From assembly GCF_021513275.1 (NCBI RefSeq), contig NZ_CP090978.1, positions 5,187,247 through 5,251,246 on the forward strand: a stretch of 64,000 bases of DNA. Reading direction: 5' to 3'. The translations under genes were made by a program, and so were the position numbers. Within the stretch, counting starts at the first letter, position 1. Each line of letters begins with the position of its first letter. The notes beneath the pieces are model-generated. The model made no database searches and was not told where the DNA came from. It saw only the letters and a list, made by a program, of their open reading frames with translations. Positions 1-64,000 of this stretch are shown here, piece by piece. The stretch is from Paenibacillus hexagrammi (GTDB lineage Bacteria; Bacillota; Bacilli; Paenibacillales; NBRC-103111).

Positions 1-24
1 ACTAAGGAAAGGAAAACTGTTAGA

Positions 25-3000
25 ATGAGCGCAAAATTGTATGACATCACGCTCCATGCCGTCTTGACGGACAGCGGAGATGCACTGCTTTGGGGCTTGC
101 AGGATGGACGGGAAATGTCCGGTCACACGCTACGGAAGCTTCTTTTCGCCTGGCACGAGCCATCCTGCTACGGAACAAAGCTGGAGCTGCAGCAAGCCGG
201 TGATGTATCCGTAACGATCCTTCCTGCCGAGATGGTGCTCCCCTTCTTCGCAGAGCCTGCATTTATGGATATGCTGAGGTGGAAGCATGAGGATGAGCTC
301 GTTATCAAGCTGCTGGAGGCTGCTCCGCTCTTATACAGAGAAGCCCGCGAAGGACGCTTTATTCCCAGCTACAAAGCTTACCGGTCAGGTCAGTTACAAT
401 GGATCTGGGAAGAAAAGCCGGAAGAATCAGGGCTTGAGTTGGAAATGGGATCAGGTTCGGAATCGGGGGCGATTACTGAGGCTAGTGATGGAATATCCTC
501 TGCCGATGACGGTAATGGCCGCCTCGGATTGGATGTAATTGACGAGGATGCAGAGGACACTCTTGTGGAGCCGGGAAACCATGACACGGATAGCATGGTT
601 AGAGCGAGGATACTAAGCGGCCTAGACGAAGAGGTACCGGGACTTCGAGCCGCGTTCTCCGCCGCTGTATGGGGAATCCACTATGCCGATGAGGCTTCCG
701 TATTGGAGCTGCGCCGCAGCTATCCCGCCTTGTTCAGGGGGCGGGAGCTTGCCGAAGGGGCCGCTGCGAGCGCGGAGAACTACACGGAAGAGGAGTGGCT
801 CGTGCGGCTGGGTTGGAAGCCCGACACGGCTCCCTTCCGCCCTGCGCTGCAGCTGATGGAGCCTGATGAGGAAGCGGATGAATGGCGCCTGCGGCTGGTG
901 CTGCAGGACAAGAACGAAGGCGCCATGCTGGTGCCCATCCGCTTAACGGTTGACGGACAGGCCAAGGGCAAATGGCCTGTCCAGTGGGAACCTTACATCC
1001 GGGAGCGTTCGACCGGATGGGCAGCGCGGTTGTCCGCCTCACTCCCCGGCACGGGAGGCGGCGTGCTGTTTGCCGAGCCGCTGAGCGACGAGGCGGCCTG
1101 GCAGTTCTTGACGGCGGGCAGCCGCGAGCTGCTGGATGACGGCTGGAACGTCATGCTGCCCAGCTGGTGGGAAGCCGCGTCGAAGCGCAAGCCGCGGCTT
1201 CGCGCCAAGGTTGCCGCGGGCGCCGGCGGACGCGGCAAATCGCTGTTCGGGCTGAGCGCTCTCGTCGACTTCGACTGGCGCATCGCCATCGGCGGCGCGG
1301 ATCTCAGCGAAGCCGAATTCGCTGAGCTGCTGAGCCGGAAACAGCGGTTTGTCCGTTTTCGCGGCGAATGGGTGTACCTAGACCCGGCGCTGCTCGAGCA
1401 GATTCGCCGGATCATGTCCAGCGTAAGCCCCGAAGAAGGGCTGTCGCTGCAGGATGTTCTTCAGCTTCATCTTTTGAATGAAGCTGACGGACCGCAATCT
1501 GCGAACGGCAGTGGCGATAAGGATGCCATCAATGAGGAAGAAGCAGCAGCCCGTGTTGAGATGGAGGTCGAGCTGAATAAGCATCTGCTTGCGCTTGTAC
1601 GCCAGCTGGGTCAGCCTTCCGAGCTGACGCTGCTGGATGTCCCCGCCGGATTGCAAGCCGAGCTGCGCAGCTACCAACGCGAAGGCTTCACCTGGCTGAG
1701 CTTCCTTCGCAAGTTCGGACTGGGCGCCTGTCTGGCCGATGACATGGGACTCGGCAAAACGATTCAATTCATTACCTATTTGCTGGAGCATCAGCACGAA
1801 TCGGATTCCCCTGCCCTGCTGATCTGCCCTACGTCTGTTCTGGGCAATTGGCAGAGGGAGCTGGCTAGATTTGCTCCCACTTTGAACGTGATGCTTCATT
1901 ACGGCAAGAGCAGATTGAACGGTGAACAACTGGCCGAGCAATTAGCTCATACGGATGTTGTCATTACCTCTTATACAACAGCTTTGCTGGATCAAGAGCT
2001 GCTGCAAGACATTATCTGGAGCTCCCTCTGTCTGGACGAAGCGCAAAACATCAAAAACGCGCAAAATAAGCAATCCGCCGCCGTTCGTTCTCTCCGAGCC
2101 CGGCATCGAATTGCTTTGACGGGTACGCCGATCGAGAACCGATTGTCCGAGCTTTGGTCGATTTACGATTTTTTGAATCCGGGTTACTTGGGGAATTCAA
2201 GCGGATTTCAACACCGGTTCGCTAATCCCATCGAGAAGCATCATGACGAGGAGCGGACGCTGGAGCTGCAAAAGCTCGTTAAGCCCTTCATGCTGCGCCG
2301 TAAGAAGAAGGACCCCGCTATTCAGTTGGACTTGCCAGATAAGCAGGAGATGAAGGTTTATATGAATCTCACGGCTGAGCAGGCGGCCTATTATGAACAG
2401 GCCGTGAAGGATCTTATGGAGCGCATGCAGCGGCTGGAAGGCATGGAGCGGAAGGGAGCGATCCTGGCTGCTTTAACCCAGTTAAAGCAGTTGTGCGACC
2501 ATCCGGTTCTGCTGACGAAGGAGGCGGAGCTGTCCGAGGAAACGCTGCGCTCCGACGAGCTGCGTGAGGGGTTTATCTCCCGCTCCGCAAAGCTGGAGCG
2601 GCTTGTCGCCATGGTAGGAGAGCTTCGGGACGAAGGCGATTCCTGCCTGATCTTTACGCAGTACGTCGGCATGGGCCGCATGCTGGCGGATGTGCTGCAG
2701 GCGCAGCTCGGAGAGCGCGTGCTGTATTTGAACGGGAGCACGCCGAAGCTTGAGCGCGACCGCATGATTGATACGTTCCAGTCTGAGGGCGGACCGGGGA
2801 TCTTTATTTTGTCCTTGAAGGCCGGCGGTGTGGGCCTCAATCTGACGGCGGCGAATCATGTGTTCCACTACGATCGCTGGTGGAACCCGGCGGTCGAGAA
2901 CCAGGCTACAGACCGGGCCTACCGGATGGGGCAGAAACGGAATGTGCAGGTGCATAAATTCATCTCTCTGGGCACTCTGGAGGAGAAGATCGACGAGATG

Positions 3001-3114
3001 CTCGAGAGTAAGATGAGCCTCAGCGAGAACGTGATTTCCACTTCCGAAGGCTGGGTCACGGAGCTTTCGAACGACGAGCTGCGCGAGTTGTTTGCCTTGC
3101 GGCAGAGTTGGTAG
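25..3114 (+). CDS. SNF2-family DNA-dependent ATPase/helicase with a long acidic N-terminal region
   Basis: Walker A 'DMGLGKT'; 'DEAQNIKN' DEAH-like box; helicase C-terminal motifs ('GGVGLNLTAANHVFHYDRWWNP'). 1029-aa ORF. Confidence 0.85.
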   Translation: MSAKLYDITLHAVLTDSGDALLWGLQDGREMSGHTLRKLLFAWHEPSCYGTKLELQQAGDVSVTILPAEMVLPFFAEPAFMDMLRWKHEDELVIKLLEAAPLLYREAREGRFIPSYKAYRSGQLQWIWEEKPEESGLELEMGSGSESGAITEASDGISSADDGNGRLGLDVIDEDAEDTLVEPGNHDTDSMVRARILSGLDEEVPGLRAAFSAAVWGIHYADEASVLELRRSYPALFRGRELAEGAAASAENYTEEEWLVRLGWKPDTAPFRPALQLMEPDEEADEWRLRLVLQDKNEGAMLVPIRLTVDGQAKGKWPVQWEPYIRERSTGWAARLSASLPGTGGGVLFAEPLSDEAAWQFLTAGSRELLDDGWNVMLPSWWEAASKRKPRLRAKVAAGAGGRGKSLFGLSALVDFDWRIAIGGADLSEAEFAELLSRKQRFVRFRGEWVYLDPALLEQIRRIMSSVSPEEGLSLQDVLQLHLLNEADGPQSANGSGDKDAINEEEAAARVEMEVELNKHLLALVRQLGQPSELTLLDVPAGLQAELRSYQREGFTWLSFLRKFGLGACLADDMGLGKTIQFITYLLEHQHESDSPALLICPTSVLGNWQRELARFAPTLNVMLHYGKSRLNGEQLAEQLAHTDVVITSYTTALLDQELLQDIIWSSLCLDEAQNIKNAQNKQSAAVRSLRARHRIALTGTPIENRLSELWSIYDFLNPGYLGNSSGFQHRFANPIEKHHDEERTLELQKLVKPFMLRRKKKDPAIQLDLPDKQEMKVYMNLTAEQAAYYEQAVKDLMERMQRLEGMERKGAILAALTQLKQLCDHPVLLTKEAELSEETLRSDELREGFISRSAKLERLVAMVGELRDEGDSCLIFTQYVGMGRMLADVLQAQLGERVLYLNGSTPKLERDRMIDTFQSEGGPGIFILSLKAGGVGLNLTAANHVFHYDRWWNPAVENQATDRAYRMGQKRNVQVHKFISLGTLEEKIDEMLESKMSLSENVISTSEGWVTELSNDELRELFALRQSW

Positions 3115-3237
3115 GGATGATCGATGGATATATGAGTAGGGTTAGTAAGCCGTGTTCCGCGAGTGATAATTCATAGCGTCAAGTTATAGGGATGGTAAAC
3201 GTTAGGTTATGGCGGTTCGCATCACAGATGATAAACG

Positions 3238-3287
3238 GAGAGCCTCAGGTGGACTATAAGGTCACCTGAGGCTCCTTTTTTTATTTA
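3238..3287 (+). terminator. Rho-independent terminator after the SNF2 helicase gene
   Basis: Perfect inverted repeat gagcctcaggtgg...ccacctgaggctc followed by a T8 run. Confidence 0.7.
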
Positions 3288-3456
3288 TAGAGAAGTTTCC
3301 TAGTCGTCTGTCAACCGTGAGAGCATGTCGAGCATGTTGGATTAGAATAACCCTTCCCTTTGTGAATCTAGCTTCACAGCAACTAAGAAGAAGTTCTTCA
3401 AAGTGAATTGCTCCAGGAGTTCTATGAGTTTCATGAAATTCTCCTTCTCATCTCGG

Positions 3457-4293
3457 CTATTCCTTTTCCAAGCCTTCCGTTAACCAAAGCACATGAGATT
3501 GCGGCTGCGTACTCCCTCTCTCCCATACCAGCTGGAGCGTCTCAAAGCGGCGAATTTCCGGGCACTCGTTTAAGTCTCCAAAATATCGCTTTATGGCAAG
3601 GATTTGGGAGTTGTGAGCGCGTAAGGCGGCAGCTTTGATATTCCACATCGGCCTTGTGTCCAGTTGCGGCCCGATGGGCTGTGCATGTTGACCTGCTGCT
3701 GCGGGTGTGGCAGCTGACGCTGCTTCAGGTGCAGCGGCAGATGCGACGGCAGACGCGGCTTCAGGTACCGCCGCAGGTGCGGGTGCAGCGGTTGGAGTAG
3801 CAGAGGCTGCTATGTAATACAGCCTCTGCACATAAGGGCACCGTCCCGATGTGACGGCCATGGTCGTCAATTTGGATATTGCCATATGATCCCGGTGACC
3901 GTTGCCTCCGTTTTCCGGAAAGGTCACTACGACGGGACATTTATGCAGATTAAGAAAATCTGCAATCCGTTCCACACATTCCGGCTCATTCACGGTATCG
4001 AGCAGACCATCGGGATAGCCCAGGTGCGTAATGGAATGCAAGCCGAGAATCGCGGCGGCCTCTTCCATTTCCCGTACCCGTACTGCAGCCAGTTCTTCCC
4101 TGCTTGCATGAAGGTAGGAGCCGTTCTTATTGCCAGCGTCGCCTTTGGTTGCCAGCAGCAGTAAAGGGTGATTGCCTTCATCGGCTAATTTGCGTATAAA
4201 GGCTGAGCACAAAAATGTCTCATCGTCAGGATGAGCAAAAATAAAAGCTACGGGGTTTGCCATTTTTGTATCCTCCGGGGGAGCCGAATTCAT
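3457..4293 (-). CDS. PIG-L/LmbE-family N-acetylglucosaminyl deacetylase (BshB-like) with an internal Ala/Pro-rich low-complexity insert
   Basis: 'VAFIFAHPDDETF' LmbE signature. Start trimmed to an internal Met (MNSAPPED) to avoid overlap with the downstream CYTH gene; the ORF track gives 3457..4353. The ~40-aa A/P/E-rich segment is encoded by repetitive GC-rich DNA at about 3690-3830. Confidence 0.7.
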   Translation of the reverse strand: MNSAPPEDTKMANPVAFIFAHPDDETFLCSAFIRKLADEGNHPLLLLATKGDAGNKNGSYLHASREELAAVRVREMEEAAAILGLHSITHLGYPDGLLDTVNEPECVERIADFLNLHKCPVVVTFPENGGNGHRDHMAISKLTTMAVTSGRCPYVQRLYYIAASATPTAAPAPAAVPEAASAVASAAAPEAASAATPAAAGQHAQPIGPQLDTRPMWNIKAAALRAHNSQILAIKRYFGDLNECPEIRRFETLQLVWERGSTQPQSHVLWLTEGLEKE

Positions 4294-4298
4294 ATCCG

Positions 4299-4793
4299 CT
4301 AGTTTGATTTCAAATGCCTGTTTGCAACGCTCGGATGTTGAAGTCCAACCCATAGCTGTTTATTTCGATACTCTTCTTCCTTGCCAAGCTCTTTCCCGAA
4401 CCAATTAGGGGCAACAAAGGCTTCAGCATCTTCTACACTTGGAAATTCAACTTCCACGACTCTAAGGTCCAAATGCGGATATTCGTCAATCTGGTACTCC
4501 CTGCCCTGGTGCTGTACGGTTGTACGTATTTTTTCAAGAGGAACTAAGTCCGTATTTGATAAAAGCTGATGATAGATATTCATCGAAATCTCATATTCAA
4601 TTTCCTGCCTTACGAGTCCTTGTCCTGTTTTATACGTATGTGTGCAGCTTGTATGCCCCTGCAGGTTCACGGATTTTCTTACTCGAATTTCCTGATCCTC
4701 CGTAAAGGCCAGGTAAGTTTGAAACAAATGCTCTTTGTCAGTCAGCATAATTTCGCCGGATTCAAGCTGTTGAGATGGAAATGCGGTTAACAA
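4299..4793 (-). CDS. CYTH-domain protein (YjbK-like triphosphate tunnel metalloenzyme)
   Basis: N-terminal 'GEIMLTDKEH' region (the EIE.K-type CYTH start). Size 164 aa; acidic 'EIEYEI' and 'RVVEVEF' strands typical of the CYTH tunnel. Confidence 0.5.
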   Translation of the reverse strand: MLTAFPSQQLESGEIMLTDKEHLFQTYLAFTEDQEIRVRKSVNLQGHTSCTHTYKTGQGLVRQEIEYEISMNIYHQLLSNTDLVPLEKIRTTVQHQGREYQIDEYPHLDLRVVEVEFPSVEDAEAFVAPNWFGKELGKEEEYRNKQLWVGLQHPSVANRHLKSN

Positions 4794-5077
4794 ATATTTT
4801 TTTCAATTTCAATGTTATTCATGGAGACATCCCTTCTTAGAGTTATTCGGTATATATGTTGACAGCAAAATTCATTTTGGCGTTAGCTTGCATGTTTCAT
4901 CATACCTAAAAATACAGCCTTAGGATACCTGACCGAAGAAATTTTCAATCATTCTTTTGCGGATGGCTGATATTGTACCATTTCTTGTTATAAAAGTCGG
5001 TCACACCGCACTGAAGTCAAGCGATACGGTGACTATCTCATTTGGGATATATACAAATCAATTGAAAATGCTACTAT

Positions 5078-5962
5078 TCATTGTGACATTTGATAGTTAT
5101 GTAAATTTTCTTTCGTATGTGAAAGCAGCGAAAAATCGCCCCAACTTTTATGGCCAGGAATAACAATTTGGGCGTCCGGGTATTTATTTATCAGATTTTG
5201 AATGGTAAACGGCCAAGCATCCATGGTGGCTTCATCAATAATCCCAACGTTTTGCTGTTCTAAAGAAAAAATCATATCCCCAAACAATATCTTATATTGA
5301 GGAAACCAAATCGTAATATTGTCCTTCGTATGTGCTTCTCCGGGGTAATAGGCTTCGATGATCGTTTTGCCATACTTCATTAACGGATGATCGTCCAGAG
5401 CAGGATCAGGTACAGGGTACCCTGCCTCTTTAGCCATATGTGCAATCAATGCTGTACTTTCAACGGGGATTTTATGTTTCAATAACGTGCCTATACCACC
5501 GATTCGATCGATTTTATGGTGGGTGATAATCGCTTTTTTTACTCGTTTATGAAAATGATCATGTATTAATGTTAGCAGTTCTTCTGCCAGTTGATCATTC
5601 CATGTCGCATCAATAAGAATAAGCCCTTGCGAAGTATTGACAAGAAGTCCATTTGCTGGAACTTCATTCCCGTTTATGTTCATGGTGGTCGTATGAACCC
5701 AGAGTTCATCGTTTAGTTTTGTTAGTGTGACCGATCCATCAGAGTTGGAAATTTTGGATTCACTCGTTCCCTTGTCGCTATTTACTTGTACTACTGTCGA
5801 ATGGGATGCCTGTGCTCTGTTAAAAATCCCAATACTTATAAGAGCACTTATCATGAATCCTGCACTTAAAAAACGAATTATTGCTCCGAGCGTCATTCCC
5901 TGTAACGGTTTCATCATCATTCTCCTCCATTTCGATGTTGTGAAACATTTTTTTAGCCTCAC
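5078..5962 (-). CDS. Subclass-B1-like metallo-beta-lactamase fold protein (BcII homolog) with a signal peptide/TM and non-canonical metal ligands
   Basis: Strong colinear similarity to Bacillus cereus BcII ('LLVNTSQGLILIDATW', 'YYPGEAHTKDNITIWFPQYKILFG', 'VIPGHKSWGD'). The HxHxD motif reads 'THHKID', and the Cys221-equivalent region reads 'FGDMIF' with no Cys. The true start is probably the internal MMMKPLQG. Confidence 0.7.
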   Translation of the reverse strand: MRLKKCFTTSKWRRMMMKPLQGMTLGAIIRFLSAGFMISALISIGIFNRAQASHSTVVQVNSDKGTSESKISNSDGSVTLTKLNDELWVHTTTMNINGNEVPANGLLVNTSQGLILIDATWNDQLAEELLTLIHDHFHKRVKKAIITHHKIDRIGGIGTLLKHKIPVESTALIAHMAKEAGYPVPDPALDDHPLMKYGKTIIEAYYPGEAHTKDNITIWFPQYKILFGDMIFSLEQQNVGIIDEATMDAWPFTIQNLINKYPDAQIVIPGHKSWGDFSLLSHTKENLHNYQMSQ

Positions 5963-6127
5963 TATGAAATTGACGGAAATATTTGGGTTTTCGTTCTATG
6001 ACATGGGGAATAACGTTCGGTAAAATTTCCAATAAACGGTAACCTCCACTCACCTCAAAACTTGTAAATTTTTATATACTGAAAAAAGCCCGCCCAGGTC
6101 AAACACGACCCAAGCAGGCTGCTTCCT

Positions 6128-6822
6128 CTATTTAAGTTGCAAGTCCAAAAGTCCATATTTCCGCTTATACCGCTCCATAATTCTCATCCAAGCCGGTCCT
6201 AAGAGTGACAAGAAGAACACGTTGCTAAGCGCATGTGCGAGGTCGAAATAAAAGCTGGAAGCATAGGCTGCCAGGAACGAGGCCCATGTGAGGTTTTGCC
6301 CCATGCTGGCCAAAAACCAAATATTCATGATCCATCCGAATACAAATCCCCAGACAAACCCGAAGATGGCTAGTGTGATGCGGCCCCTCAGCCAGCCCCA
6401 ACGGTACAATTGTCCGGCCGTCCAGCCGATCATGCCCCAGCCGAACATTTGCCACGGAGTCCACGGACCTTGACCAAGGAACATGTTCGAGACCAAGGCA
6501 GCGACTGCGCCGACCATAAATCCGGTTTCGGGCCAAAGACGACCGCGCATACGATGATAACAAAGGAGGTCGGCTGCACACTTGGCAATGCGGCAAAGGG
6601 AACGCGTCCTACCGCGGCTATAGCGGCCATCACTGCGATCAGCACGATTTCGCGAGCTTGCAGGGAGCGCTGCTCGAAGCGAAGAAAGAAGGGCACGATG
6701 GAAGCGCAGACCAAGAACAACGATAGTAGTAAATATTGCTCGTCATTCATCCAGGTCATGAACGCTAGCCCGCCTAAGAATAAGAGAAGTACGATGAGGA
6801 AAGAAACTCGTGTTCGAGCCAT
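6128..6822 (-). pseudogene. ECF transporter S (substrate-specific) component, split into two overlapping ORFs by a frameshift near 6540
   Basis: ORFs 6430..6822 and 6128..6550 are both polytopic membrane proteins. They join as ...VVFGP|ETGFMVGA... after a 1-nt insertion in a short C/G run. The locus sits immediately downstream of the ECF A and T genes. Confidence 0.6.
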
Positions 6823-6823
6823 G

Positions 6824-8554
6824 TTAGTTCCACCTCATTAGCTGGTTCATTGCCGTCGTATAGTACAAATTATCGCTAAAAAATAGCTTCGGGTCCTGCG
6901 CTGCCGTCAGCGTGCCATCGAACATCATGGTGCACCTTGTCGCATACTCGGCGGCAAATTCTATATCATGCGTGACCATGACAATTGTTTTGCCGATCCG
7001 CTTTAGCTCACGGAGCCTCTCCCCCCACTGCCGCTTGGCCGCGGGGTCCAGCCCCTTGGTCGGTTCATCCAGCAGCAGCAGGCTGGCTCCGGCAAGCAGA
7101 ATTCCCGCCAATGCGGCAAGCTGTCTCTCACCTTCGCTGAGATCATAGGGATGCTGCTTCAGCAGATGGAGAAGACCGAAGGTCTCCGCAGTTTGTTCCA
7201 AAGTCAGGCTCCCTTGCGAGCCCGCCCTTGCCATTGCTAGACTAAGCTCCTGCTCCACGGTCTCTTCGAGAAAATAGGTCAAAGGATTCTGATGGAGAAA
7301 TCCGACCCGCGCAGCCCGTTCATGGGCCTTCATTTTGCCAAGGTGATTGCCTTCCAATAGCACTTTTCCCTTTTGCGGCTTCATGATTCCCGCCAGGACC
7401 TTGAGAAGGGTGGTTTTGCCGGAACCATTCGCTCCGAGAATAGCTAAGCATTCCCCAGCAGCCACGCTCAGGGAAGCATTCTTCAGAACCGGCGCGATAT
7501 CCTGAGGCGTGTACTGCAGGTACACTTCGCGGCATTCCAAGAGGATAGGCTGGCGGTCGTTGCTGCTCGGTTTACTTGTCGAATCTCCTAGTCGGAACCT
7601 ATTTAATAGACTCATTGAGCTTCGCTCAGTTGTTTGTGGTGATTGAGCAGTCTGGCTTGTCTGGGTGGTCTGGGTGGTCTGGGTGGTCCGAGCAGACTGT
7701 GCGGACTGTGTAGCCTGATATCGCAAGGCTGCAAGCCATGCATGCTTACGACCTTCCTTGACGGTCAAGGGGACTTCCCTACTCACACCCGCTTGCAGAA
7801 ACAACCTTGGTATCGGCGGGACAAAATCTCTAGAATGTCCCACTTCGTTCGACCATAGCGCCTCGGTCACTTCGCGCGGTGTCCCTGAATGCTTCACTGA
7901 GCCGTCTTCCATAAACACCACCCGATCCACGATCGGCAGCAGCTCGTCAAAACGATGCTCAGCGATGATGATGGTGAGTCCAAGGTCTTGATTGATTCGA
8001 TGCAGCAATTGAATCAGTTCTCTGGCTGCGAGAGGATCGAGCTGAGCCGTAGGTTCGTCAAGCAGCAGCAGACGCGGCTGCAGAGCAAGGACAGATGCCA
8101 GCTGCACGAGCTGTTTTTGCCCGCCTGAGAGTTCAAATACTGGCTTGCTCAGCCAAGCATCCAGTCCAAAATAGTGGGACAACTCCGCCACTCTTCGTCT
8201 CATCAGCTCAGATTCAAAGCCGACGTTCTCCATTGTAAAAACAAGCTCGGACAGCACTCGGTCCGTTACCGTCTGATTCTCCGGGCTTTGCTGCACCATG
8301 CCGATGTGTCTAGCCATGAAGCTGTCATCATATGCGGAAAGCGGTTTACCTTCAAAAAGCACTTCCCCGCTACTTGTGCCGACGGGCGAAAGCTCTCTTT
8401 TGATATGCCGTAAAAGCGTTGTCTTGCCGCAGCCGGATGTCCCGCACAAGAGCACAAATTCGCCGGGCTGAACGGTGAGGTTGATTTGATCAAGAATGGT
8501 ACGTTCACTTGCCGGGTAACAGAAGCTTAGTTCTTGAATGTCCAAGATCGCCAT
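6824..8554 (-). CDS. ecfA: ECF transporter ATPase, fused tandem ABC domains (EcfA-EcfA') with a TTQ-repeat linker
   Basis: Two Walker A sites ('GANGSGKTTLLK', 'GTSGCGKTTLLR'), two 'LSGGQ/LSEGE' signatures and two Walker B 'LLLDEPT' sites. Linker 'TTQTTQTTQTSQTAQSPQTT'. Start set at the internal MAILDIQEL to limit overlap with ecfT. Confidence 0.85.
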   Translation of the reverse strand: MAILDIQELSFCYPASERTILDQINLTVQPGEFVLLCGTSGCGKTTLLRHIKRELSPVGTSSGEVLFEGKPLSAYDDSFMARHIGMVQQSPENQTVTDRVLSELVFTMENVGFESELMRRRVAELSHYFGLDAWLSKPVFELSGGQKQLVQLASVLALQPRLLLLDEPTAQLDPLAARELIQLLHRINQDLGLTIIIAEHRFDELLPIVDRVVFMEDGSVKHSGTPREVTEALWSNEVGHSRDFVPPIPRLFLQAGVSREVPLTVKEGRKHAWLAALRYQATQSAQSARTTQTTQTTQTSQTAQSPQTTERSSMSLLNRFRLGDSTSKPSSNDRQPILLECREVYLQYTPQDIAPVLKNASLSVAAGECLAILGANGSGKTTLLKVLAGIMKPQKGKVLLEGNHLGKMKAHERAARVGFLHQNPLTYFLEETVEQELSLAMARAGSQGSLTLEQTAETFGLLHLLKQHPYDLSEGERQLAALAGILLAGASLLLLDEPTKGLDPAAKRQWGERLRELKRIGKTIVMVTHDIEFAAEYATRCTMMFDGTLTAAQDPKLFFSDNLYYTTAMNQLMRWN

Positions 8555-8573
8555 GTCCACACCTCCTTTGCCT

Positions 8574-9413
8574 CTACGATGACCGGCACTGCAGCAAATA
8601 GCGTAAAGCACCCGTATGCCAGCAGTTCCACTCCTGTATGGATACTTCTCCAAGTGACGGGAAGATCTTGTACTCGCCGTAACCTAACATATGAAACACG
8701 ATACTGCTTATAAATAAAACGGAAAGCAGCCCCAGCAGACGAATGTCCCGGGGCATCAGCGCATACGCCTCATACCGGCTGCGCGTTCCCGAGCCATAGC
8801 CTTTTGCTTTCATAGCATCCGCCGTTTGCAGCGCTTCCTCCAGGCTGAGTGTCAGCAGGATTTGCAGCAGCTTCATGCCGTCGGTCATCCGTTTGCGTAA
8901 GCTGCCGTGCGCGATATTAATTCCTTTCATTCGTTGGACCGAAGCGATGTCGGTTAGTCTGCGCTTTAATAGCGGTACAAATCGCATGGACATGACGACG
9001 AGCAGCCCTATTTTCGGAAAATAGGAACCAAAGATATACAAAAACCTCGAAGGCGGCAGCACCGCGTTGAAGGAAATGAACAGCACCAGGATGTTGAGCA
9101 GGTTGACCGTGGAATATCCTCCATATGCAAGGGACTCAAGCGTCACCGGCTGATCCCAAAAATAAAACAAGATATGCCGCCCCCGATGAGAAAACAGCGG
9201 ATTGAGAAGAGCGTACAGCAAACTGATAGGAAGATAGAACTTCAGCATGCTGAGCAGCGCCCTGCTCTCGCGGTTTAACATCGTAAGCAGCACACCGGTC
9301 ATCAGGAGAGTCAGTAGATAGACAGGATGCGTAACGAGCATTCCGAGCAGCATAGCGCCGATGTAGTAGAAAAAGCATACGAACGGATGAAAGGAGCGAA
9401 AGCCGCTTTTCAT
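8574..9413 (-). CDS. ecfT: ECF transporter transmembrane T component (EcfT/CbiQ family)
   Basis: Polytopic membrane protein with CbiQ-like features ('RFVPLL', 'SLEEALQTADAMKAKGY'). Start chosen at MKSGFRSF, adjacent to the upstream stop. Confidence 0.8.
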   Translation of the reverse strand: MKSGFRSFHPFVCFFYYIGAMLLGMLVTHPVYLLTLLMTGVLLTMLNRESRALLSMLKFYLPISLLYALLNPLFSHRGRHILFYFWDQPVTLESLAYGGYSTVNLLNILVLFISFNAVLPPSRFLYIFGSYFPKIGLLVVMSMRFVPLLKRRLTDIASVQRMKGINIAHGSLRKRMTDGMKLLQILLTLSLEEALQTADAMKAKGYGSGTRSRYEAYALMPRDIRLLGLLSVLFISSIVFHMLGYGEYKIFPSLGEVSIQEWNCWHTGALRYLLQCRSS

Positions 9414-10408
9414 GGCATTTTCGCTCCGACGTCTTCGCCCAAATCCAGCGTGTACAGCCATTCGATTTTATCTCCTGGAGCTGCTTTATAGGAACCTGCT
9501 CCTTCGCCCGGAGCCTTTCCGTTCACTTTGTACACCCAACCGCTCTTAGGTCCGCGGTCAAATTCGTACAAATTATCGATGCCTTGGACATAAGCAAATG
9601 TACCCCTGCCTTGGTATTCCATTTGGATTTTATTTGCTTTGGTCACCTGCTTGAGCGCATCCAGCACGGTCATGCCTTCCTGAACAGGTACGGATGTCTC
9701 CTGCAAAATAGAGCCAAGCTTATCATCGCCTGTAATGCTGATACTAATAGCGGTTGTGGCTGGAGAAGGCGCTTGCTGGGAAGACGGCTCTGCCGTTCCT
9801 CCGCCACTTGCAGATGGCTGATTCGCTGAGTCTGCATTGGAGGAGGGCTCGACTGACCCTAGCATTGATGAAGAGGTGCTAGAGGCCGTCTGGGACCCGC
9901 CCGATGCAGATGTATCGGCACTAGACTGCAGAGTGTCTCCTTGTTCAGATGTATTGGCACTAGTAGACCGCTGGGGGGCTCCTTGTGATGATGCATTGGC
10001 ATCGAAGGTTTGTGCTTCTCCTTGCACGGTTGGATTTGCATTGGAAGAGGATTGGGCTCCTCCTTGTAGCGTGGCATTCGTACTTACGGATGCTTGAGCT
10101 GCACTTGTACCTGCGGCAGCCGACTCCGTACCGCCACTAAGCAGGCTCGAGCTGCCTGCTGCAGAGGCAGAGCTGCCCGGTTGACCTCCGTTGGAGGACA
10201 TAGTTGGGTCCGTATCCTGCTGTGCCGATTGATCAGCAGGTTTCGGGCCAGAGTTGTTTGTGCTGCTTACATGGAGACTGCCTGCCTTCGCATCGCTTCC
10301 ATTTGCGGCTGCCAGGTCAGATGAGCCAGCTTCCTGCTTGATGTGTGAACCGCAGCCTGAAGTAACAAGCATGCATGCTACTCCAAGCAGGATATACCAT
10401 TTATTCAT
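9410..10408 (-). CDS. Lipoprotein with S/A/G/T-rich linker and C-terminal DUF4430 (transcobalamin beta-domain-like) domain
   Basis: Lipobox 'LVTSGC'. Long low-complexity linker. C-terminal 'AYVQGIDNLYEFDRGPKSGWVYKVNGKAPGEGAGSYKAAPGDKIEWLYT' matches the DUF4430 pattern. Confidence 0.75.
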   Translation of the reverse strand: MNKWYILLGVACMLVTSGCGSHIKQEAGSSDLAAANGSDAKAGSLHVSSTNNSGPKPADQSAQQDTDPTMSSNGGQPGSSASAAGSSSLLSGGTESAAAGTSAAQASVSTNATLQGGAQSSSNANPTVQGEAQTFDANASSQGAPQRSTSANTSEQGDTLQSSADTSASGGSQTASSTSSSMLGSVEPSSNADSANQPSASGGGTAEPSSQQAPSPATTAISISITGDDKLGSILQETSVPVQEGMTVLDALKQVTKANKIQMEYQGRGTFAYVQGIDNLYEFDRGPKSGWVYKVNGKAPGEGAGSYKAAPGDKIEWLYTLDLGEDVGAKMP

Positions 10409-10491
10409 GATGAATCTCCTATCGTCATTTCTCTCAAAAAGGCAAGAAGGAGCCCCTTACAAGAAAGGGCTCTTCTTATCCTCAGCGATTC

Positions 10492-13400
10492 TTACTTTTT
10501 TGTCAATTCATAAGCTCTAACAGCTACGACAGCAGCCATCTCTCGAGTTGCCGAATCCTGCGGCAGGAATCTGCCGGACTCGTCGCCTTCCATGAGTCCT
10601 TGCTGTTGAACAGTTTGGATGTATGGTGCAGCGCCTTCAAATGCTTGATCTAAATCCGAGAATGAATCGGTCGCAGCATCAGCAGTTTCCAAATGCAGCG
10701 CTCTGGAAAGCATGATCGCCATTTCTTGGCGAGAGATCGCCGCATCCGGCGCGAAGCGGTCGTTGCTTACGCCTGTGGCGATACCCTTAGCTACTGCCTT
10801 CGCCACGTATCCTGCATACCAGGAGTCCGGCGCTACATCAGTAAAGCCAGTATTTACATCGGCAGAAGGAGCTTCACCCAGGATTCTCAGGAGGATCGCA
10901 GCGAATTGAATTCGAGTGATTTGTTTTTTAGGTTCAAAGGATGATTTTTCTCCGCCTGTTCCCTCAATTATATGATAGGCAGCGGCCTTCTTCACGGAAG
11001 GGAGTGCCCACGCTGCTATATCTGTTTGGTCTGCGAACACTGGAGCTGTTTCCGGCTGAGCTGGCTGGCTCACGTGGCTCGTGGACTTCAGGTAATTCTG
11101 GTATGCACCAAGTGCCATCAACGATTGCTCTGTAGCGATAACCTCCGATTGACCGTCCTTCGTATGAGGGAAAGAGCCGTCGCTCAGCTGCAAGCCTAGC
11201 AAGTAGGCCAGCATGCTTTTGTCACCGGAATGGAATTGCGGGTTGTTGACAGGATCAATACCGCTGACAGAAAGGCCCCAGATGACCTGCGCAGTGCTTT
11301 CGGCATTTTCCACACCCTTCAGTGTGAAACCGCCATCGTCGGCTTGCTGCGCGCTAAGCCATTTCACGGCTTTCTCCATGGCCGTTATTACGGTCGACTG
11401 TTCCTTGTAAGGTGTGAGTGCCGCCAACGCTGCTGCGGTCAAATCGGGCTCACCCTTCTCGCCCTTCGCCAGCGGCCAGCTGCCGTCTTGGTTTTGCGCA
11501 TCAAGGATCCATTGCAGCAGCTTTTCTGGTGTCCATTTCGCTTCTGCCGGGAGGTCATAGGAACCTCCGTGTAATGCAAGCAGCCCATAGATCGGGCCAT
11601 TGGTGCCCTGAATTTCCATTTGTTCGTTATTGTAGATGCGTTCGATCAGGTTAAAGCCGCCTATCGACTGAGGATTGCCTCCGGCAGCCTGAACGCTTAA
11701 AGCTAACCGTTCATAATCCGTCACTTTGCGGAATGTACCGTTCTTTTCCTTCAGCATGGCTATCACACTATCTAGATAGTTCGCGCTTACCGGCACACCT
11801 GCTGTATGGAGGGCATACGCCGACCAGTCACTGAGCTCGACTCCGTTCTTCAGCCACTTGGAAGCACGATCGATGGCAGGTCCAACATCTACAGAGGTGC
11901 CAGTTGTTGGCTTTTGCTCCAGTTTGGATCTATTAATAACAGCAAATTTCGTAAAATGGTTGACTAACCCTGTGACTGTTCCAGTCTCCGCATCAATGAC
12001 AGCCGGGATTGGAATCCATTCACCGGTCTCCTCGTTTAGCCAGACTAGCGCCAATTGACTTAAGTCCTCGGCTGCGAGTGGTGTTTTGATCGAGATTTGA
12101 ACGGGCTTGGCGTAGGTCAGACCTTTGGGGCCGAATTCAAAAATGGGTGAAACGAGCTCTTCGCGTTCTTGTGATGAAAGCTTGTTGACGGTAATGATTT
12201 TGCTTTCAGCTAGCGCATTCTCTGGGATTTGCAGCTTCACTTCTGATTTGGCGTCAGTAATTTCAGTTGCCGTCTTCGCTTGTGCTGTCTTTTCCAATGC
12301 AACCGCATTGCCTGCCAATTCTTTCTTGAGCGCTTCCGCAGCGGAAGCGGACATTTTCTTATCCGCATTGACAATCACTGCAGGCTTGGAAATTTGTTGA
12401 ATTGGTTTCTTGTTGTCGTAAGCCAGCTCCAGATTTTTCACTTTATCTGCGACTTCAGAGGTAGATGTTCCTGTTGCTGTAGTCGCTCCACCGCCTACTG
12501 GGGAAGGTGCGTTCAAATCATTGCCACCGTCTTTCGTATAACGCCAAGATACGGAGTCGCCGGACTTCAGTAGTACCGAGTCTGCGCCTGTACTCAAGTA
12601 GCTGCCGTTAACTGCGTACATCCATCCGCTTAGCGGCCCCTCGTCGAATTCTCTTAAACCGTCTATGCCCTGCACATATGCGGTTGAGCCCGAGCCCGAT
12701 GATTGAACACGGTTTGCTCCCAACGTGCGAATCAACAAAGAGTATGGTGTGTCGCCGCTCTGTAAGGCAACCGACCTTGTGGAAAGGATGGTTCCCTTAT
12801 TACTATCACCTGTCACGGAGAGGTAGACGATTGGGCTTCCTCCCGTATTCGTGCCTCCGTCTACTCGGGGCTGAATGGTAATCGGCTGCGACATATGGAC
12901 AATGATCGGAGTGCTGTTCGCCTTGTACCCTGAGATGTCCATATCATACGATCCAGCAGGCAGACCCGCGAATGTAACTGTGCCCTGGCTGTCCGTTACC
13001 GCTGTTAGTCCGCCGACTTTTACTTGGACGCCTTCCGCTGGTGAAGGCGTGTCGAAGCCGGATGTTTTTAGAATATTTACGGTGAAAGATTCGTTCGCTT
13101 TCGGCTGCGAAGGGTTTAGTGTTATGGAATTGACCAGGAAAGTGGTCGAGTTCCAGTCAGTATCAAATCCGCTGAAGTAAACGACCGCTCGTTCACCTGG
13201 GTGAAGCGTATAGTCTGCCATCCCTACCATAGGAATGGTCCATTTGCCTTGGCTGTAGATCGCGTAGCTCCATGCATCGGCATCGGATTCGATGGATTGC
13301 AGATACCCGTTATCTATGTGCTTATGAATCTGATGCTCTACCAGGATGTTTTCGATACTATCCAACAAATTAGGCGAGTTCGCCGCATCCACAGCAAAAG

Positions 13401-15021
13401 TTTGGGATGAACCCTCAATTTGAATCATAGCTGTGCCCACTTCAAAAGACTTGGAAGCAGCAGCGATCTTAGGTGCAGTCCCTGTCTGATAACCTGACAC
13501 TACTGCTTGATAGGTTCCACCGGAAAAACCGGCGGGGAATTGAGCGACACCGTAGGTGTCTGTCTGCACGGTTTGCCCGTTTATCTCCACAGAGACGTTC
13601 TCAGCCTCTTTGATATTTTCTTGATGGTTTTGATAATCATACACGGATTGATAAACCGTTACTGTAACCGCCTCACCTGCAACGGGCAAGGCAGGGTCTA
13701 TCGTGATCGACTGAACGAGTGCTGTACTATACCCTGTGTAGTACAAATACACGTCATCGCCAGCACGCAGTTGGTAATCGTGCATGTTGGTGGCACCAAC
13801 GGTTGCGTAATCCCATGATCCTTGACGCTTAACGTTGTAATACCACCATGTGTTACCGGTTCCACTTATGCCGTTAACGGCATGGAAATAATGACTTCCA
13901 TCTGCATCAAATGATACGCCCGAAGCCTGCAAAACCTGCACAGCCGCATCAAACGCATTACTCGCCGTCACCGCTCCTTCGGCCAAAATACCTGCCGGAC
14001 CTGCGACGTGAACCGTCACACTCGCATCCGAAGATGACCCACCGCCGATGACGGGTACAGATACATACGACCCGCTGTTGCCCCCGGTAAACGCATCATA
14101 ATCCACTAATGCCATTAAAGCCTGACCAGTTGCACCTGTATCCGAAGCACTGCTACTTGTAAGATGGACGAAGCCGCCGTCACTTCTGCGGTAGGTAAAC
14201 AGATAGCTGAGCGGATTTCCGTTAGCTTTGGTAAAGCTGGCGCTGCGCGCGTCTACACCTGCTGCGGAAAGTCCAATAATCACCTGTGCGGTACTCTCGG
14301 AATTTTCCCCGTACTCGGTAAATCCTCCGTTGTCTAATTGCTTCGAAGAGAGCCATTGAACGCCGCCTTCAATCGCTTGCTGGACAACTGGCAAGTCTTT
14401 ATACACGGAAAGGGCTTTAATTGCCGAAGCCGTGATATCGATGCTGCTATCGCCACCTGACGAGAGCGGGAAGCCGCCGTCGGCGTTCTTTTGCGTGAGC
14501 AGCCACGCTGCGATTTTATCCGGTTTCCACTTCGCTGTTAACGGAATATTGTACGCTCCGCTGCTTAAGGCTTGCAGGGCATAAATCGCACCGTTGCTGC
14601 CTTGCGCCGTCAGTACATCGCTGTTATAGATGCTCTGAATCAGATTGTACGTCCCGGTTCCCGTTACAACCTGCTCGGGATTACCGCCTGCAGCCTTCAC
14701 GGCCAGTGCTATCCTTGCGTAATCGGTGACGTTGTTGTATTGGCCGTTTTTTAGTCCGACCTGACTGCTGACCGAGGATAAATACGATGCCGGTACCGAC
14801 TTACCTGCTTTCGCTAGCGCATAGGCATCCCAATCGGTAATGTTGTCTCCGTTCGCTGCTAATAGATAGCCAGCTGCATCCTCTATCGCTTGCGGGACGG
14901 TTACAGTCCCTTGATCTCCTTGATCCGCATACACCGGCACAGCTCCGCTAAAAGCGGAAATGAGCAAACACCAGATCAGCAGGATCATGCTTACTTTTTG
15001 TACGACTTGCTTTCTTTCCAT
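10492..15021 (-). CDS. Giant (1509 aa) secreted S-layer-anchored protein: 2 alpha/alpha-toroid (prenyltransferase/terpene-cyclase-like) domains, 3 DUF4430-like modules, 3 C-terminal SLH domains
   Basis: Signal peptide. Repeated 'Q..DGGF'-type motifs (QKNADGGFPL, KQLDNGGFTEYG, RRSDGGFVHL, QNQDGSWPL, QQADDGGFTL). DUF4430-like segments around 'WWYYNVKRQG', 'WSYAIYSQGKW' and 'LSGWMYAVNGSY'. Three SLH repeats at the C-terminus. Confidence 0.8.
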   Translation of the reverse strand: MERKQVVQKVSMILLIWCLLISAFSGAVPVYADQGDQGTVTVPQAIEDAAGYLLAANGDNITDWDAYALAKAGKSVPASYLSSVSSQVGLKNGQYNNVTDYARIALAVKAAGGNPEQVVTGTGTYNLIQSIYNSDVLTAQGSNGAIYALQALSSGAYNIPLTAKWKPDKIAAWLLTQKNADGGFPLSSGGDSSIDITASAIKALSVYKDLPVVQQAIEGGVQWLSSKQLDNGGFTEYGENSESTAQVIIGLSAAGVDARSASFTKANGNPLSYLFTYRRSDGGFVHLTSSSASDTGATGQALMALVDYDAFTGGNSGSYVSVPVIGGGSSSDASVTVHVAGPAGILAEGAVTASNAFDAAVQVLQASGVSFDADGSHYFHAVNGISGTGNTWWYYNVKRQGSWDYATVGATNMHDYQLRAGDDVYLYYTGYSTALVQSITIDPALPVAGEAVTVTVYQSVYDYQNHQENIKEAENVSVEINGQTVQTDTYGVAQFPAGFSGGTYQAVVSGYQTGTAPKIAAASKSFEVGTAMIQIEGSSQTFAVDAANSPNLLDSIENILVEHQIHKHIDNGYLQSIESDADAWSYAIYSQGKWTIPMVGMADYTLHPGERAVVYFSGFDTDWNSTTFLVNSITLNPSQPKANESFTVNILKTSGFDTPSPAEGVQVKVGGLTAVTDSQGTVTFAGLPAGSYDMDISGYKANSTPIIVHMSQPITIQPRVDGGTNTGGSPIVYLSVTGDSNKGTILSTRSVALQSGDTPYSLLIRTLGANRVQSSGSGSTAYVQGIDGLREFDEGPLSGWMYAVNGSYLSTGADSVLLKSGDSVSWRYTKDGGNDLNAPSPVGGGATTATGTSTSEVADKVKNLELAYDNKKPIQQISKPAVIVNADKKMSASAAEALKKELAGNAVALEKTAQAKTATEITDAKSEVKLQIPENALAESKIITVNKLSSQEREELVSPIFEFGPKGLTYAKPVQISIKTPLAAEDLSQLALVWLNEETGEWIPIPAVIDAETGTVTGLVNHFTKFAVINRSKLEQKPTTGTSVDVGPAIDRASKWLKNGVELSDWSAYALHTAGVPVSANYLDSVIAMLKEKNGTFRKVTDYERLALSVQAAGGNPQSIGGFNLIERIYNNEQMEIQGTNGPIYGLLALHGGSYDLPAEAKWTPEKLLQWILDAQNQDGSWPLAKGEKGEPDLTAAALAALTPYKEQSTVITAMEKAVKWLSAQQADDGGFTLKGVENAESTAQVIWGLSVSGIDPVNNPQFHSGDKSMLAYLLGLQLSDGSFPHTKDGQSEVIATEQSLMALGAYQNYLKSTSHVSQPAQPETAPVFADQTDIAAWALPSVKKAAAYHIIEGTGGEKSSFEPKKQITRIQFAAILLRILGEAPSADVNTGFTDVAPDSWYAGYVAKAVAKGIATGVSNDRFAPDAAISRQEMAIMLSRALHLETADAATDSFSDLDQAFEGAAPYIQTVQQQGLMEGDESGRFLPQDSATREMAAVVAVRAYELTKK

Positions 15022-15048
15022 CCGTTGTTTCGTCCTCTCTCCGTGAAA

Positions 15049-15082
15049 TAAAAAAGCACCCCAACATGAAGAAGGGCTGCTG
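15049..15082 (-). terminator. Riboswitch expression-platform terminator (intrinsic)
   Basis: Minus-strand hairpin GCAGCCC...GGGGUGC followed by U6, located between the riboswitch aptamer and the start codon at 15021. Confidence 0.55.
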
Positions 15083-15189
15083 ATTACGCTTTACGCATAG
15101 ATTAGCTGGCCAGATAGATGTACAAAAGGAAGTACACTCATGCAGCCGTTTCCCCCTCTCCTATTCCCGCGTAGGCGATGGTACTGACA

Positions 15190-15350
15190 TTCAACAGATA
15201 TCCTGACTTGCGGATCGTAGCTAATCTCCCGTCTTCCCATCCTTCTTAAAAAGGATAGTGACATCTTGAAAGCAGCTCCCCGCTTACAGTGGCGCGACCG
15301 TGCCGGATTCTCACCGGACTTCCCTGTTTGGTTACCGAATGCGGACTGAA
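15190..15350 (-). promoter_or_regulatory. Cobalamin (B12) riboswitch aptamer
   Basis: The minus strand reads '...GGGAAGUCCGGUGAGAAUCCGGCACGGUCGCGCCACUGUAAGCGGGGAG...AAGUCAGGAUAUCUG'. The conserved GGUG/AAUCCGG core, the GCCACUG motif and a B12-box-like AAGUCAGGA all occur in canonical order. Confidence 0.8.
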
Positions 15351-15386
15351 AGGCCTTAGCATACGGTTCACTTTTAATCACTAAAA

Positions 15387-15416
15387 AGAATACCATGCGC
15401 TTGGATTGGCGTCCAA
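15387..15416 (-). promoter_or_regulatory. Candidate sigma-A promoter driving the riboswitch and surface-protein operon
   Basis: Minus strand TTGGAC-(18 nt)-TATTCT, just upstream of the aptamer. Confidence 0.3.
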
Positions 15417-15630
15417 GGTTTTTTCGTGAATTTTTGACAAAAATCGAGAGGATTTTCAAATGACCGAGCACTCAGAAGATTCAACAGGACACTTTCAATG
15501 AAATTGATGCACATGCAAAAAGGAGCTAGCCCTGGTTTAGGTGGGCAGCTCTTTGGTTTTGTTATCCTGCGTTACTTCGCTGATTTTACACAGAGTTGCA
15601 GAACTAGCACTTTGATCTCGCCTCTAGTAG

Positions 15631-17517
15631 TTACTGCGGAAAAATCAGCGTAATGGCCGTACCCTTCCCTTCCTTGCTAAGAACGCGCATCCACTTGCCT
15701 GCGCCGTAATGCAGCGTTAGCCTTTTGCTTGTATTAAAGAGTCCTACATGCTTGCCTTGCATAGAGTCTGACTCAAACGACGCGCGAATGCGCTTCAGCC
15801 GTTCAAGCGGTATTCCCGGTCCATTGTCGATGATGGTAACATGCAAATTTGCACCATTCATGCGGCACTTGACCTTAACAGCCAGTTGGTCTTGTGCAGC
15901 AAGACCGATATGAATGCTGTTCTCGACTAGCGGCTGCATGCTGATTTTCACGACACGGCAGTCCTTCATCTCCGCCCTCGTGTCCCAGATCACCTGCAAG
16001 CGATCCGAGAATCGGGTCTTCTGCAGCTCGATATAGCCTCTCACATTGGCAAGCTCATCGTGCAGCGTTACCGCATCATCCGTTCCCCGCAGCGCATATT
16101 CCAGCAGGTCGCTGAGCTGTTCGATCATGACGCACGCATCATTCGGTGAACGCGTCAGTTGGAAGGCTTTCCAGTAAATCGAGTGCAAAGTGTTGGACAT
16201 AAAATGAGGGTTCATCTGCGACTGAAGCGCTTTAAGCTCCAAAAGTTCCATCTTTGCCTGCCGCTCGGAGAGCTGGATGCGCAAATATTTTTGCTCCAGG
16301 AACGTATCAAGAATATTTTTGACGATTAGCTCGTACACGTCTTGAATCTTGTCCGGCATGGCAGGGACGGTGTCATCATGGCGATCGGCATGCTCCAGCA
16401 CATGGACGATTTGCGTAACTTGTCGGTAATTTTTCCTAGTGATCCAGAGAGCGTAGATGATACTCAGCAGCAAGGAGAACACGGATAGCGCCAAGGTAAT
16501 GTACACGATCATCCTCGGAAGGCTGTACAACGCTTTGGTCGGGATGACGGATACGGCTATCCAAGCCAGGCGCGGGGATTGCTTCATTGTAACTAAAGCG
16601 CCGCCTAAGGAAGAGCGGATCAAATGCCCTTCTGCTAGCTGCTCAGACTCTGGCAGCGGGATGCTGCCTCCGAAGCTGTCAGAGGTAATCAGCGGATCGC
16701 CGCTTGGGTCTGCGATATACGAATAGCTGCCCTGCCAGTCGTTAAACAAATTCAATGATTTGGCGAAATAGGAAGGCAGGACATTCATCACAATCACGCC
16801 GCGGGGATGCCCGTCCTCATTAAGTCCCCCGAACGGCTGATACACGGTTAGCACCTGCGTGGTGCCATTAGGGTCAGAGCTGGCCACTAGCTCGCGAGGC
16901 TGTGTAACCAGTTCTTCTTCTCCACTGAATACCTTGGACTGGTAAAAGGTGTACCAGCTCGTATCCAGCACCGAATCCATCTGGGCAATGCCGTCACGCG
17001 AACTTAAAAACCGCCCTTGCGAATTCTCATAATAAATATAAATGGAATGGATGTAAGATTTGGAATTAGCCGGAACATCAATGACGTTGCGCAAATAAAA
17101 CAGTGCCTCTACCTCTTCAAAGGAAAACGAAGTCGTATTGAGTATATTTTTCAACCGAAGTTTGATCTTTGGATCCTTGTCAAAGGAAAGACTTAAAGAA
17201 TCAAGCTCTGCAGGAATGACCTCCGTAAGCTGATTAATTTGATTCAGCCGGTTTTCACTGTTCTGTTCCACAGAGCCGCGGATGTACCAAACTGTAATAA
17301 AGATGGACAAGGAGCCTAGTATGGTCAGAGGAATGAGCGACAGCACGATCACTCGTCTCAGGTTGTCTGCGAAAAATTTTCGCGCTAAAGCTGCATCACT
17401 CTGCTTGACATATTTAATGCTCGTGCTTGAACTGCCCTGGCGTTTTCCCGTAATACTGCTTAAAAGCGCGTATAAAATTTTTCGCATTCGCATATCCCAC
17501 CATTTCGCTGACCTCAA
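15631..17517 (-). CDS. Sensor histidine kinase, YesM-like (2 TM, extracellular sensor, HAMP, HisKA_3-like, HATPase)
   Basis: H-box 'MNPHFMSNTLHSIYW' and 'IIDNGPGI' ATPase motifs. The N-terminus overlaps the response-regulator C-terminus, so the true start may be downstream. Confidence 0.85.
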   Translation of the reverse strand: MRSAKWWDMRMRKILYALLSSITGKRQGSSSTSIKYVKQSDAALARKFFADNLRRVIVLSLIPLTILGSLSIFITVWYIRGSVEQNSENRLNQINQLTEVIPAELDSLSLSFDKDPKIKLRLKNILNTTSFSFEEVEALFYLRNVIDVPANSKSYIHSIYIYYENSQGRFLSSRDGIAQMDSVLDTSWYTFYQSKVFSGEEELVTQPRELVASSDPNGTTQVLTVYQPFGGLNEDGHPRGVIVMNVLPSYFAKSLNLFNDWQGSYSYIADPSGDPLITSDSFGGSIPLPESEQLAEGHLIRSSLGGALVTMKQSPRLAWIAVSVIPTKALYSLPRMIVYITLALSVFSLLLSIIYALWITRKNYRQVTQIVHVLEHADRHDDTVPAMPDKIQDVYELIVKNILDTFLEQKYLRIQLSERQAKMELLELKALQSQMNPHFMSNTLHSIYWKAFQLTRSPNDACVMIEQLSDLLEYALRGTDDAVTLHDELANVRGYIELQKTRFSDRLQVIWDTRAEMKDCRVVKISMQPLVENSIHIGLAAQDQLAVKVKCRMNGANLHVTIIDNGPGIPLERLKRIRASFESDSMQGKHVGLFNTSKRLTLHYGAGKWMRVLSKEGKGTAITLIFPQ

Positions 17518-18169
17518 GCGCCTTCCAGCGATGCTCCCGCAAAAGCTCAGCCGCTTTTTTCATCCGAATCCCAAGCACATAATCGGAGAACTTTTGACCC
17601 GTAAGCTTGCGAAAATAGGAGCTCACATAGCTGGGATTCATGTGTACAAACTGCGCCACATCCTCCAGGGTTACGGTTCGGTATTCGACTTCAATAAAGT
17701 GAAGCATGCGCTGTATGACAGGATCGAGGGATTGTTCGTTCACTTCCACCTGCGTGGGGATGTCGGAGTCAGGCTCAGCTGCCCCTCCCTTTTGTTCATC
17801 CAATTCCCGCTTGAGCTGCATGAGAACATCGTGCAAATCTTTGAATTTAGCCGGCTTCACCATGTAATGCCGAACGCCGTAGCTGATCGCCTGGCGTGCC
17901 AGCTCAAAATCCCGCAGCCCGCTGAGCAGAATTACCTCCACCGGCAGTTTACGTTCATGGATTTCCCTTGCCAGCTCAATCCCGCTCATGACGGGCATTT
18001 TGATATCGCAAAGGATCGCATCCAGCTCATGCTGGAGCAAATATTTAAGCGCTTCCATTCCATTTCCAAGCTGAGCCACAATTTCGAATCCGGCCTGCTC
18101 CCATGGAAAACAGCTGCAAAGCGTGTCTCGAGTCGTCGTCTCATCATCAACAAACGCTAATTTGTACAT
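17414..18169 (-). CDS. Response regulator with AraC-type HTH output domain (YesN-like)
   Basis: Receiver 'MYKLAFVDDE...DAILCDIKMP' and a C-terminal AraC HTH ('YANAKNFIRAFKQYYGKTP'). Confidence 0.85.
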   Translation of the reverse strand: MYKLAFVDDETTTRDTLCSCFPWEQAGFEIVAQLGNGMEALKYLLQHELDAILCDIKMPVMSGIELAREIHERKLPVEVILLSGLRDFELARQAISYGVRHYMVKPAKFKDLHDVLMQLKRELDEQKGGAAEPDSDIPTQVEVNEQSLDPVIQRMLHFIEVEYRTVTLEDVAQFVHMNPSYVSSYFRKLTGQKFSDYVLGIRMKKAAELLREHRWKALEVSEMVGYANAKNFIRAFKQYYGKTPGQFKHEH

Positions 18170-18393
18170 GATTCAAGCCTCCTCTCTTCATTATAGCCCC
18201 TCGTACATATAAAAAGGAATGACGGTATAAATTGGCTCAATGGAAGCGAATAATCTAAAGATATGATACCTTTTCCAAAGAAATCGAGCAATGAAACCGC
18301 CATGTTCCAAAATGAAAGCCCTTTTTATGAAAACGGATTCATGTTACCTTGAGTTTGGGCCCGAAATTCACTACAAGACAGGGGGACGTAACT

Positions 18394-19764
18394 TTGTTTA
18401 ACCGAAACCTAACTAGTCTATCCAAAATGTGTGTCGTATTGCTTAGCTCATTAACTATATTATCCGCTTGCAGCTCCGGCTCAGGCGCAGGCTCCGGTCA
18501 AGCCTCCACTGCTCCCAGCGCTTCTGCCGATACCGGTTCAGGCGGTGCTTCTACCGACGGTAAGCCCGTATCACTGCGCTTTGCTTGGTGGGGCAACGAC
18601 TCCAGACATAAGGCAACGCTAGCTGCCATCGACGCTTATACAAAGCAGCATCCGAATGTAAAAATCGAAGCGGAATATATGGGCTTTGATGGTTTTAACA
18701 AAAAGCTCGCTACGCAATTCGCCGGCAAAACCGCTCCCGACTTATTTCAGTTCACGTATGAATGGTCCGTGGATATGAGCGACTTCATGCTGGATCTGAA
18801 TTCCGTCAGCAGCCTCATTGATATGAAGCAAATTCCGGAGTCCGCACTGAAGGATTACGGTGCTTATAAAGGCAAGCAAATCATGGTTCCGTCGGGGATG
18901 TTTGCGGCTACTACCATCGTTAATGAAGAGTTTATGCAAAAACATGGAATTCCCGCCGATACCGTGTGGACGTGGGATAAGCTGATCGAGGAAGGTAAAA
19001 AGGTCCATGAAGCGGATAAAGATGCTTACCTGCTTACTGCTGATATCGACGTGATTAACAAGCTGATTCTTCAGCCGTATATCATGCAAAAAACAGGCAA
19101 GGGCTGGGTGAACGACGATTTCACTCCTGGCTTCGATAAAGCACAGCTAACCGACGGCCTGGCCTACTTATCTAATCTGTATAAAAGCGGCGCTATTGAG
19201 CCGTTCGGCGATAGTACAGCATTCGTCGGCAAGATGGAGCAAAATCCAAAATGGGTAAAAGGCGAAATTGGCCTCCTGCTCGACTACGTTCAAGCCATCG
19301 ACAAGTATAAGCAAGCTATTCAAAATGCCAAAATCGGTGTCAGCGCATTCCCTGAGAATCCGGGCGCCGTCCAATCGGGTAACCCTACTGTTGCAGGCAC
19401 AGGCTTTGCTATTGCTCAAGACTCACCTAACAAAGAGGAAGCAGCCAAATTTATCAATTATCTGATTAATGACAAAGATGCTGCACTGCTGCTGACCACA
19501 CAGCGCGGGATTCCGGCATCAAACGTTGCCCGTAAGGCGCTTGAGGAATCCGGTAAGCTGAACCCTAGCATTTCCAAGGGATTAGAGCTTGCTTCCGCCA
19601 AGAAAACAACTTCACCGAACGTCATCAGCACGAATGCAGAGCTTGCTCAAGTCGTCAAGGACTCCATCCAAAAGCTGATCTACAACCAGCTCACACCGCA
19701 GCAAGCAGCGGATGAAATTTACGAAGGCTTTACTGCCAAACTCCAAGAAATGAAAGCAAAATAA
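18394..19764 (+). CDS. ABC transporter extracellular solute-binding lipoprotein (carbohydrate family 1)
   Basis: Lipobox 'ILSACSSG' and SBP_bac_1-like sequence. Start reassigned to the TTG after the RBS 'aggggga'; the ORF track begins at 18349. Confidence 0.75.
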   Translation: MFNRNLTSLSKMCVVLLSSLTILSACSSGSGAGSGQASTAPSASADTGSGGASTDGKPVSLRFAWWGNDSRHKATLAAIDAYTKQHPNVKIEAEYMGFDGFNKKLATQFAGKTAPDLFQFTYEWSVDMSDFMLDLNSVSSLIDMKQIPESALKDYGAYKGKQIMVPSGMFAATTIVNEEFMQKHGIPADTVWTWDKLIEEGKKVHEADKDAYLLTADIDVINKLILQPYIMQKTGKGWVNDDFTPGFDKAQLTDGLAYLSNLYKSGAIEPFGDSTAFVGKMEQNPKWVKGEIGLLLDYVQAIDKYKQAIQNAKIGVSAFPENPGAVQSGNPTVAGTGFAIAQDSPNKEEAAKFINYLINDKDAALLLTTQRGIPASNVARKALEESGKLNPSISKGLELASAKKTTSPNVISTNAELAQVVKDSIQKLIYNQLTPQQAADEIYEGFTAKLQEMKAK

Positions 19765-19843
19765 GGGATGCGCGAAGGAGTGCTGTCCATCAGGGCAGCA
19801 CCCTTCTTAACACTTAGCCCGTATACGGAAAGGAACATCTGAC

Positions 19844-20734
19844 TTGAAAAGCATGCGTATGCGCAACGTCCTCTGGGGCCTGTTATTCGTATCGCCCTGG
19901 GTGATCGGGTTTCTTTGGTTTCAGCTTTATCCGCTGCTCTTATCGTTCTATTACTCCTTCACAGACTCTACGGTTGTCAAACCGGGCAAGTTCATTGGAT
20001 TGGATAATTACGTGAAAATGTTGACGGTCGACAAGGATTTCTTCCCCTCCATCAAGGTCACGATTATATATACGCTGATTGCCGTTCCGGCCAAGCTGGC
20101 TTTTGCCCTGTTCATTGCTTTGATCCTGAATATGAAAGGAAAAGCAGTCAATTGGTACCGCACGGTTTATTATTTGCCTTCCATCCTGGGCGGCAGCGTT
20201 GCGATCTCCATTCTGTGGCGGTTTCTGTTTATGAAGGAGGGCGTTGTGAATCAAGCCCTGTCCTATCTCCATATTCCGGCTGTTAACTGGCTGGGCAGTC
20301 CTCATGTAGCTCTTGGAACAATTAGTTTACTCGTAGTCTGGCAGTTCGGCTCCTCCATGGTCCTGTTCCTCGCAGGTCTCAAGCAAATTCCATCTGAGCT
20401 GTACGAAGCTGCGATGGTTGACGGTGCCGGACGGGTGCGTATGCTCTGGACGATTACCATCCCGCTGCTTACGCCGATCATTTTCTTTAATCTAGTCATG
20501 CAGGCCATTAATGCCCTTCAGGAGTTTACAGCGGCCTTCGTCGTTACCAACGGCGGACCGGTGAAATCGACCTATTTGTTCGGTCTGAAAATCTATGACG
20601 AGGCGTTTTCCAATATGAAGATGGGCTATGCGTCCGCGCTGTCCTGGTTCCTGTTCGCCATGATTCTCATCTTGACCCTTTTCATCTTCCGTTCGGCTAG
20701 ATCTTGGGTCCATTATGAAGACGGAGGGAAATAA
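19844..20734 (+). CDS. Carbohydrate ABC transporter permease (MalF/UgpA-like)
   Basis: Six TM helices and an EAA-like loop 'ELYEAAMVDGAG'. Confidence 0.85.
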   Translation: MKSMRMRNVLWGLLFVSPWVIGFLWFQLYPLLLSFYYSFTDSTVVKPGKFIGLDNYVKMLTVDKDFFPSIKVTIIYTLIAVPAKLAFALFIALILNMKGKAVNWYRTVYYLPSILGGSVAISILWRFLFMKEGVVNQALSYLHIPAVNWLGSPHVALGTISLLVVWQFGSSMVLFLAGLKQIPSELYEAAMVDGAGRVRMLWTITIPLLTPIIFFNLVMQAINALQEFTAAFVVTNGGPVKSTYLFGLKIYDEAFSNMKMGYASALSWFLFAMILILTLFIFRSARSWVHYEDGGK

Positions 20735-21637
20735 ATGCCGAATTCAACAACCACAGCAACATCCGCTGCTCAACCTAGAAGCGCAGCCTCCAGAGCGCAA
20801 AGCGCCAAGCTGCGTACTGCCGTGAAACACATCGCCCTCCTGCTTCTTGGCTGGCTGATGATTTATCCGCTGATTTGGCTGTTCTTAAGCTCTTTTAAGA
20901 CCAACGCCGACTTATTCGGTACGCTCAGCCTCTGGCCCAGCCAGTTTGTATGGGATTCCTACGTGAAGGGATGGGCGGGCACAGGCCAGTACAGCTATAC
21001 GACGTTTTTCTATAATACTTTCGTGCTGGTGATTCCTACAGTGGTCCTCACTGTGCTGTCCAGTGTGTTGGTCGCTTATGGCTTTGCCCGTTTCAAATTC
21101 CCGCTTCGCAATCTGTTGTTCGTGCTGATGATCTCTACCTTAATGCTGCCGCATACCGTCATTATCATTCCGCGGTATCTCATTTTCCGGAATTTGGGAT
21201 GGCTGGACAGCTACCTGCCTTTCATTGTACCTGCGGCCTTCGGCTGCTTTCCGTTCTTCATCTTTATGCTGGTTCAGTTTTTCCGGGGACTGCCTAAGGA
21301 GCTGGATGAATCAGCGGTCATGGACGGCTGCAATCCGCCGACGATTCTATTCCGCATCCTGCTGCCGCTATGTATGCCTGCCATGATTTCGGCTTCCATC
21401 TTCCAATTTATCTGGACCTGGAACGATTTCTTCAATCCGCTTATCTTCATTAATAGTGTGAAAAAATTCCCGATCTCCCTGGCGCTGCGCATGACCATCG
21501 ATTCAACCGGCGGTACGATCGAGTGGAACCAGATTATGGCGATGGCGGTGCTGGCTATTTTGCCGCCTGTGTTGGTTTTCTTCTTCTCACAGAAGTACTT
21601 TGTAGAAGGTATTGCGACGACAGGTATCAAGGGTTAA
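20735..21637 (+). CDS. Carbohydrate ABC transporter permease (MalG/UgpE-like)
   Basis: Six TM helices and 'ELDESAVMDGC' EAA motif. The start is adjacent to the upstream stop, suggesting translational coupling. Confidence 0.85.
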   Translation: MPNSTTTATSAAQPRSAASRAQSAKLRTAVKHIALLLLGWLMIYPLIWLFLSSFKTNADLFGTLSLWPSQFVWDSYVKGWAGTGQYSYTTFFYNTFVLVIPTVVLTVLSSVLVAYGFARFKFPLRNLLFVLMISTLMLPHTVIIIPRYLIFRNLGWLDSYLPFIVPAAFGCFPFFIFMLVQFFRGLPKELDESAVMDGCNPPTILFRILLPLCMPAMISASIFQFIWTWNDFFNPLIFINSVKKFPISLALRMTIDSTGGTIEWNQIMAMAVLAILPPVLVFFFSQKYFVEGIATTGIKG

Positions 21638-21656
21638 TCAAGGAGGCGCTTCAACC

Positions 21657-23033
21657 ATGACTCAAACCGCAGACAAGCGGCCTAATGTTATCGTATTTTT
21701 TACCGATCAGCAGCGCTGGGATACGACCGGCGCACATGGAAACCCTTTGGAGCTGACGCCGAATTATGACCGGATGGCTGCCAACGGCACGCATGCCGCC
21801 TATGCTTTTACGAGCCAGCCCGTCTGCGGGCCGTCCCGCTCCTGCCTGCAAACCGGACTCTACGCGACGGCATCCGGCTGCTTCACGAACAGCATCCCGC
21901 TGCCGGAAGGTACACAGACCGTTGCGCATTATTTTAAGGAAGCCGGCTATGATACGGGCTACATTGGCAAATGGCACCTGGCGGGGACGCGTACTCAGCC
22001 GGTGCCTGTCGAGAAAAGAGGCGGCTACGACTACTGGCTCGCCGCCGATTCCCTTGAGCATACGTCCGATGCTTATCGGACCCTGCTCTACAACGAGGAC
22101 AACGAGCCTGTTGAGCTGCCCGGGTATCGCGTAGACGCTCTAACGGATGCGGCCATCCGTTATATTGCGGATCGGCGGAACGACGAGAAGCCCTTTTATC
22201 TGTTTCTCTCGTACCTGGAGCCCCACCATCAAAATCATCGCGACGATTATCCTTCGCCGGACATATACCGCGGGAGGTATTCGTCCCGCTATGTACCGCC
22301 GGACCTCGCTGCGCTCAGCGGAACCGCTCATCAGCATTTGGACGGTTACTACGGCATGGTCAAAAGGCTTGATGAGGCGCTAGGCCGGTTGAACGACGCG
22401 CTCAAGAGCCTTGGCATGACCGACAACACCGTGATGGCTTTTACCTCCGATCACGGCTGCCACTTCAAAACGCGCAACGGCGAATACAAGCGTTCCTGCC
22501 ACGAAAGCTCCATCCGGGTACCGCTTGCGTTCAGCGGGCCCGGCTTTAATGGCGGCGGCACGATGCGCGAGCTGGTCAGCCTGCTCGATCTGCCGCCAAC
22601 GCTGCTTGATGCGGCCGGCATCGAGGTTCCGCGGCATATGCAGGGCCGCTCCATCCTGCCGCTGGTTGGCGGTAACCGGGCGGCGCGAAACGCATGGCCG
22701 CAGGAGGTCTTCGTCCAGATCAGCGAGTCCGAGGTCGGGCGGGCCATCCGTACCCGGCGCTGGAAATATGCGGTGACCGCACCCTCAGGGGATCCGATCC
22801 GCGACAGCGGAGCCTCCGACTATGTCGAGTCCTTCCTGTACGACCTGGAGGCGGATCCTTATGAGCTGAACAACCTCGTGGATAAAGAGTCGCACGCGGA
22901 AGTGCGGGCGCATCTGCGGGAGCTGCTTATTGGAAGAATGGTCGCAGCTGGAGAAGCTGCGCCAGTGATTCATGCGCTGCCTACCCGGGCTTCGGGGCAG
23001 CTGAAGGTGTCGCGGGCTGAGATTTATGAGTGA
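21657..23033 (+). CDS. Sulfatase (formylglycine-dependent arylsulfatase family)
   Basis: 'PVCGPSRSCLQTG' C-x-P-x-R sulfatase signature. RBS aggagg 9 nt upstream of the ATG at 21657. Confidence 0.85.
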   Translation: MTQTADKRPNVIVFFTDQQRWDTTGAHGNPLELTPNYDRMAANGTHAAYAFTSQPVCGPSRSCLQTGLYATASGCFTNSIPLPEGTQTVAHYFKEAGYDTGYIGKWHLAGTRTQPVPVEKRGGYDYWLAADSLEHTSDAYRTLLYNEDNEPVELPGYRVDALTDAAIRYIADRRNDEKPFYLFLSYLEPHHQNHRDDYPSPDIYRGRYSSRYVPPDLAALSGTAHQHLDGYYGMVKRLDEALGRLNDALKSLGMTDNTVMAFTSDHGCHFKTRNGEYKRSCHESSIRVPLAFSGPGFNGGGTMRELVSLLDLPPTLLDAAGIEVPRHMQGRSILPLVGGNRAARNAWPQEVFVQISESEVGRAIRTRRWKYAVTAPSGDPIRDSGASDYVESFLYDLEADPYELNNLVDKESHAEVRAHLRELLIGRMVAAGEAAPVIHALPTRASGQLKVSRAEIYE

Positions 23034-23149
23034 GTGTGGAGGGGGGCGGTTTGAGGGCTGGCCCCTCTTTGGGGAAAGAATATGCAGATTCATTCGGTAT
23101 GCGAATGGATTGTTGCCGTAGGAGTCGTCGTCGATAGGTTTCCATGACA

Positions 23150-23190
23150 TAAAAAATAGACTGTTGAGGTTTTCTCGACAGTCTATTTTT
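23150..23190. terminator. Bidirectional intrinsic terminator
   Basis: aaaaaatagactgtt...gacagtctatttttt palindrome flanked by A- and T-runs, between convergent genes. Confidence 0.65.
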
Positions 23191-23198
23191 TATCCCCA

Positions 23199-23498
23199 TC
23201 ATTTGTCCAGGATAGGATGTTCGTCTAGATAGTTACCTATTTCCTCAATATACTTATTACCTAAATGGTCATGAGCCATAACAAAACAGCCGCTCCAAGT
23301 ATCCCATCCAAGAGTGATCCTAATTCCATCCTTAACAAAGTCCATGAACGCTTGTTCAATTCCTACGGCTGGGTTAGCATGAGTAAAGTGGAACTTTTCT
23401 GTGACTATCTTAGCTATCTTAAAAATAAATGACGCGTCAGCATCCAGTAACTCATATGAATTGTAACCATTGGCGGTTATATAAAATTTACCACTCAA
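23199..23498 (-). CDS. Hypothetical small protein (99 aa)
   Basis: Intact ORF with no recognisable motif; last gene of a minus-strand cluster after the ParE/Phd genes. Confidence 0.4.
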   Translation of the reverse strand: MSGKFYITANGYNSYELLDADASFIFKIAKIVTEKFHFTHANPAVGIEQAFMDFVKDGIRITLGWDTWSGCFVMAHDHLGNKYIEEIGNYLDEHPILDK

Positions 23499-23552
23499 AA
23501 AACCAACCTATCTGGGTCAGCAATATGTAATTACGGGGACTTTTAACCCCAG

Positions 23553-23864
23553 CTAAATTAATTCTTCAAAGTTTCGTTTTCCATATAAAACTCTCCTAAT
23601 TTCCACGATATTGTCATATACGACGTAGAATACAAGATAATTTTCAACTACCAGTACCCGGTATTCATCCTCAAGCCTGTGATTATTTCGATATAGGTGT
23701 CCAGATAATAGGAATTTCTCCAAATTGGAAATGGCCTTATCCAGCTTATCGACAAGATCCATTGCTGCTTGTCTTGCAAAAAGCTGATTGCTAACGTAAT
23801 CAACAATTCCTCTTAAATCTGAACGAGCCAGTTCGATATAACATAATGTATACTTATTTTCCAT
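23553..23864 (-). CDS. parE: Type II toxin, ParE/RelE superfamily
   Basis: 103 aa with a ParE-like C-terminus ('VVYDNIVEIRRVLYGKRNFE'). Confidence 0.6.
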   Translation of the reverse strand: MENKYTLCYIELARSDLRGIVDYVSNQLFARQAAMDLVDKLDKAISNLEKFLLSGHLYRNNHRLEDEYRVLVVENYLVFYVVYDNIVEIRRVLYGKRNFEELI

Positions 23865-24092
23865 CTGCGCTCCCTTTAGCTTGAAATATTGAAACTAATT
23901 GCTCAATCAAAAAGAGCTGAATTCAAGTTGTTCCATTCTAGAGAAGCCAATCAGCTTGATTGCGGTTATTAAGGAATTAAAAAAGAACTAGCAGGTTGCA
24001 CGCCACCTACCAGTTCTAGATCAGTTTATTGCGTGAAAGAGCTCAATGGTTCTCATGTAAAGCCGTTTCCACGAGTTTCTTGTTACTTTAGC

Positions 24093-24365
24093 TCATTCAC
24101 CTTGTTTGAGTTGTCTTTTCAACTGATCGAACACTACAGCATGGCTGTACCGTACTTTGGAATTCTTTGCTTCTAATTCTGCTTCTTTCAGTTTTATATA
24201 AATCTCATTTCCGGACTGAATGCTCTCATATTGTTCTATGCTCATAACCACCATATCACCATGCCCATTTTTAGTAAGAAAAACGGGTTCACGGCTTTCG
24301 TGGACTATCTTAGAAATTTCAGCAAAATTGTTTCTTAGGTCAGAGACAGGTCTGATTTGCGGCAT
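24093..24365 (-). CDS. Type II antitoxin, Phd/YefM family
   Basis: 'MPQIRPVSDLRNNFAEISKIVHESREPVFLTKNGHGDMVVMSIEQYESI' is a classic Phd/YefM N-terminus. A 228-bp gap to parE is unusually long for a TA pair. Confidence 0.65.
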   Translation of the reverse strand: MPQIRPVSDLRNNFAEISKIVHESREPVFLTKNGHGDMVVMSIEQYESIQSGNEIYIKLKEAELEAKNSKVRYSHAVVFDQLKRQLKQGE

Positions 24366-24489
24366 GCGATCGCCTCCTTTTCACACTTTTTTTATCATGA
24401 TTATGATAAAATAACCAACATTATAGGTGCCTTGCAATACCAATCATATACCGGCGCACAGCGCACCACATGCCTCTTTTCGGCAACAA

Positions 24490-25606
24490 TTATCTGGATT
24501 CAGAAGAAGTTTCCCGAAACGGCCTAAGAAACGGCTTAGGGATATCTGTTTCAAACCGCAAGAGGTGGCCTTGTACGGGATGTGTGAAAGCTAACACTCG
24601 AGCGTGGAGGCCCAATCGTCTCAATTCCTTTGACTTGGAGCCATATTTTTTATCTCCCACAATGGGATGCCCAATGTCTTGCATGTGGACGCGAATTTGA
24701 TTTTTTTCGCCCTGTTTCGAGTTGGACTTCCAGTAAGCTAAAGTTACTATTGGACTGCACAGTTTTGTAATGTGTCACGGCGTGTTGGCCGTCGTTAGGA
24801 CGATGACTGGAATACATCTTTAGTGTGCTGCTTTCTTTCAACCAAGACGAAATCGTACCTTCCGGTTTCTTCACTCTGCCTTCAACCAATGCAACGTACG
24901 TACGCTCCTTAACGATGTCCTGCCAGGAGTTCTGAAGCAATTGTTGGACCCTTTCGCTCTTGGCGAACATCATCACACCGGAAGTATCTCGATCTAGACG
25001 ATGAACAACAAAAACCCTGCTTCCAGGATCTTTCATTCGAACATGAGCCATGAGCTGTCGGTAAGCCGTCACTTCGGTTTCTTGAGGAGAAGCGATCGAC
25101 AGTAGACCGGCTTCTTTGTGAATGACGATAATATCCTCGTCCTCATGCAGGATCTTTAGCCCGACCAGCATCGGTTCCTCAACAACTTTATCCTTACTAA
25201 TAGTTACCGTTTGTCCAGGTTCAAGGGGATAATTGTATGCTGTCTCGACCCGATCGTTAACGGTTACTTGTCCACGAGCCAGTAAGGCTTTGACAGAGTT
25301 CCGACCGAGTTTGGATTGTTTATGCAATAAAAAAAGCAGCAGTTCCGTTGGCTCTTCAACGGTATATTGACTGATATTGGGACGATTGGGAGCCTCCTGC
25401 TTGCCTCCCTTGCTGCTCGAATTGCCACCGAACTTCGAATTCCCCATCTGTTTCTTCCTATTTGAGCTTGCCGGTGCGCCTTTTACAGCGTTCATATTTC
25501 CCTTCTCCTGCCTTGCTTTTCCTGGTCCCGCTCCATGTGATGTTTTCCGTGAGCCGCTGCTAGCTCCACGCGTTAGCGGCTGTGACTTTTTTGATCCTTG
25601 CGTCAT
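24490..25606 (-). pseudogene. RluA-family (RluD-like) pseudouridine synthase with S4 domain and ~90-aa basic N-terminal extension; frameshifted at an 8-nt poly-T tract (~24697-24704)
   Basis: 'HRLDRDTSGV' catalytic motif in ORF 24650..25606. The C-terminal 'HMQDIGHPIVGDKKYG...LHAR' continues in the overlapping ORF 24490..24684. Confidence 0.7.
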
Positions 25607-25827
25607 GCTGATTTTCGCTCCGTTCTTGCTGTAGTTTCTTTCATCATATCACAGCGGCAGGCTTTTCCCAACGGCATGGGGGGCGGATTCAGGATATTAG
25701 CTCTCCCCTTTACCGGCTTATGGCAGGGCTCAACCTACAGTTGAATTTTCCAAAAAGTCACGTATAAAGTTATTGTTCGTTCGCGGGTAGCTCCCCCTAC
25801 AATTGCATACATAAGGAGCTGATTTCA

Positions 25828-26650
25828 ATGAGAGAAACGTTAGCTAGAAATATTAGCAGGTACCGCAAAGACAAAGGCCTTACCCAAGATGAGCTGGCCC
25901 GGGTACTTGGACTTTCTTTTCAAGCGGTGTCCAAATGGGAGAATGCCCAGACCATGCCTGATATCACGCTGCTGCCGCAGCTATCCCAAATTTTAGAGGT
26001 AAGCATCGACAAGCTTCTGGGATATGTGTCGCAAGATAAGTCCATTACGATCTACGAGGAAGAATATAAAACGCAGGACTATTACTGGGGAACCGAGCCT
26101 AATTCGGCTTGCTTTCAGGTTTTTCAGACCATGCCGCCAACGAAGCGTCTGAAATTATTAGATATTGGCTGCGGTGAGGGAAAGGATGCCGTGTTTTTTT
26201 GCTAGAAATGGCTATGAGGTGACTGCCTTTGATATTTCCGATGCGGGGATTGAAAAGACGAAACGACTAGCCGATGCGGCCCGAGTTCATGTTCATGTGT
26301 TTAAAGCGGATCTTGCCGACTATCGTTTGGACACTTCGTTCGATATCCTGTTTTCAAGCGGCGTGCTGCACTACATCAAACCGGAGCTTCGCGGGGAAAT
26401 ATTCACGAACTACAAGCAGTTTACGAATCCGAATGGGTTGCATGCTCTGAATGTTTTTGTTACAAAGCCTTTTATTGCTCCGCCGCCGGAAAAGGAACCC
26501 AATGCGTTCCCTTGGCACTCGGGAGAACTGCTGGCTCATTATCATGATTGGAGGATTGGGGATAGTTCAGAGGTTATATTCGACTGTCATTCATCGGGTA
26601 TTCCTCATCAACATGCGATGACGAAAATCATGGCGAAGAAGGTTGTTTAG
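25828..26650 (+). pseudogene. XRE-family HTH fused to SAM-dependent methyltransferase (TehB-like), split by a frameshift at a T7 run (~26195-26201)
   Basis: N-terminal HTH ('LTQDELARVLGLSFQAVSKWEN'). MTase motif I 'LLDIGCGEGKDAVFF' at the end of ORF 1 continues as 'ARNGYEVTAFDIS' at the start of ORF 2. Confidence 0.7.
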
Positions 26651-26765
26651 TTGGGTGGAGGCTGATCTTCGTATTATGATATGAAAATCAGCTTGTTCCC
26701 CTATAGCTATGATTAAAGAAAGAATGAACCTTGTAAATTGCTCTATTGACGCACCTGACAATTGA

Positions 26766-29700
26766 CTATTCAAACGCCTCATTTCTATTACTGTCCCGTG
26801 TCTGTTCCCATTCTCTCACTTTTCGAATGCTTTGCTCAAAATTAACTTCTTCTTTTATTGCCCACTCAGCTACCATGACGTTTTCATGGCCTTTAAGTTC
26901 AGTTAGTAAAGCTAGACGAGTCTGTAAAATATTAGCTAGGGATCCACTCCATGATGGTGGTCTAAAAGATTCTTTGAAATGATTAAGTACTTCTACAGGG
27001 CTTGGCGCTTGTATAATAAATTGTTTTGCTAATTTTGTCCAACAAACTACCCCATTATCTTCCATCGATTTATAAGGCATAAGTATTGAAGCAGCTGTTA
27101 TGAACCTTTGTGTAGGTTCTTCTTTACACCAATCGAGAAGTATTTCATCATCAATATGTGCTAATGGATTTTTAGGTCTAATACTATGGAAGATCCAATA
27201 CATATCGTCTATTGTTTCCTCGTTCAGAAACGTATCCATGAAAACAATTGGTTGGGTAGCTGCAAGTGCCACGAGCACATCGTCATAATCCGTGGAATAA
27301 ATGTCGTGCTCTATGAATGCTTTAAGAAGTCTCGAGCATAAAAATCGAACCAGTTCCGTTGAACCTCTATCTTTCATACAAATTTTTATGATTGTCGACA
27401 GCTTTGAATCCAAACTATGAATAGAGTTATCTTTTCGTAAAAAAAGATAACGAGAAATAAGCTCATAAGCAGACTCCTTGATAATTTTACTTATTTGATC
27501 AACATTCTGTCGGTGAATTCTCATATATAGAAGTTCAATAGATACAGTTATCCCTTCTTCATTATTAGAAATTAATGTTAGTAGTTCTGAAAGCTCAAAA
27601 TCACTAATTTCATGCCTTCTTGCATAAGCTAATTGTCTATACATCCACATAGGTGCTTTCCCAACTACTAGTGATTGCTTAAGTCTTTCAACACCTTTTG
27701 AATCTAACTGCGTGCTACTCTGTAATAAAGGAAAAGCTGCACTCCATACTGGATCGACAACTGCTGTATTCAAAAGATCGTTACATAATTGTGTATCTCT
27801 AAGAGACAGCTCATCTAAAAATCCTCCAACAGCTTGATAGTTACGTTTTGATTCATCAATTTTTTGCAAATAGATTCTTAAGATCTCCCATACCATTTTA
27901 GGGTTACTACACCCTTCAGCGAGACCTTGACCGAAATAAAATAATCTATTCCCTGATTCAGATAAGAGCTCTGGAAGCAATTCTATATAAATTTCCTCGT
28001 TCAGGCCTACTTCCTTACCTATTGATCGTGTTATTTTATCTACCATTTCATAACTTTTTTCGGGATCTTCGTCGTCATCTTCAAGTACATCAATTAAATC
28101 GTATGGATGACCTTTTGAAAAAGCGTACAATCTTGCTCGCTCAATTAACGTTGATGGTATTAGTATACGTTCCAATTCTTCTAATTGTTTTATTATTTCA
28201 GTACTCATTTCCTTGTTATCATACCTGAGGATGGACTTTACAGCTATCCATCCCTCTTTCCATACAAATTTCTTCGAGATAGTGATAGCAGCCGAATATA
28301 ATTCGTCGAACATACCAACACCTACCCAGAGTTCCCTAAACCTTTCAGCTAATAGATTCATTGCTTTGTTCGAGAACCCCAAATCTGAGATACTAACGTT
28401 AACAGCATAGTCAATAAACAACTTGAACCATCGAATTACTCCATCATTTGTTTGAGGGAAATAACCATAGTCCCTTGAATGTGCACCAAATTCGAAATCA
28501 TTATATGAACTAATACTCCATGCTTGGAGAGAAGCACTTAACAAAGAGAATCCTAACTCAATCTTTTCGTTTTGCTTTGAATACAACAACCTCTCAATGA
28601 CACTTAGCCTCTGAACGGCCGTAGCATGAGTACCCGAAAGCTTTATATAAAACAGCGATTGGAGCGATTTTCTTATAGAGTTCTGATTTTCATTCTGTCT
28701 TTCTGATAACGCAAAGTGGCAAAGTAAATCAGTTGATCGGATAAACATTTCTTTTTCATATGCTAAAGACCTCAAAAGTCTCGTAATTTGTAAATAATGA
28801 TGGTTCTCGCGACTAAAAAACCACTCGCTTCCTTTTTTATTAGCTGCTCTTTCAATTGCTTCTAGTGTTTTTTCAGGATCAATAGGCGCAACATTAATTA
28901 ATAAATCTATCCCTAATGAGTCTAAACTCAAAACATCCCCCAAAAGTCCTTCTTCAACTAACCACATTCTACTTATTTCCCTTGCCGCTTTGCAATCATG
29001 AAGGTATCTAAGACGTCGGGAGAATGATCTCATAAGTCTTTCTGATGCCCGATTTCCAAAAATATTCAAGATAAACTCAACAGGAATATCTTCAAGTGCA
29101 CGTTTTGCCAACCTGTTAGCAACAGCATGTGGCAACACTGCTCTCCATATGCCACGTTGCTGAACTAACTCGCGGCGTTGTAATTCCTTAACAAATTGAT
29201 ATAGTTTCAGCACGGGGATTCCTATAATAGAGCTTAGGATTTCTAATTCACCATCTTTACCTTGATCAATTTGGCAGTTAAAAGAATAAACAAGTGAACA
29301 AACCTTAGCAACACTAAATAGATCATCACTAGGCTCATTTCGCTGTAAAAATAATCTCGTGAATAGATCCTCATCCTTTAGATGAGAAACATCATCACCG
29401 TGAGAAATCGTTTTACATAGTGCGATAGCAATACGTGCATTTCCTCCTGAAAAATTAGCAACAATTCTAGTACAAACTTCATTAATATGCGGAAAGCGAA
29501 TCTGAATAACCTTTTCCACTATTTCCTTAGAAGCAGGTTCTAATCGAAAAACCTCTGTTTCTTCCGGTTGATCTTCTCTTACATCATATTCAATAGTAAT
29601 CAAACTTACTTGACTACCATTTGCCAAACATATTGTTGTTAGTGGCTTATGCAAACTCGGTGGACAATTATCGATTGCCAATAAAGAATATTTTCGAGTA

Positions 29701-30569
29701 GCTACTAATTGTTCAGCAAAATTCTGCGGATCCGGGATAGGACGATTAGCGATATCGCAATAAAAAACTTTGGTCTTGTCTAAGGCGTTTTCTCCGATCC
29801 TTTCATCAAATAGCGCTTGCAATAACCGCGTTTTACCAACTCCAGACAGGCCAACTAAACGTACTACAGATCCAGGCTTATTTAGAGTTACACGAAGATT
29901 GTTTATACCATCTTTAACAGATAGCCCTTCGGATAGACGTGTTGTACTACTATACAGACGAATGTGACCATCTGTAAGATACTCTTCGTTCAATTCTCCT
30001 AAGGGATTAGACCAATTCTCAAAAGGCCTCCAACCTTGAATCGGACGACCTATCTTACCTCTAACCCAAAGAATAAGTGAAGGATGACATCTCACCCAGG
30101 CAGCTACTCTATCCCGGTCATAAAAATCGAGTTTTATCGTTGCTGCATACGGACTGTCTGAGATTGCTTCCTGCATCGCCCTTCTTCTCTTCATAAGTGC
30201 TAAATCTGATGTAGAGCCTTGACTACTTACAATGATATATGCACCATTAGCAGCAGCTAATTCATTAATTACTTCGCGCAATTCTCCATCTGGGCGCATT
30301 TCTTCTTTTATTTTCGCGGATGGCATATCAGGTTTCTTTACTTGAAATCCAGTATTTGACCGTGGTATGTAACTATCATTATGAAATGTTGAGTTCAGTT
30401 CAACCCTAACATCTAATCCCCCATCTTTGGCATTATGATGTCCACCCCAAGTTACACCCGATGTTGGTAATCCTATAGAATACAATTCAGCCTCACATAA
30501 AAGTCCGATAAGTGCCCGAAGATCAACATCACTTAAGTGTTTTATATCTTCTCCAGAAATTTCAAGCAT
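26766..30569 (-). CDS. STAND-class NTPase (1267 aa) with N-terminal Mrr-like PD-(D/E)xK nuclease domain and C-terminal helical repeats; Avs-like anti-phage candidate
   Basis: N-terminal 'AKDGGLDVRVE...GFQVKK' matches the Mrr catalytic (DGG.D...Q.K) pattern. Walker A 'GLSGVGKTRL', Walker B 'LLAIDNC', then >800 aa of alpha-helical repeats. The gene is markedly AT-rich relative to its flanks. Confidence 0.5.
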   Translation of the reverse strand: MLEISGEDIKHLSDVDLRALIGLLCEAELYSIGLPTSGVTWGGHHNAKDGGLDVRVELNSTFHNDSYIPRSNTGFQVKKPDMPSAKIKEEMRPDGELREVINELAAANGAYIIVSSQGSTSDLALMKRRRAMQEAISDSPYAATIKLDFYDRDRVAAWVRCHPSLILWVRGKIGRPIQGWRPFENWSNPLGELNEEYLTDGHIRLYSSTTRLSEGLSVKDGINNLRVTLNKPGSVVRLVGLSGVGKTRLLQALFDERIGENALDKTKVFYCDIANRPIPDPQNFAEQLVATRKYSLLAIDNCPPSLHKPLTTICLANGSQVSLITIEYDVREDQPEETEVFRLEPASKEIVEKVIQIRFPHINEVCTRIVANFSGGNARIAIALCKTISHGDDVSHLKDEDLFTRLFLQRNEPSDDLFSVAKVCSLVYSFNCQIDQGKDGELEILSSIIGIPVLKLYQFVKELQRRELVQQRGIWRAVLPHAVANRLAKRALEDIPVEFILNIFGNRASERLMRSFSRRLRYLHDCKAAREISRMWLVEEGLLGDVLSLDSLGIDLLINVAPIDPEKTLEAIERAANKKGSEWFFSRENHHYLQITRLLRSLAYEKEMFIRSTDLLCHFALSERQNENQNSIRKSLQSLFYIKLSGTHATAVQRLSVIERLLYSKQNEKIELGFSLLSASLQAWSISSYNDFEFGAHSRDYGYFPQTNDGVIRWFKLFIDYAVNVSISDLGFSNKAMNLLAERFRELWVGVGMFDELYSAAITISKKFVWKEGWIAVKSILRYDNKEMSTEIIKQLEELERILIPSTLIERARLYAFSKGHPYDLIDVLEDDDEDPEKSYEMVDKITRSIGKEVGLNEEIYIELLPELLSESGNRLFYFGQGLAEGCSNPKMVWEILRIYLQKIDESKRNYQAVGGFLDELSLRDTQLCNDLLNTAVVDPVWSAAFPLLQSSTQLDSKGVERLKQSLVVGKAPMWMYRQLAYARRHEISDFELSELLTLISNNEEGITVSIELLYMRIHRQNVDQISKIIKESAYELISRYLFLRKDNSIHSLDSKLSTIIKICMKDRGSTELVRFLCSRLLKAFIEHDIYSTDYDDVLVALAATQPIVFMDTFLNEETIDDMYWIFHSIRPKNPLAHIDDEILLDWCKEEPTQRFITAASILMPYKSMEDNGVVCWTKLAKQFIIQAPSPVEVLNHFKESFRPPSWSGSLANILQTRLALLTELKGHENVMVAEWAIKEEVNFEQSIRKVREWEQTRDSNRNEAFE

Positions 30570-30735
30570 GATCAGCTGTCACCCCTATTTCAAACGACTA
30601 AATTCTCTTTTTTCAATACTAGGCTCATGTTATTTATCAAAATTCTTATTCTCCATTTATGAAAATTGTTTACTAGAACAAGAATAAACCGTCCTTTCAC
30701 TTATCTCGTGATAGACGGTAAAATTAAAACCGGAT

Positions 30736-31131
30736 TTATATTTTTATTAAAGAAACACCAAGCTCGTTTTGGACAAAATTCATATCGGAATCTCGAGACA
30801 ATAAAGTTAATTCATTAACCATAGCAGTTGCAATAATGATAGCATCAGGTGTTTTAAGCTTACGCCTTTTTGCTTTCTGCTCCCTACGAATGATCCCGGC
30901 TAGCTTTGCACTCTCCGAAGTCACCTCTAAACATCTCCTTGAGGTAAATAGCTTTTCTGCACGCAGTTGTTCCTCTGGTTTTAAACCCGCGAATACTTCA
31001 CATTCTGTAATCGTAGAAAAGTAGATAGACATTTTATCTCTCGCAGCTTGCTTGATAAAATCGATTACGTTTTTCTCGTTAATCAATATGGCTATCGCGA
31101 TATTTGTGTCAAGTAAATAACCTCGACTCAT
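30736..31131 (-). CDS. vapC: PIN-domain toxin VapC
   Basis: 'YLLDTNIAIA' N-terminal PIN acidic motif and 'DAIIIATA' C-terminal motif. Confidence 0.75.
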   Translation of the reverse strand: MSRGYLLDTNIAIAILINEKNVIDFIKQAARDKMSIYFSTITECEVFAGLKPEEQLRAEKLFTSRRCLEVTSESAKLAGIIRREQKAKRRKLKTPDAIIIATAMVNELTLLSRDSDMNFVQNELGVSLIKI

Positions 31132-31361
31132 GAATCCCATTCCTCACGTGAGCGTTTCACTTCATCAAGTAGTTCTTTGCCTCTGTCCGGTGTTAAAGTC
31201 CCCGCAGCCTCAAGAAGATCATCGATGGAATACTCATCATCTTCGGCTTCAACGGTTTGTCTTTCAAGATCAATGGTCACCCGGGAGTGAGTTATCTGAA
31301 ATTTTTGAAGCATAACTTTAATAGCATTTGCAGTTTGAAGATCAATCTTTTTGGGGATCAA
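31128..31361 (-). CDS. vapB: Putative VapB-type antitoxin
   Basis: Small acidic protein directly upstream of vapC with a 4-nt overlap. Confidence 0.45.
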   Translation of the reverse strand: MIPKKIDLQTANAIKVMLQKFQITHSRVTIDLERQTVEAEDDEYSIDDLLEAAGTLTPDRGKELLDEVKRSREEWDS

Positions 31362-31444
31362 CGGTATCCCTCCAATCCCTTTTTATATATTCATTATACC
31401 ACATGCTTTCATGCCACAGACACCAATACGCTCATGGCTCCCCC

Positions 31445-32557
31445 TTATCCTGCCTGCTTACCCCCACCTAACAGCGAATTCAGCTGCTCCAGCAGATTGC
31501 CTCCGCCTGTAAGTGAAATGGTGCCGATTTTCTCGCAAATTTTCTCAAGGAATTCGAGCTCCTTCAAGCGGAACAAGGTCTGGTTCTCGTCCATCAGCTT
31601 CGCTGTATTCAGCAGGCTGCGGGTGGAGGCTGTTTCTTCACGGCGGGTGATCAGGTTCGCTTGGGCTTTCTTTTCCGCTAGAAGCACAGTGTTCAAGATC
31701 TCTTTGATATCTCCCGGAAGGATGATGTCCTTGACGCCTGCGGAAAGGAATTTGATTCCGTACTCCTCGCTTTTGTCGTTCAGACGGGATAGCACAAAGG
31801 CCGCAATCTCCTGCTTCATCCGCAGCAGATCGTCAAGCTTCAAGGTTCCTACATACTCACGGAGAATCAGCTGCAGCAGCACATAGATTTGTTCCTCAAA
31901 GGATTTGATCTCCAGCGCACGCAGCGGATCCGTGATTTGGTACTGGCAGACGAAGTTCAGGCGAAGCGTCACTTTGTCTTCCGTCATGATTTCCTGCCCG
32001 GTCATATCCAGCTGCTGCCGCCGCAAATCTACGGTATTGACCGATGCTAGGACGGGTCCCTTCCAGAAGTAATACTTCCCCGGGGTGAGCTGCTTTTGCA
32101 TCACATTGTTGTAAAAAAGCATCCCTGTCTCGTAGTTGGCCACTTCAGACGTATAGAAATAGCCTGCGACCTTCGCCAGGATCGCTCGATCTATCTCAGG
32201 TCCAATCTCAGGCTGACGGATATCGACCCGAGTAAATTCATGGCGCTTCAGCACATTCCAGAATGCATATTTGCCTGCTGTCAAAAGCGATACGAACTTC
32301 CCATCTTCATAATGAAGCGCGTACTCATGATCCTGAACATGGATGACCGTAAGCTCGTCAAGCAGCCGCTGGTCTTGTAAAAATAGGTTCAAGTCTTTCC
32401 CTTGCACATGAAAAGGCTTGGTTACATTCAATAGCACGATTTCATCATCGGAAAATGGCGCAGGACGGTAAACGCCCGGCTGCAGACGCTTCATGTAGCT
32501 GCCTTTTTTAAAGAGTAAACCTCGTTCGTCGGATTTGACGATGTATCTTTTCAACAT
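31445..32557 (-). CDS. SPFH/band-7 (slipin/YdjI-like) domain protein without obvious TM segment
   Basis: The C-terminal half shows an SPFH pattern ('KLDDLLRMKQEIAAFVLSRLNDKSEEYGIKFLSAGVKDIILPGDIKE'). The N-terminal ~170 aa form an extra domain. Confidence 0.55.
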   Translation of the reverse strand: MLKRYIVKSDERGLLFKKGSYMKRLQPGVYRPAPFSDDEIVLLNVTKPFHVQGKDLNLFLQDQRLLDELTVIHVQDHEYALHYEDGKFVSLLTAGKYAFWNVLKRHEFTRVDIRQPEIGPEIDRAILAKVAGYFYTSEVANYETGMLFYNNVMQKQLTPGKYYFWKGPVLASVNTVDLRRQQLDMTGQEIMTEDKVTLRLNFVCQYQITDPLRALEIKSFEEQIYVLLQLILREYVGTLKLDDLLRMKQEIAAFVLSRLNDKSEEYGIKFLSAGVKDIILPGDIKEILNTVLLAEKKAQANLITRREETASTRSLLNTAKLMDENQTLFRLKELEFLEKICEKIGTISLTGGGNLLEQLNSLLGGGKQAG

Positions 32558-32841
32558 AATAGACCTCCCGCTACACGGAATGTGTGTGATTTGACCTTAT
32601 TTAAAGGGAATCCTCCTGTGTCCGATGCGGAGCCGATCTTAAGGATCATCATGCCTGTGCTTGACCGCAAAATGTGGGGATCTCGATGTGAACTCACCTT
32701 CAGCTCGCATACGCTCATCCTGCTATCTGGCGGGGTCGCACTTTGTTCTGATCCGGTATCCGCATGGCTGCAAAGCATCATTCTCAGTGCCCGCCCGAAG
32801 GTAGGCTGAGGGCTCCCGATAAGAGGTCTCATAGATTGTTC

Positions 32842-32915
32842 TTCTGCTCGATGAAAAGTCGAGTGCTCTACCACTGAGCGAATCGCTTGACAGGCGATAT
32901 GGGAATTGAACCCAT
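32842..32915 (-). ncRNA. Circularly permuted tRNA-like element (T-arm -> capped acceptor stem -> D-arm -> anticodon-like hairpin); candidate Y RNA-like (YrlA-type) RNA module
   Basis: The minus strand reads aUGGGUUCAAUUCCCAu (T-arm, TPsiC loop UUCAAUU), AUCGCCU-GUC-AAGCGAU (7-bp acceptor-like stem capped by a triloop), UC, GCUCAGUGGUAGAGC (canonical D-arm) and CUCGA-CUUUUCA-UCGAG (anticodon-like arm). The flanks can pair as UCUCA.../...UGAGA. Confidence 0.5.
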
Positions 32916-33095
32916 TCAACTTGTGAGAGTGCTGCCGAAAGCGGCGTTACAGAATACCTGTTCACAGAGTGACAAGTACTGCCGGATCATGTGGAGATCC
33001 TGACCTGGGTAACGAGCTTCCTCACAACACCCAAAATGTATAGTAAACAGCATGATTGCTGTAGTACCTGAAGGTAAGGTTTGAAAAGTTAATTA

Positions 33096-33964
33096 TCAAT
33101 CCTTGTAAGGATCAAATTCGTCGGCTCCCGCCATGCATACCCCGATCGGCTTCAACACATGAAGAATTTCGATGGTTTCCGAGTGAGCATCCAGGACCTC
33201 TTGCAGCTTCCGGTACACAAAAGGACTCTCATCCGTCCCCGCGCCGCGGAGCTCTACGCCGTACTTACGGACGGCTTCCAGCATTTGTTCTATGGAGATT
33301 TGACCGCCGCTGCGGGACTTCGTTTTCCAATTCATTTTGCCGGCAGCTTGGGTACGGCTCATAATTCTACCGGCTCCATGTACGGTGCTGTAATAAGCGT
33401 CCCTGTTCTCCGCGGAATCCTTCCCCTGTACGATGACCGATATGTCCCCCATACTTCCACCAATAAAGCCCAATTGTCCTGGCGCCGAAGGCGTTGCCCC
33501 CTTGCGAACCACTACCGTCTGCTTACCTTCGTGCTCCTCCATCCAGGCAAAATTATGATGATTGTGCACCTCGAATTCCGCTTCCGCGGATCATCGAACA
33601 GCTCATGATCGACCTTCTCACTATTAGCCCGCCCTATACCAAACGAAACTTTACGTGCAATCTCATCCATCCAGCGGCTCAAGTGAGGCATTGCCTCTTG
33701 AATGTGGATATTCGTCCGAACCGCCTTGTTCCCGCAGGCAATATCATAGCCGACACCCGAGGGTGAAATTTGCCCCTCATAGGCGATCACACCGCCAATC
33801 GGCTGACTGTACCCTTTGTGATGGTCCGCCATCAGCAGAGCTTGTGCCACGCGTCCGGTGCTCGCACACATTTTGGCTTGGGCCAGTGCGCTTTCATCCG
33901 CCTTGCCCCATACTCTCACGCCATCTATCGACTGATAAGCCATGATCATCTGCTCCTTTATCAC
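33096..33964 (-). pseudogene. rtcB: rtcB RNA ligase remnant: N-terminal and C-terminal parts present, ~150-aa central region deleted, plus a frame change
   Basis: N-part 'MADHHKGYSQPIGGVIAY...GVGYDIACGN' and C-part 'EFEVHNHHNFAW...GFIGGSMGD...STVHGAGRIMSRT' align to the ends of E. coli RtcB. The GNHF/HSGSRG central motifs are missing. Confidence 0.75.
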
Positions 33965-34215
33965 ATCAATCTTTCATGCTATTAAATAACCATCCGCTAA
34001 CATATATATCCCATTGTGCCGCTGCCTTCCATGTTGCATCAACCTTACTGCCTCCTTATTCCTTCAAGGAGAATCATCTGTTACTATCTTCGCCGAAATG
34101 AACGGTAATGAACATGGCGAAAGTATTACGACCATAAGGAATTATTTCCAATTCACCTTCTCTTTCTCCCCTGTTACAATTAGGAAAGAATTGGGATAGA
34201 GTCGGAGGAACTGCC

Positions 34216-34842
34216 ATGGCCAAGGAAAGCTTTGATAAAGAGATTCAATTCCTGCGTATGCTGGCGCTGACAAGCGGAGCCTACAGCAGGCAGCAATTCG
34301 CGGAGCGGCTGGGCATTTCTGTCCATACCTTTGATAAAACCATCCGCAAGCTTAAAGATGTCGTAACTACCCTCTACCAACGTCTGCCCGAAGAGCACAG
34401 CAAAGAATGGGAAGATACGCTTCAGTTCAAATATCGGGACTCAACCGATCCGATGCTCCTGTTTGTTTTCCGGGCCAAATCCGTAAAAGAATCGGAAAGC
34501 ATGCGCCTCTCGCTGATCTTGAGCGCCCTTAAGGAACAAGCGCTTACCGCTGCGGAGCTCATGGATCTATGCTCTGGTGAAATGCCTCCCGAGTCATCCC
34601 TGCCGGACGAAAAGACGATTCGAAGCGATCTCAAATATTTGGAAGAAGTCGGCGTCATTCAGCGGGAATCTCAAACCCGACCATACCGCTTCGGTATTCG
34701 GAACGACTTCCTTCAGGATTTAACGAATGAAGAACTCCTGGATCTGTATGATTTTGTAGATATCATGTCCAATACCCAAATTCCTTCCGTACAGGGCTAC
34801 CTGCTTCGGGAGGGCTTAAAAAAATCATTTTCTTCGAAATGA
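34216..34842 (+). CDS. HTH-domain transcriptional regulator (two wHTH-like segments), first gene of a WYL regulator cluster divergent from rtcB
   Basis: 'QFAERLGISVHTFDKTIRKL' and 'LTAAELMDLCSG...IRSDLKYLEEVGVI' helix-turn-helix-like segments. Confidence 0.5.
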   Translation: MAKESFDKEIQFLRMLALTSGAYSRQQFAERLGISVHTFDKTIRKLKDVVTTLYQRLPEEHSKEWEDTLQFKYRDSTDPMLLFVFRAKSVKESESMRLSLILSALKEQALTAAELMDLCSGEMPPESSLPDEKTIRSDLKYLEEVGVIQRESQTRPYRFGIRNDFLQDLTNEELLDLYDFVDIMSNTQIPSVQGYLLREGLKKSFSSK

Positions 34843-34858
34843 TGCAGCGAAGCATGTC

Positions 34859-35533
34859 ATGGAGCCATTTCAGTACAAGTATCACTATCCCTCCCGCATC
34901 CTGGATGAGGCCCATCTCTATCCGTTACTTGCTGCCATACGTAACCGGAGAAGAGTAACCTTTCTCTATTTCTCGCCCAAAACAAAGAAAAGCTACAGAG
35001 CCAAAAATACGAACCCCTTATTTGAACGTGAATCGGAGGGGGAGGGCAATCAAGTTGTGGCTACACCGCTGAAAATCGTCTACGACCATCAATATGGCCG
35101 GTGGTATTTGCTCGGTGTAGGCCGAACGGGGATTACCAAATTCCGTGTGGAGGGCATGACCCAAATTGAGGAGAAGGATGCTGTCGATGAACAGACCTTT
35201 CAAAGCCAGCTCGCCGCTTTAGAAAGAAGTATACAATACAGCTGGCTCATTGATACGGGACGAACCGTTACCGTGAAAGCCCGATTCTTTAAACCCGGTC
35301 CGTCAGACCAGGATTTTATTAAAGAGCGGGTTCTCCTCCAAGGGCAGTGGGGGCAAATCACTCAGGAAGATGAGCACTCGTTTATTTTCGAAATCGAGGT
35401 GAATGGGGTCTTGGAAATCAAGCCCTGGCTGCGAAGCTTCGGTTCGAGCTGCGAAGTGCTGGAGCCGGCGCATCTACGCCGCGAGATGATTGCCGAATGG
35501 AAGGAGATCCGCGCTTACTATGAATCTATTTGA
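34859..35533 (+). CDS. WYL-domain protein with WCX-like C-terminal extension
   Basis: 'YDHQYGRWYLLGV' WYL core and a C-terminal 'IKPWLRSFGSSCEVLEPAHLRREM' WCX-like segment. Encoded in a different frame from the upstream HTH ORF (16-nt gap). Confidence 0.65.
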   Translation: MEPFQYKYHYPSRILDEAHLYPLLAAIRNRRRVTFLYFSPKTKKSYRAKNTNPLFERESEGEGNQVVATPLKIVYDHQYGRWYLLGVGRTGITKFRVEGMTQIEEKDAVDEQTFQSQLAALERSIQYSWLIDTGRTVTVKARFFKPGPSDQDFIKERVLLQGQWGQITQEDEHSFIFEIEVNGVLEIKPWLRSFGSSCEVLEPAHLRREMIAEWKEIRAYYESI

Positions 35534-36326
35534 AAAGATTTTCAACTATCAAATTCTGTCGCGCTTAGAGGACTCCGGCACCTTCGTGGTCACCTCACAG
35601 GAACGGGCCTGGCTGCGGCTGATGCTTCAGCATCCTGCTGCCGCCGAAGCTTTCGCGCCGGATACGCTGCAGAAGCTTGCTGCCATGCTGGATGGAGACT
35701 CGCAGCTCGATGTATCGGGGCATCTGGTTGAAAAGGCGAATGTCTCCGAGCAGCCGGTATACCATCCGCTCTTGCGCCCGCTTCGGCGCCTAATTATGAA
35801 TCGATCAGGCATGCGAATTTCATACCGGTTAAAGAATGGGACGATTTGCTCCGAAGTAAGCGGACTTCCTTACCATTTAGAATATTCCATGGTCAAACGG
35901 GAATGGTATCTGCTCTGGTATCATCTCCGCCATCGTGCCTTCATGAGCACCAGACTGAACAAGATCGATTCCGTCAGCTACGAGTCCATCGACCCGGCTA
36001 CTGCCTCCGATCTTTTTGCATGGATTAAGCAAACGCTAGAAGCTAGAAAAACGGAAGTGACTGTCGAGGTAGACCGAGAGTATAACCGGGAATTATCACG
36101 GATTTTGTATGCTTTCTCCTGCTTCGACAAGGCGGTTGATTATGAGGAGAAGACGGATACTTACCGAATCCGCATTCGTTTGATGGGAGATGAGATGGAA
36201 TATTTGCTGTCTAAAATCCGCTTTCTCGGCAAGCGGGTGCGGGTCATCGAAGGCTGGTATTTGAGAAAACGGATGCTGGAGGCTTCGATGAAGGCTTTGG
36301 CGCGATATGGGGAATTGGCTGAGTGA
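35520..36326 (+). CDS. Second WYL-domain protein (PafC-like partner?)
   Basis: 'VKREWYLLWYH' WYL core and C-terminal 'GKRVRVIEGWYLRKRM'. Start set at MNLFEKIF, overlapping the upstream stop. Confidence 0.6.
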   Translation: MNLFEKIFNYQILSRLEDSGTFVVTSQERAWLRLMLQHPAAAEAFAPDTLQKLAAMLDGDSQLDVSGHLVEKANVSEQPVYHPLLRPLRRLIMNRSGMRISYRLKNGTICSEVSGLPYHLEYSMVKREWYLLWYHLRHRAFMSTRLNKIDSVSYESIDPATASDLFAWIKQTLEARKTEVTVEVDREYNRELSRILYAFSCFDKAVDYEEKTDTYRIRIRLMGDEMEYLLSKIRFLGKRVRVIEGWYLRKRMLEASMKALARYGELAE

Positions 36327-36332
36327 AAATGA

Positions 36333-36364
36333 GAAGCCTCTGCAGATTGATGCTGCAGAGGCTT
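36333..36364 (+). terminator. Hairpin copy 1 (GCCTCTGCAG-ATTGATG-CTGCAGAGGC) after the WYL gene
   Basis: Perfect 10-bp palindrome arms; no T-run follows. Confidence 0.35.
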
Positions 36365-36544
36365 CAAACCGTTGATAAAGGGAAATGGAGGGCTCAGTAG
36401 TTTTCGGAGAAGCGGTAGCGGGCGCCTTTGACAGTTTTGTTATCTCCTTATAAGGATCTTATTTCAATCGAATAACAAAATGTCAACAGCGCTCGGAGAA
36501 AAGCTACTGAAGCTCGGAATGACACCTGCTTTATCAACAAACTC

Positions 36545-36580
36545 AAGCCTCTGCAGATTGATGCTGCAGAGGCATTTTTT
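36545..36580. terminator. Hairpin copy 2 (identical palindrome) plus T6: bidirectional terminator between convergent genes
   Basis: Same 27-nt palindrome as at 36337, followed by tttttt and preceded on the other strand by a T-rich stretch. Confidence 0.6.
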
Positions 36581-36596
36581 AAAATGATAAGCGTTG

Positions 36597-39500
36597 TTAC
36601 ACGTACTGTGGTCCTCTAAGCTGCTCTAGAATTTGCGGATCCTTGATCTTCGTATCTTGCGCCAGCATCACAATCTTGGACAATATCTCCGATGTTTTCG
36701 GGTCTTCGTCGATGAAGGGCAGGAACAGCTTACCTCGATGCTGGGAGTGGACCGGCAAGATATATAAGCTGCCGGCTGCTTGCTTTTGGACAGTGCCGCT
36801 TCCTAAGTGAACACCGTATTCTCCGAGAGATCCTGTAATACGGGCAAAATTCCCATCCAGACGTACATTGCCAATTTTCATCAGCCTTAAAGATTCAGTG
36901 ACGATAACTTTGCGAAGCTCGATGGTGGTCAGACTTGCTTCAGGATCGACTCCACCTGCGTGCGCCGTGCTTACTACCAAGTCTACATCGCGCATAATTT
37001 CAGAGAAGATGATGCCTGGTATCGCACTCAGCTCCAGAGGCTTATAAGTCTTCCGGTCGATAAAGGAGACGGTTTCGAGCGTTGGCGCTTCAATATCCGA
37101 TGGAGCGAACCAATCCGCCAAGGCATACACCTGCGCGATGATATTCTCCTTGTGATACACCTTCTGCAGTCCTTCTTCATAGCTGACCGTCCAGAGTCTG
37201 TTTTTCAAGAGGGCCACAGCCCGTTTAGGCTGAATTTGATGACCCGCGTATCGTCTTGAAACCGAGCCGCTCTCGAGCTCATCTTGGTTAGGCAGATACA
37301 GCTCTCTGAACACCTGCTTGAACGGCTGCTTCAACTGCTTGTCGAATAAGAATTTCTGATACTTGCTCCACTGGCCGCTTTGGTACAAATGCAAAGGGTG
37401 AGCGATGCATAGCGTATCTTCCGCGTTTAATCGATAGGTTTCACCGTCCGGGCTTTCCAAACACCCCTCTGCATAAAAGCCAAGTGCTTCACCAGTTTTA
37501 AATACAAGCGTACGAAGAATAGGCGCGATCGTCGGATTGTTCATCAAATTGGAGAGCTCATGATGGGTAAACATGCTTTCTGACTCCATGGATTTCTCAA
37601 ATTCCCGTTTGGCTCGTTTGTTTTGTTCCCTGAGGCTGCTTATGGTTTCTTTTAGAGATATCACGTAGGGATGCTTGTTATATTTCGATGGCACAGCTTT
37701 CAACGTCTTACCTTGTTTGCTTGCCTCCAGGTCCGCCCACCCGATCTCATCAATCACGATCCTCACCTGCAGCTCATCAACGGCTGTCGGTTCCAACAAA
37801 TGAAGGACATCTTCCATTTTTCTGGCTTCCATGTCCCATTTAAGTCGAATCACATCCGAATAGCCGGCATTGCGGGATAGATTATCAAGAGCAATAGCTG
37901 CAGCCTTCGCTTCACTCGCGCTGCGCTGTGCACCGAATGTTTTGCTCTCTTTGAGAAACTGCTGAATGTATTCATATCTCTCCAGCACCTCCCTGTCGCC
38001 GCTTTCACCGATCGGAATTAGACTATAGCTGAGTAAATGATCTTTATTCCGCTTGAACTCCACAGAAGTTCGAATTTCAGCTGCATCCAGCTTGCCCAGG
38101 ACAGCGTCTGCGAACAGCTGGGACCTGCGATGATTGGCTCCTGCGGATATGTATTTCGCACACTGGTACAGCATATGGAAACGTTTCTCCCCCAGTTCCC
38201 GGTACGCTTCCATAAACCAGCGGATATCAAAAGCTCCATCGTTAAACTCCGTTGGCGAGATCGAGGAATAATGAGCAACGATCGTCTCTTTCTCCGCAGA
38301 AAAGTTTTCATTCACGTGAGCATGGAAATACCAGGCGGCACTTCGCAGCCCCTCCCATTGTAAATACTCCGAAATAAGCTCGATCCATTGGGGGGCATAC
38401 ATAGCTGCTTCCAACAGCCTTTTCTCTGAAATATTTCTTCCTCGCAGCATCTCCGTAAGCTTCTGTACATCATCCCCTTCTTTCGGATGACAGACGCGAA
38501 GAAGATGGCTGAGAGCTTCTTTTTTACTTCGATTACCGTAAATGTACCCGCGCACAAACGTTTCCTGGCTCAGGGCAGTTAAAATCGCGACGAAATACTC
38601 CATACCCTCATAATAGGAGATTCCCATGGCCAGATGGGATACATCCGTTGGCAGGTCGCCCCGGTTGAGCTCCAGCTCCAGTATGACGGAAAGGATACGT
38701 TCCTTAAATCGCTGGATCGCGGGAAACTTGTTGGCAAAATCCTCCCTTTTTTCTGTGATGGTTCTCATATGCCATTGGCTTCTTCGCTCACGAATCATAA
38801 GTTCCTGATACATCGTGTTATCGTTGATAAGCCCCAACTCAAGTGCCCTGACAAGGTCCTTTAGCTCAAGACGAAACTCTTCGTAGTCTGTTAGGATATC
38901 GAGATTGAGCTTCATAGCATAATACTCCAAAAACGAGCGATCGTCATAAACGGCATTGCCTGCCCAAGAGATCCACGGCGAATAAAAGAAGCCCCATGCT
39001 TTCGAACTGTCCTTAACATCCTGCTTCTGTAGAGCATTGATGATTTTATTTAAGATCCTGCTTGATATAGTGAAGCGTTCTTGGATATCACTGTCATGAA
39101 AATAGGCGAATACGAGAGAGTGAACCTGCTGCATATACTCGAGATTGGCGCTAAAGTCGAAGAAAGTATGGATCGTTTTCATCGGATATAGCTTAGATAA
39201 AACCTTCTTCCCCCATTCTCCAAGGGGCTTATAGCGGTTTACTTCCCAGCCTGTCAGCTTATCTGCATCGTATTTATACAAGGAATCGGAGCTAAGATAA
39301 AAGACGATTTGAATCAGCTCTTTGGCTGTAAAGCCGCTTTCTCTTAAGTATTGGTCCCATACCTCCGCCAATGGATACCCTTCCAAGTGCGATGCTTCGT
39401 GATCCTGCTTCTGGAAACCCTTTAGCCGATCAAGCCGTGCTCCCAGCAACAAGCTTTCCTTGCTCCCGCTGTATCTTTCACATTTGTATTCATAATCTCT

Positions 39501-41483
39501 GTGCTTATGAACCAGCTCCGACAAGCCTTGTAAAAACGCCTTGATCTTGTCGGCTGACAGGTCAAAGAAATCCTTGACTTGAATCTCAGCATAATCGTGC
39601 AGCTTATAAAGCTCCTGCTTCTTATGCGGATCGTATAAACCGAACCCGCTATGCAGCCCCAATTGTTCCTTCTGGCGTAGTCGTTCTACCAGCGGTCGTT
39701 CTTTATCGGAGGGTTCTTGAATAGCTGCTAAATGATGACTAACCTGCTCAAACTGTGCATGCCTTTCCTCATCTTCCTTCAGCACACAGAGCATTTCGAG
39801 CGCACCTAACCGCTGTAATTCAAGCGGACTATCCAGCAGCGTCTCAAGAGATTGATCTAACAGCTCGTGGTCTTGCTTCAAAAGGATCTTCATAGCGCTT
39901 TGACGCAGCGCGCCGGTCTTCAGCTTCAACAGACCTTGAACGGTTACGGTGTCCTGTGGGGTAAGGCGCATGTTATGAATACGCTTCAATGCTGCCTCGC
40001 GATTGGTCATACTTTTATCCGATAAGGAATCAAAAAGGAACTGCCTCTGCACAGGATTGTCTGCATCGCTGGTAAATGTTTGGATCAATGCGTTGCGCAG
40101 GTCCGGGCTAACCCGATCCTTGAGGGCAATGACCTGAGCGATCATTTCCGCATCCAGATCATAAGCCGCGAGATAAAGCATTTTGTTCGCTATAGCGTCC
40201 GTGGTGTGCGAGTATGCCATCCAATCAAAAACCTTCGATTGTTCGGTCACTTCCTGCTTAGGCATGTTCAACAGCATCGTTCTAAATTGATGAAATTGAC
40301 GAATTCGCAGCTCTTTATCCTCTAGCGTTTGGACCCGATCCAAGGTCGGTTTATGCTTAAGGACCTCATAGTCCGGATGCGAGCGCCAGACACTCGACCA
40401 TTTGTACACATAGTTTCGAATAACAAGCGACTGCAGCTCAAGTTCGGTCTGCTCGATATAGGGAAAAGCAAGCGCAAACCTTAGTGCATCATTTTGGCTT
40501 TGCAACAGGAAATATTGCGCCGCGATTTTTTGGTACGTGTCTCCCTGCTCCATGATGTGGCGCATCGGTTCTGGAAGATGATTCTCTTCCCTGACAGCAG
40601 TCGCCCAAAGGGAAAAATAAAGCTTATGCACATTCGGATCTTTGGCCCATTCCTTGCACCGCTCCTCATCACATAAACACTCGTATGCATACTCGACGCA
40701 CTGCTTAACCACTCTCGTGTTGGCTGCCTCCAGTGCTAAACCCGTCCATACATCCAGCGCACGGATGACAGAGCTATACCGAATAAAGTCATGATCGATA
40801 ATGATCTTGAGCATGAATGTAAATGCTTCCAGGGTACCTTCATCCATAGACTCTACGATGCTTTGGCGAAGTCCCTCCTGCAGCCGCGCTGCGATCAGCA
40901 TTTGTCCTAGCATCTGGTGGGCTTCTGCTTGGTGACTGAAGACAATGCCGCGAATCATCGCCCGATTGAGGAGAGCGGTATTGTTGTCTCCAAACAAAAT
41001 GTCCTTCAGGGCATCAAAGACCTGCCGGTTATTTTGATCCAGTTCATAGGCAAGTATATAGGAAACCATGGAGCTGTCAGCCAGATTGGCTGGTCTGGTC
41101 GTCGTGAGATAGTCTAGGAGAGAAAATTCCGACTTGGTGAGATCGTAGAGGGCGTAAAGCTTGCGAACCATGCCTTCCACATGAACACGCAAATTCTTGG
41201 TCCGAAACGGCCGGCGCGAATATCCGATACTGTAGGGGTAGTCAGTTATGTGCGTGGCTAAATAGCTCATGACCTGCGCCTCGTAATCCCCTGCCTTTTG
41301 TTTCACGATAGAGATAAGAGGGGCAAAATATGACTCCTGCTTCCCCTTCGCATCAATCTCGTTGAGAAGCGTTTCGATCTCCTTGTAAGCCAAACGTCGC
41401 TCGTACGGTTTTTTCTCTAAATTCTCCTGTATGAGTTGCTCCAACTTCTTGGTCGCTTCATCTTTGCGCTGAAAGAATAGCAT
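36597..41483 (-). CDS. Giant cytoplasmic protein (1628 aa) of unknown function with helical-repeat body and a DUF4132-like C-terminal region (YehI/MolR-like)
   Basis: No signal peptide or TM segment. Long alpha-helical repeat composition. The C-terminal ~200 aa resemble DUF4132-type proteins; this is recalled from memory, not computed. Confidence 0.4.
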   Translation of the reverse strand: MLFFQRKDEATKKLEQLIQENLEKKPYERRLAYKEIETLLNEIDAKGKQESYFAPLISIVKQKAGDYEAQVMSYLATHITDYPYSIGYSRRPFRTKNLRVHVEGMVRKLYALYDLTKSEFSLLDYLTTTRPANLADSSMVSYILAYELDQNNRQVFDALKDILFGDNNTALLNRAMIRGIVFSHQAEAHQMLGQMLIAARLQEGLRQSIVESMDEGTLEAFTFMLKIIIDHDFIRYSSVIRALDVWTGLALEAANTRVVKQCVEYAYECLCDEERCKEWAKDPNVHKLYFSLWATAVREENHLPEPMRHIMEQGDTYQKIAAQYFLLQSQNDALRFALAFPYIEQTELELQSLVIRNYVYKWSSVWRSHPDYEVLKHKPTLDRVQTLEDKELRIRQFHQFRTMLLNMPKQEVTEQSKVFDWMAYSHTTDAIANKMLYLAAYDLDAEMIAQVIALKDRVSPDLRNALIQTFTSDADNPVQRQFLFDSLSDKSMTNREAALKRIHNMRLTPQDTVTVQGLLKLKTGALRQSAMKILLKQDHELLDQSLETLLDSPLELQRLGALEMLCVLKEDEERHAQFEQVSHHLAAIQEPSDKERPLVERLRQKEQLGLHSGFGLYDPHKKQELYKLHDYAEIQVKDFFDLSADKIKAFLQGLSELVHKHRDYEYKCERYSGSKESLLLGARLDRLKGFQKQDHEASHLEGYPLAEVWDQYLRESGFTAKELIQIVFYLSSDSLYKYDADKLTGWEVNRYKPLGEWGKKVLSKLYPMKTIHTFFDFSANLEYMQQVHSLVFAYFHDSDIQERFTISSRILNKIINALQKQDVKDSSKAWGFFYSPWISWAGNAVYDDRSFLEYYAMKLNLDILTDYEEFRLELKDLVRALELGLINDNTMYQELMIRERRSQWHMRTITEKREDFANKFPAIQRFKERILSVILELELNRGDLPTDVSHLAMGISYYEGMEYFVAILTALSQETFVRGYIYGNRSKKEALSHLLRVCHPKEGDDVQKLTEMLRGRNISEKRLLEAAMYAPQWIELISEYLQWEGLRSAAWYFHAHVNENFSAEKETIVAHYSSISPTEFNDGAFDIRWFMEAYRELGEKRFHMLYQCAKYISAGANHRRSQLFADAVLGKLDAAEIRTSVEFKRNKDHLLSYSLIPIGESGDREVLERYEYIQQFLKESKTFGAQRSASEAKAAAIALDNLSRNAGYSDVIRLKWDMEARKMEDVLHLLEPTAVDELQVRIVIDEIGWADLEASKQGKTLKAVPSKYNKHPYVISLKETISSLREQNKRAKREFEKSMESESMFTHHELSNLMNNPTIAPILRTLVFKTGEALGFYAEGCLESPDGETYRLNAEDTLCIAHPLHLYQSGQWSKYQKFLFDKQLKQPFKQVFRELYLPNQDELESGSVSRRYAGHQIQPKRAVALLKNRLWTVSYEEGLQKVYHKENIIAQVYALADWFAPSDIEAPTLETVSFIDRKTYKPLELSAIPGIIFSEIMRDVDLVVSTAHAGGVDPEASLTTIELRKVIVTESLRLMKIGNVRLDGNFARITGSLGEYGVHLGSGTVQKQAAGSLYILPVHSQHRGKLFLPFIDEDPKTSEILSKIVMLAQDTKIKDPQILEQLRGPQYV

Positions 41484-41498
41484 GTTCGAACTCCTCCT

Positions 41499-41918
41499 CT
41501 ACCATAGTCGGCCGGCTAACATCGTAAATTTGATAAACGTAATGTCTGCGCCATCCAAAATGTCGATTTCGGTCTCCAGCCCCGTAACCTCCTCATCGCC
41601 AATAAACACCCGATACAGGCCGTCTTCGAACGCTAACAAAGCCGTATGCACGGCCGCTGCTTCGTCGGCCTGACGTTCGTCATACCGGGTACCGAAAGCT
41701 ACCTTACCCTCGGTTCCTCGAGCTTCAATATCCTCCTTCGTTAGAAAAGGAATCAGCTGACTTTCTTCAGCACGCTCGTTGTACAGCTTTACCTGCGCAA
41801 CAACGACTTCAGTAAGTAATTCTTTTAGCGTGTTAGGTTTTGACGCGAGATTGTATTCTTTTTTCATTAAGGAAGGTTTTCGTTTACCGATACTTTTTAC
41901 CGTCGCGTAAATGTTCAT
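41499..41918 (-). CDS. Hypothetical protein (139 aa), translationally linked upstream partner of the giant protein
   Basis: 16-nt spacing to the downstream giant gene; no recognisable motif. Confidence 0.4.
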   Translation of the reverse strand: MNIYATVKSIGKRKPSLMKKEYNLASKPNTLKELLTEVVVAQVKLYNERAEESQLIPFLTKEDIEARGTEGKVAFGTRYDERQADEAAAVHTALLAFEDGLYRVFIGDEEVTGLETEIDILDGADITFIKFTMLAGRLW

Positions 41919-41935
41919 GGCTACTCCTTTGCTGT

Positions 41936-42052
41936 GTGGAGTTTGGTTGTATAGATTGGTTGTGGGGTTTGGTTATGGAGCTTGATTATGGAGCTTGATT
42001 ATGGAGCTTGGTCATGGAGTTTGGTCGTGGAGCTCGTTCGTAGAGCTTCGAT
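41936..42052. repeat. Tandem array, 9 x 13 bp (RTGGAGYTTGRTY)
   Basis: Consecutive units gtggagtttggtt / gtatagattggtt / gtggggtttggtt / atggagcttgatt x2 / atggagcttggtc / atggagtttggtc / gtggagctcgttc / gtagagcttcgat. Confidence 0.8.
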
Positions 42053-42194
42053 GTGAAGCAGTTGGACAGCTGTAAAACGTACGCTGCAACTTCATGATAT
42101 CATCCCTTAAGTTTACTTGGGTAGAATTTTTTGGAAGTTGTGTTGGTAAACAAATATCCCCACATCACAATGACGTAGGGATACTTTGTAAAGA

Positions 42195-45100
42195 CTATTT
42201 AGCTGCTTTGACTTGCTCCAGCAAACGCACAACAACAGTGGCCACCTGTGCCCGAGTACTATTTTGAGCAGGTGCAAAATGAGTATCATCTACTCCGTTC
42301 AGGAGACCAAGTGTCGTAGCTACGGACACATATTGCTTGGCCCAATCGTTGATATTGCTTGCATCTTCGTAATTAACCAATTGAGCAGATGCAGCAACAT
42401 CTTCAAGTTTCTTTCCAGTGGCGTTTAAATAGGCATTAACCATCATGATAGCTAGCTGTTCACGTGTAACATTATCTTTCGGTGAGAAGGTACTGTCGCT
42501 TGTGCCGCCTACGATCTTTGCAGCAAATGCGGCATATACAGCTTCCTTATACCAAGAATCATCAGCCACATCTTCGAAAGATTTCTCAGCGGCTGCTGCC
42601 TGGAGATGAAGAGCCTTCTTGAGGATCGTAACAAGCTGTGCTCTGGTCATTTGGTTATCCGGCTGGAAGAACTGCTCGTTCATACCATCGAGGATCTGCT
42701 TGCTGACAAGCTTCTCGATGTCTTTTTGTGCCCAGTGTCCTTGGATGTCGGCGAATGTTTGGATGTCGGCCGTGCCTGTCGAAGTCCCAGAGGCCTCCTG
42801 AGATTTCTCCATCACTGCATATTTTGAGAAGTGAGGTAATGAAACGGTAATGGTGCCGTCGCCATTAACCTTACCTCCCATGTAGGTCCAGGTCTTAGTA
42901 CTTTCATCCAACCAGTAAACACCAAGTTTACTAGTATCTTTTACTTTCGATGAGTCATAGTGGAATGTAGCCTCGATCGGCGTACTAAAGCTTGTAATCG
43001 GTATATCCTTCTCACTAAGTGAGAAATCCAATACTGGAGATACAGCCTTAAAATTTTTCGGTGCAGATTCAGCTTCCGATGTGACCTTGAGCTTAACGGT
43101 GTCATTCTTGTTTGCCACAGGTAATGCATTCACTGGGAATATGAGCTGTACATCGTTGGCTTTGATGACGATCGGCTTCCCTTTATCTGCTGCTTTCTGC
43201 ACAATGTCGGCACCAAAGCTAACAGTTGTAATATCAATATGCTGCTTGGCTGTAGCATCCAACGTAAGTTCCTTCTTCGCATCCTTGGCAAGTTCGACTA
43301 GCATGTCGACATGACCCGGCTGTACATCGTACGTCATCTTACCATTAGCGTCAGGCACAGGCAGGCTTGTGCTGCCACCGCCACCACCTCCTCCTCCTCC
43401 GCCGCCACCAATCGCAACTGGAGCAGGGGTAGGTACAGGATTAATAACGTAGGAGTACTCTGCATAATCACTCTGAACATAATTTTTCATGGAATATACC
43501 GAAAGAAAATCGTTCGGACCATCCATCTCAATTTGGGTTGTAGGCAGCACTTTGCCCGCCCCTTTAATCTGATCTCCTTCAATCAGCAGCGCATACATAT
43601 CAGCACCAGACACCGAAGAAGATAAAGTGATGTTTTTTGTTCCTGTGTAAGTTCCGCTAGCCAGACTTGGGACCGGTGCAGCAGGTCGGCTAACCTCATG
43701 AATATAATTCGAACGTCTTTCATAATTGTTAGAATCGAGCAGGTCCACATAAAAATAGTAATGATAAACATCAGTAGGACTGGATGGATCCAGGGTTACC
43801 GTTACTGTGCCCTGCCCATCACTCAAATCCACATTTTCAAAATGACCTTCGAGAAAATCGAATTCTCTTGATTCGATGCCTTCTCTGTACCATCTAGTAT
43901 CTATATTCGCCGGTCGAGCATAAGGTACGATATTTCCACCTAGATCCTCGAAGGTCGCATTAAACGTAATACTGCGGCTTTGAGCAATATTATCTTGTAC
44001 GACTGCCAGTTTAGCCCTAGGAATCTCATAAGCCAACTTACCGTTTATAAGACCTTGACCATAATCCATCTGAAAAGTAACGGCTTCATCTGCATAACTA
44101 TTGAAGTTTTCATAATCGTAGGTATGATTTGTATCAACCAAATTCCCCTTTGTCATAGAAGAGAGAATCGCCCGCAGGTCCTCGTTGGTCAAATTATTGT
44201 TATACGCTTTTAGAAGGGCAGCGTAACCGGCTACAAAAGGGCTGGCCTGTGACGTCCCTGACATGTATGTGTAGTCTCCGTTCAGATATGTGCTGTAGAT
44301 GTTTACACCTGGTGCAACCACATCAATTTTACCTATATTGGAAAAGTCAGCGATCGTCAGGCGACTGTCTGTTAGCTGCTCAACTGCACCAACACTTACA
44401 ACTTCCTGATAAGCCGCCGGATAGGAAGAATAATAAGCATACCGATGTGTATCATGGGCAAAATCGCTATCTAGCTGTCCAACCTCATTATTGATCCAGT
44501 GATTACTATCGTTCCCTGCTGCCGCAACAACCAGAACATTATTGGCGGCTGCCTTTCGCACCATATCTTGCAACGCCTTGCTTGGTATATCCCAACCGAG
44601 GCTTAAGTTAATTATGTCTGCATGATGATCAATGGCGAATTGGATACCCTGAACAATCGCAGCTGTAGTTCCCCCACCATCTTTGTCCAGAACTTTAATC
44701 GGCATCAGCTTCACACCAGGGGCTACCCCTGTATATCCAGTTGCATCATGAGCTTGAGCTGCGATAATTCCAGCTACATTAGTGCCATGCCCATGGTCAT
44801 CCTGCGCCTCCGGACGGTTATTAACAAAGTCATACCCCGGTACAAGCGACTGAATCAGATCGGGATGCGTAAGGTCCACTCCGGTGTCAATGACAGCAAC
44901 GGTTACAGCTGAATTCTGAAGCGGAGTAGTCTGTTCGGTAGCATAGGTGAGTTCTGTAACTGTTTTGCCCCAATTCTTCATATAGGCTTGATCACTAGAG
45001 GAATAAACGGATTGTATAACGGAGCTCGCAACAGGCTCTATCATGTTAACTTTAAATACGGGTTCAGCGTATTCGACTTCCGGGTCGTTCTGTAGAGCAT

Positions 45101-45407
45101 TCAGTTTATCAGCGATACTGATATCTTCTGAGAAATGAAGGTTATATAACGGATCAGAACCTACGGATGAAATCAGTTGCTCATTTCCTGAGTACGACTT
45201 GTTTTTCTTGGCACTTGGCTTGTACTTTACAATTACTTGACCCGGTACAATGATGGATTGATCATAGTGTTCCGTATTGAATGATTCTAAGGTTATAGGC
45301 TGATTTGCTGCATAAGCCTGAGGTAAGTTGCCGCCCACTAACAGGCCAAACATTAAGACAGCTATCATCCCATTCTTAAACTTGCTTGATGGTCTACTAG
45401 TCTTCAC
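42195..45407 (-). CDS. S-layer-anchored subtilisin-like serine protease (S8 family), 1070 aa, poly-Gly hinge, 3 C-terminal SLH domains
   Basis: Signal peptide. Catalytic 'AVIDTGVD', 'HGTNVAGII' and 'GTSQASPFVAG'. 'GGGGGGGGGGGGS' hinge. SLH repeats ('FADIQGHWAQKDIEKLVSKQILDG...'). Confidence 0.85.
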   Translation of the reverse strand: MKTSRPSSKFKNGMIAVLMFGLLVGGNLPQAYAANQPITLESFNTEHYDQSIIVPGQVIVKYKPSAKKNKSYSGNEQLISSVGSDPLYNLHFSEDISIADKLNALQNDPEVEYAEPVFKVNMIEPVASSVIQSVYSSSDQAYMKNWGKTVTELTYATEQTTPLQNSAVTVAVIDTGVDLTHPDLIQSLVPGYDFVNNRPEAQDDHGHGTNVAGIIAAQAHDATGYTGVAPGVKLMPIKVLDKDGGGTTAAIVQGIQFAIDHHADIINLSLGWDIPSKALQDMVRKAAANNVLVVAAAGNDSNHWINNEVGQLDSDFAHDTHRYAYYSSYPAAYQEVVSVGAVEQLTDSRLTIADFSNIGKIDVVAPGVNIYSTYLNGDYTYMSGTSQASPFVAGYAALLKAYNNNLTNEDLRAILSSMTKGNLVDTNHTYDYENFNSYADEAVTFQMDYGQGLINGKLAYEIPRAKLAVVQDNIAQSRSITFNATFEDLGGNIVPYARPANIDTRWYREGIESREFDFLEGHFENVDLSDGQGTVTVTLDPSSPTDVYHYYFYVDLLDSNNYERRSNYIHEVSRPAAPVPSLASGTYTGTKNITLSSSVSGADMYALLIEGDQIKGAGKVLPTTQIEMDGPNDFLSVYSMKNYVQSDYAEYSYVINPVPTPAPVAIGGGGGGGGGGGGSTSLPVPDANGKMTYDVQPGHVDMLVELAKDAKKELTLDATAKQHIDITTVSFGADIVQKAADKGKPIVIKANDVQLIFPVNALPVANKNDTVKLKVTSEAESAPKNFKAVSPVLDFSLSEKDIPITSFSTPIEATFHYDSSKVKDTSKLGVYWLDESTKTWTYMGGKVNGDGTITVSLPHFSKYAVMEKSQEASGTSTGTADIQTFADIQGHWAQKDIEKLVSKQILDGMNEQFFQPDNQMTRAQLVTILKKALHLQAAAAEKSFEDVADDSWYKEAVYAAFAAKIVGGTSDSTFSPKDNVTREQLAIMMVNAYLNATGKKLEDVAASAQLVNYEDASNINDWAKQYVSVATTLGLLNGVDDTHFAPAQNSTRAQVATVVVRLLEQVKAAK

Positions 45408-45543
45408 ATGAAACCTCCTAATAATGATAGAAAACTAGATCTATTATAATAGAGGTAATGTATGATGTATATTAAATTCTACAAAAATATACATTTTCTC
45501 CTAAATGAATAAACAGAGAGCTTGATAACCGCCACTATATCTC

Positions 45544-45587
45544 AAAAAAATATCCCTACGTCACATGAACGTAGGGATATTTTTTGT
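45544..45587. terminator. Bidirectional intrinsic terminator between the two giant SLH genes
   Basis: Perfect 14-bp palindrome AAATATCCCTACGT...ACGTAGGGATATTT flanked by A7 and T6. A degenerate copy lies downstream of the S8 gene at about 42150-42190. Confidence 0.75.
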
Positions 45588-45591
45588 TAGT

Positions 45592-46850
45592 TTATTTAGC
45601 TGCTTTGATTTGTTCCAGCAAGCGCACAACAACAGTGGCTACCTGTGCACGAGTACTATTTTGAGCAGGAGCAAAATGAGTATCATCTACACCGTTCAGG
45701 AGTCCCATTGCTGTTGCAACGGACACATATTGCTTAGCCCAATCGTTGATATTGCTCGCATCTTCATAATTGGCCGATCGAGCAGATGCAGCAACATCTT
45801 CAAGTTTCTTTCCTGTAGCGTTCAGATAAGCATTAACCATCATGACAGCTAGCTGTTCACGCGTAACATTATCTTCCGGTGAAAAGGTGCTGTCGCTTGT
45901 GCCGCCTACGATATTTGCAGCAAACGCGGCATACACAGCTTCCTTATACCAAGAATCATCAGCCACATCTACAAATGATTTCTTAGTCGACTCAGCCCGT
46001 AAATTCAGGGCTTTTTTGAGAATCGTAACAAGCTGCGCTCTGGTCATTTGGCTATCCGGCAGGAAGGACTGCTCATTCATGCCATCTAGAATCTGCTTGC
46101 TGACAAGCTGTTCGATGTCTTTTTGTGCCCAATGTCCTTGGATGTCCGTGAATGTCTTTACACCTGTCGGTGTGCCGGTAGACGACTGAGATTTCTCCAA
46201 CACTGCATACTTCGAGAAGTGAGGCAATGAAGCAGTAATGGTGCCGTCACCATTAATCTTACCTCCCATATAGGTCCAAACGTTTTTGGCTTCATCCAAC
46301 CAGTAAACACCAAGTTTGCTAGCATCCTTCACCTTGGATGAATCATATTGGAAAGTTACCTCAATAGGCGTATTAAAACTTGTAATCGGTGTATCCTTCT
46401 CGCTAAGTGAGAAATCCAATACTGGAGATACAGCCTTAAAATTTTTCGGTGCAGATTCAGCTTCCGATGTGACCTTGAGCTTAACGGTGTCATTCTTGTT
46501 TGCCACAGGTAATGCATTCACTGGGAATGTGAGCTGTACATCGTTGGCTTTGATGACGATCGGCTTCCCTTTATCTGCTGCTTTCTGCACAATGTCGGCC
46601 CCGAAGCTAACAGTTGTAATGTCAATATGCTGCTTAGCCGATGCGTCTAGTGTAAGTTCCTTCTTTGCATCCTTGGCGAGTTCAACCAACATGTCGACGT
46701 GACCCGGCTGCACGTCATACGTCATTTTACCATCAGCATTAGGCACCGGCAGGCTTGTGCCACCACCACCGCCTCCGCCTCCGCCGCCTCCACCACCAAT
46801 TGCTGCTGGCGCAGGGGCAGGGGCAGGATCAGCTGCTTCAGCAGCATACA
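45592..46850. repeat. ~1.25-kb direct repeat (anchor cassette) shared with 42195..43450
   Basis: Near-identical DNA and protein sequence over the poly-Gly hinge, a ~250-aa domain and three SLH repeats in both genes. Confidence 0.8.
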
Positions 46851-49800
46851 CTTTTTCAACCTTTAAGCTTGGAATTCCATCATTACGTTGCACGGATAGG
46901 TAGAGCTTGCCAGAACTAGTTCCCAATTGAGGAACACTAAAGGCAACCGACGTAGCATTTTCCTGAACTTCACGAAGTAAGATAGAATTACCTGAATTCG
47001 AATCATTGTATACTCGAACTATATCCCCAGGCTGCAAACCAGAAACTGCAATTGTATCAGGGGTCCCCGACTTGTTATTGGTAATTTGAATTTGATTAGA
47101 AGTCAGTGAAGAGCTATAAGTCCGATCAACTAAATCTCTCGTAAGCGGAACACTCAATCCCTGTGAGGAAACTGTGGATACAGCAATTTTCGTTGCTCCT
47201 GTAGGAATCTTTGTATTCATCGGAATACTTACCATGCAATACCCAAATTGATTAACTGGAACGCTCATAATAGGCTTTAGCCTTTGTAATTGATCGTTCA
47301 CAAAGTAAACTTCATAGCTGTTTATATCATTAGAAGAATTATTACTTAGATAAGTATTTGTATAAAATAGTAGGTTGCCTCCTACTTCACCCGTATCGCT
47401 GTCATAATCATCAAATGGTTCTACGTAATCGATAGGAGTTTGATTATTATTAAGAGGTAATGCAGAAACAGGTTCGCTCCCTATATGATCCGATAAACTG
47501 AAAACTGCGATTCCCCTCTCTTCATTTGTTGGACTTACTGCCATGAGCAACAAGCCCGCGGCACCTACCGGAATCTGAGACTCTTGAAAAGTTGTTTGAT
47601 ATTGCTTCTGCCCAGCACTGATTGTTGCAAATGAATTTCCGATTATATGTTGATTTGAATCAACAAAACGAATCACATAATTCTTCACGTTGGTTTCATC
47701 ATAGACAGGAACCCAATGCAACACCCCATTCATTTTCTGAGCACGCGAATCTCGGTCTTCAAAATACACACTGCCTGGATCAAAGTCCATACGGTCCCAT
47801 AATCCAAAATAAAATCCGTTTGTACCTTCACCCTGGGCGTTCTTTTCGAAGATCCCTATCCTCTGGGCTCCAGCAGGAATAGGAGTACCATTAGGGAAAG
47901 TAAGCTCATACGTAGGAATGTTTGACCCTTGGTTAGGGCGAATCAAATTACTTCGAGTAATTTCGGCTAGAGGTTGCAGTTTCACATTGTGTCCGTCAAC
48001 AAAATAGAGGTCGTAGCTCGTTGCGCTGTTATCTGAAGTTAAGTCATACCAACTGATCGAACCGCCAAAGCTTCGACGCGAGAAGTCATTGTCATCGGCT
48101 TGAATAACTTGCACTTGTGGAGCTGGAATTGCCGAGTTCACCCCTGTAATTTGACCATCACCAGAAGTGTTGTCAAAAATTTGCATACGGTACAGCTCTG
48201 TTCCTGTGTTCCCGTTTAAATCTTTCGGGCGCAGGTCGAGATAAATAGCTCCGGCAGGAATGACGTTCTCATCAATATCTACTTGATAAGGTATATCCGA
48301 TGATGGTACATGCTTGGAAACATCATGTGCGCTTCCCATCACGTTTCCAGAAGCATCTGCAAAAGTCAGCCGATATCCAGAGTAATTCGTTTCAAATGGA
48401 GTATACCAGGATACCAATGGATGTATGTTCCCACGAGTTGCATCTTGATCCTCAAATGTATAGTTGATGTACGGATTTGAATCTCCACCCCCACTTCCTC
48501 CCCCTGGTGTCGGATTAGAAGTATAAGAATCATTATCCACTAGCTCTACAGTTGCAGCGGAAGAGCTTTCCCCGTTGGAATTTTTCGCATAAATCCCTAG
48601 ATATTTTGCTCCTGTCGGAATGTTCGTTTGCTGAATATTGTAGTTGTAGTAAGAGCTATTGGATGAGTATGGAGTTTCTGCAATTGGACTTCCCATTTTA
48701 CTTTTATTCTGATCTAAGAAGTAGATAGTATAAGCCGTTATGATGGATGTACTAGGCGTTGTATACCAATAAATGCTGCCGCTTATTTTTCCTGCGTTAG
48801 CATCATTGTCACTGAAGTTCACATTCGAAACCTGAAGCTTTGGCGGATTAAATTCCGGCGCAAGATCGTGTAGAGTCTGCATAGATGAAAACCTTTGTAG
48901 AGTTTTTCCATCTTCAGAAACCATAATGATTTGCCCGTTCGGCAAAGCCAGCACTTTCTTTGTGACAAATGGCAGGTGATACTGCAACAAATACGTATCT
49001 CGATTCCAGACAGAGTCGGTTGCAAAAATATCCGCTCCTTTAGCAGCAATAATACTAGCCCCAAAATAGCCCTTCCATGCGGGGATCGCAAGAAGCGTAT
49101 TTTTATCTAGCAGATTACTTGCGTAATACAGATCATTTCCACTTAATGTGAGTACGCCTAATGGATTGTTGTATGCTTGGGAAACGGCCTGCTGTGAGAA
49201 ATCCGTAAGGTTGAATTTGATAGTCTCACCCGTTGAATTGGTTGCTAGCATTCCGTAATATAAGGCATTGTCCTCTGTACTAAGAATCATACGACCTTGA
49301 TCCATAAGGTCTGCAGCGAAAGTAGCCTTTGATCCCAGGGTTGTATCGATGACATGAATCCCCGGATAACCGAAACTCCCCATATTTGAAGCGGTGTAGT
49401 AGAGCTTCTCATTGCTGTATACAATTTGCTTGACAAAACTATCTACATCCCAGGAATATACCGCCCCACTAACACTAGATTCGGAAAGTGTATCTACTCG
49501 CTTGATCTGTGTCGAGGATGAAAAACTGAGATAAAGCTTGCCATTATCGAGAAAAATTGAGTTCGGATTAGAACCAATCGCTCGAGTTTCTTGAACGGTC
49601 ATATCACTAGTTCGAATTCTCATTAGCTGATTAGTTTCAGAGGATATTGCAAACAGATTCGAACCGTCACTGCTGTATACGAGGTCGGTTACAGATTTGT
49701 CGAATACTAGTTTTTGACCATCTGATACTGGCGGAGTGGAGGTCGTAGTATTGAGACTAGTCATTTGTATGACATTGGGTAAATTAGAGTTCCATCCATC

Positions 49801-50757
49801 TGCCCCGGTATAGGAATAGATATGATTCTGACTATCCACCAGTACCAATCTAGCTGCTATAGAGAGTTCCGCAATTTGTGTAAATCCATCTCGGTCAAGA
49901 ACGTAGGTATGAGATGGTTTGTAATAGCCTCCGTTAGCTGCATCGTTGGTAAAAACATTGTTATCTGCTACATAAATAACACCATGCTGATAAGTGCCTT
50001 GAATGGAAGCCAGGTCCGTATTTTTAAGACGATAGCCCGCATAAAAAACCTGATCTCCATTAACAATTACTTTTCTAGCTGGATACCCGAATCCATAGTT
50101 ATGATCGTAGGTACTTTGGGAAAGGAGCTGCAGCGTGGAAGTGCTGTATGAGAATATATTAGAACCGCTAGACCCCGACTCACCTATATACAAAATATGG
50201 TTTACTTCGTCAACAGCCAGGTCTGGTTCGGAAAAGTCCCACTTAGATCCCAAATAGGTTTCCGTATGAGTTGTTACATCGTAGGACGCCACTTGACACC
50301 ATTGGTCATATTCGGCATAAAAGAGCTTGTTACCGTCTATCGCTAATTCATATGGCTTTATCGTAGTCGTGATCGAGCCAACTACTTCCTTCTGCGCGAT
50401 ATCAACAATGGCAATGGCTGTTGTTCCAGACAAAGCTACATATAATTTATTACCGGATTGTACTAAATCTGACGGTGAAGTACCGAGACTCACTTGCTTC
50501 TCTAGCTGAAGGTCACTAAGACGAATGAAGAGTAGACTGTTAGCTTCTTGGGAGACTGCGTAAATATATCCATTCGTTTCGTCCATGATCCATTCCCTGA
50601 TTGGTTTTTGCAAAGTCAAAGAGGGGGACGCTCCTGTTGCATATGCTTGTTTTACGTTAGTCCCTAGCAGCATAGATGATGAAAGCAATGTCAAAATTGT
50701 CAGTAAAATGATAAATCTTCGTCGAAACCTAACATTTCGGTACATTCTGATAAACAT
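45592..50757 (-). CDS. Giant (1721 aa) S-layer-anchored protein with N-terminal YVTN-type beta-propeller repeats, multiple Ig/FN3-like domains, poly-Gly hinge and 3 SLH domains
   Basis: Signal peptide and repeated beta-propeller-like blades. The C-terminal ~440 aa are near-identical to the S8 protease C-terminus. Confidence 0.8.
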   Translation of the reverse strand: MFIRMYRNVRFRRRFIILLTILTLLSSSMLLGTNVKQAYATGASPSLTLQKPIREWIMDETNGYIYAVSQEANSLLFIRLSDLQLEKQVSLGTSPSDLVQSGNKLYVALSGTTAIAIVDIAQKEVVGSITTTIKPYELAIDGNKLFYAEYDQWCQVASYDVTTHTETYLGSKWDFSEPDLAVDEVNHILYIGESGSSGSNIFSYSTSTLQLLSQSTYDHNYGFGYPARKVIVNGDQVFYAGYRLKNTDLASIQGTYQHGVIYVADNNVFTNDAANGGYYKPSHTYVLDRDGFTQIAELSIAARLVLVDSQNHIYSYTGADGWNSNLPNVIQMTSLNTTTSTPPVSDGQKLVFDKSVTDLVYSSDGSNLFAISSETNQLMRIRTSDMTVQETRAIGSNPNSIFLDNGKLYLSFSSSTQIKRVDTLSESSVSGAVYSWDVDSFVKQIVYSNEKLYYTASNMGSFGYPGIHVIDTTLGSKATFAADLMDQGRMILSTEDNALYYGMLATNSTGETIKFNLTDFSQQAVSQAYNNPLGVLTLSGNDLYYASNLLDKNTLLAIPAWKGYFGASIIAAKGADIFATDSVWNRDTYLLQYHLPFVTKKVLALPNGQIIMVSEDGKTLQRFSSMQTLHDLAPEFNPPKLQVSNVNFSDNDANAGKISGSIYWYTTPSTSIITAYTIYFLDQNKSKMGSPIAETPYSSNSSYYNYNIQQTNIPTGAKYLGIYAKNSNGESSSAATVELVDNDSYTSNPTPGGGSGGGDSNPYINYTFEDQDATRGNIHPLVSWYTPFETNYSGYRLTFADASGNVMGSAHDVSKHVPSSDIPYQVDIDENVIPAGAIYLDLRPKDLNGNTGTELYRMQIFDNTSGDGQITGVNSAIPAPQVQVIQADDNDFSRRSFGGSISWYDLTSDNSATSYDLYFVDGHNVKLQPLAEITRSNLIRPNQGSNIPTYELTFPNGTPIPAGAQRIGIFEKNAQGEGTNGFYFGLWDRMDFDPGSVYFEDRDSRAQKMNGVLHWVPVYDETNVKNYVIRFVDSNQHIIGNSFATISAGQKQYQTTFQESQIPVGAAGLLLMAVSPTNEERGIAVFSLSDHIGSEPVSALPLNNNQTPIDYVEPFDDYDSDTGEVGGNLLFYTNTYLSNNSSNDINSYEVYFVNDQLQRLKPIMSVPVNQFGYCMVSIPMNTKIPTGATKIAVSTVSSQGLSVPLTRDLVDRTYSSSLTSNQIQITNNKSGTPDTIAVSGLQPGDIVRVYNDSNSGNSILLREVQENATSVAFSVPQLGTSSGKLYLSVQRNDGIPSLKVEKVYAAEAADPAPAPAPAAIGGGGGGGGGGGGGTSLPVPNADGKMTYDVQPGHVDMLVELAKDAKKELTLDASAKQHIDITTVSFGADIVQKAADKGKPIVIKANDVQLTFPVNALPVANKNDTVKLKVTSEAESAPKNFKAVSPVLDFSLSEKDTPITSFNTPIEVTFQYDSSKVKDASKLGVYWLDEAKNVWTYMGGKINGDGTITASLPHFSKYAVLEKSQSSTGTPTGVKTFTDIQGHWAQKDIEQLVSKQILDGMNEQSFLPDSQMTRAQLVTILKKALNLRAESTKKSFVDVADDSWYKEAVYAAFAANIVGGTSDSTFSPEDNVTREQLAVMMVNAYLNATGKKLEDVAASARSANYEDASNINDWAKQYVSVATAMGLLNGVDDTHFAPAQNSTRAQVATVVVRLLEQIKAAK

Positions 50758-51020
50758 AGATGAAAATCCCCCTAGTAATTTGGATATTACAGCACTCTAC
50801 TACTATATCTTAGTCTACTTATAGCATCAATGACCCAGAGAAAAATTTACGTATTGCCCTAAAATTAGAAGTTTACATAATTCCATACAATAATCATATA
50901 AAAAGATAAATCCCCCTCAATTAAAAAAACCACTCTCCAATCTGAAAGACTTAGAGAGTAGCCGTTTATAACCAATATTCTCTTTTAAGGAAAACTCTTT
51001 TCCACAAATCGCACTTCCGC

Positions 51021-52001
51021 CTAAGGCATAGCCCTCCCTCTGGCACAGACGTACAGCTGATACCATTCGTCACGGGTAAGCTCCACGCTCAGCGCCTGCG
51101 CCGAAGCCCGAATCCGTTCCGGATTCGTCGTGCCGATCACGGGCTGAATGCCGGCCGGATGGCGCAACAGCCACCCCAGTGCGACGGCTTCGCGGGAAAC
51201 TCCCTTGGATGAGGCCAAGGAGGCGACCAGGTCAGCCGTTTGCTTGACCGATTCGGGCTGGCCTTCCAGGCTCGCGCCCGTAAAGATTCCTTTCGCAAGA
51301 GGACCCCATGCTTGAATTTGCACGTTCTTCATCTGGCAATATTCGAGCGTGCCCTCTGGAAATGGAACCGCAGCGCCTTCCTTCTGGTTGTGGTGAATGC
51401 TGGCATCGAGCCAGTCCAGCTTGGCGAAGCTTAGCTCCAACTGGTTGACGAGGAGCGGTTCAGGCAGGCTCGCCTGAATAAAGGCCATCTGAGCCGCGCT
51501 CATGTTGGAAACGCCAAAGCCTTTCACCTTGCCAGCTTGCCTCAAAGCGGCGAAGGCCTCGGCCACCTCCTCCGGCTCCACGAGCGGATCGGGCCGGTGC
51601 AGCAGCAAGATATCAATGTACTCCGTGCCTAAACGGTTCAAGATACCATCCACACTGGCCAGTATATGTTCTTTGGAGAAGTCGAACCGTTTCGGAAGAC
51701 CGCTTGAGCTGTCCAAGGGTCGGATACCGCATTTGGATTGGATCAGGATTTGATCTCTAAGCCCTGGTCTTTCCTTCAGCATCTGACCGAATACGGTCTC
51801 CGCCTTGCCGTAGGCATAAATGTCAGCGTGATCAAACATGTTGATCCCGCAGGATAATGCCGTATCTACAACTTTGTGGGCTTCCTTCAGATGCTCAGCC
51901 GTCAGCGGATCATGGGTCCAGCCGCCTCCCAGTCCCATGCAGCCGAGCACAAGCTGACTGGCCCCGATCCCCCTCCGATTCAATGGAATAGTCCTACTCA
52001 T
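51021..52001 (-). CDS. Aldo/keto reductase family oxidoreductase
   Basis: 'GCMGLGGGW' N-terminus, 'LLLHRPDP' and a C-terminal 'PVIGTTNPERIRASAQA' pattern. Confidence 0.85.
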   Translation of the reverse strand: MSRTIPLNRRGIGASQLVLGCMGLGGGWTHDPLTAEHLKEAHKVVDTALSCGINMFDHADIYAYGKAETVFGQMLKERPGLRDQILIQSKCGIRPLDSSSGLPKRFDFSKEHILASVDGILNRLGTEYIDILLLHRPDPLVEPEEVAEAFAALRQAGKVKGFGVSNMSAAQMAFIQASLPEPLLVNQLELSFAKLDWLDASIHHNQKEGAAVPFPEGTLEYCQMKNVQIQAWGPLAKGIFTGASLEGQPESVKQTADLVASLASSKGVSREAVALGWLLRHPAGIQPVIGTTNPERIRASAQALSVELTRDEWYQLYVCARGRAMP

Positions 52002-52048
52002 GTTGTTTCCCTCCTACCTCCTAAGGTTTCTACCATTACGAACGTTGA

Positions 52049-54397
52049 TCATTGAAGCTTCAGCTTCACTACTCCAGTGAACTTACCCTGTACAGTCAGT
52101 CGGAGAAGGCTGCCTTCCTGCGTCCACACGGACTCGTCGGATTGCCCTTCTTCCCAAACTGCACCATCCGGCGTGGACAAATGCAGGGTTAATGGCTCAT
52201 CCCAAGGCCACTGGATTCCTACTTCTACCTCTTTCTCTAGAATGGTAAACTGAGTAATTTCAGTACCTCCCATCGAGAAATGCCCATCCGAAGAGACGAT
52301 CATCGGAACGTCATCCACTTCAGGAGTAATTCGCAGGTGGAACGACGCGTGAGGCGGAAGCTGTCCTAGATCGAGAGAGTCCCCGTAGCCCACACCCTGC
52401 ACCACTTTACCGGTCCAAAATTCTGCAACTGTAAACGACGCATGCTGTCCGGCAAACGGACCTACCAGCAGCTCATCCAGGCGAACCGATACCGGAACCG
52501 CCTGATCTTCCCAGTTGACGATGCTAACCGTGTGCCAGGTTCCAAGATCCACTGCTTGGCGGTCTACCTGGGTATCAAATATAGCGGGATACTGATTGCC
52601 TTCGTACATGTCCCTAGGCAGGGCTGCGATTCCCGTTGACGGGATCAGATGGCGCATCAGTCCAATCCGGTCTGCGTCAATTTCAGCCATCGGCTCGGTA
52701 AAGCAGTTGAGCCCACCGCCCCAGTATTGATTCAAAGCTGTAACCCGCGCTTCATCCTCTGTCAGCAACCCTAAGCTCAGGTCGAGTGAGCGAAACTTCG
52801 TTTCCCGCCTGCGAACCATTAGCGCATCGGGGTCATTGTGCCATAAAGGATTCATCCAATAGCGAAGCACGTTCTGCTTGATCGTAAACGGGGCCACCTT
52901 GCCACCCTGCTTCCCTCTCCACTCGGACCACATGCTGAGCACGTCCGAGCTTGTGCGGTGCGCATCCACTAAACCGGAGGGCGCGCTGAACATGCCACCG
53001 CAGATGAGCAGGTAACCGTCCTCTCCGATCCCACGGCGAACCGCTTCAATCCCCATCCGGTAAGCCTCTGCGCGAGTTGCTTTCGGATTATAGTACTGAT
53101 AATCCCCATCCAAAGCGACAGCTCGAGTAAAATCAAGCTTATGGTACGTATAACCCCAGCCCGTCAGCTTACGGTACAAGCCCTCTATCCAAGCCTGAAC
53201 CTCTGGGTGAGTCACATCCCAGACCATATTATCGGTGTTGTTCATATAGAACAGCACGGGGTCGCCATTGGCATCCTTGAGCAGCCAATCGTCATGATAA
53301 AATCTCATATCGCTGCGCGGTTCGACCAGGAACGGAGCCGTCCAGATTCCCGGACGGTAGCCCGCATTTCGGATTCGCTGCGCCACTTGCTGCATGCCAT
53401 CAGGAAAACGGTGATTTGCATCCCAGTTGCCGAAGCGCTGTTCCCAGCCCTCATCAACTTGAACGACATCCACCGGAAAATCCTTCTGCTTCAAAACTTC
53501 CAGATTGGTATATACGTCCTCTTGGCTGACGGTATCCCCATAGTAATACCAAGTGCAGAATACCGACGGAGGATTGTGCATGGCCACAGAGCCGGTCGCT
53601 CTTCTCTTAGCCTCTACATAGCGCTCGACAGCTGTGAACGGTTCCCCTGCATCCAGCCGGAGCCAGCCTCCCTCGCGGCTTTCCCCCGGTGCTAGTTCAA
53701 CGTGATCGAACAGGCAGGAAGCTTCCAAGAAGTCCAATGCCCGGGATTCATCCGTACGAATCCTGAACTCCGACAAATGCCGAACGGCATCAATGAAGCC
53801 TACAAGCAGGGAAACGGGCCCGCTGTCCGTGCTTCCGACAATGACGCTAAGCTCGTCGCTGATAATTTCATTGGAGAGCTTTTCCGCTGCAGCGGCATAT
53901 TTACCAGTCTCGCTAAGCCCCGTGAGCGCATCCATATAAGCAAGGTCATTGCGCCCCAGCACACAGACGGAAGGAAGGTCATTCTTCTGCCGTCCGTTGC
54001 GGTAGAAGACCCAATCTCCCGCTCTCTTATTCCCCAGCGTCAGCCCCTCACTCCCTTTCACCAACAAGGGGACCAGTCGAATCAGTTTCAGCGCTGATTC
54101 CCCATGATTGCAAACAACAAGACGAACATCCATGCTTGTAGGCTCATCTGCCCGGTACCGAACCTCACGAATGACTTCAAGCGGACCGCAGGAAAACCGT
54201 TCGGAACTGATCGTAACGCACTCCCCGCCTTCTGCTGATTCAGAAACAGTTCGTTCCACCAAGCTCCAATTCGTTGGTCCCGCTCCTTCCCAATCCACAT
54301 CAAAGGCAGCACGCAAATTCAAATCCGGTCCCTTCCACTGGAGGTCATGCGTCTGCGGATCCCAGGCCAAACTCCATGTTGGGTATGCTGTATTCAT
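52049..54397 (-). CDS. Glycoside hydrolase, GH36-like (alpha-galactosidase clan)
   Basis: 'FCTWYYYGDTVSQEDV...VDVVQVDEGWE' and 'YHKLDF' putative nucleophile region. 782 aa and cytoplasmic. The family assignment is tentative. Confidence 0.5.
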   Translation of the reverse strand: MNTAYPTWSLAWDPQTHDLQWKGPDLNLRAAFDVDWEGAGPTNWSLVERTVSESAEGGECVTISSERFSCGPLEVIREVRYRADEPTSMDVRLVVCNHGESALKLIRLVPLLVKGSEGLTLGNKRAGDWVFYRNGRQKNDLPSVCVLGRNDLAYMDALTGLSETGKYAAAAEKLSNEIISDELSVIVGSTDSGPVSLLVGFIDAVRHLSEFRIRTDESRALDFLEASCLFDHVELAPGESREGGWLRLDAGEPFTAVERYVEAKRRATGSVAMHNPPSVFCTWYYYGDTVSQEDVYTNLEVLKQKDFPVDVVQVDEGWEQRFGNWDANHRFPDGMQQVAQRIRNAGYRPGIWTAPFLVEPRSDMRFYHDDWLLKDANGDPVLFYMNNTDNMVWDVTHPEVQAWIEGLYRKLTGWGYTYHKLDFTRAVALDGDYQYYNPKATRAEAYRMGIEAVRRGIGEDGYLLICGGMFSAPSGLVDAHRTSSDVLSMWSEWRGKQGGKVAPFTIKQNVLRYWMNPLWHNDPDALMVRRRETKFRSLDLSLGLLTEDEARVTALNQYWGGGLNCFTEPMAEIDADRIGLMRHLIPSTGIAALPRDMYEGNQYPAIFDTQVDRQAVDLGTWHTVSIVNWEDQAVPVSVRLDELLVGPFAGQHASFTVAEFWTGKVVQGVGYGDSLDLGQLPPHASFHLRITPEVDDVPMIVSSDGHFSMGGTEITQFTILEKEVEVGIQWPWDEPLTLHLSTPDGAVWEEGQSDESVWTQEGSLLRLTVQGKFTGVVKLKLQ

Positions 54398-54413
54398 TTC
54401 ACTGATCTCTCCC

Positions 54414-54601
54414 TCTTGAGTATGCTGCTTTCGTTCCGTTGATCTCCACTCATTGAATACACTGCTTTCTTCTCATTAATCACCGCTCATTGAGTACGCT
54501 GCTTTTACCTCGATGATTCCCGCTCATTGAATACACTGCTTTCATCTCGATGATCATCGCTCATTGAGTATGCTGCTATCGTTCCGCTGATCACTTCCCG
54601 A
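54414..54601. repeat. Tandem array, 5 x ~37 bp (alternating two variants)
   Basis: Units ...tcattgaatacactgctttcttctcattaatcaccgc / tcattgagtacgctgcttttacctcgatgattcccgc ... lie between the GH36 start and the upstream solute-binding-protein gene. Confidence 0.75.
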
Positions 54602-54673
54602 GGATTCAAGCCGCTAAACACCATAATAGCCAGAGGAGAGCACTCATCCGGCTATTATGGCAGTTTCATTCAG

Positions 54674-56032
54674 TTATTTTTTTACATGCGCATTATATTC
54701 AGCCAATGATTTCTCGAAAGCCGCTGCCCATCCGTCGAGGAATTCCTTGACCGTCATTTTGCCTGCCAGTACCTTCTGCAGCGCTGGGTCCTCTTGGTTA
54801 TTCAAAATGTTAGTGTAATCCGGCAAATAAAGCGGCCGGTCTACGATGACGGAATCTTTATCGTTTAACATCTGAACGCTGACACTAAAGTGCTGGGCGT
54901 TCTTCACCCAGTCGGCATTCATGACATCCGAGTTGGTGGGAATTGCGCCAATCTTTTCATTCCAATAGCTTTGATTCTCTGCCGTATTCAAGAAGCTGAC
55001 GAATTTCCATGCTTGGTCAGGATGTTTACTCCCTTTAAAGATGACATGGCCTACCTCTGTGCCACCAATCAGAATTCTTTTGCCTGTGATCGCCTTCATG
55101 ATCGGCATAGCTGCAAATTTACCTGCTCCCAGCGTGTCCCTGTGCTGACCGTAGGAGCCGATATTATGCTCGATCATCGCCGCTTGTCCCGAATCGAAAG
55201 CTGCAACCATCTCCTTGTAGCCATTCGTAATATCACTCTCCGGGGTATTTTTCTTATACATACCCAGGTATTTCTCTAAAAACTCCACATGCTTTGGATC
55301 GTTTAAGGTACTTTTGCCGTTAGCATCAAACATGGACGTGATACCGGAGTAACCGTACATCATGTCGAGCAGCTGCTGGCTGCCCCCAGGACCTCCGCGT
55401 AGGCTGAAACCGTACTGGTTATTGTTCTTGTCCGTAAGCTTGTTCACGTTGTTAAAGAAATCATCCCAGCTGTCTGTTGCCTGAAGCCCCTTATCCTTGA
55501 ACCAATCACTGCGGTACCAAATCAAGGTCGGCGTCATCGTGTTGGCAATCTGGTAAAGCTTTTTGTCCTGCACAAGATTACGGTAAGACTGGATTACGGC
55601 TGGGGATATCTTGTCCTTATCGCTCCAGCTATCAAAATAACTGTCCAGAGGGAGCAAGGCTCCTTTAAATACAAAGTCTGTTACCCACGTTTTTGGCGCC
55701 TCCGCTACATCGGGAACGTCATTTGCAGCAATCGCTGCGTCAAACTTTTCCTTAGCGGAAGAAACCGGGAAATCGACATAGTTGATTTTGATATCCGGAT
55801 TTTCTTGTTCAAACTTGGTAATCAACTCTTTGTAAAAAGGAGTGGTATTGGCTCCGCCGTTCTCGTTCCAGAACGTAATGGTCACTTTTTCTCCCGGTTT
55901 GGTTGATGCGGCTGCATTGCTTTTGCCTGATTCAATGACGGTTTCCTTTCCATTGTTCGTTGTTCCGCATCCGGCAAGCGCCATAATGGAAGCACAGCTA
56001 ACTAGCAGAATCTGGGCCATTTTCTTTTTCAT
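54674..56032 (-). CDS. ABC transporter extracellular solute-binding lipoprotein (carbohydrate)
   Basis: Lipobox 'ALAGCGT'; SBP_bac_1-like. Confidence 0.85.
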   Translation of the reverse strand: MKKKMAQILLVSCASIMALAGCGTTNNGKETVIESGKSNAAASTKPGEKVTITFWNENGGANTTPFYKELITKFEQENPDIKINYVDFPVSSAKEKFDAAIAANDVPDVAEAPKTWVTDFVFKGALLPLDSYFDSWSDKDKISPAVIQSYRNLVQDKKLYQIANTMTPTLIWYRSDWFKDKGLQATDSWDDFFNNVNKLTDKNNNQYGFSLRGGPGGSQQLLDMMYGYSGITSMFDANGKSTLNDPKHVEFLEKYLGMYKKNTPESDITNGYKEMVAAFDSGQAAMIEHNIGSYGQHRDTLGAGKFAAMPIMKAITGKRILIGGTEVGHVIFKGSKHPDQAWKFVSFLNTAENQSYWNEKIGAIPTNSDVMNADWVKNAQHFSVSVQMLNDKDSVIVDRPLYLPDYTNILNNQEDPALQKVLAGKMTVKEFLDGWAAAFEKSLAEYNAHVKK

Positions 56033-56102
56033 GTGAGAACCCTCCTAATAAGTTGTGTTTGTATATAAATCCTAAAGTGGAATTGAAACCAAGCCATCTG
56101 GT

Positions 56103-56942
56103 CTAGCCCTTGACTGCACCTGCACTCATACCTTGAACCAGGTATTTTTGCACATAGGAGAACAATAACACCGTCGGCAATAGGGCGATCATGCTTCCCG
56201 CGGCGGAAGCGCCATAATTAATCTTGTACTCGCCCTGCATAAAACTTAAACCGACAGGAATCGTGAAGTGGGCATTATTGCTGATAAACATCAGAGCGAA
56301 CAAGAATTCATTCCAAGCTCCGATAAATGTGAAGGCGCCTACAGCGATAATCCCAGGCATAAGCACTGGCAGGACCACATAGAGGATCGACTTGAAACGG
56401 CTGCAGCCATCAATCATCGCGGCCTCCTCTAACTGGATTGGGACGTTAGCAATAAATCCGCTCATCAGAATCGTATTAAACGGAAGCTGTATCGTTGTGT
56501 ACGTGATCACAAGCGAAAGCGGGCTGCTGATGAGCGACATGCTCTTGAATATAAGGAACAACGGGATGATCAGCATAGCTGCCGGAATAAATTGGGTACA
56601 CAGTAGCAGGATCATGAAAGCAGCCTTCCCTTTAAAGCTGAACCTGCTGAGCGCGTAGCCCGACAACAAGGAAATGACCAAGACACATACAACCGTTGCT
56701 GAAGCCACAATGATACTGTTTTTAAAAAAAGTAGAGAAGCCTACGCTTTCCCATGCAAAAGCAAAATTGCTGAATGTTGCAGGGCTCGGTAGCAGCTTGA
56801 ACGGCGCGGTATAAATATCAGTTTCTCGTTTCAGTGAGGTCGATAATGTCCAATAAATTGGAAACAGGATAAACAAGGTGCATACACAAAGCGGCACATA
56901 TAGGGTCAAGGTCCGCTCCCCAACAAAACGAAGCTTGCTCAT
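56103..56942 (-). CDS. Carbohydrate ABC permease (MalG-like)
   Basis: TM helices and 'EEAAMIDGCS' EAA loop. Confidence 0.85.
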   Translation of the reverse strand: MSKLRFVGERTLTLYVPLCVCTLFILFPIYWTLSTSLKRETDIYTAPFKLLPSPATFSNFAFAWESVGFSTFFKNSIIVASATVVCVLVISLLSGYALSRFSFKGKAAFMILLLCTQFIPAAMLIIPLFLIFKSMSLISSPLSLVITYTTIQLPFNTILMSGFIANVPIQLEEAAMIDGCSRFKSILYVVLPVLMPGIIAVGAFTFIGAWNEFLFALMFISNNAHFTIPVGLSFMQGEYKINYGASAAGSMIALLPTVLLFSYVQKYLVQGMSAGAVKG

Positions 56943-57847
56943 TGACTGTCATCCTTTCCAAATCGGGATATTTTCAGATAAACGACTGAGAATATCAGCA
57001 GCAGGCAGAAGGTCACGACCGTAATGGCCGATCCGTATCCGAAATCTCCGCTCTTCACGGCTAATTGTGCCACGTACAGCGTCAGCGTAGTCGTTGCATG
57101 TGCTGGACCTCCGCCGGTCAAGTTGAAGATCAGATCGATGTTATTGAACTCCCATGCGGTACGCAGCAGCGTTGTTAAGATAATCGTGTTTTTCAGATAT
57201 GGAAGCGTGACATGGGTGAAAGACTTCCAGCGCCCTGCCCCGTCAACCTTAGCCGATTCGTACAATTCCCCGGGTATCGTCTGCAAGGAGGCTAGCAGCG
57301 TGATTGAGAAGAAAGGCAGCCCCCGCCAAAACTCGGCGATAACCACGGACCCGAAAACGGTATGTACATTAGCCGTCCAGGCGATCTTATTATGAATCAA
57401 ACCCGCCGCCATCAGAAGGTGGTTGATGATCCCGATATTTTCGTTCAGCATGTTCGACCAAATCAGCGAGGCGATGACCCCGGAGATGGCCCATGGGAGG
57501 AACGCGGCCGTTCTAAACAACCAGCGAACTCTGAAGGATTGATTGAGCAGCAGTGCGACTAGCAGGCCAAAAACCAGCTGCAGACAAACCTGCACGAACA
57601 CCCATTTGACTGAGATCCACAAGCTCGAATAGAACATCGGATCGTCGGTGAATACCTTGACGAAATTCTGCAACCCGGCAAATCCGTTATAGTACGGCTT
57701 GGACATATTATAGGTCTGAAAGCTGTAGTAAAAAACGTTCGCTATCGGGTAGAACAGAAAGCTGGCGATCATCAGCAGTGCGGGAGTGATGAATAAATAA
57801 GGTAAACTGGCGGTACTCCATCTGTTGACTGTGGTTTTTTTGTTCAT
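56939..57847 (-). CDS. Carbohydrate ABC permease (MalF-like)
   Basis: TM helices and 'ELYESAKVDGAG' EAA loop; 4-nt overlap with the downstream permease gene. Confidence 0.85.
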   Translation of the reverse strand: MNKKTTVNRWSTASLPYLFITPALLMIASFLFYPIANVFYYSFQTYNMSKPYYNGFAGLQNFVKVFTDDPMFYSSLWISVKWVFVQVCLQLVFGLLVALLLNQSFRVRWLFRTAAFLPWAISGVIASLIWSNMLNENIGIINHLLMAAGLIHNKIAWTANVHTVFGSVVIAEFWRGLPFFSITLLASLQTIPGELYESAKVDGAGRWKSFTHVTLPYLKNTIILTTLLRTAWEFNNIDLIFNLTGGGPAHATTTLTLYVAQLAVKSGDFGYGSAITVVTFCLLLIFSVVYLKISRFGKDDSQ

Positions 57848-58041
57848 GTTTTTACCCTCACCTTTTTGTTCTTACACAAAGTTTAAGTGAAGAGCGGTCA
57901 TATTCGAATCCAAATTTTTATTCGATTTGTACACTTTTTTTAACAAAGAGATGAGAGGGAGAAACCTGTTTATATAGTAAAAAACCCCCTTGCTAAAAGG
58001 AGGTAGACTGTTGTTGATAAGAGGCAATGAAGGGCTCGTAG

Positions 58042-59628
58042 TCATCGTTTTCTGTATTCAGACGGCGAATAGCCCGTGTATTTCTTGAAACAAACACTAA
58101 AGTACTGGGGATTGTTGAACCCAACCTTCTCTGAGATTTCAAAGCTTTTATAGTCCTCTTGAGTAAATAGCTCAATGGCCTTCGTCATACGGATGTCGAG
58201 GAGCACTTTATTAAAGTTCGTTTTGAGCTCCCTCTTGAACAGCAGACTCAAATAAGTCGCGCTTACAAAGACCTCTTTGGCCACTTCGTTCAGCGTCAAT
58301 TCATGATCGGAATAACGCCCGTTCATATATTCGACAGCCAGCTCCACTGTCTTTTTCCTTGTGTTCATCTTCTTGCTCTTCATGAAGCCAATCAAATCAC
58401 CGAACAAACCGCGCAGAACCTCGAAGATATCCTCAATGATTTCCGCTTTGAAGATGCTCTTATACGCCTCCGAAATCCGTTCCTCGTAATGCTCCCGCCA
58501 CTCCTTCATTTCCTGAAAAAGAAAGGCTATCGTCTCCACGCCGATAAACTGTGCCTGCTCGAGCGAGTCGATTCCGCTATGCACCAGCTCCTGCTCGATT
58601 TCGAAGATAACCTCGTACGTCTCCTCGAGCAGCCCCATTTTGGCCTTAGCTACCAGTAAGTCCTGCCTCTCTCTGATTTCCGTCGTATTCACAGTTTCCT
58701 CAGAGCCTTCTAAACGGTCATGCGTCGTCAGTACGCGGTTTTTCCCACGAACCAGCCTTAAATTCAAAACAGAATCGGCATCCGCGTAAGCTTCGGACAA
58801 GCTCTCCAGCCCTTGGTACACATTGCCCTGACCTACCGTGACCGTGGATTTCAAGTATAATTCGATCGTTGTACGCAGCTTTTCTGCGAAACTGCCCACC
58901 TTCGCTTGCAGCTCACTCTTCGGCACATCGTGATTAATGAACATAACCATCCGGTCATCGTTTTCAAAATAAATATATCCGTGAAAATACTGTCGAAGCA
59001 GCTCCTCACAAATGTTCAGCATGCAAAAATGGTACAGCTCTTTTTCCTTATACCGGGTAAGGATAGCCCCACTGTGGTAATCGTCTATCTTAACGATCAA
59101 AACCGCAACTTGCGAGTCTTCCAGATGGATGCCAAGACTTTCCCTTTCGCCTTCCGTTCCAACAGCCGACGCCTCTCCGATAAGCAGTTTTTTCAAATAC
59201 GTTCCCCGCAGGTAGGGCAGTCCTTCTTTGATTTGCCGCTGCAGCGTGTACTCTTTTTCCAATTCCCGTTTGATCTCGGTAATCTTCTCGCATAGATGTT
59301 TGCTGTCAACCGGCTTTAAAATATAATCAAATACCCTCAGCTTCAGCGCTTCCTGAACGTATTCAAACTCCCCGTACCCTGTCAGAAAAATTACTTTCGA
59401 TTCGGGATACTGTTCCCGTACGATCTGGCTCATCTGCAAGCCGTCCATAAAAGGCATCCGAATATCCGTAATGATGATCTGCGGCCTCTCTGCGGCGATT
59501 AATTCCAATCCTTTATTTCCATTGCTCGCGGTCCCAACCACCCTGCAGCCAAGCTCCGCCCAGGGGATGGTGTGGGTTAGCCCCTTTCTGATAATCATGT
59601 CGTCATCAATAATAGCTACTTTATACAT
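58042..59628 (-). CDS. Response regulator, receiver + long linker + AraC-type HTH (YesN-like, 528 aa)
   Basis: 'MYKVAIIDDD...IIITDIRMP' receiver and a C-terminal AraC HTH. Confidence 0.85.
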   Translation of the reverse strand: MYKVAIIDDDMIIRKGLTHTIPWAELGCRVVGTASNGNKGLELIAAERPQIIITDIRMPFMDGLQMSQIVREQYPESKVIFLTGYGEFEYVQEALKLRVFDYILKPVDSKHLCEKITEIKRELEKEYTLQRQIKEGLPYLRGTYLKKLLIGEASAVGTEGERESLGIHLEDSQVAVLIVKIDDYHSGAILTRYKEKELYHFCMLNICEELLRQYFHGYIYFENDDRMVMFINHDVPKSELQAKVGSFAEKLRTTIELYLKSTVTVGQGNVYQGLESLSEAYADADSVLNLRLVRGKNRVLTTHDRLEGSEETVNTTEIRERQDLLVAKAKMGLLEETYEVIFEIEQELVHSGIDSLEQAQFIGVETIAFLFQEMKEWREHYEERISEAYKSIFKAEIIEDIFEVLRGLFGDLIGFMKSKKMNTRKKTVELAVEYMNGRYSDHELTLNEVAKEVFVSATYLSLLFKRELKTNFNKVLLDIRMTKAIELFTQEDYKSFEISEKVGFNNPQYFSVCFKKYTGYSPSEYRKR

Positions 59629-59646
59629 CTGCGGCCTCCTTCCCCT

Positions 59647-61475
59647 CTACAGGACTATCGGAACTCGAATTCGCACGACGGTTCCTTTTCCCCATTCACT
59701 CTCGATGTCTAGGCCATATCTGCTTCCATAATGGGTCTGCAGACGATTGTGAACGTTAAACATACCGAAACCATGCCTTCCCTTCACGATATCCGTTTTA
59801 TTCAGCTTCGCTTTGATCTCAGCCAGTTTGTCCGCAGGAATGCCCGCTCCGTCATCCGAGATCTCAAACACAATATCTTGCAGATCCCGATACCCTGTAA
59901 TTTGGATCAAGCTCCAATCTTCGGTTTCCTTGACACCATGATAGATCGCGTTCTCCACGACCGGCTGCAGGATCAGCTTGATTACTTTGCTTGGTGCGAT
60001 CTCCGGGTCAATTGAAATTTCATAGTGGAAGGAATCACCGTAACGCATACTCAATATCACAAAGTAATTTCGAATGAGATCAATCTCTTCCTCCACCGTA
60101 ATAACCTCTTGCCCGCTGCTCAGACTCGTCCGGTAGAAGTTGGACAGCGCCAGTACCATGTCGCTAGCAGCCTCATTATCCTTGAGGTCCACCAGCTGTT
60201 TAATGGCAAACAGTGTATTGTACAAAAAATGCGGCTTGATTTGGGCCTGCATGGCATCAAATTCGGCCACACGCTTGTGCTCCTGCTCCACTTTAATTTC
60301 TTCGAGCAATCGGCTTACACTTTTCACTAGACGACCGATACTGCGGTTTAGCACGCCGATCTCGTTATGCACATCCACATCAAAATCCACATCCAGATTT
60401 CCGCTTTCAACTTTATAGACCTTCCGCGTGAGAGTAGCTAGCGGCTTCGTCAGCACCTTAGCCAGCAGGTTGGAGAGTAGTACCGCAATCAGAATGACAA
60501 GCAGCGTAATGGCCAGAAACAAGTACTTCGTGCTGCTCAGCTTATTTAGCAGATCGCTCTCCGGATAAACCGCCACAACCTTCCACTGATTCACTTTCAG
60601 AGTATCGAAGACCACAAACACTCTTTTACCATGCGGTTTAATGAAGCTAAAGGTCCCCGAGGACTCCGAGGTATGAGTTAGATAATCAATAACCTTGTCA
60701 TCCAGCTGCTCATTCGGTTCAACAGATTTGAAGTTCATGACTCCACCTCCCCCACCAGCGCTAAATAGCCGTGTTCACTGATTTGGGGATTCGCCAGAAT
60801 GTCCACGAACCAGCTTTCCCGCAGCTGAAAAGATAGAATCCCTTTTACCAGAGAATCCTTATCGCCTATTATTCTTTGCAGACTTACGGTTTTATCGTCA
60901 GGCGGATTCCGGTCTGCTATAATGTTATTTTGCAAATTCAACCATACATAACCGTCATTCCTGCCGCCGTATCGATCATAAAATTCATTAAAATTAAACT
61001 TGATGTTATTGACGTTGAAATCTTTCTTCTGTACGAGGACCTTGCCATCATTCAAAATGACAAAAATAGAATCCAGCATGGAATAGTAGGTGTTGTAAAT
61101 CCGATCCACGCTTTGATTTAGACTTAGATAATTCTCCGTCTCTACGTCCGAGTAGTAGCCTAACTGGTTCACTATGGCATTTGTATTCGATTCTTCCGCC
61201 AGTATAACCAACTGTTGAAACACATCACTTAACCGGTTATCCAAATAATCTCTCGTCTGCGTGACCGTATCCATGATGTTCACACTGGCACTGCTCTGGA
61301 CTTGCCTAACCGAGATTAAGTAGGAAAAATACCCCATGATGATCACAATCATCATAATGGAAGGGATAAACAAGTAGATGATCATGGATTTCAGGGGGAA
61401 CATGGTGTTCATCCACCTGTTTTTGATCTTTTGCAATACGCCATGAAATAATGTCGGCATCAGGAACATCCCCAT
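59647..61475 (-). pseudogene. YesM-like sensor histidine kinase split into two ORFs (60735..61475 TM1+sensor; 59647..60738 sensor rest+TM2+HAMP+kinase) meeting at an ATGA overlap just after a G5 run
   Basis: The combined length (246+363 aa) and domain order equal a single YesM-type kinase. Adding one G to the GGGGG run at 60750-60754 fuses the frames as ...ALVGGGGVMNFKSV.... Confidence 0.6.
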
Positions 61476-61716
61476 TTAGGTAAATTCGGGCTGAGTAAAA
61501 GAGAGGATGACCGCATCATGGTTGATGTGATCATCCTTTATCGGAATATTTAAGGAAGCTTGTATACATGATGATTCGACATATCGTGTCGAATTCCTGT
61601 CAAACAGCGCTCTTTAAAATGGATGAGGTTCGTAGTGACAAGTGAATATGAAAAAAGACCCCTGACATTCAGAGGTCATCAACTTGCTTATTAAGCTTGG
61701 GTTTGTTGGTGAAGCA

Positions 61717-63290
61717 CTACCTCAAAAGCATATTCTCCGGCAGCGGGACGACCGTTTGAATGATATAGCCTGCGCTGCCGTTTTGAGCCATTGAGTCGCT
61801 TGTAGTGGCGCCAGCGCCGCCGTTGCCGCCACTGGCTCCGCCTCCGCCACCGCTGTTAATCGTTGCCGATCCTCCCGATGTTGATCCGTAAGCTCCGCCG
61901 TTAACCTGTACCGTACCTGTGATCGAAGCTGCGCTAGTCGAAATCAAATGCACGATCCCGCCGCCACCGCCGCCACCGCCACCTTCGGAGCTGCCGCCAT
62001 TGCCGTCAAATCCGGCACTTCCGCTGCCGCCGTTCGCCTGTATGGATCCCATAATGCTCATGGCTCCTTTGGCGGCAAGAACGATGATACCGCCAGCGCC
62101 GCCGCCGGCTCCTGGAATACCCAAACCTGCCGTATTCGGATTTGTTCCATTGGCTCCATTGGCCCAGATTGATGCTCCACTTGTTACAGTCAGATTATCT
62201 TTGGCAATCATCACGATAGAGCCGCCGCCTTCTCCACCTGTTGCCGAAAGATCACGGCTGCCGGCCCCCCTGCTGCCGCATCGGGCAAGGCGATACTTGC
62301 AGCGGTGAGATAAGAAATGCCTTTGCCCCCGATGCCGGGTGCCGCTGCAGATAGAGATATGCCGGGATGCGGGCTATAAGGATTCGTATTCATGGCTCCC
62401 GGCATCACCTGTATGGCGCCTGAAACGGTAATGCTTCCTGTTGAACGAAGGATCGTACCGCTAGGTACCTTCAACGTACCTGCAATCGAAATACTGGTGA
62501 ATTGCAGGTTTCCACCATAATATGGGCTTCCCGAAGTGAGGGAGGTTAAGTCAAGGGTTTGACCTATGGACACGCTTAAAGCTCCAGCCGATCCGTCTCC
62601 GTAAATGCCGTTGTCGCCCGAGAGACCCTGCGGACCTACTGCTCCTACTGGTCCTTGGATACCTTGTATGCCCTGAGGCCCTGCAGGACCAGCCGGACCA
62701 GCGGGGCCAGCAGGGCCTTGCTCACCTGTATCACCTTTGTCTCCTTTGATCCCCTGGGGACCAGCTGCACCTGCCGGCCCCTGTGCACCCGGATCGCCCT
62801 TGTCTCCCTTCTCTCCTTGAGGGCCCGCAGGACCCATCGGACCGGCAGGACCCTGCTCGCCGGTGTCACCTTTGTCCCCTTGGACTCCCTGAGGACCGGG
62901 TGCACCCGCTGCGCCTGCCGGACCCTGTGCACCTGAATCGCCCATGTCTCCCTTCTCTCCTTGAGGGCCCGCAGGACCCATCGGACCGGCAGGACCCTGC
63001 TCGCCGGTATCACCCTTGTCCCCCTTTATTCCCTGAGGACCCGCTTCTCCTGCAAGACCTTGCTCGCCCACCGGGCCCATAGGACCTTGATCCCCCTTCA
63101 CATTAAGTGTGTACTCCGTTTGGTTCGCCTCACAACTGCTGCCGGGAGCAAGCAAATGGATCTGCCCGTTACTGCCGACACAAATTTCGATGGTATCCAA
63201 CAGTGTGGAATTCGCCCACGCCCCTGGGATTTGTGTGCCTAACAGTAACACACTCACTGCCACGGCGATTTTTCCTTTTAATGTATTCAT
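61717..63290 (-). pseudogene. Collagen-like triple-helix repeat surface protein (BclA-like) with Gly-rich beta-helix-like C-terminal domain; reading frame broken at a C7/G7 tract (~62266-62272)
   Basis: Signal peptide and >60 G-X-Y triplets with 144-bp internal repeats. The downstream ORF 61717..62214 continues the Gly-rich 'GGxGG' C-terminal domain in another frame. Confidence 0.7.
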
Positions 63291-63314
63291 ATTTATAATG
63301 GCCCCTCTCTTACT

Positions 63315-64000
63315 TCACTGAATAAACTTTACGAGCTTCAGCATCCTCTCCAGCATGGCGGCGGTCTCCGCCCGTGTCGATAAGCTTGTCGGACGGAACA
63401 TGCCTTCTCCATCAATAATCCCTGTTTCGGAAGCCTTATTCACGGCTTGATGCGCCCACTCGGCAATCATTCCCGCATCAGTAAAGACGGTGTTCCGATC
63501 TTTTCCTTCCGGCTTGACCTCTGTATAATTCATGGCGCCGACGATCATTTGAACGAGTTCTTCCCGGGTAACGGACTGGTCGGCACGGAACGTTCCGTCT
63601 TCGTAGCCGGAGACAAGACCTGCCCGGTATGCCATATTCACCGCCTGTTCGTACCAGCCCCCGGAAATATCCGTGAATGGGCTTTTCGTCTCGCTTGGCG
63701 CAAGTCCTAATGCTCTGACCAGCAGTGACGCGACTTCCGCGCGTGTGATCGGCGCATCCGGTGCAAAAGCGTTCTTGCTGCGCCCCTCAATAATTAGCTT
63801 AGAAGCGAGCAACTCAATCGGCGCTTTCCCCCAATGATTGTGCACATCGTCAAAAGTAACAGGCCGGTTGATCACCGTATATAGGCTAGCCCCCTGCCGC
63901 TTCATGACAGCAACCCATTTTCCGTTCTTCTTTTCAAAGTAGGTCGGCACATAGTGAAACTCGTTGCTCTCCGTAACCCACCAAACGCCCGTTGCAGTTG
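63315..64000 (-). CDS. SLH-domain protein, C-terminal part (gene continues beyond the window end)
   Basis: Three SLH repeats ('FTDAGMIAEWAHQAVNKASETGII', 'FTDISGGWYEQAVNMAYRAGLVSG', 'FAPDAPITRAEVASLLVRAL'). No signal peptide at the first Met, and the frame stays open to the window edge. Confidence 0.6.
   Translation of the reverse strand, partial: TATGVWWVTESNEFHYVPTYFEKKNGKWVAVMKRQGASLYTVINRPVTFDDVHNHWGKAPIELLASKLIIEGRSKNAFAPDAPITRAEVASLLVRALGLAPSETKSPFTDISGGWYEQAVNMAYRAGLVSGYEDGTFRADQSVTREELVQMIVGAMNYTEVKPEGKDRNTVFTDAGMIAEWAHQAVNKASETGIIDGEGMFRPTSLSTRAETAAMLERMLKLVKFIQ

Follow-up and report, generated by a model that had tools for sequence, protein, structure and literature searches.

The minus strand of the 64-kb stretch of Paenibacillus hexagrammi DNA analysed here (64,000 nucleotides, called the window below) carries at positions 32915-32847 a permuted tRNA-like fold, which comparison with related sequences confirms as genuine. 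Taking the parts of this reading jointly, we consider it likely that this module is the core of an RNA of about 440 nt that is encoded in the same direction as the adjoining SPFH gene, belongs to the b7a-tRNA class and serves the SPFH protein as cofactor or scaffold.

The gap that holds the module lies between an rtcB remnant (rtcB') and the SPFH gene and measures 538 nt. On the minus strand, the order is rtcB', gap, SPFH gene, small ORF and PIN gene. The main genes of the locus are:

31445-32557, minus strand: SPFH/Band-7 ("slipin") gene, 370 aa, intact; Pfam Band_7, E 2.8e-26
33099-33943, minus strand: rtcB pseudogene, residues 1-119 and 247-408 of a 408-aa RtcB in two frames, residues 120-246 deleted
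34216-36326, plus strand: pair of WYL-domain regulators, divergent from the RNA and the SPFH gene
34216-35533, plus strand: first WYL regulator (HTH-WYL-WCX), split by a +1 frameshift near 34819
35520-36314, plus strand: second WYL regulator, intact

The permuted tRNA-like module

The sequence-only reading had described, on the minus strand, a T arm, a closed acceptor-like stem, the dinucleotide UC, a D arm and a 5-bp stem with the 7-nt loop CUUUUCA. All of these elements are present, and they are arranged as follows:

32915-32847, minus strand: whole tRNA-like module, with T arm, closed acceptor-like hairpin, UC, D arm and anticodon-like hairpin
32915-32899, minus strand: T arm, AUGGG/UUCAAUU/CCCAU
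32898-32882, minus strand: acceptor-like hairpin, AUCGCCU-GUC-AAGCGAU, with no free ends and no CCA
32881-32880, minus strand: linker UC, at the position of tRNA residues 8-9
32879-32865, minus strand: D arm, GCUC-AGUGGUA-GAGC
32864, minus strand: single A between the D arm and the anticodon-like arm
32863-32847, minus strand: anticodon-like arm, CUCGA-CUUUUCA-UCGAG

The acceptor-like stem had been given as 7 bp closed by a triloop. A hairpin does stand there, but its seven positions comprise six standard pairs and one C-A mismatch, and a 5-bp stem with a 7-nt loop is an equally possible reading. The four hairpins of the module emerged unprompted in the minimum-free-energy fold of the entire gap.

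General searches gave little at this site. ARAGORN called neither a tRNA nor a tmRNA, and Rfam at the gathering threshold returned nothing there; its one match in the whole 64-kb window was a cobalamin riboswitch elsewhere (15176-15365, minus strand, 94.6 bits, full length). With E values up to 10, the site yielded no family beyond YrlA, tRNA and noise, and no riboswitch, T-box or tmRNA. The Rfam tRNA model scored 22.4 bits (threshold 29) and covered the D and anticodon arms. YrlA scored 24.3 bits with an E value of 0.011 (gathering threshold 69) over model positions 31-81 of 114, which are its T, acceptor-like and D elements; it is the only Rfam family that matches this T-AS-D core. By themselves such sub-threshold matches would be suggestive, and not significant for a 64-kb window.

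The fold was then compared among relatives. The first comparison used four orthologous SPFH loci, fetched by exact protein look-up, and a conserved non-coding stretch of 550-660 nt preceded the SPFH gene in 4/4. A species-level scan (one genome per species) found more than 600 SPFH relatives, and the 80 loci taken for analysis came from Paenibacillaceae, other Bacillota including many Clostridia, Bacteroidota and Spirochaetes. A T-loop motif was found 250-650 nt 5' of the SPFH start in 77 of the 81 loci with enough sequence. With a simple parser (T arm, closed 4-8-bp hairpin, usually D arm), 94 units were recognised in 75/81 loci, and the loop of the acceptor-like hairpin had 3-9 nt throughout these 94 modules. 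Seventeen loci contain two to four tandem T-acceptor-D units, usually with the anticodon-like hairpin after the last one.

The tandem units were seen in Clostridia, Bacteroidota and Spirochaetes (L030, L035, L041, L049, L052, L056, L057, L073-L076, L078, L080, L082 and L084). L052 has four of them, and the last unit of such arrays often carries a class-II-like D arm (GCCAAGUGGUUAAGGC).

Two covariance models were built. Model R1 was seeded from eight sequences and yielded 73 instances from 61 sources, at most 760 nt 5' of SPFH; its other matches were only junctions within genuine tRNA arrays, and the same false positives have been described for YrlA searches (Chen et al. 2014, PMC4201824). Model R2 was rebuilt from 50 relatives with the window sequence left out. 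This model, made from relatives alone, matched 32847-32915 once in 64 kb with 78.2 bits and an E value of 3.8e-18, against 13.5 bits for the runner-up. The runner-up itself (35849-35913, minus strand, E 0.11) lies within the second WYL gene and is probably due to chance.

In the model-guided alignment, 94.6% of cells in the module are paired versus 62.3% in shuffled alignments, a figure that the fit to the model inflates somewhat. The covariation score is 0.640 versus 0.156 for shuffles, with 0/500 shuffles reaching the observed value and slid controls at or below 0.078. All 20 base pairs covary, that is, they are altered on both sides among relatives. The T-arm helix is 97.3% paired with 5/5 pairs covarying, and 6/6 pairs of the acceptor-like hairpin are altered on both sides. 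This hairpin is very diverse in sequence among loci and always self-complementary, and its diversity is plain in the raw sequences, independent of the model-guided alignment. MAFFT alignments of the module (A3, A4) misaligned the variable acceptor hairpin, and the model-guided alignments A6 and A7 were used instead. Because R2 matches uniquely and both pairing and covariation exceed the shuffled controls, the tRNA-like fold is real and not a chance arrangement.

The conserved positions are those of a tRNA elbow. The T loop reads UUCGAAU or UUCGAUU in 38/50 relatives, GG is kept in the D loop, and the dinucleotide at tRNA positions 8-9 is UA in 28/50 and UC in 7/50; some Paenibacillus have a shorter D arm. 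In the aligned sequences, the middle domain is thus shown to keep the elbow determinants (T loop UUCRANY, D loop GG, U8). The anticodon-like loop has 7 nt in 31/50 relatives, with U33 in 29 and A38 in 27 of these 31, and its middle "anticodon" triplet takes 18 different values among the 31 loops. Neither the processable acceptor ends nor the conserved anticodon of a canonical or permuted tRNA appeared across the 94 modules and 31 loops. Since the tRNA shape is kept without a fixed triplet and with a closed acceptor end, the element is, by its predicted fold, a non-aminoacylatable tRNA mimic and not a tRNA. Together with the silence of ARAGORN and the lack of a tmRNA match in Rfam, this bears out the earlier exclusion of an ordinary tRNA and of tmRNA.

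A three-domain RNA ahead of the SPFH gene

One earlier expectation about the surroundings of the module was not supported. The flanks had been thought able to pair with each other, but there is no conserved stem between them and each continues into a conserved domain of its own. The stretch of about 70 nt that had been described is a fraction of an RNA of about 440 nt with three domains. The outer domains contain the following elements:

33025-32920, minus strand: 5' domain, with its core at 33014-32945
32830-32588, minus strand: 3' domain, with bipartite closing helix, hairpin, core and stem
32828-32824 with 32597-32593, minus strand: closing helix of the 3' domain, part 1, GACCU with AGGUC
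32817-32808 with 32615-32606, minus strand: closing helix, part 2, GGGAGCCCUC with GAGGAUUCCC
32806-32789, minus strand: hairpin of the 3' domain
32764-32753, minus strand: 3' core UGCGGAUACCGG, predicted to pair with UCCGCA at 32631-32626
32754-32750 with 32647-32643, minus strand: 3' stem GGAUC with GAUCC, closing a variable insert of about 100 nt
32642-32638, minus strand: UUAAG of the 3' domain

The 5' domain is closed by GUGAG/CUCAC and CGUUA/UAACG and has the hairpin AGGAUC..GAUCCG, and its conserved element reads CAG-UAC[hairpin]GUAUU-CUG in the window. Among relatives, the motif CRGUGC-hairpin-GYAUNCYG stands 60-70 nt before the first T arm in 48/81 loci, including Leptospiraceae and Sphingobacteriales. 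In a MAFFT-only alignment of 41 sequences from three phyla, 80.1% of cells in four helices are paired versus 60.5% after shuffling. Covariation is 0.551 versus 0.210 (0/500 shuffles), with slid controls at or below 0.173, and pair 47-80 switches between AU (27 of the 41 sequences) and GC (the other 14), with zero mismatches. RNAalifold recovered two hairpins independently, but its junction differs from the one proposed here.

The invariant bases of this domain, CAGUGC...GUAUNCUG (32955-33005, minus strand; column pairs 17-46 and 18-45 of alignment A8), allow two incompatible pairings, either CAG/CUG with a bulge or GUGC/GUAU plus GC/GC. They may form a tertiary motif or a protein-binding site.

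For the 3' domain, the bipartite closing helix was found in Paenibacillus-type RNAs. RNAduplex over the long flanks gave a diffuse result (mean z -1.9), and a test of cognate versus non-cognate strands was used instead: cognate strands pair with a mean of -28.2 kcal/mol versus -18.3 for non-cognate ones, and a strand's own partner was the best in 13/25 cases. Each position of this helix shows 3-5 pair types. The GGAUC/GAUCC stem also covaries among relatives, and GGAUAYCG occurs downstream of the module in 63/81 loci. Conservation of the 3'-core helix GCGGA/UCCGC is too high for covariation testing. The MAFFT alignment of the 3' domain (A9) had a register shift between subgroups and was excluded from the pair counts.

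Since conserved structure continues on both sides of the module, in a covarying 5' domain and in a 3' domain with its long covarying closing helix, the RNA extends over about 440 nt, roughly 33025-32590 on the minus strand. Covariation in the alignments is shown for each of its three domains. Its 3' end lies about 36 nt ahead of the SPFH start codon, and it is read in the same direction as that gene. No Rfam family covers the 440-nt RNA in the window or the relatives searched. We found no convincing intrinsic terminator between the RNA and the SPFH ORF, either in the window or in three relatives, and without one the RNA may never be a free species.

A scan of viral contigs with a pattern of the 5' domain plus T arm returned 109 stretches, none with an SPFH gene, and these are probably chance matches. 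One IMG/VR contig (L094, 11163-12458) has an RtcB gene with the pattern match directly after it; it has no R2 match and no SPFH gene.

Gene linkage and the SPFH protein

In Bacillota, Bacteroidota and Spirochaetes, 61-75 of the 81 loci carry the module ahead of the orthologous SPFH gene and on its strand. Neighbours were counted with local tblastn searches of the window plus 83 loci, with RtcB scored within 5 kb on the same strand. RtcB was present in 43/84 loci, which together with the adjoining remnant upholds the assignment of the element to an RtcB-type RNA-repair locus. A WYL1-type regulator was counted in 31/84 loci, a second WYL protein in 14/84 and an RlaP-type nucleotidyltransferase in 12/84. 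Many loci consist of the RNA and SPFH alone (for example L001 and L003). The position of RtcB varies, being 5' of the RNA in L002 and 3' of SPFH in L004, and the same pair of WYL genes flanks the RNA-SPFH unit in relatives. Because the RNA is found 5' of SPFH across three phyla and RtcB in about half of the loci, SPFH and not rtcB is the constant partner. The gene-order comparison shows a conserved unit of RNA plus SPFH, for which RtcB, the RlaP-type nucleotidyltransferase and the WYL regulators appear frequent but dispensable. The SPFH gene, which had served the sequence-only reading merely as a boundary of the gap, is instead the invariant neighbour of the RNA across the three phyla. An SPFH gene also lies inside the rtc locus of P. 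aeruginosa (PMC13086221).

The rtcB gene adjoining the gap had been called a remnant, and its internal deletion and two reading frames confirm this; the frame changes at 33587/33584. The pseudogene is orthologous to the 408-aa RtcB of P. sabinae T27 (CP004078, L004), which has an intact locus; there the gene stands 3' of SPFH-RlaP, here 5' of the RNA. The frameshift in the HTH-WYL-WCX regulator could be a sequencing error or a sign of locus decay. As judged from their sequences, the RNA and the SPFH gene look intact in P. hexagrammi while rtcB and one WYL regulator have decayed. We infer from this that the pair either relies on a ligase gene at another site or acts independently of a ligase.

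Directly 3' of the SPFH gene lie a PIN-domain (VapC-like) gene and a small overlapping upstream ORF (30736-31361, minus strand), a probable toxin-antitoxin pair. Two giant ORFs flank the locus, one of 1628 aa with DUF5724, DUF4132 and DUF7737 (36597-41483, minus strand) and, on the other side, one of 1267 aa without a Pfam match (26766-30569, minus strand). Ordinary tRNA arrays of 5-17 genes were seen in L077 (1544-2774), L082 (1836-2629) and L028 (2486-4107), 0.9-3.5 kb 5' of the SPFH gene and 1-2.5 kb 5' of the RNA. Their nearness could be a coincidence or reflect a functional link to tRNA repair.

The SPFH protein of the window is 100% identical to the P. hexagrammi "slipin family protein". 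It has no predicted transmembrane segment (maximum 19-residue hydropathy 0.94) and is thus predicted to be soluble. Its AlphaFold model (mean pLDDT 77, with low confidence for the C-terminal 70 residues) combines an N-terminal half rich in beta structure with an SPFH domain and helices at the C terminus. Among solved folds it comes closest to stomatin, HflK/C, prohibitin, erlin, QmcA and flotillin, and it also matches major vault protein. The solved SPFH relatives (stomatin, HflK/C, vault and others) all form rings or cages. Judging from these relatives and from the gene linkage, the protein would oligomerise into a cage and bind RNA.

Proposed role and relation to known systems

By analogy with related systems, the most likely role of the RNA is that of cofactor or scaffold of an SPFH cage. 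A soluble SPFH oligomer would bind the conserved 5' and 3' domains of the RNA, and the exposed tRNA mimic or mimics would recruit or position tRNA-recognising repair enzymes, either RtcB or the nucleotidyltransferase. Alternatively, a displayed mimic might compete with real tRNAs for anticodon nucleases. Such a scheme would be analogous to a Y RNA that tethers Ro60 to an effector.

The RNA might instead be a cis-acting leader of the SPFH mRNA, sensing a ligand, a protein or RNA damage and setting translation or mRNA stability. It always lies on the same strand as SPFH and directly 5' of it, the missing terminator before the ORF would suit a leader, and A/T-rich -10-like sequences, judged by eye only, are conserved just 5' of the RNA. 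We nevertheless regard this explanation as unlikely, although it is the strongest of the rivals. No expression platform is visible, the SD sequence (32571-32562) lies outside the conserved helices, and the RNA core and the start codon lie between about 125 and more than 430 nt apart, depending on the locus. The riboswitch and T-box models are silent, and the tandem tRNA-like units of relatives are easier to reconcile with a scaffold than with a switch.

A decayed or rearranged tRNA gene without function, such as a junction of two tandem tRNAs, was also weighed, as there is a likeness to tRNA-Lys(UUU) in the D and anticodon arms, which the Rfam tRNA model covers, and R1 also matches junctions in real tRNA arrays. 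The comparative data, with compensatory pairing in orthologous loci, effectively refute it: a loop of 3-9 nt closes the acceptor-like hairpin, which covaries over 73 instances, the element keeps its place and direction with respect to SPFH across phyla, and the flanking domains are conserved too. We give this explanation practically no credence.

The sequence-only reading had itself favoured a YrlA-type Y RNA. YrlA has the order T, closed acceptor and D, is encoded with rsr and often rtcB, and bears GNCGAAN0-1G in a helix that binds Ro60 (Chen et al. 2014, PMC4201824). The T-before-D mimic, the closed acceptor and the RtcB locus of that proposal stand, the T-AS-D core is the part matched by the Rfam model, and relatives score 30-50 bits on it. 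YrlA and b7a-tRNA also occasionally exchange protein neighbours, with YrlA at times beside Band-7 genes (Wang et al. 2018, 10.1101/312249). The assignment to YrlA itself did not hold, as the score of the window element is far below the family threshold and the Ro-binding stem is unmatched there and deleted in the best relative. GNCGAAN0-1G is absent from the minus strand of 32558-33095, and 17/81 relatives have a match against a fraction of 0.20 in shuffles, which is the chance level. No Rsr had been noticed in the window, and in agreement with this no TROVE domain was detected in 12 window ORFs of 359-1628 aa or in the genes adjoining the RNA. The RNA tracks SPFH, not rsr. That it is a true YrlA-type Y RNA binding a Ro60/Rsr encoded elsewhere in the genome is accordingly very improbable.

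Gene context and a second-hand description make the element fit the b7a-tRNA class. As relayed by Wang et al. 2018 (10.1101/312249), Burroughs and Aravind predicted in 2016 a "band 7-associated tRNA" where RtcB adjoins a Band-7 protein; in that account it is said to resemble authentic tRNA, is proposed as a cofactor functionally interchangeable with YrlA and is stated, as of 2018, not to be experimentally validated. Where relatives have two modules, the Rfam tRNA model gives 31-40 bits (threshold 29) for the part that begins with the first D arm and ends with the second T arm, which would agree with the resemblance to an authentic tRNA in this second-hand account; the window element itself stays below that threshold with 22.4 bits. 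ARAGORN calls odd tRNAs in L024, L042, L047 and L057. Our search of the later literature on b7a-tRNA or SPFH-RtcB RNAs returned only Wang et al. 2018 and one survey of P. aeruginosa SPFH proteins. The extended architecture described here may be previously undescribed.

The present analysis supplies the exact coordinates of the element and a covariance model that finds it specifically, together with evidence that RNA and SPFH are the conserved unit, that RtcB is optional and that the RNA far exceeds the size of a tRNA. The element would justify an Rfam family. To our knowledge, the substrates and mechanism of bacterial RtcB loci and their tRNA-like RNAs are unsettled, neither YrlA nor b7a-tRNA has a defined role, and b7a-tRNA is not known to have been detected in experiments. 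As a tentative proposal, which we hold with more doubt than conviction, b7a-tRNA could be the visible tip of unrecognised three-domain RNAs of about 400-600 nt with one to four YrlA-like mimics, spread from Bacillota to Bacteroidota and Spirochaetes, which would form with soluble SPFH a cage-type RNP that handles damaged tRNA. If true, this bacterial cage RNP would be a prokaryotic counterpart of vault or Ro particles. The hypothesis of an SPFH cage plus a tRNA-mimic RNA is now directly testable in cultivable Paenibacillus.

Among known systems, the element resembles YrlA (RF02553) in its T-AS-D order, its conserved elbow nucleotides, its setting in RtcB repair loci and in not being aminoacylatable. 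It differs in lacking the Ro60-binding helix and motif and an rsr gene among the window ORFs searched, in scoring under the family threshold, in having its own anticodon-like hairpin where the stem of YrlA is made by the 5' and 3' ends, in being four times longer and in having SPFH as partner. With b7a-tRNA, as known second-hand, it shares a predicted tRNA-like RNA beside a Band-7/SPFH gene in an RtcB neighbourhood; set beside that description, the present RNA has the permuted order T-AS-D-AC, a closed acceptor, 5' and 3' domains and a length of about 440 nt. In the permuted tRNA genes of Cyanidioschyzon merolae, the 3' half with the T arm likewise precedes the 5' half with the D arm, and a circular intermediate leads to normal tRNAs whose CCA ends are free and whose anticodons are conserved. 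Unlike these, the element has an acceptor closed by a 3-nt loop and an "anticodon" that is not conserved. The vault particle, which unites major vault protein and its SPFH-like shoulder with vault RNA, also ranks among the nearest known systems.

Follow-up and report, generated by a model that had tools for sequence, protein, structure and literature searches.

Paenibacillus hexagrammi probably carries a degraded RNA-repair operon beside an uncharacterised variant of WYL regulator pair

If an RNA ligase gene is broken, do the WYL-domain regulators next to it control something else, or is the entire locus being lost? This question is raised by a locus of Paenibacillus hexagrammi, within the window of 64,000 nucleotides that we analysed, in which open reading frames (ORFs) for an HTH protein and two WYL proteins are divergent from the remains of rtcB. 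A sequence-only reading had proposed that the ligase is dead, that all three regulators are intact, and that they now act on another target. The ORFs are at the coordinates that were described and their Pfam domain matches are far above chance. We think it likely that this locus is a recently degraded copy of a genus-wide RNA-repair operon, with both the ligase and the larger regulator gene inactivated. The degradation is best read as the loss of the locus as one unit: the effector and the sensor are gone and the remnants are not yet eroded. Such decay is ordinary. The regulator pair (REG1 and REG2) and its site are an uncharacterised variant among WYL regulators.

The rtcB pseudogene is on the minus strand. 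Its 5' part (33587..33949) begins at ATG 33949, with an AAAGGAG ribosome-binding site upstream, and has 121 codons up to ...FDDP; past the junction, this frame continues through 24 junk codons to a stop at 33512-33514. The 3' part (33096..33587) is in another frame and reads AEAEFEVHNHHNFAW...HGAGR...DPYKD and then a stop. The ORF with the N-terminal part (33512-33964) matches positions 6-97 of the 426 positions in Pfam's RtcB profile (E 1.3e-19), and the ORF with the C-terminal part (33096-33569) covers positions 278-424 (E 4.3e-26). Some 180 positions of the profile are missing between the two, equivalent to residues ~145-320 of the P. horikoshii protein. As the reference we used the nearest intact relative, P. 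aestuarii (locus L001), whose RtcB has 411 amino acids. By blastn, 33098-33587 of the window corresponds to 7797-8286 of the P. aestuarii locus, and 33587-33946 corresponds to 8665-9024. Alignment with a full-length rtcB thus maps the deletion: 378 nt (126 codons) plus 1 nt have been lost, or 379 nt in all, and the frame is shifted. The junction at 33587/33588 is clean, with GATGATCC joined directly to GCGGAAGCG and 1 nt of microhomology.

The two parts are 83% and 93% identical to residues 2-122 and 249-411 of the P. aestuarii protein. The missing residues (123-248) include GSGNHF and HFGSRGFGH, which correspond to Asn202/His203 and His234 of P. horikoshii RtcB. In that numbering, the metal site and GTP pocket involve Asp95, Cys98, His203, His234, and His329, along with Asn202 and Glu206, and the nucleophile is His404 (PMC9745838). 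The remnants retain the equivalents of Asp95/Cys98 (GYDIACG), His329 (HNHHN), and His404 (HGAGR), and the deleted segment held the equivalents of Asn202/His203, Glu206, and His234, that is, two metal ligands and GTP contacts. The binuclear metal site and the GTP pocket are therefore incomplete in the window, and there is no continuous RtcB domain (PF01139) of ~400-480 amino acids in one frame. Because the 379-nt loss takes catalytic residues and shifts the frame, no ligase can be made. The Pfam matches and the alignment to P. aestuarii DNA agree with the earlier view that an internal deletion has cost rtcB central parts of its catalytic core. Elsewhere, rtcB of this type is full length in 47 of the 48 loci where we found it within 10 kb; the exception (L036) has an in-frame stop.

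On the plus strand, comparison with relatives indicates that the locus is two regulator genes, one of which is frameshifted, and not three intact genes. All 80 related loci have a single unbroken gene (REG1, 435-442 amino acids) in place of the HTH ORF and first WYL ORF. In the window, the 5' half is a 208-amino-acid ORF (34216..34842) that matches HTH_11 and HTH_DeoR in Pfam and the HTH region of WYL regulators in PADLOC. Residues 10-48 form an N-terminal HTH and residues ~92-162 a canonical winged HTH, and the half is colinear with residues 1-203 of relatives with 436 amino acids. The true coding sequence ends at 34824, and the 5 codons that follow, up to the stop, are in the wrong frame. 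Three-frame translation and a DNA alignment with six relatives identify the cause as a single inserted T at 34825. The 3' half (34826..35533) is in frame from CAT 34826; its ORF (34859-35533) matches Pfam's WYL (1e-8, RWYLL) and WCX (7.5e-16) domains, and this half is 81% identical to P. aestuarii REG1. We considered whether REG1 is also broken in the relatives, as searches of protein databases with the two halves returned fragments only. A genome scan and exact look-ups show full-length genes, and full-length REG1 proteins are present in public databases; the fragment-only matches reflect the manner in which database clusters are represented.

Thus, the description of the locus as an HTH gene and two WYL genes was correct in that the divergent genes encode WYL-family regulators, but not in their number. 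The sequence-only reading had also allowed that the WYL proteins might be one frameshifted gene. The two WYL ORFs are separate genes, and it is the HTH and first WYL ORFs that are one frameshifted gene. Since that gene is split here, the main DNA-binding regulator is itself broken, by a 1-nt insertion, and the regulators are not all intact.

The insertion falls in the linker between the DNA-binding half of REG1, which has two HTH regions in intact relatives, and its WYL/WCX sensor half. In DriD-type regulators, a helical linker joins the DNA-binding half to the sensor half, as in the structures of DriD and PafBC, so severing this linker in REG1 should uncouple sensing from binding. It is conceivable, at a very small probability, that REG1 still functions as a natural split protein or by +1 ribosomal frameshifting at AAA-AAA-T. 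The two halves of REG1 are conserved open frames, and the modelled break is at the end of the linker helix between the winged HTH and WYL domains, where reassembly is sometimes possible. (The AlphaFold model of REG1 is poor, with pLDDT 60, so we used it solely for the secondary structure around the break and not for a fold search.) However, all 80 relatives have a REG1 that is unbroken here and do without a frameshift, and we see neither a stimulatory element nor a Shine-Dalgarno sequence for the second half. We rejected programmed frameshifting, as no relative needs it.

One or both lesions could instead be artefacts of sequencing or assembly, with rtcB and REG1 really intact. Both were read from a single assembly of one strain, the exact sequence of REG2 is known from one contig, and the inserted base directly adjoins the 3' end of an A7 run (34818-34824). 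But the extra base is a T and not a change in the length of the A run, and in-frame relatives such as L009 share the A7, which is followed by C. A clean 379-nt deletion with 1-nt microhomology is atypical for read error, and long ORFs without breaks are plentiful in the rest of the window, so we consider an artefact unlikely. (As to assembly quality, many of these ORFs have 1000-1700 amino acids.)

If the lesions are real, then they look recent, at the level of sequence, because the fragments are still open frames and their divergence from other species does not exceed that of the intact P. aestuarii genes: the identities of the window's fragments to other species are comparable to those for the P. 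aestuarii genes. The genes for REG2 and SPFH, the Y-like RNA, and both promoters (the module and that of REG1) are free of lesions.

The promoter module is a conserved stretch of ~50 bp (34082..34132) that always precedes the operon, and we propose that it is the promoter/operator of the repair operon. Its parts are a left block TACTATCTTCGCCGAAAT, a spacer of fixed length, and the 23-mer GAACATGGCGAAAGTATTACGAC at 34110-34132, and its sites in 86 places align without gaps. The 23-mer is nearly invariant across the Paenibacillaceae and has one exact copy in the window. At all 86 sites it has the same orientation and faces the minus-strand repair operon. Some of these sites do not adjoin REG1; for example, some are upstream of Hen1-Pnkp operons. 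The 23-mer is asymmetric and keeps a constant distance to a -10-like GATAG element: the reverse complement of the left block gives GATAGT on the operon strand. We could not recognise a -35 hexamer in the repair-operon promoter. The search for inverted repeats that was suggested for the divergent intergenic region finds one in the window (13 nt, 34082-34094 and 34116-34128, with 10 of 13 positions matching). Across 83 distinct sites, the dyad symmetry drops to ~6 positions. We also considered whether the two conserved blocks form an RNA hairpin, but there were no compensatory changes between them among the 83 distinct sites, which argues for a DNA site instead. REG1 and REG2 have their own probable promoter on the plus strand (34152..34180), with TTCACC, a 17-nt spacer, and a TG-extended TACAAT, and its CCCCTGTTACAAT block is kept in relatives.

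From the module to the start codon of rtcB there is a leader (33950..34081, minus strand). By blastn, 33947-34072 has no counterpart in P. aestuarii, which has a gene for a 263-amino-acid RlaP instead, and tblastn found no RlaP in the window. As to whether the absence of RlaP is a third lesion, we note that five loci with the order RtcB, Y-like RNA, SPFH also do without RlaP.

According to our survey of gene order, REG1-REG2 is divergent from RNA-repair operons across the Paenibacillaceae, and the content of these operons varies: RlaP-RtcB; Y-like RNA-Rsr-RlaP-RtcB; Y-like RNA-SPFH-RlaP-RtcB; RtcB-Y-like RNA-SPFH; or Hen1-Pnkp. (RlaP, Rsr, Hen1, Pnkp, and Tpt1 in the relatives were identified with Pfam.) In 12 loci, the module is followed by the Y-like RNA, SPFH, RlaP, and RtcB, and in five loci, as in the window, it is followed by RtcB, the Y-like RNA, and SPFH. 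The exact order in the window, with RtcB of the 411-amino-acid type first and the Y-like RNA and SPFH following without RlaP, has no counterpart among the 80 loci.

The Y-like RNA is a non-coding RNA of ~210 nt (32749..32958, minus strand) between rtcB and the SPFH gene, and nhmmer matched it in 17 related loci. YrlA RNAs have a long stem that joins the 5' and 3' ends and a tRNA-like domain with a T-arm (PMC4201824). Here, the 5' and 3' ends form an 8-bp stem (CGGTATCC/GGATACCG, with one G-U pair in the window's version), and the consensus fold of 13 aligned sequences includes T-arm and anticodon-like hairpins, which are tRNA-like (GGGGTTCGATTCCCC and CTCGA-N7-TCGAG). Since these sequences differ so little, the alignment contains almost no covariation. 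Rfam's YrlA model (RF02553) matches the window at 24.3 bits over model positions 31-81 only, which is below the gathering score of 69 bits; a relative with Rsr first scores 41 bits over the full model, and a relative with SPFH first has no match. At curated thresholds, Rfam found nothing in this locus or in seven related loci, and the sub-threshold matches were to YrlA and tRNA only. Among the leader RNAs, ARAGORN found no tRNA except for one in L061.

Beside the Y-like RNA, in the position of rsr, the window and the 17 loci have an SPFH/Band-7 gene (31445..32557, minus strand; Pfam Band_7). In the window it is intact, encodes 370 amino acids that are 86% identical over the full length to the protein from L040, and is the last recognisable member of the operon. 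There is no TROVE gene at ~26.7-41.5 kb of the window or within ~10 kb in the 17 SPFH-linked loci.

The Y-like RNA and SPFH were the suggested new targets of regulators that had outlived the ligase. It is true that the three regulator ORFs are all open, with good domain matches, and that the module, the Y-like RNA, and the SPFH gene are intact and behind the same promoter. But the HTH and first WYL ORFs are in one frame in 80 of 80 relatives, with one inserted T as the sole difference; ATG 34859, where the first WYL ORF would have to start, has no convincing ribosome-binding site upstream; and the Y-like RNA and SPFH already belong to such operons in 17 relatives (12 plus 5), so no repurposing is needed. 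We consider three separate, intact, and repurposed regulators to be highly unlikely. From the gene orders, the Y-like RNA and SPFH are regular members and original cargo of this operon type and not a new target. Under our preferred reading, of a degraded operon, repair operons elsewhere in the 6.6-Mb genome, beyond the window, might still depend on REG2 or on the split REG1.

What kind of regulator was lost? REG2 (35520..36326, plus strand) is intact, with 268 amino acids, and is 100% identical to a P. hexagrammi protein (P0053). It starts at ATG 35520, with the ribosome-binding site GGAAGGAGA, and this start overlaps the stop of REG1 by 14 nt, as read directly in the window. In each of the 80 loci the two genes are neighbours with an overlap of 11-14 nt, which makes the suggested PafBC-like arrangement of two subunits plausible. 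The REG2 ORF (35490-36326) has a WYL domain (Pfam 3.4e-5, EWYLLWY) preceded by a helical N-terminal domain, and no HTH is detectable even at Pfam E values up to 10. Pfam does not find WCX in REG2, but its C-terminal region is colinear with the WCX domain of REG1 (hhalign) and matches the fold of the C-domain of DriD. REG1 and REG2 thus both have WYL and WCX domains, and they align colinearly and are paralogous across these. The AlphaFold model of REG2 (pLDDT 81.6) has its best fold matches in the PDB to DriD (E 1.8e-9) and then PafBC, BrxR, and CapW, which supports the assignment to the WYL family. By profile search, neither protein has a sequence relative in the PDB better than E ~0.2, so REG2 was placed by its fold alone, and our literature search found no experiment or paper on this subfamily. 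That WYL factors regulate RNA-repair pathways, as the sequence-only reading had stated, is predicted in the literature (PMC9503650).

PafBC is an actinobacterial heterodimeric WYL activator of the DNA-damage response. As with REG1-REG2, its genes are adjacent WYL+WCX paralogs that are probably co-translated, REG2's fold matches its structures (6sj9 and 9fnd), and it acts through an asymmetric motif at a fixed spacing from the -10, at promoters without a -35. In contrast, REG1-REG2 is found in Firmicutes and not in Actinobacteria, is not linked to the Pup-proteasome, has cargo for RNA repair rather than DNA repair, and has a motif that differs from RecA-NDp. There is no sequence similarity to the solved structures at E <0.2, and PafBC has an HTH in both subunits, whereas REG2 has none and REG1 has an extra one. 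By subunit HTHs, PafB/PafC homology, genomic context, and motif, the pair does not match PafBC. DriD, a WYL activator from Caulobacter that binds ssDNA, is the top structural match of REG2 (8tp8), its C-domain (7tzv) compares to REG2 with a TM score of 0.62, normalised to the target length, and it has REG1's layout of HTH, helical linker, WYL, and WCX. But DriD is a homodimer from one gene with a palindromic box, and the sequence identity is only ~15%. BrxR and CapW, which are WYL repressors of phage-defence operons, share the fold family and are divergent regulators next to stress or defence cargo, but each is a homodimer from one gene with a palindromic target, and what they control is BREX or CBASS rather than RNA repair.

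RtcR, the CARF-AAA+ sigma-54 activator of rtcBA in Proteobacteria, is also a divergent regulator of an RtcB operon, with or without Rsr and Y RNA, and is activated by damaged tRNA fragments (PMC7790460). No ORF of our locus has a CARF domain, a sigma-54-interacting AAA+ domain, or an RtcR-like combination of these with an HTH; sigma-54 elements are absent, and the promoter looks sigma-A-like. As in the rsr-yrlBA-rtcBA operon of Salmonella, some relatives have Rsr (TROVE plus the Ro60 vWA domain), a YrlA-like RNA, RlaP, and RtcB behind one promoter, and the window retains a YrlA-like RNA with its terminal stem and tRNA-like domain. In contrast to Salmonella, the window and 17 relatives pair this RNA with SPFH, with no Rsr nearby, and the window scores 24 bits for YrlA, far below the threshold of 69, and has no functional RtcB.

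In its intact form, as seen in relatives, the system comprises translationally coupled REG1 (~436 amino acids: extra HTH, winged HTH, helical linker, WYL, WCX) and REG2 (~270 amino acids: helical N-domain, WYL, WCX), divergent from the repair operon. We infer that REG1 and REG2 would form a WYL heteromer like PafBC or DriD, that the two HTH domains of REG1 would read the 23-bp site, that the WYL domains would sense nucleic-acid fragments, probably damaged RNA ends, and that the complex would turn the repair operon on. Our broader proposal is that the pair is a Paenibacillaceae-wide heteromeric sensor, with a long subunit with two HTHs and a short subunit without any, which switches on an entire RNA-repair regulon (RtcB, RlaP, Rsr or SPFH with Y-like RNAs, and Hen1-Pnkp) via an asymmetric site of 23 bp at promoters that lack a -35. 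We hold this tentatively, at slightly below an even chance.

The sign of regulation may be the opposite. REG1/REG2 could be a repressor like BrxR or CapW that occupies both blocks of the module (the -10 to about -58) until its ligand releases it. In the window, the blocks form the 10/13 inverted repeat, with an overlap between the left block and the -10-like element; BrxR and CapW are among the structural matches; and analyses by the Aravind group generally see such WYL factors as negative regulators (PMC9503650). However, the dyad shrinks to ~6 positions over the distinct sites and the 23-mer is asymmetric, the lack of a -35 and the fixed spacing of the 23-mer from the -10 resemble the activator-dependent promoters of PafBC and DriD, and the top fold matches, to DriD and PafBC, are activators. 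We judge that activation is somewhat the likelier sign, and that repression has a considerable chance of being correct, though less than even.

The pseudogenes themselves are minor and show one species discarding an RNA-repair module; what is of value is the picture that emerges from the comparison. A two-gene WYL regulator and a near-invariant 23-bp element link RtcB, RlaP, Ro60/Y-RNA, SPFH, and Hen1-Pnkp operons in one family. We know of no experimental account of RNA-damage sensing, and of the induction of repair, in Gram-positive bacteria; to our knowledge, the RtcR of Proteobacteria is the only worked-out case, and it is unrelated. The regulon offers a candidate that is open to direct testing: its DNA site and both proteins are defined, and natural mutants exist. 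In it, a Y-RNA-like RNA has an SPFH protein in place of Ro60 as its partner, and one may ask what this RNA tethers. If the sensor proposal is correct, then REG1/REG2 would do in Gram-positive bacteria what RtcR does in Proteobacteria, with damaged RNA ends as the probable signal, and P. hexagrammi would be a natural double knockout of the ligase and the sensor that still has the Y-like RNA and its SPFH partner.

The nearest relative of this locus among the 80 that we compared is from P. aestuarii (L001), whose RtcB has 411 amino acids. (These loci were retrieved from 402 regulator relatives, which were found by a scan with one genome per species; their ORFs were clustered and the clusters were named by Pfam.) In the window, rtcB has become two overlapping minus-strand ORFs in different frames. 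The ORF at 33512-33964 matches positions 6-97 of the 426 positions of Pfam's RtcB profile (E = 1.3e-19), and the ORF at 33096-33569 matches positions 278-424 (E = 4.3e-26). At the DNA level, window 33098-33587 corresponds to L001 7797-8286 and window 33587-33946 corresponds to L001 8665-9024, so the window lacks the 126 codons for L001 residues 123-248 and one further base. The junction of the deletion is GATGATCC|GCGGAAGCG, with one G common to both sides, and the part of rtcB downstream of it is out of frame.

The motifs GSGNHF and HFGSRGFGH both lie inside the deleted stretch. When the intact protein is aligned, these correspond to Asn202/His203 and His234 of RtcB from P. horikoshii. In that enzyme, His203 is a ligand of metal M2, His234 is a ligand of metal M1, and Asn202 and Glu206 contact GTP (PMC9745838). 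The equivalents of Asp95/Cys98, His329, and His404 are kept. The sequence-only reading, that rtcB retains both ends and has lost its core, was thus correct, and alignment to the full-length protein maps the loss precisely. No further rtcB was found elsewhere in the window, and judging from the sequence, an RNA ligase would not be produced from this gene. Of the 80 loci, 48 have a window-type rtcB within 10 kb, and it is full length (408-415 amino acids) in all of these except L036, where it has an in-frame stop.

Three plus-strand regulator ORFs begin about 250 bp from rtcB. These are an HTH ORF (34216-34842; 208 amino acids, with HTH_11 and a DeoR-like HTH), a first WYL ORF (34859-35533; 224 amino acids, with WYL and WCX), and a second WYL ORF (35490-36326), whose true start is the ATG at 35520, which gives 268 amino acids. 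They had been read as an HTH gene and two WYL genes. Each of these features is present and is more than a chance match, but the gene count was wrong: in 80 of 80 loci, the regions of the first two ORFs form one frame with no stop, encoding a protein of 435-442 amino acids (the large regulator, REG1). Full-length REG1 proteins from relatives are present in public databases, according to exact look-ups. In a three-frame translation of the window, REG1 runs to ...GYLLREGLKK in one frame and continues as HFLRNDAAKHVMEPFQYKYHY in the next, and taking out one base makes it exactly colinear with its relatives. In the DNA alignment, the extra base is the T at 34825, right after a run of seven A (34818-34824). 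Because L009 has the same seven A followed by C, with the frame kept, the lesion is an inserted T and not a change in homopolymer length.

The second WYL ORF, which is the small regulator REG2, is a separate and intact gene in every one of the 80 loci, and the window's REG2 is 100% identical to a P. hexagrammi protein. There is an overlap of 11-14 nt between its ATG and the stop of REG1. The window reads tactATGAATCTATTTGA here, with the ribosome-binding site GGAAGGAGA upstream. REG1 has a promoter that we judge to be good (34152-34180: TTCACC, 17 nt, and a TG-extended TACAAT). The proposal of intact regulators beside a dead ligase therefore does not hold, as REG1 is frameshifted and only REG2 is whole; the kind of regulator was partly right and its state was wrong. 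Three very large minus-strand genes at 36597-50757 are convergent with REG2. They encode a protein of 1628 amino acids with DUF5724, DUF4132, and DUF7737; a subtilase-like protein of 1070 amino acids with PADLOC matches to subtilase/IetS; and a protein of 1721 amino acids with no PADLOC match. One relative (L030) also has a DUF5724 gene near REG2.

Both lesions look recent from these sequences. The rtcB fragments and the two halves of REG1 are each still open frames. Amino acid identities between the window and eight other species are 72-84% for the N-terminal part of RtcB, 82-93% for its C-terminal part, and 67-80% for REG1, and the intact genes of P. aestuarii are no more similar to the same eight species. 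Many ORFs of 1000-1700 amino acids in the window are uninterrupted, which argues against a generally error-prone assembly. Other Paenibacillus genomes contain REG1 fragments (P0022, P0023, P0024, P0044, P0184, and P0195) with differing break points, one of them with a poly-K end; independent inactivation of REG1 in several strains may explain this, or the fragments may be assembly errors.

A 23-mer in the intergenic region, GAACATGGCGAAAGTATTACGAC, is strikingly conserved: the window has an exact copy (34110-34132), almost every locus has an exact or near-exact one, and its orientation is constant relative to the minus-strand repair operon. Copies away from REG1 precede Hen1-Pnkp operons, Rsr-RlaP operons, and a gene of 707 amino acids that has no annotation. 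In a gap-free alignment of 86 sites, the 23-mer grows to a module of about 50 nt, which reads GTCGTAATACTTTCGCCATGTTCG-N9-AAAT.AGCGA.GATAG on the operon strand. In operons that begin with RlaP or Hen1, the start codon is only 25-70 nt from the module. The module copies that precede Hen1-Pnkp operons and the 707-amino-acid gene, at a large distance from REG1, are at L001 18174, L022 17503, L029 18593, L045 17196, L027 16490, and L059 15361. Such distant copies point to a putative regulon that spans several operons.

For the repair operon, GATAG(T) could plausibly serve as the -10 element, and no -35 hexamer is recognizable at the right spacing from it; the 23-mer would span roughly -35 to -58. 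A check of the divergent intergenic region for inverted repeats, as the sequence-only reading suggested, showed that, in the window, the module's two blocks are inverted repeats of each other at 10 of 13 positions. In the set of 83 distinct sites, complementarity between the blocks is consistent at only about six positions, with no compensatory changes between them, so in our view the module is a DNA site of low symmetry. We rejected an RNA hairpin formed by the two blocks, as changes on one side are uncompensated.

REG1-REG2 are always divergent from, or near, RNA-repair genes, in varying combinations: RlaP (PF10127) then RtcB; Rsr (TROVE and Ro60 vWA), RlaP, sometimes a HEAT-like protein of 520 amino acids, then RtcB; SPFH, RlaP, RtcB; RtcB (a paralogue of 470-500 amino acids) then SPFH; and Hen1 then Pnkp, often with Tpt1 nearby. 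In most loci with the 411-amino-acid type of RtcB, the module is followed by RlaP and then by RtcB. The window has no RlaP there, and window 33947-34072 has no counterpart in L001. This may not be a loss, since RlaP is also absent from the five loci that share the window's order of RtcB, RNA, and SPFH. In L004, L006, L008, and L068, a MoxR-like AAA ATPase (353 amino acids) and a vWA/metallopeptidase-like protein (605 amino acids) lie between the module and REG1. In L036, two neighboring rtcB-like ORFs precede REG1 (at about 6.7-8.8 kb of the locus), with a second copy of the module between them; the one with the stop is adjacent to REG1 and the other encodes 473 amino acids.

The Y-like RNA (32749-32958, minus strand, about 210 nt) lies between rtcB and the gene for SPFH, a Band-7 protein. 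Its Rfam matches are weak (YrlA, 24 bits; tRNA, 22 bits); in Rsr-first loci, YrlA matches better, reaching 41 bits across the whole model. In 17 relatives, nhmmer finds clear homologues of the window's RNA, with E values between 1e-11 and 1e-65. In 12 of these loci, SPFH is the first gene and the RNA is found between it and the module; the other 5 (L043, L049, L055, L071, and L074) have the window's order of module, RtcB, RNA, SPFH. In the alignment, the 5' end pairs with the 3' end in an 8-bp stem, the T-arm is of the tRNA type and perfect, and one hairpin is anticodon-like; a terminal stem and tRNA-like features are hallmarks of YrlA (PMC4201824). As the 17 relatives carry the RNA and SPFH in such operons, we consider both to be original operon members, which contradicts the idea that the regulators were repurposed to control them. 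Both appear to be intact in the window, where SPFH is 86% identical to that of L040 over its full length. The rtc locus of P. aeruginosa also contains an SPFH gene (PMC13086221).

A YrlA-like RNA is consistently paired with SPFH/Band-7, rather than with the Ro60 orthologue Rsr, in the window, in L040 (9557-9755), in L043 (4365-4578), and in 15 other loci, which suggests that this Y-like RNA has another protein as its partner. Downstream of SPFH, relatives have RlaP-RtcB or other genes, and the SPFH-first relatives have RlaP-RtcB. Directly downstream of SPFH in the window is a region of low GC content (26766-31361; 35-39%). It contains a full-length anti-phage defense gene (PD-Lambda-4_A; 1267 amino acids, PADLOC E = 0) and a PIN/VapC-like toxin (30736-31140) with a 77-amino-acid partner ORF upstream. 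Elsewhere in the window is a cobalamin riboswitch (15176-15365, minus strand; RF00174, 94.6 bits).

Two HTH domains are present in REG1, one at the N-terminus (residues 10-48) and a canonical winged one (about 92-162), and it is the second that corresponds to the HTH in ordinary WYL regulators. Two linker helices, WYL, and WCX follow. The inserted T breaks the frame where the second linker helix ends (about residue 203), and so separates the DNA-binding half from the sensor half. REG1 278-426 can be aligned with REG2 113-256 in colinear order across the WYL and WCX motifs, and Pfam finds no HTH in REG2, even with E up to 10. The AlphaFold model of REG2 (mean pLDDT 81.6) has a helical N-terminus of about 90 amino acids (at lower confidence), a beta-rich WYL domain, and an alpha/beta C-terminal domain. 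Neither protein has sequence-level relatives among solved structures. Foldseek matches of REG2 in PDB are DriD (E = 1.8e-9), PafBC, BrxR, CapW, and a Cas13d-associated WYL protein.

In the mechanism that we propose, REG1 and REG2 would assemble into a heteromer, the two unlike HTH domains of REG1 would read the asymmetric 23-bp candidate site, the WYL domains would bind fragments of damaged RNA, and the complex would activate the repair promoters that lack a -35. This proposal is based on PafBC and DriD being the best structural matches and on the literature: WYL and CARF factors are linked to the sensing of nucleic-acid fragments and the control of RNA-repair pathways (PMC9503650), and RtcR senses damaged tRNA (PMC7790460). 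A repressor like BrxR or CapW is a real alternative. We lean modestly towards activation because the site is asymmetric, its spacing to the -10-like element is fixed, and the -35 is missing.

The locus in the window is an ordinary case of recent gene decay. The kind of system in which it occurs, RNA repair under WYL regulators, is known and has already been predicted by computation. Compared with the literature that we found, the new element is the pairing of a dual-HTH regulator with an HTH-less one, together with its 23-bp candidate site.
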